Shown piece by piece: positions 1 to 20,426 of a stretch of 20,426 nucleotides of DNA. The stretch comes from a virus. Within the stretch, counting starts at the first letter, position 1. Each line of letters starts with the position of its first letter. The DNA lies in the IMG/VR virus record IMGVR_UViG_3300050498_000097, positions 66,700 to 87,125 of that record, one strand, 5' to 3'. Position numbers and translations under genes: made by a program. The notes beneath the pieces were generated by a model. The model had not been told where the DNA came from. It worked only from the letters and a program-made list of their open reading frames with translations, and made no database searches.

Positions 1-347
1 TTAGCGGTAGTGGGTATCTGGGCATTTCTAGCTACGATTGGGATCCGGTCGTGGGCACGGAAACCTTCTTGACTCGTAGTCCAGCCACGACTCTCCGGAT
101 GTCTCTTATGCGCCTTTTGCTCTAGTGCCCAGCGGTGGTTCGCCGTCGACAGTGACGTATGGTTCTGACTCCTCATCTGCAGCATGGGTTCGTCAACGAC
201 GTCGAATACATTTACGGCCTGGGCTGGCTGCCATTCGGACTGGCCAGTGTCATGATTCAGGGTCAAGATGCAATCACCGGGTGCCAATTGATCGTAGGTG
301 ACCCAGCCATGGTCCCTGGTTAACGTCTGGGTATCCATCGACAAGCA
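1..347 (-). mobile_element. Intein N-terminal splicing region inside the portal gene (partial)
   Basis: After ENHW the frame reads CLSMDTQTLTRDHGWVTYDQLAPGDCILTLNHDTGQSEWQP...STANHRW, i.e. block A (Cys1) and block B (TxxH). Confidence 0.85.
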
Positions 348-1331
348 CCAATGGTTCTCGGCGCCTGAGCCTGATAAAACCTCTGGCGGCATGTCCATGC
401 CAACGCCAAGCCGTTCCACTGCCTCTTTGCGCAGATCCATGGCCTGTTTGCTGAGTTCAGACTCGAAGTTCAGCAGTTTCCAACCGTCAGCGTTGTCGGA
501 TTCCACGATGTGCGGCAGGACACCTAGAGCGGATCCTTCGCCCCGGAGACTGGCAGCACCAGCGGTAGCCAGGCGCACCATCAGGGACTCGGCATTGTTG
601 GTGGTGTTTTCTTCTTGAGGGAGGTCCAGGTTGTTCGGGATAATCAGGATGCCGGCGCCAATGAGGCGAGAGTCAATTTGAGAGAAGATGTACTTGGTTA
701 ATTGCTCCAGTTCCCGAAGTACGGATTGGCAGGACCTAGATGGAGAATCAGCGCACCAGACCCGGTTTGGGTGCGGAGTCCACACACGGGTAATCACATT
801 GCGTTCAAGGTCTAATCGAAACCGTTCTCCGTTGGGTAGGCCCCAGGCCCATTGCCATTCGCCATTTGCGCCTTGTACCCGTCGCATCTCCGTGGAGGAC
901 AGGATGTACCACTCGTCCCTGCCGCTATCCTCATCGGGCCGGCCGACAACATAACATTCGCCGGCCACCGTGAGGTTGATGCCCATGGAGCGCAGGGCCT
1001 CGGCCTTGGCGGCGGGGCCACCTAACAACGAGTCTGCGAGTGCATTAACCTTCCGGTTCTTCGTCTCGCCCTGAATCCGGCCCAGCTCATCGACCTTGGC
1101 CACGTAAATGCGAACCCTGGAACAGCACTGGCCAACCCATCGAGCTGCAAACCCAAACTCCGGCACAATGTCATACAGCCGCCACAGCTCTCGCTGCCAC
1201 GTCTCATCACGCCATCTCCAGGCGCTATAGGACAGGTCACTGAATGTGGTCCTAATGGCCGACGCGACCAATGATTTCCTGTGCGGAGGCTCGGGGCTTA
1301 CGGCAACCGCCTTACCTCTACCAAAGGCCAT
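1..1331 (-). CDS. Probable phage portal protein containing an intein (partial, runs off the left edge)
   Basis: Not in the ORF track because it has no stop in the window. Read manually from ATG at 1331: MAFGRGKAVAVSPEPPHRKSLVASA...WQRELWRLYDIVPEFGFAARWVGQCCSRVRIYVA...NLTVAGECYVVG...ITRVWTPHP...ADSPSRS...LRELEQLTKYIFSQIDSRLIGAGILIIP...GMDMPPEVLSG..NHW. These motifs resemble actinophage portal proteins. Same strand as the terminase. Confidence 0.8.
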   Translation of the reverse strand, partial: MAFGRGKAVAVSPEPPHRKSLVASAIRTTFSDLSYSAWRWRDETWQRELWRLYDIVPEFGFAARWVGQCCSRVRIYVAKVDELGRIQGETKNRKVNALADSLLGGPAAKAEALRSMGINLTVAGECYVVGRPDEDSGRDEWYILSSTEMRRVQGANGEWQWAWGLPNGERFRLDLERNVITRVWTPHPNRVWCADSPSRSCQSVLRELEQLTKYIFSQIDSRLIGAGILIIPNNLDLPQEENTTNNAESLMVRLATAGAASLRGEGSALGVLPHIVESDNADGWKLLNFESELSKQAMDLRKEAVERLGVGMDMPPEVLSGSGAENHWCLSMDTQTLTRDHGWVTYDQLAPGDCILTLNHDTGQSEWQPAQAVNVFDVVDEPMLQMRSQNHTSLSTANHRWALEQKAHKRHPESRGWTTSQEGFRAHDRIPIVARNAQIPTTA

Positions 1332-1334
1332 TGA

Positions 1335-1631
1335 CTATCGCCCCTCCAGTTGGGAAAGCAGACCGGTTACGTACGCCATTGTCAGCCACGCGGGAATAGC
1401 TAGCCACCACTGTTGCCAGGGCAATAGTGCAACGGCCCAGAAAAGGGCCGCCGGAAAGGCGACCCAAACACTTACGCACCAACTGCAGTGGACCAGCAGG
1501 GTGATCCAAGAGTCTTCTCCATACTTATTGACAACCCAGCGTCGCACGGGCAGTAGGATCTGATCAGCGGTAATGAGCCGGGTTACCCTGGCCACCGCCA
1601 GTGTCAAAAGTGCCAGTGCGCCCCATAGCAT
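1335..1631 (-). CDS. Small membrane protein (DUF1360-like) upstream of portal
   Basis: Hydrophobic 98 aa with LAVARVTRLITAD and C-x-W-C-x-S-x-W motifs. Stop lies 3 nt before the portal ATG. TAGTAT -10-like box 6 nt before the ATG suggests a leaderless mRNA. Confidence 0.75.
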   Translation of the reverse strand: MLWGALALLTLAVARVTRLITADQILLPVRRWVVNKYGEDSWITLLVHCSWCVSVWVAFPAALFWAVALLPWQQWWLAIPAWLTMAYVTGLLSQLEGR

Positions 1632-1690
1632 GGCTTTATACTAATATCAAGACCGGGAATAAAGCACGGAGCCACTGGCGTGCAATAACG

Positions 1691-1709
1691 CACCCCAACG
1701 TAGGGGTGT
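1691..1709. promoter_or_regulatory. Palindromic operator-like site CACCCC-AACGTA-GGGGTG
   Basis: Inverted repeat in a divergent intergenic region, 18/19 identical to 19942-19960. Confidence 0.55.
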
Positions 1710-1721
1710 AGGGTGGCCGGT

Positions 1722-1937
1722 ATGGAATACGACCTCAGTGACAAAGAAATCAGGTACATGATCGAGGCAAATCACCGACCTGTAGAACCAGATCGAATCA
1801 TCCTCAACAACGGCTCTGCCGTGGGAGACGACACCGAGATCCGCTGTAGGCAAGATGGCCAGAAGTGGCCCTGCACCATCATCGGGAAGCTTCGTGAGTG
1901 GTCGCGTGGGATGGGTCCGGATCAAGTGACACTGTAG
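1722..1937 (+). CDS. Hypothetical phage protein
   Basis: MEYDLSDKEIRYMIEANH...CRQDGQKWPC. TAGGGT lies 7 nt upstream of ATG 1722 (the track uses GTG 1713). First gene of a tight run. Confidence 0.65.
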   Translation: MEYDLSDKEIRYMIEANHRPVEPDRIILNNGSAVGDDTEIRCRQDGQKWPCTIIGKLREWSRGMGPDQVTL

Positions 1938-1947
1938 GATCACCTGT

Positions 1948-2208
1948 ATGGTCCTACGAACCAAGATCACTGAAGGGGACGGCGACAAGCGCCACGGCTC
2001 CAGCAACGGCTACTCGAACCTGGGCTGTCGCTGTGCACCGTGTCGAGCGGCCTGGACGGTGGCAAACCTAGCGGCACGTAAGCGTCGCTATGTCCGTACC
2101 GCAGCTGGAGATAAGGCCGTACCACATGGTGATCCGCACACGTACTTGAACTGGGGATGTCGTTGCGCCCTGTGCCTGGCCGCTTACAAGGAGACAAGGT
2201 TGAAGTGA
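1948..2208 (+). CDS. Small protein with two HG-x4-Y-x3-GCRC-x2-C zinc-binding-like repeats
   Basis: HGSSNGYSNLGCRCAPCRAA and HGDPHTYLNWGCRCALCLAA. Confidence 0.75.
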   Translation: MVLRTKITEGDGDKRHGSSNGYSNLGCRCAPCRAAWTVANLAARKRRYVRTAAGDKAVPHGDPHTYLNWGCRCALCLAAYKETRLK

Positions 2209-2238
2209 TCTTGGTAGTCGGTGTGCTTCCATGGGGGC

Positions 2239-3483
2239 ATGACTAAGACCAAATGGCACAACGCCTGGTCCAGGGCTCAGCTCCGGACCAAGCGCAGCAC
2301 CATCGCAGTCATGGCCATGATCCTGGCTCTTGGCGGGTTCATGTTGGGCAGCAGTGCTCCGGCAACGGGTGCGGACACCGGGCTATCGCAGCTGGACCTC
2401 GCACGTACTGAACTCGCTAATTGCCAAACCCTGTTGCGCGTCGCTACCAGTACTGCACAACGCAACCGGGCGAACAACTGCATCAAGGATCAGACGGCAA
2501 TAATCACAGCGCTGACGGCCACGCCTACGACCAGCCCTTCAACTAGCCCCTCGGCCAGCCCGTCAGTTACTCCTTCTGCTAGTCCATCTGCGAGCCCAAG
2601 CTCTGCACCAAGCCCAACGCCAACACCCAGTCCAACCACAACTGGGCCACCGTCGCAGACCAACTGCTGGGCCCAGCTCACAGCCTGCGGTTACCCGGAC
2701 CGGGCCACTACCGGCCGACGCCTGACTGGCGGGTTCGCGTCCGTCACTAGTGGAGATCTGCACATCTTCACCGCAGGGACTGTCATCGACAACCGGATGC
2801 ACACGGGTGCGATCTACGTCCACGCGGCGAACGTGGTGATCAAGAACTCGTTCATCACCTTGACCAGTGCGGCGCCATGGGGCATCAACACTGAGGCCGT
2901 TCCCGCCAGTGGGCCGACCATCATCCAGGACACGGATGTTGTGTGTAACGCCGGAGACGCTCATGGCGTCGGTGCCATCACCGGTCCCAATTTCCGGGCA
3001 ACCCGCATCTGGTCAGTCAACTGTGAGAACGCCTTGGAGATGGGCAACAACTCGCAGGTTGTGGACTCGTTCCTGCGAGGCTCAGAGAACGGTCCGGCCG
3101 ATCCACACGGTGACGGCATTCAGGCACAGTCCGGCAGCAACATCGTGATCCGCCACAACACGATGCTGCAGGGCAACCCGATGACATCAGCGATCATCAC
3201 CAACCCGACGCTGAACAGTCACTGGGTAGTGGAGAACAACATCTTCGGTGGTGGGGCGTTCACGTTCTACTGCCCAGAGGATCCGGCCCAAGGTGATTTC
3301 GTCGTCCGGAACAACCGATTCTATCCGTACCGGAATCTGGCCGGCGTGCTGCTCTATGTGGGCCTTGGTGATAACAACGCGCCACACTGGGGTCAGACCG
3401 ATGCCTGCGTGGACTCGCGAATCACGTGGACCGGTAACTACGATGAATACCTGCGCACGGTTCCGGCCAGCGGTCTGAACTAG
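2239..3483 (+). CDS. Secreted or membrane-anchored protein with Pro/Ser/Thr linker and right-handed parallel beta-helix-like domain
   Basis: Basic N-terminus plus hydrophobic helix, PS/PT-rich linker, then beta-helix-like repeats (HGDGIQ, SNIVIRHNT, VVENNIFGGG, VVRNNRF). Start uncertain (2221 GTG or 2239 ATG). Confidence 0.75.
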   Translation: MTKTKWHNAWSRAQLRTKRSTIAVMAMILALGGFMLGSSAPATGADTGLSQLDLARTELANCQTLLRVATSTAQRNRANNCIKDQTAIITALTATPTTSPSTSPSASPSVTPSASPSASPSSAPSPTPTPSPTTTGPPSQTNCWAQLTACGYPDRATTGRRLTGGFASVTSGDLHIFTAGTVIDNRMHTGAIYVHAANVVIKNSFITLTSAAPWGINTEAVPASGPTIIQDTDVVCNAGDAHGVGAITGPNFRATRIWSVNCENALEMGNNSQVVDSFLRGSENGPADPHGDGIQAQSGSNIVIRHNTMLQGNPMTSAIITNPTLNSHWVVENNIFGGGAFTFYCPEDPAQGDFVVRNNRFYPYRNLAGVLLYVGLGDNNAPHWGQTDACVDSRITWTGNYDEYLRTVPASGLN

Positions 3484-3486
3484 CGC

Positions 3487-3515
3487 TTGACGCCCGTACA
3501 TACGGGTGCTAGCTT
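3487..3515 (+). promoter_or_regulatory. SigA/HrdB-type promoter
   Basis: TTGACG-N17-TAGCTT with extended TG. The spacer holds the palindrome CCCGTA-CA-TACGGG. Confidence 0.7.
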
Positions 3516-3519
3516 CGAG

Positions 3520-3795
3520 GGGCCAGCCACTGGCGGGGGGCCGTGGTTAGCCCGGTGGGTGCGACGAGGGGGAAGAACGTTGCCGTCGCACCCACCGTCT
3601 AAACTGAAAATTGGACGTGCAGGTGGGTGTGGTGCCTGGGCAAATCCCAGGACGGCAACCTCTCAACCTTAGGCAACCCCCGTTTCCCTAAGAGTGATCT
3701 ATGCCCATGAAGTACCACCTGTACCTTATTTCCCCTCGGGTGGGGAAACAGACAGGCCCCAGTCATCCCTGCTGACGGCTGGGGCCTGTTCTTTG
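3520..3795 (+). ncRNA. Candidate ~270-nt structured ncRNA of unknown family
   Basis: Lies between a promoter and a terminator with no credible ORF. Long helices include CGGTGGGTGCGACG/CGTCGCACCCACCG and GTGCAGGTGG/CCACCTGTAC, the latter enclosing sub-hairpins. Confidence 0.6.
3752..3795 (+). terminator. Intrinsic terminator
   Basis: ACAGGCCCCAGTC...GGCTGGGGCCTGT hairpin followed by TCTTTGT. Confidence 0.65.
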
Positions 3796-3814
3796 TCTGA
3801 AAGGGACAACTCAA

Positions 3815-4033
3815 GTGACAACAAAACCGGATGCAGATGTTGCCGTGGTCGTCATCGACGGCGAAGAGACCCTGGCCTGCGTGGTCGTGAACAGGGCCCC
3901 AGAGAACGCCAACGGTGTCGAAGTCAACACCTCGGTCAACGGACTGAGCAGGGGCGCCATGGCCTACATCTTCCGGGATCTGGCCGAGCAGTGGGAGCAG
4001 GACGCGGCCATCGACACCATCCATGGCAACTGA
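3815..4033 (+). CDS. Hypothetical protein
   Basis: SD-like GAAAGGGA upstream of GTG, GC3-rich codons, overlaps the next gene. Confidence 0.7.
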   Translation: MTTKPDADVAVVVIDGEETLACVVVNRAPENANGVEVNTSVNGLSRGAMAYIFRDLAEQWEQDAAIDTIHGN

Positions 4034-4364
4034 CTACGAGTGGTTACAGGGCCAGCTCGACAGGTACAGCTACCGGCCCCGCTGGTCCTGGCTGATCGTC
4101 CGTGGCGAAGATCCCTACCTCGGCCCCCTGGCTAACGTGTGGCAGGTACGTATTACGTTCTGGACCACAGACGCATACAACCCCGAGCGGGAAGTAGAGA
4201 TCATCTCTGTTCAGGCGGTCCCTCCCTTCGTGGTCACAGAGCGAGACCCTGAGCTGTTCAAGCGCTGGTTTCAGACGGTGATCTTCGATGCGGAAATGCA
4301 TGAGTCCAGGGAGTGGTTACGTCGTGACGGGCTCCTGGTGGATGACCCTCACAAGATCAAGTGA
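4023..4364 (+). CDS. Hypothetical phage protein
   Basis: 113 aa with YRPRW and E-x-HESREWLRRDG..DDPH motifs of the kind seen in small actinophage proteins. Confidence 0.75.
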   Translation: MATDYEWLQGQLDRYSYRPRWSWLIVRGEDPYLGPLANVWQVRITFWTTDAYNPEREVEIISVQAVPPFVVTERDPELFKRWFQTVIFDAEMHESREWLRRDGLLVDDPHKIK

Positions 4365-4371
4365 TTGGGAC

Positions 4372-4400
4372 TTGACAGTACCCGGACGTGGGGGTACGGT
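4372..4400 (+). promoter_or_regulatory. SigA-type promoter of the tRNA array
   Basis: TTGACA-N17-TACGGT, overlapped by the inverted repeat GTACCC-N8-GGGTAC. Confidence 0.75.
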
Positions 4401-4518
4401 TGCTGAAGTCAGGCAAGCGCAAGCCACAATCAAATGACAGTTGCCAAGCCTGACGCCCACGGTCTAAGGTCAACACGATGAGCCCGCCCTGCGGCCCCGG
4501 AATCGGAAGGAGGACACA

Positions 4519-4662
4519 GTGATCAAGATCCAATCAACTGGTATCGCGCTACGACCGTTGCGCGATACTGCGACTGTGCCCACCTTCCGGTGCTGGTTCC
4601 TGGCGACCGTGACAGGGCACGAGTCCAACTACAAGCAGGAAAGCGCCATGATGGACGGCTAA
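4519..4662 (+). CDS. 47-aa leader ORF upstream of the tRNA array
   Basis: Strong SD AAGGAGG 5 nt before GTG. Reads MIKIQSTGIALRPLRDTATVPTFRCWFLATVTGHESNYKQESAMMDG. Below the track cutoff. Confidence 0.55.
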   Translation: MIKIQSTGIALRPLRDTATVPTFRCWFLATVTGHESNYKQESAMMDG

Positions 4663-4684
4663 CAGCCTCAGCAGCAGAGCTGGA

Positions 4685-4720
4685 GCCGCCCCCGGAGACC
4701 CGGATCAGGGCGGTTTCTTC
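4685..4720 (+). terminator. Terminator or attenuator hairpin before the first tRNA
   Basis: GCCGCCC...GGGCGGT stem followed by TTCTTC. Confidence 0.55.
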
Positions 4721-4736
4721 GTAGGTACAACTTCAT

Positions 4737-4808
4737 GTGGGTGTGATGCAGCGGCAAGCATGGCTGTCTCCAAAGCAGCTTACGAGGGTTCGAGTCCTTC
4801 CACCCGCG
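4737..4808 (+). tRNA. tRNA-Trp(CCA)
   Basis: GTGGGTG/CACCCGC acceptor; GCTGT-CT CCA AA-GCAGC; GGTTCGAGTCC. Confidence 0.9.
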
Positions 4809-4905
4809 CTCAGGTTTCAGGGAACTGAGACCTAGTTAATTGTCAATTCCACAGTGGACAGCATGTGAAGGTCCTGGAAGCAGATAGCGGCTGCCAGGAC
4901 CGAAT

Positions 4906-4980
4906 CGGGGTGTAGCCCAGCTTGGTCAGGGCGCCTGCTTTGGGAGCAGGAGACCGGGGGTTCGAATCCCTCCTCCCCGA
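4906..4980 (+). tRNA. tRNA-Pro(TGG)
   Basis: CGGGGTG start; CCTGC-TT TGG GA-GCAGG; GGTTCGAATCC. Confidence 0.92.
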
Positions 4981-5063
4981 CGACCCGTCTCTGCTGAACT
5001 GCTTCGCGCCGTTGCTGACCATTGGTCCTCACCGGTTCCACCCAGTTCCCAGAGACGGCTCTA

Positions 5064-5136
5064 GGGCCTATAGCTCAGTTGGTAGAGCATGCGTCTGGCA
5101 GGCGTAAGGTGCCCGGTTCGAGACCGGGTAGGTCCA
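5064..5136 (+). tRNA. tRNA-Ala(GGC)
   Basis: GGGCCTA/TAGGTCC with G3:U70; TGCGT-CT GGC AG-GCGTA. Confidence 0.92.
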
Positions 5137-5145
5137 CTCAAATTT

Positions 5146-5218
5146 GCCACTGTAGCTGAGATGGTGTAGCGCCTGATTGAAGATCAGGAGTACGGCGGTT
5201 CGAGCCCGTCCGGTGGCA
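5146..5218 (+). tRNA. tRNA-Phe(GAA)
   Basis: GCCACTG/CGGTGGC; CCTGA-TT GAA GA-TCAGG. Confidence 0.92.
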
Positions 5219-5223
5219 CGCAT

Positions 5224-5299
5224 GGACCGTTGGAGTAATGGTCATCTCACCTGATTCTCAGTCAGGAGAATGTCGGTTCGATCCCGACACGGTCTACCA
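5224..5299 (+). tRNA. tRNA-Glu(CTC), CCA encoded
   Basis: GGACCGT/ACGGTCT; CCTGA-TT CTC AG-TCAGG. Confidence 0.92.
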
Positions 5300-5391
5300 T
5301 GGCAGTTCTCTCAGGCCATGTCCCTTGTGCACAAAAGCCACTGGTACCGGTGACAGAGAGATGAGCGAGCTGCTAAGGCAGCTCGCAATAT

Positions 5392-5462
5392 GCCGGCGAA
5401 ATGTAGTGGTTGCATCTCTGCCTTCCAAGCAGATCGGGCGGGTCCGATTCCCGTCGCCGGTT
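5392..5462 (+). tRNA. tRNA-Gly(TCC)
   Basis: GCCGGCG/CGCCGGT, U73; TCTGC-CT TCC AA-GCAGA; variant T-loop TCCGATT. Confidence 0.85.
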
Positions 5463-5463
5463 C

Positions 5464-5673
5464 ATGAAACTTGATAAAGGTCCAGCTGAATATCTCCGGG
5501 CCCTAGCAAGTGGTGACCCAGAGAAGATTGCAGAGGCTATGGAGTTCCAGCGGGAAAGCTTCCGAGCCAGGTTCGGGTGTTACCCAGAGGAGCTGAAATG
5601 GGAATGCACCTGTGAAAGTGCCAATCGTTGGCCATTCAAGGAATGTACTTGCCCTGGCTGGACGGATGATTAA
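5464..5673 (+). CDS. Small Cys-containing hypothetical protein in the tRNA array
   Basis: MKLDKGPAEYLRALASGDPEK...CTC...CTC fills the gap between two tRNAs exactly. The track start at 5410 lies inside the tRNA. Confidence 0.65.
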   Translation: MKLDKGPAEYLRALASGDPEKIAEAMEFQRESFRARFGCYPEELKWECTCESANRWPFKECTCPGWTDD

Positions 5674-5746
5674 TGGCAGCTCGTCTAATTGGTAGGACGC
5701 TGGACTTTGACTCCGGTCGATGGAAGTTCGAATCTTCCGCTGCCAG
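5674..5746 (+). tRNA. tRNA-Gln(TTG)
   Basis: TGGCAGC/GCTGCCA (U1-A72), G73; CTGGA-CT TTG AC-TCCGG. Confidence 0.9.
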
Positions 5747-5750
5747 CTTG

Positions 5751-5824
5751 GCCGTACTGTGCTACGCGGTAAAGCAGCTGATCTCAAAAATCAGTGATGC
5801 AGGGTTCGACTCCCTGGTGCGGCA
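5751..5824 (+). tRNA. tRNA-Leu(CAA) with short variable loop
   Basis: GCCGTAC/GTGCGGC; CTGAT-CT CAA AA-ATCAG; no long V-arm. Confidence 0.85.
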
Positions 5825-5825
5825 C

Positions 5826-6104
5826 GTGACAACACTCGACTGTTTCAAATGTGGCATTGTCCTGGAGCCTGCTTTTCGGGAGGATGCTGACAACCAGCCG
5901 TATGCCGGCACTACATTCATCTCCTACGGTCAGTACGGAAGTACAGTGTGGGATCCCCCAGTAAGTGAAGGCCACCGCAGGTTCCTGGAGATAAACATCT
6001 GTGACAGGTGTCTGGTCGCAGGCAAAGATGCAGTTCTCCATGTCGACAAGGTCCCACGGGCTCCTATTTACAACTACCAGCCCTGGAATCCAGAGGCTGA
6101 GTAG
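5826..6104 (+). CDS. Hypothetical protein with CxxC...CxxC
   Basis: GTG start; LDCFKCG...GQYGSTVWDP...INICDRCL. Fills the inter-tRNA gap. Confidence 0.75.
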   Translation: MTTLDCFKCGIVLEPAFREDADNQPYAGTTFISYGQYGSTVWDPPVSEGHRRFLEINICDRCLVAGKDAVLHVDKVPRAPIYNYQPWNPEAE

Positions 6105-6109
6105 GCAAT

Positions 6110-6182
6110 GCCCTCAAAGCTCACCAGGTGGAGCGCGTCCATGGTAAGGACGAGGTTGTCGGTTCGAATCCGACTGGGGGCT
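6110..6182 (+). tRNA. tRNA-Thr(GGT)
   Basis: GCCCTCA/TGGGGGC; CGTCC-AT GGT AA-GGACG. Confidence 0.88.
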
Positions 6183-6280
6183 CGTTAGCTGCTACTGACT
6201 CTGCCAGTACTGCCGGTGGTTCCAGCAAGCCAATAATCCTTGTGACGGCCCTGGGCGTCGCGTCCGGCCAGCTAACCATT

Positions 6281-6354
6281 GGAGATGTAGCTCAGTTGGT
6301 CAGAGCGTCTGCTTGCCAAGTAGAAGGTCGCCGGTTCGAAGCCGGTCATCTCCT
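6281..6354 (+). tRNA. tRNA-Gly(GCC)
   Basis: GGAGATG/CATCTCC, U73; TCTGC-TT GCC AA-GTAGA. Confidence 0.9.
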
Positions 6355-6395
6355 CGCCCTGTCTGTAACGGAGCCCATGAAAGGGGGCTGACTCA

Positions 6396-6842
6396 ATGCA
6401 AGCAGTACTCGTTCTGAACGCTGACCTTGGACCCTTGCATCGGGTCAGCCTCCGGCACGCTATCCGGATGCTCTGCCGCAACGTGGCTGAGGTCCATGAA
6501 GCGGAGCCCGACATACGGTTTGCACTTTTCGGGGGCATGCCCAAGGTCGTGCGCCTGGTGAAGTACATCGTCACCAAGTGGCGCTACACCGCAGGACCCG
6601 CCTGGTCTCGGCCGGGAGTTCTCAACCGGGACAACCGGCACTGTGGCTACTGCAACGGCAAGGCCACAACCGTTGACCACGTCACTCCCACCTCGCGTGG
6701 GGGCCGGAACACTTGGCAGAACACGGTTGCCTCGTGCGATCCGTGTAACCAGCACAAGGGAAACCGGACGCCAGCGGAAGCCGGCATGACTCTGAGGTCC
6801 AAGCCGGTAGCCCCAACGTGGGCGACGCTGGCAGCAAGGTAA
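6396..6842 (+). CDS. HNH endonuclease (McrA-like family often found with tRNA arrays)
   Basis: VLVLNA...RDNRHCGYCNGKATTVDHVTPTSRGGRNTWQNTVASCDPCNQHKGNRTPAEAGM. Confidence 0.93.
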   Translation: MQAVLVLNADLGPLHRVSLRHAIRMLCRNVAEVHEAEPDIRFALFGGMPKVVRLVKYIVTKWRYTAGPAWSRPGVLNRDNRHCGYCNGKATTVDHVTPTSRGGRNTWQNTVASCDPCNQHKGNRTPAEAGMTLRSKPVAPTWATLAAR

Positions 6843-6864
6843 GACTCCTGGGGGAGGAGGTCTC

Positions 6865-7077
6865 GTGACTGAGACATGGGAAGAGCACTGCAACAGCTAC
6901 TGCTCACACGGTGGTGTCTGCGAGTTGAGTCGTGGTCATGATGGCCTCCACGACTCCAGCTACTGCGAGTGGAGTGACGAAGAGGCCATCAGCCGGGAAG
7001 ATGCCGACGAGATTCTCAGTAGCAAGGGCCCCGAGGGGGCCATGCTCAAGACTCTCTGGGACATCTTTATCGACTAA
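6865..7077 (+). CDS. Small acidic Cys/His-rich hypothetical protein
   Basis: SD GGAGGAGG before GTG; C-x-L-x-x-GH-x-G-x-H motif. Confidence 0.7.
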   Translation: MTETWEEHCNSYCSHGGVCELSRGHDGLHDSSYCEWSDEEAISREDADEILSSKGPEGAMLKTLWDIFID

Positions 7078-7153
7078 GATGCAAGACGCTGGTCCCCGTG
7101 TTCGGGGATAATCCCATGGTAAAGAGAAGCACTGCTTCCGCCAGCGGACACAT

Positions 7154-7226
7154 CCCAGATTCGGCTAACTTGGTAGGCCACCCGGCTCTGGACCGGGCAA
7201 TCGAGGTTCGAATCCTTGATCTGGGG
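7154..7226 (+). tRNA. tRNA-Gln(CTG)
   Basis: CCCAGAT/ATCTGGG; CCCGG-CT CTG GA-CCGGG. Confidence 0.88.
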
Positions 7227-7332
7227 CGGTGGAGGACGCGCAAGCGGGTTGGCACAGGGTGCACCCATAGCCGCCAGCGAACTGGATAAACTGGGGATCG
7301 ATCGGCCCCAGTAAGGGGATCCTCCGCTGTAT

Positions 7333-7406
7333 GTCCGAGTAGGCAAACTGGAAAAGCCGTCAGACTGAGAGTCTGGTGCTTGCGGGTTCGACTCCCGCCT
7401 TGGGCA
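7333..7406 (+). tRNA. tRNA-Leu(GAG) with short variable loop
   Basis: GTCCGAG/CTTGGGC; TCAGA-CT GAG AG-TCTGG; 5-nt variable loop. Confidence 0.88.
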
Positions 7407-7537
7407 CGTGAGGTGTTAACAGGGCAAGAAGGAGAGCAGGTGTCACAAGGAGCCCTGAAGGCTAGGTCATGATGGGGTCAAAAATACCTCGCTCCTTCGG
7501 TACTCCTATGCCCCGAGTCTAGATCTGCACCTCCGTT

Positions 7538-7611
7538 GCCAGTCAAGCACCGCAGGTAGGTGCGCCGGGCCTGTACCCCGGAGGCGGTCGGTTCGAGCCC
7601 GACGACTGGCT
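7538..7611 (+). tRNA. tRNA-Thr(TGT) with C33
   Basis: GCCAGTC/GACTGGC, U73 like the other two Thr genes; CCGGG-CC TGT AC-CCCGG. Confidence 0.78.
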
Positions 7612-7642
7612 CGCAATATAATCACTCACCGACGACCAGCAC

Positions 7643-8011
7643 GTGACGCTGGAACAGATGAAGATACCAATGAAGTACGGCTGGAGCCGTAGCAGAGGTT
7701 TCAGTCTTCGTGATGTCGAGAACAAGTGGTCCTATCACCTGACCCTTTGGCGCCAGCCCTGGCATCGATGGCTGATATTTAAGATCTACCACTGGTACGA
7801 CATGCGTGTGTACAAGATGCCAGGATTCAAGGTCATTGAGAACTGGCTCCTGTACTGGAAAGGGCGTCGTTATCCGGGAGAGATCTGTCTTCCGTGGAGT
7901 GCTGAACAGGACTGCCGCTGCTACTTCCTCTCAGAGAAGCAGCGAAAGGTACTGCTCAACCTGGAACTGACCAAGGAGCAATACGACGGCCTCAAGGGGC
8001 ACGACGAATAG
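7643..8011 (+). CDS. Trp-rich hypothetical protein
   Basis: 122-aa ORF filling the gap between two tRNA-Thr genes. TATAAT at about 7617. Start uncertain. Confidence 0.7.
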   Translation: MTLEQMKIPMKYGWSRSRGFSLRDVENKWSYHLTLWRQPWHRWLIFKIYHWYDMRVYKMPGFKVIENWLLYWKGRRYPGEICLPWSAEQDCRCYFLSEKQRKVLLNLELTKEQYDGLKGHDE

Positions 8012-8017
8012 CAACAG

Positions 8018-8091
8018 GCCCGCGTAGCACGGCAGGTACGTGCAGCCGCCTCGTAAGCGGAAGGTTCCCGGTTCAAGACCGGGCGTGGGCT
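8018..8091 (+). tRNA. tRNA-Thr(CGT)
   Basis: GCCCGCG/CGTGGGC; GCCGC-CT CGT AA-GCGGA. Confidence 0.88.
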
Positions 8092-8197
8092 CGGGTACTC
8101 CGTTTCGACCACCGGATATGAACCGCAAGGAAATGCGGATGAAATCAGTGATGAGGCTGAGAGTTGCGTTCCGCCGTAGGTGGGAGGAGTACTTCTA

Positions 8198-8266
8198 GGG
8201 GGATGTGCTGGTGCACAGGCTTGACTTGCAATCAGGCCCCGATCGGTTCGATACCGATATTCTCCA
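8198..8266 (+). tRNA. tRNA-Ala(TGC) with truncated D region
   Basis: GGGGGAT/ATTCTCC with G3:U70; CTTGA-CT TGC AA-TCAGG; only 69 nt long. Confidence 0.75.
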
Positions 8267-8491
8267 CGGGTGGTAAGGCCCCCGAAAGGGGTGTATGCGT
8301 CTCATCGAGTCCCTAGGTACCTAGTCTTCCTCTAGGTAGGATGCAGCAGTCGTGCAAGCTGGTGGCTTGCGTGATGTCTTACCGCCCTCTTCTGGTAGAA
8401 GGTCCGGACAGCAAGGATCAAGAACTGAAGCTAGCAGGCTGGCTGGTTGGGCCTGGCGGTGATGAGTGGCTTCAGTCGCCTTCTACCACAT

Positions 8492-8568
8492 GCCGATGCA
8501 CGCTGACGGCTCAAGCGGCCTGACTTAGGATCAGGTGTTTTAGGGTTCGAATCCCTACATCGGCACCA
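8492..8568 (+). tRNA. tRNA-Leu(TAG) with short variable loop, CCA encoded
   Basis: GCCGATG/CATCGGC; CCTGA-CT TAG GA-TCAGG. Confidence 0.88.
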
Positions 8569-8579
8569 AGTAATCAGAT

Positions 8580-8652
8580 GCTTGGGTACTCCAACGGTAG
8601 AGAGGCCCGACTTAAAATCGGGAAAGTATGGGTTCGAATCCCATCCCGAGCA
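8580..8652 (+). tRNA. tRNA-Leu(TAA) with short variable loop
   Basis: GCTTGGG/CCCGAGC; CCCGA-CT TAA AA-TCGGG. Confidence 0.88.
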
Positions 8653-8678
8653 CCTGAATACTCCTGGAGAAAGTCAAT

Positions 8679-8754
8679 GCTTCGTTAGCGTAGTCTGGTC
8701 AAACGCACCTCCCTGTCAAGGAGGAGACCACGGGTTCGAATCCCGTACGAGGCG
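8679..8754 (+). tRNA. tRNA-Asp(GTC)
   Basis: GCTTCGT/ACGAGGC, G73; CCTCC-CT GTC AA-GGAGG. Confidence 0.93.
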
Positions 8755-8763
8755 CAGTACATT

Positions 8764-8852
8764 GGTGGGATGGCCGAGTGGTCAAAGGCGCGGCACTGCT
8801 AATGCCGAGGTCGTCGTAAGGCGGCCCCCGAGTTCGAATCTCGGTCCCACCG
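8764..8852 (+). tRNA. tRNA-Ser(GCT)
   Basis: GGTGGGA/TCCCACC; CGGCA-CT GCT AA-TGCCG; long V-arm. Confidence 0.93.
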
Positions 8853-8857
8853 CACAA

Positions 8858-8932
8858 GGGGATATAACTCAGTCTGGTCAGAGTTCCGATCTGATACATC
8901 GGCGGTCGGAGGTTCAAATCCTCTTATCCCCA
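8858..8932 (+). tRNA. tRNA-Ile(GAT)
   Basis: GGGGATA/TATCCCC; CCGAT-CT GAT AC-ATCGG. Confidence 0.93.
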
Positions 8933-9228
8933 CGAGCAAACTCAGCCATTTCCTGTGGCCAACTGAAAGTTTGCCAATTGCTTGGATCATCAAGCAATGC
9001 TCGTAGCTCAATTAAGAGGGCCTCAATAAGGTCTTCAAACCCAGGGTCTCTTGCCTGACGCAACGCATGACACCTGGTGATTAACGCACACACTTCTTCC
9101 TGCTTGCTCGGCCACAGGACCTGCTCCGAAAATGGTTGATGGTATTTCTTAACATCGAAGTCGACATGGCCCCAGCCACCAGTTTCATCGTCAACCATCC
9201 TGTCGTGACTTATGAAACGCCATGTCAT
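8914..9228 (-). CDS. Hypothetical protein antisense to the tRNA array
   Basis: 104-aa protein-like ORF that fills a lower-GC inter-tRNA gap. Its last codons overlap tRNA-Ile. Confidence 0.6.
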   Translation of the reverse strand: MTWRFISHDRMVDDETGGWGHVDFDVKKYHQPFSEQVLWPSKQEEVCALITRCHALRQARDPGFEDLIEALLIELRALLDDPSNWQTFSWPQEMAEFARGDKRI

Positions 9229-9243
9229 AGGACAACGTTACAT

Positions 9244-9316
9244 GCCCCAGTAGCTCAACGGATAGAGCACCTGACTACGGATCAGGAGGTTGCGCGTTCA
9301 AATCGTGCTTGGGGTA
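9244..9316 (+). tRNA. tRNA-Arg(ACG)
   Basis: GCCCCAG/TTGGGGT; CCTGA-CT ACG GA-TCAGG. Confidence 0.93.
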
Positions 9317-9408
9317 CCGAGGTGCTGGGTATGGCGCCTGAGCGTGAGCTATCTAATGGCCGCAAGTCTCGGCTTCTAGTCGACGGAAGCCAGGCACATA
9401 TCCACTAA

Positions 9409-9492
9409 GGTGGGGATCCGGCTGGATGAGGAGCCTGGTTCGAAGTCAGGTAACAGGTAACACTGTTCGGAGTTCGAGTCTCCGTCCCACCG
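9409..9492 (+). tRNA. tRNA-Ser(CGA)
   Basis: GGTGGGG/TCCCACC; CCTGG-TT CGA AG-TCAGG; long V-arm. Confidence 0.85.
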
Positions 9493-9496
9493 CAAT

Positions 9497-9580
9497 GGAA
9501 GATGACCGGCTGGTCGAGGGGCATCGTTGGAAGCGATGTACAGGGTCACACCTGCACGTGTTCGAATCACGTATCTTCCG
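9497..9580 (+). tRNA. tRNA-Ser(GGA)
   Basis: GGAAGAT/ATCTTCC; CATCG-TT GGA AG-CGATG; long V-arm. Confidence 0.85.
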
Positions 9581-9584
9581 CACT

Positions 9585-9669
9585 GGAGACGCCAGCCGAT
9601 AGGTGCCGGCCGCGAGCTTGAACCTCGTTGGGGGTAACACCCGTGGGAGTTCGACTCTCTCCGTCTCCG
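9585..9669 (+). tRNA. tRNA-Ser(TGA)
   Basis: GGAGACG/CGTCTCC; GCGAG-CT TGA AC-CTCGT; long V-arm. Confidence 0.85.
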
Positions 9670-9674
9670 CACAT

Positions 9675-9747
9675 GCGCCGGTAGCTCAGTGGTCAGAGCT
9701 GGGTTCTCTTAAAGCTCAGGTCGTCGGTTCGAATCCGACTCGGCGTA
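9675..9747 (+). tRNA. tRNA-Lys(CTT)
   Basis: GCGCCGG/TCGGCGT; GGGTT-CT CTT AA-AGCTC. Confidence 0.92.
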
Positions 9748-9775
9748 CGTTGGGGTTATGCTAGGGTGCTTTTCC

Positions 9776-10240
9776 ATGGTCCTTGGGAAGCACTGTAGTA
9801 AGTGTCAAGCAGCAGAGGCATTGCCATACACACACATGTGTCGACCTTGCTACAACGCTCGCATGAACAACTACATGACCGAACGGTACTATCGTCGTCG
9901 CGCAGCAGCCATCAAAGAGTTAGGTGGTCATTGCGCCAAATGCCGGTCACGTGCCGGATTAGAAATCGATCACATTGACCGCACCTTGAAACAGTATTCC
10001 ATTAGCAAGATTCTTGCTTCTGCGCCAGAGGCAAGATATCAACAAGAGCTAAAGAAGTGTCAACTTCTTTGTAGGCGTCATCACAAAGCCAAGTCAAGCA
10101 AAGAGCAGTCCGTCTCTCATGGGACAGGACTTACGGGCAGGAAAAATTGTCGCTGTGAACTGTGCAGGCCACTGAAGAATGCATATATACGGGAATGGAA
10201 GAAGAAGAAAAGGCTCCAGCAACTTACCACCGGCGCCTGA
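9776..10240 (+). CDS. HNH homing-type endonuclease with zinc-finger flanks
   Basis: LGGHCAKC...LEIDHIDRTLK...ELKKCQLLCRRHHKAK and a C-terminal HGT..CRCELC. TGcTAGGGT -10 box 8 nt before ATG 9776 (track start 9758). Confidence 0.88.
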   Translation: MVLGKHCSKCQAAEALPYTHMCRPCYNARMNNYMTERYYRRRAAAIKELGGHCAKCRSRAGLEIDHIDRTLKQYSISKILASAPEARYQQELKKCQLLCRRHHKAKSSKEQSVSHGTGLTGRKNCRCELCRPLKNAYIREWKKKKRLQQLTTGA

Positions 10241-10301
10241 GTGGACGGGCTCCGTACTTTTAATGCGGATTGTGGAGGTTCGAATCCTCTCGGTGGTACC
10301 A
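10226..10301 (+). tRNA. tRNA-Lys(TTT), CCA encoded
   Basis: ACCACCG/CGGTGGT; CCGTA-CT TTT AA-TGCGG. The first 15 nt overlap the end of the HNH ORF. Confidence 0.85.
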
Positions 10302-10302
10302 C

Positions 10303-10373
10303 GCCCTTCGTGCCGGAAGCACAGCCGGGTCTTCTAAACCCAGCATCGCTGAGTTCAACTCTCAGGAGGGGCA
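10303..10373 (+). tRNA. tRNA-Arg(TCT) with truncated D region
   Basis: GCCCTTC/GAGGGGC; GGGT-CT TCT AA-ACCC; CTGAG-TTCAACT-CTCAG. Confidence 0.75.
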
Positions 10374-10393
10374 CTGGTACGATGTAACCACGA

Positions 10394-10464
10394 CGCGGAT
10401 GTGGTGGAGAGGTACCATACCGGGCTCATAACCCGGAGACGCCGTTCGAATCGGACATCCGCCA
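10394..10464 (+). tRNA. Initiator-type tRNA-fMet(CAT) with atypical acceptor/T-stem partition
   Basis: CGCGG start with mismatched first pair; CCGGG-CT CAT AA-CCCGG (three G-C pairs); short T stem. Confidence 0.78.
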
Positions 10465-10533
10465 CTAGGCCTTGGTCCTGGCACCGGGAGTGCCAGGCGC
10501 AAGCTCGGCATACACTCCGAGGCCAGGGTCCTT

Positions 10534-10605
10534 GCCCGTGTAGCTCAGCGGTAGAGCATCGTCTCGACATGGCGGTGGCCCCAGGTTCAAATCCTGGTAC
10601 GGGTA
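10534..10605 (+). tRNA. tRNA-Val(GAC) with C33
   Basis: GCCCGTG/TACGGGT; TCGTC-TC GAC AT-GGCGG. Confidence 0.88.
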
Positions 10606-10649
10606 CGAGGGACCAGTTGGCAGTCCCAGTTCAGCTGGTCCCTCATCAT

Positions 10650-10722
10650 GGAGCCGTAGACTAATGGTCAGGTCCCCTGGCTTTCAATCAGGATGGTGCC
10701 GGTTCGAATCCGGCCGGCTCTA
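10650..10722 (+). tRNA. tRNA-Glu(TTC)
   Basis: GGAGCCG/CGGCTCT; CCTGG-CT TTC AA-TCAGG. Confidence 0.92.
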
Positions 10723-10727
10723 CTCAT

Positions 10728-10809
10728 TCCCCTGTCGCCTAACTGGTATGGCACCGGATTGTTAATCCGACGCAGCAACGCATTGCTGGTTCGAATCCAG
10801 CCGGGGGAG
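10728..10809 (+). tRNA. tRNA-Asn(GTT) with long variable region
   Basis: TCCCCTG/CGGGGGA, G73; CGGA-TT GTT AA-TCCG; ~14-nt variable region. Confidence 0.85.
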
Positions 10810-10830
10810 CATTACACGCAGGAGGTCGTC

Positions 10831-11190
10831 ATGCAGAAGGTCGAGGTCTGGTTTCATCAGGATGGTGACCACCTGGCAATTGTCGAGGTTCCTTGGTGGA
10901 CTGACATCTTCGAAAGGGTCATTGTCAATCGGCTCTGCCCCTGCTGCGGAGTCAGTGGTTGGATCTCGGGCAAATCTGAGAGGGTCGAAGTAGCTTTCTA
11001 CCGGATCTGGAATAAGCTGCTAAACGTCTCGCACACCCGACGCAAGGAGCTGTTCAAGGTTCCGGTAGTAAACGGATGTGTTGCTAGCCATGCTCTTTGG
11101 CCAGAACAGCGGAAAGACACCTGCTTCCGAGACGACTGTGAAAACTGCTGGCACCTGGGAGAGGATGCATTTCAGTACGAAGCGAAATAA
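10831..11190 (+). CDS. Hypothetical protein with CPCC and CxxC motifs
   Basis: SD AGGAGG before ATG 10831. Stop lies 1 nt before the next tRNA. Confidence 0.75.
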   Translation: MQKVEVWFHQDGDHLAIVEVPWWTDIFERVIVNRLCPCCGVSGWISGKSERVEVAFYRIWNKLLNVSHTRRKELFKVPVVNGCVASHALWPEQRKDTCFRDDCENCWHLGEDAFQYEAK

Positions 11191-11191
11191 C

Positions 11192-11266
11192 GCACCAGAG
11201 CCCATCCGGTAGGTGGGGTCTGCCTTATAAGCAGAACGCGGTCGGGTTCAACTCCCACCTGGTGCA
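11192..11266 (+). tRNA. tRNA-Ile(TAT)
   Basis: GCACCAG/CTGGTGC; TCTGC-CT TAT AA-GCAGA; bulged T stem. Confidence 0.8.
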
Positions 11267-11268
11267 CT

Positions 11269-11342
11269 GTGCCTGTAGCTCAACGATAGAGCGCTGGGTT
11301 GTGGCCCCGGATATGCCGGTTTAACTCCGGTCAGGCACCCCA
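11269..11342 (+). tRNA. tRNA-His(GTG), CCA encoded
   Basis: GTGCCTG/CAGGCAC, C73; CTGGG-TT GTG GC-CCCGG; T-loop TTTAACT. Confidence 0.85.
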
Positions 11343-11343
11343 A

Positions 11344-11428
11344 GCCAATGTTGGACAACGGTTGTCCCGCTGCCTGTAAAGCAGTCGCGCTGCGCGCATT
11401 GCAGGTTCGAATCCTGCCATTGGCACCA
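11344..11428 (+). tRNA. tRNA-Tyr(GTA), CCA encoded
   Basis: GCCAATG/CATTGGC; GCTGC-CT GTA AA-GCAGT; long V-arm. Confidence 0.9.
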
Positions 11429-11429
11429 G

Positions 11430-11502
11430 ATCCCTGTAGCTCAACGGATAGAGCACGGTCCTCCGGAGGCCGGTGTAGCTGGTTCGACTCCAGTCAGGGA
11501 TA
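11430..11502 (+). tRNA. tRNA-Arg(CCG)
   Basis: ATCCCTG/CAGGGAT; CGGTC-CT CCG GA-GGCCG. Confidence 0.9.
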
Positions 11503-11511
11503 CTCGACCAA

Positions 11512-11588
11512 GGCCTGCGCCTGTAGCTGGTTGCTGCACTACGCCTGCAAAGCGTGGAATCAATGGAGTTCGATTCTCCCGTGGGTCT
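11512..11588 (+). tRNA. tRNA-Cys(GCA) with atypical D arm
   Basis: GGCCTGC/GTGGGTC, U73; TACGC-CT GCA AA-GCGTG; extended D stem TGTAGC/GCTGCA. Confidence 0.78.
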
Positions 11589-11589
11589 C

Positions 11590-11820
11590 GTGAGCGACAG
11601 AATCCTGCGTCGTACCACCTGCACTGTTCCCGGCCACGGCACCAGCTGTGAGCCATCACAGGAACGGGACAATAGGCACTCCCGCTGCACAGAGGAGCAG
11701 TACGCCTTATCTCTGGAGCTAGCCGCCAACGCCTGCCAATACTGCGAGACGCCGTTTGATCCAGTGCGGTACCGCTGGTTATGTCCGTACTGCCACGGGA
11801 AGAACACCTGTTGCGAATAG
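11590..11820 (+). CDS. Small zinc-ribbon-like protein
   Basis: GTG start; CQYCETPFDPVRYRWLCPYCHGKNTCCE. Confidence 0.65.
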   Translation: MSDRILRRTTCTVPGHGTSCEPSQERDNRHSRCTEEQYALSLELAANACQYCETPFDPVRYRWLCPYCHGKNTCCE

Positions 11821-11837
11821 CTGTCCACTGTGGTCTT

Positions 11838-11907
11838 GCCGAGCGGCCTTGGGTGCCATCTGCCTTTCATACGGGCGGCTTGCCCAGTTCAAATCTGGGG
11901 CTCGGTA
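11838..11907 (+). tRNA. tRNA-Met or Ile2 (CAT) with truncated D region
   Basis: GCCGAGC/GCTCGGT; TGCCT-TT CAT AC-GGGCG; CCCAG-TTCAAAT-CTGGG. Confidence 0.72.
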
Positions 11908-11908
11908 C

Positions 11909-12349
11909 GTGGAGAATTTCCCCAAGTCCATGGCTGATGTCTACAGGGCGTCGGGCACAGAGCAGACGATCACAGATCACCGGGTTGAGGCGAGTTATGG
12001 TGGTGGCATCTGTCCCGAGCAACACTGGGGCATCCTTACGGACGGCCGTAGTTTCTACTACCGCATGCGACATGGGTCTGCATCCCTGTGTCTAGGGCCA
12101 GTGGGCTCAGATCCTGGTAAAGACCTGCCAGCCGTGAATCCGGACTGGGTCAGGGCCGATTTTGACGCTGCATACGACGCCGGGAAAGAGTACCCACACT
12201 CATTTTTCCTGGGCCCACGCCCGTACCTTGAGGTTTACCCAGATGACCCCCTGGTCGGGTGGTTTGAGACTGACGAGGATCGACAGGATACGTTCACCAA
12301 GCTCCTGAACGAGATTGACGGTCCCGTCTCATATAGCACTGGTCCCTGA
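11909..12349 (+). CDS. Hypothetical phage protein
   Basis: CPEQHWGILTDGRSFYYRMRHG motif. Start is GTG 11909 or ATG 11930. Confidence 0.75.
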   Translation: MENFPKSMADVYRASGTEQTITDHRVEASYGGGICPEQHWGILTDGRSFYYRMRHGSASLCLGPVGSDPGKDLPAVNPDWVRADFDAAYDAGKEYPHSFFLGPRPYLEVYPDDPLVGWFETDEDRQDTFTKLLNEIDGPVSYSTGP

Positions 12350-12356
12350 AAACCGC

Positions 12357-12385
12357 TTGCGCACCCGGACATCCTCCTGTAGGAT
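12357..12385 (+). promoter_or_regulatory. Promoter of the Y RNA-rsr unit
   Basis: TTGCGC-N17-TAGGAT. Confidence 0.6.
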
Positions 12386-12421
12386 TGTCGTCGTACCTCG
12401 GTACCTTGACTTTTGAATAGA

Positions 12422-12563
12422 TGTTGCCGGATCCGAAGATCAGGGTTACTTCGCCTGTTAAGCGGGAGATCGCAGAGTTCGAATCTCTGCCTGGGGCTTT
12501 GGTCCCAGTAGCTTAGTGGCAAAGCGCCTAACGTGTCCTTGGTCGCCATGTTGCCCGGCAACG
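12422..12563 (+). ncRNA. yrlA: YrlA-type Y RNA with a circularly permuted tRNA-Asn-like domain
   Basis: Terminal stem GTTGCCGG/CCGGCAAC, Ro-site-like ATCCGA...TTG and TTACTTC. Then an anticodon-like arm (CT GTT AA), T arm GCAGA-GTTCGAAT-CTCTGC, loop-closed acceptor CTGGGGC-TTTG-GTCCCAG and D arm TAGCTTAGTGGCAAAGC. Directly upstream of a TROVE gene. Confidence 0.9.
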
Positions 12564-12575
12564 TCACACAAGCTT

Positions 12576-12660
12576 TGCTGCCAGATCCGCAGGTTCGGGT
12601 TACTTCATCGAAAATTGGTTTCGAACCCAAGGTCCTGAGCCGATTAGTCGTCTGGCAGCA
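12576..12660 (+). ncRNA. Y RNA copy 2 (T-arm-like remnant only)
   Basis: TGCTGCCAGA/TCTGGCAGCA stem, TCCG, GGTTCGGG/CCTGAGCC, TTACTTC, TTGGT-TTCGAA-CCCAA. Confidence 0.8.
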
Positions 12661-12669
12661 TAAAGACTT

Positions 12670-12742
12670 TGGCGCAGGTCCGAAGGACGGGGCTACTTCA
12701 TCCAATCAGAAAATGCCTCGCCCGCCTCTGTTGTCTGTGTCA
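12670..12742 (+). ncRNA. Y RNA copy 3 (minimal, no tRNA-like domain)
   Basis: TGGCGCAGG/TCTGTGTCA stem, GTCCGA...TTG, CTACTTC. Confidence 0.78.
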
Positions 12743-12753
12743 CCATGTACCAC

Positions 12754-12866
12754 GTTGCTAGATCCGATAGGTTTGGGTTACTTCAAAGGTTCAATTCCTT
12801 TCTTTCCCACCAAACATGGGAAAGCCGCCTGGTGCGGATACCTGAGCCGCCTAGTTGCCTAGCAGC
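12754..12866 (+). ncRNA. Y RNA copy 4 (T arm, acceptor-like stem and D-like arm)
   Basis: GTTGCTAG/CTAGCAGC stem, ATCCGA...TTG, TTACTTC, AAAGG-TTCAATT-CCTTT, TTTCCCA/TGGGAAA, CCGC-CTGGT-GCGG. Confidence 0.82.
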
Positions 12867-12876
12867 ATTAATACCC

Positions 12877-12916
12877 AGGGGCCGGATCCCATCAGGATCC
12901 CGGCCCCTTATTTCTT
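12877..12916 (+). terminator. Terminator-like hairpin between the Y RNAs and rsr
   Basis: AGGGGCCGG...CCGGCCCCT followed by TATTTCTT. Confidence 0.6.
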
Positions 12917-12937
12917 GTCCCTGGAGAGGAGAGAGCA

Positions 12938-14548
12938 ATGGCAAGAATCAACACCAAGGGTGCACGCACGACCAAGCCTTCAGCAGTTGGTCCAGTGCGC
13001 ACTGTTGCAAAGGACACAGTTACCTACGAAGGCGCTCCCGCTTACACCAGGGATGCCAAGTCGGAGCTATTCCTACTTGCCGTGTCCCAGTTCGTTGGGG
13101 AGCAGACCTTCTACGAGAAGGCTGACGACCGCACACAGCGCCTGGTCAACCTGGTTCGGACTGTAGCTGCTCAGGCCAATGGCCCAGAGTGGTTGCTGAA
13201 GTTCGTCCCTTGGCTACGTAAGGATGCCAACATCCGTACCGCAGCAATCATCGCTGCCGTGGAGGCAGCTCGGGCTCTACGTGAGAAAGGACAGACGGGA
13301 CAGGAGCCTGGCTACGCACGGCAGGTCCTTCGTGACACCATCACTCGTGCCGATGAGCCAGCTGAGGCACTGGCCTATCAGTTGAACACCTACGGCCGTA
13401 AGGTTCCCAAGCCTGTCCTCCGGGGCATTGCTGATGCTGCCACGCGCCTGTACAGCGAGCGCAACTTCATTAAGTGGAACGGAGATGGTGCGGTCAAGAT
13501 GGCTGACGTCATCGAACTGACCCATCCCAAGCCAAAGGCTCCTTGGCAGTCGACATTGTTCAAGTACATTTTGGACAGTCGACGTACAGGTGCAGAGCTG
13601 GACACGGATGCATTGCCCATGCTGTCAGCTCGGGCTCTGCTCCTTGCTGCACCCACCGAGGAGAAGAAGGCTGTTCTATCTGCGCCAGATGCTGCCGAGA
13701 TGCTGGACGCTGCCGGCATGACCTGGGAGCAGGTTTCTTCATGGGCTGCCTTCACGGCAGCCACCTGGGAAGCTCTGATCCCAACCATGGGATACATGGC
13801 CCTACTGCGGAACTTGCGCAACTTCCAGGAGGCTGGTATCAGCAAGCAGGCCATGAAGTTTGTGGCCGATAAGCTGGCTGATCCTGACGAGGTCATGAGG
13901 TCACGGCAGCTGCCATACCGGTTCCTGTCTGCCTACTTGGAGGCAACCAACTCGATGTGGGCACGGCCACTGGAGGCAGCTCTGGAGGTCTCAACATTGA
14001 ACATCCCGAGCCTGCCTGGCCGGACCTTGGTCCTAGTAGACACGTCAGGATCTATGACCAGTGTCGGCTACAGCGCCAAGTCGAAGATCAAGCCAGTTCA
14101 GGCTGGCGCTCTCTTCGGCATTGCCCTGGCAGCTAAGGGTGAACAGGTTGAACTTTTCGGCTTCGATGACCAGCTGTTTCCGTTTGCTCTCAAGCGTGGT
14201 GCAGGCGTTCTTCGAGCCACTGAGGAATTCAGCAAACTGGCCCGTGGAGGCGGCACCCAGACCGCCAAAGCCCTGAAGGCTACCTGGAATGGCCACGACC
14301 GAGTTGTTATCGTCACCGATGAGCAGACCTTTGGCCCACGCCAAGGGTACTGGCAGGGCGACGTGTCATCCCAGATCCCTGCCGAGGTGCCGATCTACAG
14401 CTTCAACATGGTTGGTTACGCACCGTCCATGATGGAGACTTCAGCCACTCGGCATCAGCTTGGTGGATTGACGGATGCCACCTTCTCAATGATCAGTCTC
14501 CTTGAGGCCGGTCAACAGGCAAAGTGGCCCTGGGAGCAGAGCAGGTAA
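12938..14548 (+). CDS. rsr: Ro60-related TROVE domain protein with C-terminal vWA domain
   Basis: TYEGAPAYTRDAKSELFLLAV..FYE, ADVIELTHPKP, GYMALLRNLRN, SRQLPYRFLSAY, MIDAS motif LVDTSGSM, IVTDEQ. Purine-rich SD, adjacent to Y RNAs. Confidence 0.96.
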   Translation: MARINTKGARTTKPSAVGPVRTVAKDTVTYEGAPAYTRDAKSELFLLAVSQFVGEQTFYEKADDRTQRLVNLVRTVAAQANGPEWLLKFVPWLRKDANIRTAAIIAAVEAARALREKGQTGQEPGYARQVLRDTITRADEPAEALAYQLNTYGRKVPKPVLRGIADAATRLYSERNFIKWNGDGAVKMADVIELTHPKPKAPWQSTLFKYILDSRRTGAELDTDALPMLSARALLLAAPTEEKKAVLSAPDAAEMLDAAGMTWEQVSSWAAFTAATWEALIPTMGYMALLRNLRNFQEAGISKQAMKFVADKLADPDEVMRSRQLPYRFLSAYLEATNSMWARPLEAALEVSTLNIPSLPGRTLVLVDTSGSMTSVGYSAKSKIKPVQAGALFGIALAAKGEQVELFGFDDQLFPFALKRGAGVLRATEEFSKLARGGGTQTAKALKATWNGHDRVVIVTDEQTFGPRQGYWQGDVSSQIPAEVPIYSFNMVGYAPSMMETSATRHQLGGLTDATFSMISLLEAGQQAKWPWEQSR

Positions 14549-14649
14549 ATAGGAAATGGGCACCAGGTGACATGTCCTTAAACGGCGCCAGTGATCTAAA
14601 TTGGCGGTTCACTGTCGTGAACAGGATCTGCAAAAATCCTTTGACAGTT

Positions 14650-14686
14650 GGCCCCGGTCTCCGGATATGAGGCCGGGGCCTCCTTA
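14650..14686 (+). terminator. Hairpin, possible terminator after rsr
   Basis: GGCCCCGGTCTC...GAGGCCGGGGCC with a weak U tract. Confidence 0.5.
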
Positions 14687-14701
14687 CATCCAGGAGAATG
14701 A

Positions 14702-15028
14702 ATGTCTGAGTACACCCGTGAGCTGGCCAAGATCGAACGCACTTTCCTCGGCTTCGAGGATCACGGCATACTGACCGGGTTCCTTCATGTCACCTACGGT
14801 TCAGCAGGCCAGGGCATCGGCGGATACACCATCACCCCAGTAGCTGGCCCCTACATCGAGCGCACGCTGAAAGCCTGCGGGGTCGACTCGTGGGAAAAGC
14901 TACGTGGTCGGACGATCTACGTCCTTACTGATCCCAGCACTCGCCGCGTTGAAGGCATCGAGAACCTGCCCACGGAGCAGGGCGAACGTTTCATCTTTAC
15001 CGAAGTCTTCGGCATCCCAGGATCTTGA
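14702..15028 (+). CDS. Hypothetical phage protein
   Basis: SD AGGAG; LGFEDHGILT..YGSAGQGIGGY..GVDSWEKLRG. Confidence 0.8.
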   Translation: MSEYTRELAKIERTFLGFEDHGILTGFLHVTYGSAGQGIGGYTITPVAGPYIERTLKACGVDSWEKLRGRTIYVLTDPSTRRVEGIENLPTEQGERFIFTEVFGIPGS

Positions 15029-15040
15029 CCAAGACGCCAC

Positions 15041-15069
15041 TTGACACCCTGGCTCCAGCGCGCTAACCT
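15041..15069 (+). promoter_or_regulatory. SigA-type promoter
   Basis: TTGACA-N17-TAACCT. Confidence 0.65.
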
Positions 15070-15193
15070 TGTCCATGTAAGCAAGACAAAGTTAGCTCAC
15101 AGGGAGGAAAATGAAGATCTGCCCCAGGTGATCGCCCAGATCTACTTATTGCAGCAATTAAATATCTACTCCATGGAGAGGGAGAAGTTAGCA

Positions 15194-16264
15194 ATGTCAG
15201 CACTGGTTGAATCAATGATGAGCGTTCGGCAAGCACCCTGGCACAACGAAAACGTCACCATCCTGGACGAGTATCCAGGCTCCTGGGCTGAGGCCCGTGG
15301 TCCCGCTGGTCTGCTGTGGGAGCCCGTCGAGGAGCCGGTCTACCGGCTCGCAGGTCCTGAGGTCAAGGACATTCCCATCTACGAGCTGCACAGTATGGAC
15401 AAGGATGGGTCGCCCCTGTACAAGCTCAAGGGCACCGAGCCGGTTGAGTGGCCCACCTACGAACTCAACCCTGATCACAAACACATCGTGCGCTCAGACA
15501 ATGGAAAGATCCTGTCGGTCAACACTGACGGCTACGCCCTGATCGATCACACCGCCATGGGCGAGATCGTGGAGGCAGTTCTCGGGATCGAGAACGTCAA
15601 GTACGAGACGGCCGGCTCACTGGATGGCGGCAAGGCAGTCTGGTGCCTGGTGTACCTGGACGAGCCGATCGAACTCCCTGGCGACGCCACCATGACCTAT
15701 CCGTTCATGGCGCTCACCAACCGCCACGACGGCAAGGGCTCTTGTGCCCTGCGCGCCACGGCCGTGCGCATCGTGTGCATGAATACTTTCCGGGCGGCCG
15801 AGATGGAGGGCGAGCGCACTGGCGCCACCTTCTCCTTCCGGCACTCCAAGAACTGGCGTGAGCGCATCACTGAGGCCAAGGAGGCTGTGACCGGCGCCCG
15901 TAAAGAGATTCGGGAGTACCGGGAGCTGGCGCTCGAACTGCTCGGACAGCCGATCACCGCTGGCCAACGGGAGCTGTTCGTGGCTGAGTTCATCCCGACG
16001 CCGCCGCAGGGCCTGATCACCGACCGGGTCATGCACAACATCGAGACCTCTCGCAAGGAGCTGCGCAACATCTTTGTGTCAGCAACGACTGCTGACATCG
16101 CAGACACCGCATACGGACTCATGCAGGGCGCAGTCGAATACCTGGACCACGTCCGTACCGCACGCAGCTGGGAAACGAAGCTCGGCCGCACCATCATCCG
16201 GCCTGAGCCCCTGAAGGCCAAGGTTCTTAAGCTGGTCCGTGAGGTTGCCGAGGCCGAGGTATAA
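15194..16264 (+). CDS. DUF932 (LGT_TIGR03299-like) phage/plasmid protein
   Basis: MMSVRQAPWH, YETAGSLDGGKAVW, NRHDGKG, VRIVCMNT, FRHS, AVEYLDH. SD before ATG 15194; the track TTG at 15041 is the -35 box. Confidence 0.9.
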   Translation: MSALVESMMSVRQAPWHNENVTILDEYPGSWAEARGPAGLLWEPVEEPVYRLAGPEVKDIPIYELHSMDKDGSPLYKLKGTEPVEWPTYELNPDHKHIVRSDNGKILSVNTDGYALIDHTAMGEIVEAVLGIENVKYETAGSLDGGKAVWCLVYLDEPIELPGDATMTYPFMALTNRHDGKGSCALRATAVRIVCMNTFRAAEMEGERTGATFSFRHSKNWRERITEAKEAVTGARKEIREYRELALELLGQPITAGQRELFVAEFIPTPPQGLITDRVMHNIETSRKELRNIFVSATTADIADTAYGLMQGAVEYLDHVRTARSWETKLGRTIIRPEPLKAKVLKLVREVAEAEV

Positions 16265-16321
16265 CAGCCATAGCTGGGGGCAGGGGCGGTCCTGCCCCCA
16301 GTCTCAACGAAAGGGAAACTC

Positions 16322-16609
16322 ATGAAAATCTTGGCCGCCTTTGTCATGTCGTTCGTCATTACCATGGGCGTCACATACCCCTGGGAATGCGTAACGTTCA
16401 ATGACGCTCGGGCCCAGACCTACTGTGACCAAGCTGGAGGTGAGATTGAACGCTTCAAGTCAGACACTGTCGTCGCGTGTATGAAGTGGAGTCGTAGTCC
16501 GGCAGAAGTGCCAAGTAGTTCATCACTTGGCGTCATGGTCCTTTATCGCGGACCTGGCGAAATCCTCTTCTGGTGGGAGAAGGACCAGCATCGTGTCCAA
16601 TTCAACTGA
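16322..16609 (+). CDS. Small secreted or membrane hypothetical protein
   Basis: SD GAAAGGGA, hydrophobic N-terminus, C-x-x-x-GG motif. Confidence 0.65.
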   Translation: MKILAAFVMSFVITMGVTYPWECVTFNDARAQTYCDQAGGEIERFKSDTVVACMKWSRSPAEVPSSSSLGVMVLYRGPGEILFWWEKDQHRVQFN

Positions 16610-16859
16610 CAAGGTCCTCGACACGGCAGCCGTGGCCAAGATATTGGGCCTAGCAACAGCAACGGTTACCAGGTATCTCACTGAATCAAGAAGGGTGAAC
16701 GGGCGGTACTACACCCACCCATTCCCGATTCCAGATGGATTCATCAGTGGGGCCCCGTACTGGCTGTCTCACCGAGCACATGAAATTGAAGCTTGGTCAA
16801 ACGCTCGACCAGGGAAAGGCTCTGGCGGCGGTCGACCACCTAGAAGGGAAAAGAAATGA
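16593..16859 (+). CDS. Helix-turn-helix DNA-binding protein (excisionase/MerR-like)
   Basis: LDTAAVAKILGLATATVTRY..FPIPDG....PYW...IEAW...RPGKG. GTG 16593 is the likely start. Confidence 0.8.
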   Translation: MSNSTDKVLDTAAVAKILGLATATVTRYLTESRRVNGRYYTHPFPIPDGFISGAPYWLSHRAHEIEAWSNARPGKGSGGGRPPRREKK

Positions 16860-17032
16860 ATCAGCGACCTCAGACGTGGCCCGAGTGCTGGCGCTACGCC
16901 CGTACCATCGGATACCCACGAACATTGCGGGGTGTGATGCGGGCATACAGAGATCTCGTGCATGCCGCCTACTTGCCCTGGGGTGTTCGACGCACCCCCA
17001 TCAACGAACTGTATGAAGAGCTTGTCAACTGA
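16856..17032 (+). CDS. 58-aa hypothetical protein
   Basis: ATGA overlap with the previous stop. MNQRPQTWPECWRYARTIGYPRTLRG...ELVN ends just before the terminator. Below the track cutoff. Confidence 0.55.
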   Translation: MNQRPQTWPECWRYARTIGYPRTLRGVMRAYRDLVHAAYLPWGVRRTPINELYEELVN

Positions 17033-17036
17033 AACG

Positions 17037-17076
17037 AAAGCCCAGACCCCGAATTAGGGGCCTGGGCTCTTTTGTT
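17037..17076. terminator. Probable bidirectional terminator between convergent genes
   Basis: AAAGCCCAGACCCC-GAATTA-GGGGCCTGGGCTCTTTT. Confidence 0.75.
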
Positions 17077-17084
17077 GACCGGAC

Positions 17085-17600
17085 CTACAGGTCAGGTGTC
17101 ACTTCTTCCACTGCGCCTGGCTCGATGGTGATGCGCTCTGCATCGCCAGCCACGACAACGATCTGTAAATCACCAGAAGCCTCTAGCGGGCCCGTGGCGT
17201 CCACGTGCACATTGGCCGTACCGAGCACTCCGGTCGCAGCTGCTGAGGCCGTACCGTCGCCATTGTCCGTGAGGGCAATGATCGAGGGGTCGTCTACCGT
17301 GTAGACCACCGTCTCGCCAGCGGGCAGTGGTACCGGGTTGCCAACCTCATCGGTAGCAGTTACCGATAACGCGACCTTCTTGTCAGCCTGTAGATCCATG
17401 ATCACACTTACCTTTCGTGGGGGTTTGCAGGTTGGGGGCAATCCCGCAACCCGTTCTTCGGGGGCAGTTTCTTCTGGGGCTCCGATATGCCAAACCAGGG
17501 ATTTTGGCTTGCAACAATTGCAGCCATCGACTGTCACGGAGACATGTATTGTCAAAAGGGCCTCCTCGTAGAGGCAATTCTCGATGCAGAGAGTATCCAA
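17085..17600 (-). CDS. Ig-like beta-rich protein, possibly virion-associated, with in-frame internal start at 17399
   Basis: MDLQADKKVALSVTATDEVGNPV...YTVDDPSIIALTDNGDGTA...GTANVHV. GAAAGGT SD before ATG 17399. The frame is open up to 17600, right after the terminase stop. Confidence 0.7.
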   Translation of the reverse strand: MDTLCIENCLYEEALLTIHVSVTVDGCNCCKPKSLVWHIGAPEETAPEERVAGLPPTCKPPRKVSVIMDLQADKKVALSVTATDEVGNPVPLPAGETVVYTVDDPSIIALTDNGDGTASAAATGVLGTANVHVDATGPLEASGDLQIVVVAGDAERITIEPGAVEEVTPDL

Positions 17601-17605
17601 GCCGC

Positions 17606-19871
17606 TTAGAAATTGCTATAGCTCCCAGCGTCTTGCCATAGCGACTGAAGCGTCGAAGACAAAACGTCGCGTGGGCTTGCGATACGGACCTCTTTCTTTT
17701 CACCGTCCATTAGGAATCGGCAGGCATGGACCAAGGCGTCCAGGCGGTCTGGGGATTCTCTAGTTCCCCAGCCGACAAAGGTCGACATCTGGTCCTCCAG
17801 CTTGGGCATGTGTCCAACTATGTGGAGCCGACCCTGTTCGCAGCGCATGGCAACAGGCTCGCCCCTGGTTCGCTTACCCAGCTTCGTGTCAATTCGAACC
17901 AGTGGCGGCTTGGTATTGGCCGGGAATGTGCCAAGGCCCACCAACTCGTAGTAGGCATCGTTGAACACCTGCTGCATCCAGCGCTTGCCCAAGTTCTCTT
18001 CTACTACCAACTTGTCAGCGCCGAACTCGGCCACTACGCGCCAAGCCTCTAGGGCCGCAGCTCGGCCTACGGCCATAACTGAACGATCAGCTTGGACATA
18101 CAGATGCTTCTGTCGGTCCCGAGAGACGACGATGATACCCATCTCGTCGTCCTCACCAGTGAGGCTTGGGTCTACTCCGACCACCGTGGAAACCAGCCCA
18201 TCGGGCGTGTCATCAACCCGGTAGTTCTCGATATCAAGGCGTGTGAACAGGGCACCGTCGAAAGCCTCGATAATGTCGCCATACAGTTCCTGGCGCCCGA
18301 TCGTAGTTCCCTCAAACCGACGTCTCAATTCCTCAATTACCAGTGAGGATAAGTTGGCCTGGTTTTCAAACGTGGATCCACGAATAACGTGGACTGTGCC
18401 ATCATCTCGCTTCACCCAGTCCTGGATGATGTCGATTGGCTTCGGCGTCGTGGTTACAAAAGCTCGTGGATGGTCGTTTGTGAGATCAGTCCGCAGCGAC
18501 GGCATGATCCCCTCACTCCACGAACGCCCTGGCCAGCGCCATTTACAATTATGGATAAGTAGCTGGCCACTTCCGGCAAAAAACTCTGGAGCATCACCAG
18601 CAACTGTGATGTCGTAAACGTCAACTGGAGCGGAGACCTTGACGACGTCTACGACGAGCGTCGTTGTTCTTCTCCCTGCCAGCTGCTGCTCGACAAGAGG
18701 CGCCGCAAAACTTGGCCCGCATTCCGTTACTAAGGTACTCAATACCGCACTGAGCACAGATAACTGGTCGTGCCTCTCGGCGCTTCCAATAGGCTGTGAG
18801 TCGCTTAGAGGTTGCCTCTGGGGACATGTTACTAATCCACGCCTCATCATCCCGCTGTCTGCAACTAAGGGCTCGGTGATCGTGAATGGTAAGAAGTTCC
18901 AGATTCCCGATCCGGTTGTCCCAACGTTTCCGATTAATGTGGTTAATTTCATGGCCTTCTGGGATGGGTCCATACTTCTTGATCCAGATGCATCTATGGA
19001 GTAATGACCCAGACCGATTGAGGTGGTAGCCCATCCTCTTATTGAAGTACCAACATTCACCATCCCAGTCATAGAAGGCTGGGGCTTCGCTGGCGACTGG
19101 GTCTTCATTTCCTGTTGACATGTCGTCATAATGTCATATGGCGCTACGTGGCGTGCGTCAACCCACCGGCCATTTGCCCAAACCCTGTGCTCTGGCGTGA
19201 CCCTGACGGCACCCGAAGTGGTTCTGATCTCCAGGACCTCGGCGTTTCGGCGAGTGAGTCCAGCTTTAATGACTGGACGCCACCCCTTGCGCGTCAGCAC
19301 TAGGTCTCCAGCACGCACATCCTGAACGAAGATTCGACCGCGAGCAGTAGTTATAAGTTCATGTTTGGCGACACAGATTTCATCAAGCCATGCTCCAGCT
19401 AAGTTGTAACCACGGCCAACATCCGGATTATCTGCACCCTCGGTATAGATCTTTGATCCATTAGGGAATAGGACCATGGGGCGTGGGGACATCTTATATC
19501 GATGTCTGATCTTTTTGCGCTCCAGTACCCGCAGGATCCCGGCTGGCCCCTCCATGCAAATGGTCCGGGCATCAGACAATGTTTCAGCAATCACCAACCA
19601 CTCGGTTGGTGTACCACTGCTGTCGTAAGGATGCTTTAAGACTTGCCCAGCAATCCATTCACTTCCACTTCTCGATTTCCCGAAAGCCGCGTCCGGCTAA
19701 AGCTAGACAGACAAACCACCCGCCATCAGGCGGCACCTGTTCTGGTCGTGCGACCCACCACCATTCACCCCTGAGCATCTCCTCGATCATGTACGGCGGC
19801 TGTCCCGCCAACCACGCCAGACGCTCGGGCTCTGGGAGGGCTGCAACCCTATCCTGCAGTGATAACCCCAT
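17606..19871 (-). CDS. Terminase large subunit with intein and +1 frameshift at about 19683-19685
   Basis: N-terminal segment (19871-19683) WVARPEQVPP..LAGRGF joins GKSRSGSEW in the +1 frame. Walker B AWLDE, TTTPKP, RQELYG, nuclease VVGVDP and SPDRLDALVHA. Confidence 0.92.
18548..19375 (-). mobile_element. Intein (276 aa) in the terminase at the Walker B motif
   Basis: WLDEI|CVAKHELITTARG...TPEHRVW...VYDITV...EFFAG...LIHN|CKW. Confidence 0.93.
18621..19121 (-). CDS. HNH homing endonuclease encoded in an alternative frame inside the intein
   Basis: LHRCIWIKKYGPIPEGHEINHINRKRWDNRIGNLELLTIHDH plus a CAQC...FCGASC zinc finger. Confidence 0.88.
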   Translation of the reverse strand: MSTGNEDPVASEAPAFYDWDGECWYFNKRMGYHLNRSGSLLHRCIWIKKYGPIPEGHEINHINRKRWDNRIGNLELLTIHDHRALSCRQRDDEAWISNMSPEATSKRLTAYWKRREARPVICAQCGIEYLSNGMRAKFCGASCRAAAGREKNNDARRRRRQGLRSS

Positions 19872-19937
19872 AGCAAGTGATGCTACACCAAATGTCCGAT
19901 GTTCTGGATCTTCCTCACTTGCTCGTTGTCCAGGGGG

Positions 19938-19968
19938 TTGACACCCCCACGTAGGGGTGTGCTACTGT
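19938..19968 (+). promoter_or_regulatory. Promoter-like site with palindromic operator
   Basis: TTGACA ... TGcTACTGT with a long 19-nt spacer that contains ACACCCC-CACGTA-GGGGTGT. Divergent from the terminase. Confidence 0.55.
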
Positions 19969-20345
19969 TGCAACAGCACCAGGGAGGCTTGAGGACCTGG
20001 ACGAGCTACTTGAAAATTGGAAAACGTTGTAGGGGGTATAGCTGCCTGGTCATGGGCGCTATACTCGACAGGGATGGTGCTGCATAAGCGGTTCCCCGGT
20101 ACTGCATCTGCGCCCATTCCACCTAAGTCGCCCCAAACAGGCTGACAATACTGGGATCTCCTTTCTCCCGCGTCAGCTAGTGGACCGGCCGGACCAGGCT
20201 CCTCCTCCGGTGGGCGCAAAGGAGGAGCATCAGCTTCCCTAGCCGCCGTGGTGTGGGAAGACCGTCAGGCCCCTTTGATGAGGGAGGCAGAGCGTCCCAA
20301 AAGACGCGATGAAGCCAGTGAACTTGTCAGAGGGGTTTGGCATAT

Positions 20346-20417
20346 GGACGCATAGCTCAATGGGAGAGCGCGCGGTTTACGCCCGTGAGGTTCCAGGTTC
20401 GAGCCCTGGTGTGTCTA
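20346..20417 (+). tRNA. tRNA-Val(TAC)
   Basis: GGACGCA/TGTGTCT; CGCGG-TT TAC GC-CCGTG; GGTTCGAGCCC. Confidence 0.92.
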
Positions 20418-20426
20418 CGCAGTGAA

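Follow-up and report, generated by a model that had tools for sequence, protein, structure and literature searches.

An rRNA-operon-like helix encloses a phage tRNA array with candidate families of small structured RNAs

The tRNA array and its flanking signals

The window analysed here, a stretch of 20,426 nt in which every feature described below lies on the plus strand, comes from an uncultured soil phage whose host is likely a member of the Micromonosporaceae. It carries a tRNA array (4737..11908) with 36 tRNAs called by ARAGORN, interspersed small ORFs and one class II tRNA that both ARAGORN and Rfam overlooked. This last, a tRNA-Ser with anticodon CGA (9410..9491), folds into a cloverleaf, adjoins the spacer at 9321-9406 and matches, at 79%, a tRNA-Ser(cga) predicted in L018. 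An HNH endonuclease gene (6396..6842) is common to arrays of this type in phages and bacteria, and the pairing of dense tRNAs with an HNH gene, in phages and actinobacterial genomes alike, recalls the tRNA array units described in mycobacteria, although the words boxA, spacer and intergenic are absent from the main text of that study (PMC5966550). The array is not an assembly artefact, because contigs from run X2, which has a different study code, span positions 4751-10251 with 0 differences.

On the 5′ side of the array lies a promoter-like site (4372..4400; TTGACA, 17 nt, TACGGT) of predicted function; this pattern matches three times in the window against 0.82 expected, with three or more matches in 2 of 100 shuffles, and a stricter promoter scan did not pick up the site. 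It is followed by a hairpin, a boxA-like motif and the 5′ strand of a long-range stalk (4812..4862), a region that resembles the actinobacterial 16S-23S spacer immediately 5′ of 23S rRNA and whose copies in relatives match the host 16S-23S spacer at E 1e-5 to 0.03. The 3′ strand of the stalk (11820..11833), directly 5′ of the last tRNA, is the exact reverse complement of 4849-4862, and the resulting 14-bp helix (4849-4862/11820-11833), whose sequence is of the actinobacterial boxA/pre-23S rRNA stalk type, encloses the array. The actinobacterial motif is known as boxA, and its position before 16S and 23S was observed directly. This rrn-like helix around the array is newly recognised here. The stalk was found in all 10 long phage arrays (two of them near-identical), with its strands 7-18 kb apart, and in 18 of 22 additional phage and bacterial arrays, compensatory forms included, so that stalk covariation covers 28 of 32 arrays overall. 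Furthermore, the 23S rRNA in three Micromonosporaceae genomes is enclosed by the same helix as the array.

In bacterial rRNA operons, boxA antitermination is described together with a leader-trailer helix that is cut by RNase III (PMC10250234). The phage array has the same arrangement, with a boxA-like motif 5′ of a helix whose strands pair across kilobases and which is near-identical to the actinobacterial pre-23S stalk, but what is enclosed, in phages and bacterial tRNA arrays, is 8-40 tRNAs, ORFs and variable small RNAs rather than rRNA. With the actinobacterial boxA and pre-23S stalk copied at its flanks, the array probably gives rise to one transcript, a precursor resembling that of an rRNA operon. 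The promoter-like site, boxA-like motif and long-range stalk together support its reading as a single polycistronic unit, in agreement with the polycistronic platform envisaged in the initial annotation.

Folding and end closure of the spacers

Eleven spacers of the array, here termed E1 to E11, had initially been described as non-coding stretches closed end to end by a helix and interleaved between the tRNAs. This observation proved mostly right, with every quoted closing helix found in place. End-to-end closure was seen in 10 of the 11, the exception being E2 (5300..5391), a structured spacer with two competing folds, which closes only if trimmed to 5300-5375; the full spacer favours an inner stem and a separate 3′ hairpin. 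Terminal helices start 0-4 nt past one tRNA end and stop 2-7 nt short of the next, and most cassettes in the window have a tRNA, not an ORF, directly 3′. Placement between tRNAs also held for most, E4 (7087..7146) and the pair formed by E8 (8268..8387) and E9 (8393..8488) being flanked by a tRNA on a single side only. As had been claimed, T-loops and shared sequence were lacking: a T-arm with a TTCRA loop and cloverleaf occurred in 0 of 11 spacers, and the best match between any two was 12 nt (E 0.3).

Folding was compared with 200 dinucleotide shuffles per spacer, giving z-scores that are inflated because the spacer ends had been picked for closure: eight of the 11 reach z <= -2, namely E1 (4985..5058; -5.7), E2 (-2.2), E4 (-2.9), E5 (7227..7329; -2.5), E7 (8093..8194; -2.2), E8 (-4.5), E9 (-2.3) and E11 (10468..10530; -2.4), and three fail, namely E3 (6184..6276; -1.0), E6 (7410..7533; -1.4) and E10 (9321..9406; -1.4). 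An unbiased test on entire ORF-free, tRNA-to-tRNA spacers of 50-140 nt found 6 of 7 end-closed in the window against 0.6 expected from shuffles, and 31 of 84 in 10 relatives against 8.9 expected; on the antisense strand, 4 of 7 and 16 of 84, respectively, were end-closed.

End closure, like the freely changing closing stems described below, would be accounted for if the spacers were folding insulators or neutral passengers, folding on themselves so that neighbouring tRNAs fold and mature, with the released pieces decaying without a role. In keeping with such an explanation, which may well apply to E1, E2 and E10, 137 of 162 spacer clusters have a single member, and compact representatives of this array type omit most cassettes. 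We nevertheless regard it as unlikely, as it leaves unexplained the invariant unpaired loops of E3 and E9, the predicted pseudoknots, the changes of slot and the standalone, tRNA-free E9 copies with their -10-like box.

Conserved spacer families and known RNAs

Six spacers (those starting at 6184, 7227, 7410, 8268, 8393 and 10468) have homologs in other phages or mobile DNA that show compensatory changes and keep the predicted fold. Closing stems are rewritten among homologs while inner loops are preserved, and several families shift genomic position. For E3, E6, E9 and E11, none of 500 shuffles reaches the covariation score and slid controls are far lower, counts that are not probabilities because the alignments are small (3-11 related sequences) and are themselves the source of the tested structures. 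E3 is branched and has a 15-nt loop that hardly varies; in its family of 6, 14 of 22 pairs are altered on both sides, and it is mobile, occupying four different tRNA slots as well as a 42%-GC phage and a position after a DUF7873 gene. E11, a three-way junction RNA with a family of 5 and covariation at 8 of 20 pairs, always lies between Met and Val tRNAs (5/5) and never in another slot. The multibranched E5 and E8 covary at 6 of 20 and 6 of 30 pairs, respectively, both counted without a shuffle control; E5 has a bacterial-array homolog (E 1e-5) and a second, likely one chosen by eye from the same slot in a relative, and E8 forms a family of 3 in which strain variants were seen. Homologs of a further three are weak or partial: a 28-nt match in two relatives for E2, a same-slot homolog (nhmmer E 0.15) for the small branched E4, and, for the multibranched E7, a core in two further contigs with differing flanks. 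E1, a closed stem-loop, and E10, a branched RNA with the weakest support, are orphans for which no homologs were found.

E9, with predicted kissing loops, has 4 phage and 7 standalone bacterial copies and covaries at 16 of 25 pairs. The standalone copies, assigned by alignment and in four cases also by covariance model, come from 7 of 401 Micromonosporaceae genomes, have no tRNA nearby and in several cases adjoin resolvase, GntR/FtsK or RusA genes; a pattern search alone across the 401 genomes gave 8 matches, against 8 for the reversed control. A TANNNT (-10-like) box lies 17-22 nt 5′ of the core in 7/7 standalone copies against a background of 0.85%, the interval having been picked post hoc and three of the seven having one upstream sequence in common. 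The box is absent from the three in-array copies and present at the phage copy outside the stalk.

Beyond the stalk, the window carries a Ro60/TROVE gene (12938..14548; Pfam TROVE, E 1e-20) and, 5′ of it, a YrlA-like RNA with three further Y-like repeats (12420..12860); the YrlA match (12464-12533, E 0.15) is weak and under the gathering score. The cassettes might be divergent Y-type RNAs or, as initially suggested, Ro60 cargo, and might tether the phage TROVE protein to nucleases or repair enzymes. As in the YrlA/YrlB and Ro60 systems described in PMC4201824, the phage has TROVE and Y-like genes and the ends of its cassettes are joined by a stem, but the 11 cassettes lack T and D arms and the Ro60-binding motif given there for bacterial Y RNAs (5′ GNCGAAN0-1G). 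Neither GNCGAA nor the window's own Y-repeat motif occurs in any of them. TROVE is present in 4/4 phage carriers of E9 against 8/16 phages overall, window included (a chance of about 0.04 under simple draw, with no correction for kinship or for the examination of several families), and E3 and E9 each once head a DUF7873-linked cluster of YrlA-like RNAs. Most families, however, do not seem to track TROVE: carriers of E3, E6, E8 and E11 include records with no TROVE match (G002, G004, G020, G175 and G176), and none was noticed by eye among the ORFs listed beside standalone E9 copies. Ro60 binding by the cassettes appears decidedly improbable, and as a general claim the cargo reading is weak, E9 being a possible exception.

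E6 is branched, is predicted to form a long-range pseudoknot and is represented by 4 distinct sequences; it covaries at 5 of 16 pairs with 100% of cells paired, and its predicted crossing helix of 7-9 bp occurs in 4/4. A group I intron core was considered for E6 and rejected by inspection against the consensus (P7 with conserved G-binding helix, P4-P6): the helix that covaries has a different register, and there is neither a P4-P6 domain nor an Rfam match. Its conserved core and crossing helices make E6 the best candidate if the spacers were self-cleaving ribozymes aiding precursor cutting. The location of spacers immediately 3′ of tRNA ends would suit such a role, and a hammerhead-like core was spotted by eye in one relative's spacer. 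The prospect nevertheless seems slight: Rfam ribozyme families gave no match at E <= 10, our own descriptors for hammerhead (CUGANGA/GAAA core) and HDV-like RNAs (nested double pseudoknot with catalytic C), run without a positive control, matched 0/11, and end-to-end closure is not known from the HDV fold. Theta (HDV-like) ribozymes are likewise small structured RNAs adjoining phage tRNA 3′ ends (PMC10879173), but the cassettes match neither HDV-like descriptors nor Rfam and comprise several unrelated folds. E6 also sits 5′ of ORFs in three relatives, as might a cis-acting element, such as a riboswitch-like leader or pause signal, governing small ORFs or transcription across the array. We consider this very unlikely for the cassettes, given the tRNAs that follow most of them in the window, the lack of any Rfam riboswitch match and a number of terminator-like elements that shows no excess (13 seen against 8.9 +- 2.9).

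Rfam 15 covariance models, among them GOLLD, ROOL, SRP, 5S, ribozyme and riboswitch families, gave no + strand match at E <= 10 for any of the 11 cassettes, and none at gathering score for these or for homologs of E3 and E9. Comparative evidence assigns at least six of the spacers to conserved RNA families that covary and have no Rfam entry, in support of the proposal of an undescribed ncRNA set. Phage T4 encodes RNAC and RNAD within its tRNA cluster, and GOLLD has reportedly been found in Mycobacterium tRNA arrays. RNAC and RNAD are described as late RNAs of unknown function (PMC9697503), and the cassettes would likewise be phage-made non-tRNA small RNAs without known function; the likeness is one of description, and T4 has a fixed pair of RNAs where the array has about ten that are unrelated and can be swapped. 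GOLLD and ROOL, structured RNAs of phages and prophages that lie close to tRNA islands, each consist of one RNA several hundred nt in length (PMC12286853), whereas the cassettes measure 60-125 nt and have no Rfam match.

The location of the array within a pre-23S stalk, the place of 23S rRNA in the host, would be compatible with pieces of one larger rRNA-, GOLLD- or ROOL-like RNA that reassemble after processing. However, 456 units showed no excess similarity to mature 16S, 23S or 5S rRNA (16 sense versus 5 antisense matches at E < 0.05, the boxA/stalk spacer accounting for 12 of the 16 listed sense matches), none of the cassettes is similar in sequence to host rRNA, and GOLLD and ROOL models found nothing. 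Fragmentation of this kind, also raised initially, is highly improbable because the families come and go independently, with changes of order, and one of them occurs elsewhere as a gene on its own.

A proposed precursor and its products

We favour, at roughly even odds, a reading in which each spacer is an RNA cassette conserved in its own right and unrelated to the others, and the array is an rRNA-operon-like precursor that releases the cassettes as trans-acting protein-binding decoys or ligands. Host RNA polymerase would start near 4400, and the boxA-like motif, observed in sequence, would confer resistance to termination. The 7-kb stalk, for which pairing and covariation were observed, would then form and be cleaved by RNase III in the manner of pre-23S rRNA. 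RNase P acts at the 5′ end of tRNAs and RNase Z at the discriminator, and the observed geometry suggests that the two would liberate the spacers as stable RNAs, leaving E8 and E9 unseparated because no tRNA lies between them. The terminal helix may shield each product while its own sequence is free to vary, as the covariation indicates, and the conserved inner loops may bind proteins of the host or of rival elements.

Independence from tRNAs (the 7 standalone E9 copies) and mobility (the slot changes of E3 and one out-of-stalk copy each of E6 and E9) argue for the cassette reading; the fixed slot of E11, the three cassettes that fold no better than shuffles, the orphan status of E1 and E10 and the lack of rRNA resemblance in any cassette count against it. 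A role as protein decoys is plausible. RNAs of the kind represented by the TLD-only tmRNA of mycobacteriophage DS6A reportedly inhibit tmRNA, perhaps via SmpB titration (PMC4131195), and a decoy-type RNA of that kind, a tag-less mini-tmRNA, is present in a relative's array, a precedent within such arrays; none occurs in the window, whose cassettes lack a tRNA-like domain. With six recurring, uncatalogued families of conserved predicted fold, the array likely mass-produces undescribed small RNAs as a variable set. More speculatively, and with considerable doubt, phages and Micromonosporaceae tRNA arrays may have turned the expression signals of 23S rRNA into a general RNA factory, for which phages gather promoterless plug-in small-RNA cassettes from mobile elements. 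Such an array would be the RNA counterpart of anti-defence gene islands; each cassette would act as decoy for its own RNA-binding protein of the host or a rival element, and the pool supplying the cassettes would comprise well over a hundred undescribed RNAs.

The analysis provides structural models for at least six new RNA families, and the pre-23S stalk offers a simple marker of a 2-18 kb tRNA array as a single unit of transcription and processing. Through its standalone copies, E9 can be studied in bacteria, with no need for the uncultured phage, and the long-standing question of the role of non-tRNA RNAs in phage tRNA clusters becomes directly testable. If the proposed reading is correct, phage tRNA arrays would, beyond supplying tRNAs, serve to express many small RNAs unrelated to one another, and every such small RNA would escape standard annotation.

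Folding and covariation of the spacer RNAs

The closing helices quoted in the initial annotation were all present in the window, where they delimit eleven spacer segments (cassettes E1 to E11, beginning at 4985, 5300, 6184, 7087, 7227, 7410, 8093, 8268, 8393, 9321 and 10468). Folding better than dinucleotide shuffles (n=200) was found for 8 of the 11 at z <= -2, with E3, E6 and E10 (6184, 7410 and 9321) falling short. Because the segment ends had been chosen in advance, we repeated the analysis on complete spacers between tRNAs, 50-140 nt long and free of ORFs. Six of seven were closed end to end in the window against 0.6 expected, as were 31/84 in ten related phages against 8.9 expected, with 16/84 on the antisense strand. 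The helix starts 0-4 nt past one tRNA and stops 2-7 nt short of the next. The exceptions are E4 and the E8/E9 pair, flanked by a tRNA on a single side, and E2, whose helix stops 16 nt early and whose drawn fold competes with another.

Aligned homologs with compensatory changes were recovered for six of the 11 segments, namely E3, E5, E6, E8, E9 and E11; the E7 core recurs between other flanks in two further contigs, E2 and E4 gave weak matches, and no homolog was found for E1 or E10. Both sides of a pair had changed at 16/25 pairs in E9 (n=11 sequences), 14/22 in E3 (n=6), 8/20 in E11 (n=5) and 5/16 in E6 (n=4, every cell paired). For these four, the covariation score was reached by 0/500 shuffles and slid partners scored far below, a result inflated by relatedness and by structures taken from the same alignment. 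E8 and E5 (n=3 each) changed at 6/30 and 6/20 pairs, counts that carry no shuffle control. E3 and E6, which like E10 have a poor z, are nevertheless among those best supported by covariation. In an E8 variant strain (sequencing run X9, one contig, depth 6), three changes give G-U pairs and one is unpaired when read on the window's predicted fold.

Across families the constant pattern is that inner loops are kept and closing stems are rewritten. E3 keeps a 15-nt loop; E9 keeps two loops able to form 4 pairs in 11/11 sequences, with no two-sided change; and E6 has a predicted helix of 7-9 bp that crosses two further helices in 4/4 sequences. A role of the cassettes as insulators may explain the orphan segments but leaves these conserved loops unexplained, and we consider it unlikely. 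As the initial annotation had stated, a T-loop is absent from all 11 segments and no sequence is common to them; its suggestion that they are pieces of one larger RNA found little support and is highly improbable. The covariance-model comparison it proposed gave no Rfam match at E <= 10 for any of the 11, and SRL and CsrA motifs occur in 0/11. Resemblance to riboswitches (lysine, SAM-IV, guanidine-III and c-di-GMP), to twister, to SRP and to the L1 stalk was discarded, since neither Rfam nor BLAST supported it.

An rRNA-like frame around the tRNA array

The window forms the terminal part of an 87-kb phage contig with portal, terminase and Ro60 (TROVE) genes, and its array (4737-11908, plus strand) holds 36 called tRNAs; contigs from sequencing run X2 match 4751-10251 with zero differences. 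The Trp-Pro spacer, conserved in 14 of the compared loci, matches the part of the actinobacterial 16S-23S spacer that directly precedes 23S rRNA, and a similar motif precedes 16S; we take this motif to be boxA. A promoter-like site lies at 4372-4400. The spacer's second half, 4849-4862, would pair with 11820-11833, its exact reverse complement directly ahead of the last tRNA, and the resulting stalk would enclose the array. Its partner was found in 10/10 long phage arrays, 7-18 kb apart, and in 18/22 further arrays; among the four misses, one array lacked the 5' motif, two showed no partner within the stretch retrieved, and in one the match fell on the wrong site. The two strands change together between groups, and the same helix encloses 23S rRNA in three Micromonosporaceae genomes. 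In E. coli, RNase III cuts such leader-trailer helices and boxA recruits the antitermination complex (PMC10250234).

Portal and HNH searches yielded 18 further phage arrays or array parts of the same type, and in many Micromonosporaceae genomes and bins this HNH gene is surrounded by an array of 3-38 tRNAs. Such bacterial arrays include L402, L411, L422, L377 and L384, with a pre-23S-like stalk in 13/16 checked. L402 is Micromonospora humi DSM 45647 and L377 is Catelliglobosispora koreensis DSM 44566, both of them culturable. Since the best bacterial relatives of the array HNH protein are nearly all Micromonosporaceae, and four runs covering most of the stretch (one possibly its source) are rhizosphere metagenomes, the phage host likely belongs to this family. 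The 22 listed runs include no RNA data set that contains the stretch, which speaks neither for nor against expression. No cultured phage is close (tRNA matches only, portal identity <=38%), a portal profile search of genome contigs returned no prophage, the phage portal gave no match in 5/5 tested array-bearing Micromonosporaceae genomes, and the stalk motif gave two chance matches in genome contigs, both without tRNAs.

Several further features of the window were observed. Of the terminase and portal genes at 3-1331 (-) and 17606-19597 (-), the former gave a weak match to the Hint domain and the latter appears by eye to bear an intein; an HNH ORF (18621-19121) lies within the terminase gene span. 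The segment after the array HNH gene (6843-7080) has a 70% homolog in the related locus L039 and may be coding or structured. A class II tRNA-Ser (CGA) at 9410-9491 was overlooked by ARAGORN and Rfam. Two more strong inter-tRNA hairpins lie at 4866-4902 and 10607-10644 (z -6.0 for 10607-10649), and the slot of the former is occupied by a long hairpin of variable sequence in all relatives.

Distribution and mobility of the cassettes

Among ORF-free spacers of 40-260 nt, 226 units, some of them overlooked tRNAs, fell into 162 clusters, 137 of which were singletons; each phage therefore carries its own selection of spacers. In an Rfam scan of 7 related arrays, the best 150 of 247 matches were all tRNAs. 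One cluster of 12 units, absent from the window, contains a 50-nt RNA with a three-way junction and a CCA end (L046:7388-7438 (-), L117:3906-3955 (+), L328:9525-9574 (+)) that occupies several slots in phage and bacterial arrays.

E11 occupies the Met-Val slot in 5/5 cases, and E3 lies between Thr and Gly tRNAs in the window, in Leu-Thr and Ser-Lys slots in relatives, among the clustered tRNAs of a 42%-GC phage and behind a DUF7873 gene in another phage. E9 also follows DUF7873 in one relative, and both are absent after it at the other 8/10 DUF7873 loci. Behind the DUF7873 genes (L347:4001-4430 (+), L462:1150-1580 (-) and eight more loci), which the window's genome lacks, comes a conserved cluster of tRNA-like RNAs in permuted, YrlA-type form.

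An E9 covariance model matched in 4/151 Micromonosporaceae genomes and in 0/151 genomes across the class; the E3 and E6 models matched in 0/151 family genomes each. An E9 pattern matched 8/401 genomes, seven of which align, with L598 dropped because it does not; since a reversed control pattern also gave 8, the bacterial copies rest on alignment and covariation. In 26/64 parts of the genome contigs, the E9 pattern gave chance matches only (0/120 loci scored by the model). The E6 pattern found only four already known contigs, 37/41 E3 pattern matches were chance, and the E7 pattern in viral contigs met, by chance, a single unrelated sequence in three copies. Within 1.5 kb of the four bacterial E9 copies scanned, ARAGORN called no tRNA, and several genes next to the bacterial copies belong to mobile elements. 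A TANNNT box stands 17-22 nt before the core in 7/7 bacterial copies, against 0.85% of background positions, in a window chosen after the fact and with one upstream sequence common to three of the seven; it occurs in 0/3 in-array phage copies and is present in the phage copy outside the stalk. From these sequences we read E9 as a putative free-standing small-RNA gene, which the array would host without its own promoter.

Proposed release and function

Non-tRNA RNAs are known near phage tRNAs, among them T4 RNAC and RNAD, which are late RNAs (PMC9697503), GOLLD and ROOL (PMC12286853), theta ribozymes (PMC10879173) and YrlA (PMC4201824). Titles and abstract openings in a largely open-access literature gave no report of a tRNA array enclosed by a pre-23S stalk or of these families; the motif lists of large structured-RNA screens (such as PMC5737381 and PMC8040213) could include some of them.

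One YrlA-like and three further Y-like repeats lie directly upstream of TROVE (12420-12860), and several relatives have similar regions. That the cassettes are themselves Ro60 cargo, as had been suggested, accords with the TROVE gene in 4/4 phage carriers of E9; however, the Ro60-binding motif (PMC4201824) occurs in 0/11 and carriers of four families (E3, E6, E8 and E11) include records without a TROVE match, so that we hold this reading to be quite improbable. Little supports the cassettes being ribozymes, which is very improbable, or cis-elements, which we scarcely credit. One relative's spacer (L046:7514-7664 (-)) has, by eye, a hammerhead-like core and cleavage triplet.

The sequences, geometry, covariation, mobility and standalone copies constitute the observed part of a model to which, as a whole, we give even chances. 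One antiterminated precursor would span the array and be opened by RNase III, and cuts by RNase P and RNase Z would free end-protected, presumably stable cassettes; such release from the precursor is probable. Relatives' arrays also hold a tag-less mini-tmRNA (L033:4312-4457 (+)) with the tRNA-like domain only and G3-U70 kept, a similar one by eye (L039:8045-8145 (+)), and, again by eye, tRNA-like RNAs that have D and T arms and a long acceptor stem but whose anticodon arm is missing or odd (L037:6168-6247 (-), L039:12879-12961 (+), L046:7234-7312 (-)). The tag-less type is reported as a tmRNA inhibitor, perhaps through SmpB titration (PMC4131195). Because relatives' arrays hold these RNAs, we tentatively suggest, at somewhat less than even chances, that the cassettes may serve as decoys; once released, they would act in trans by binding proteins.
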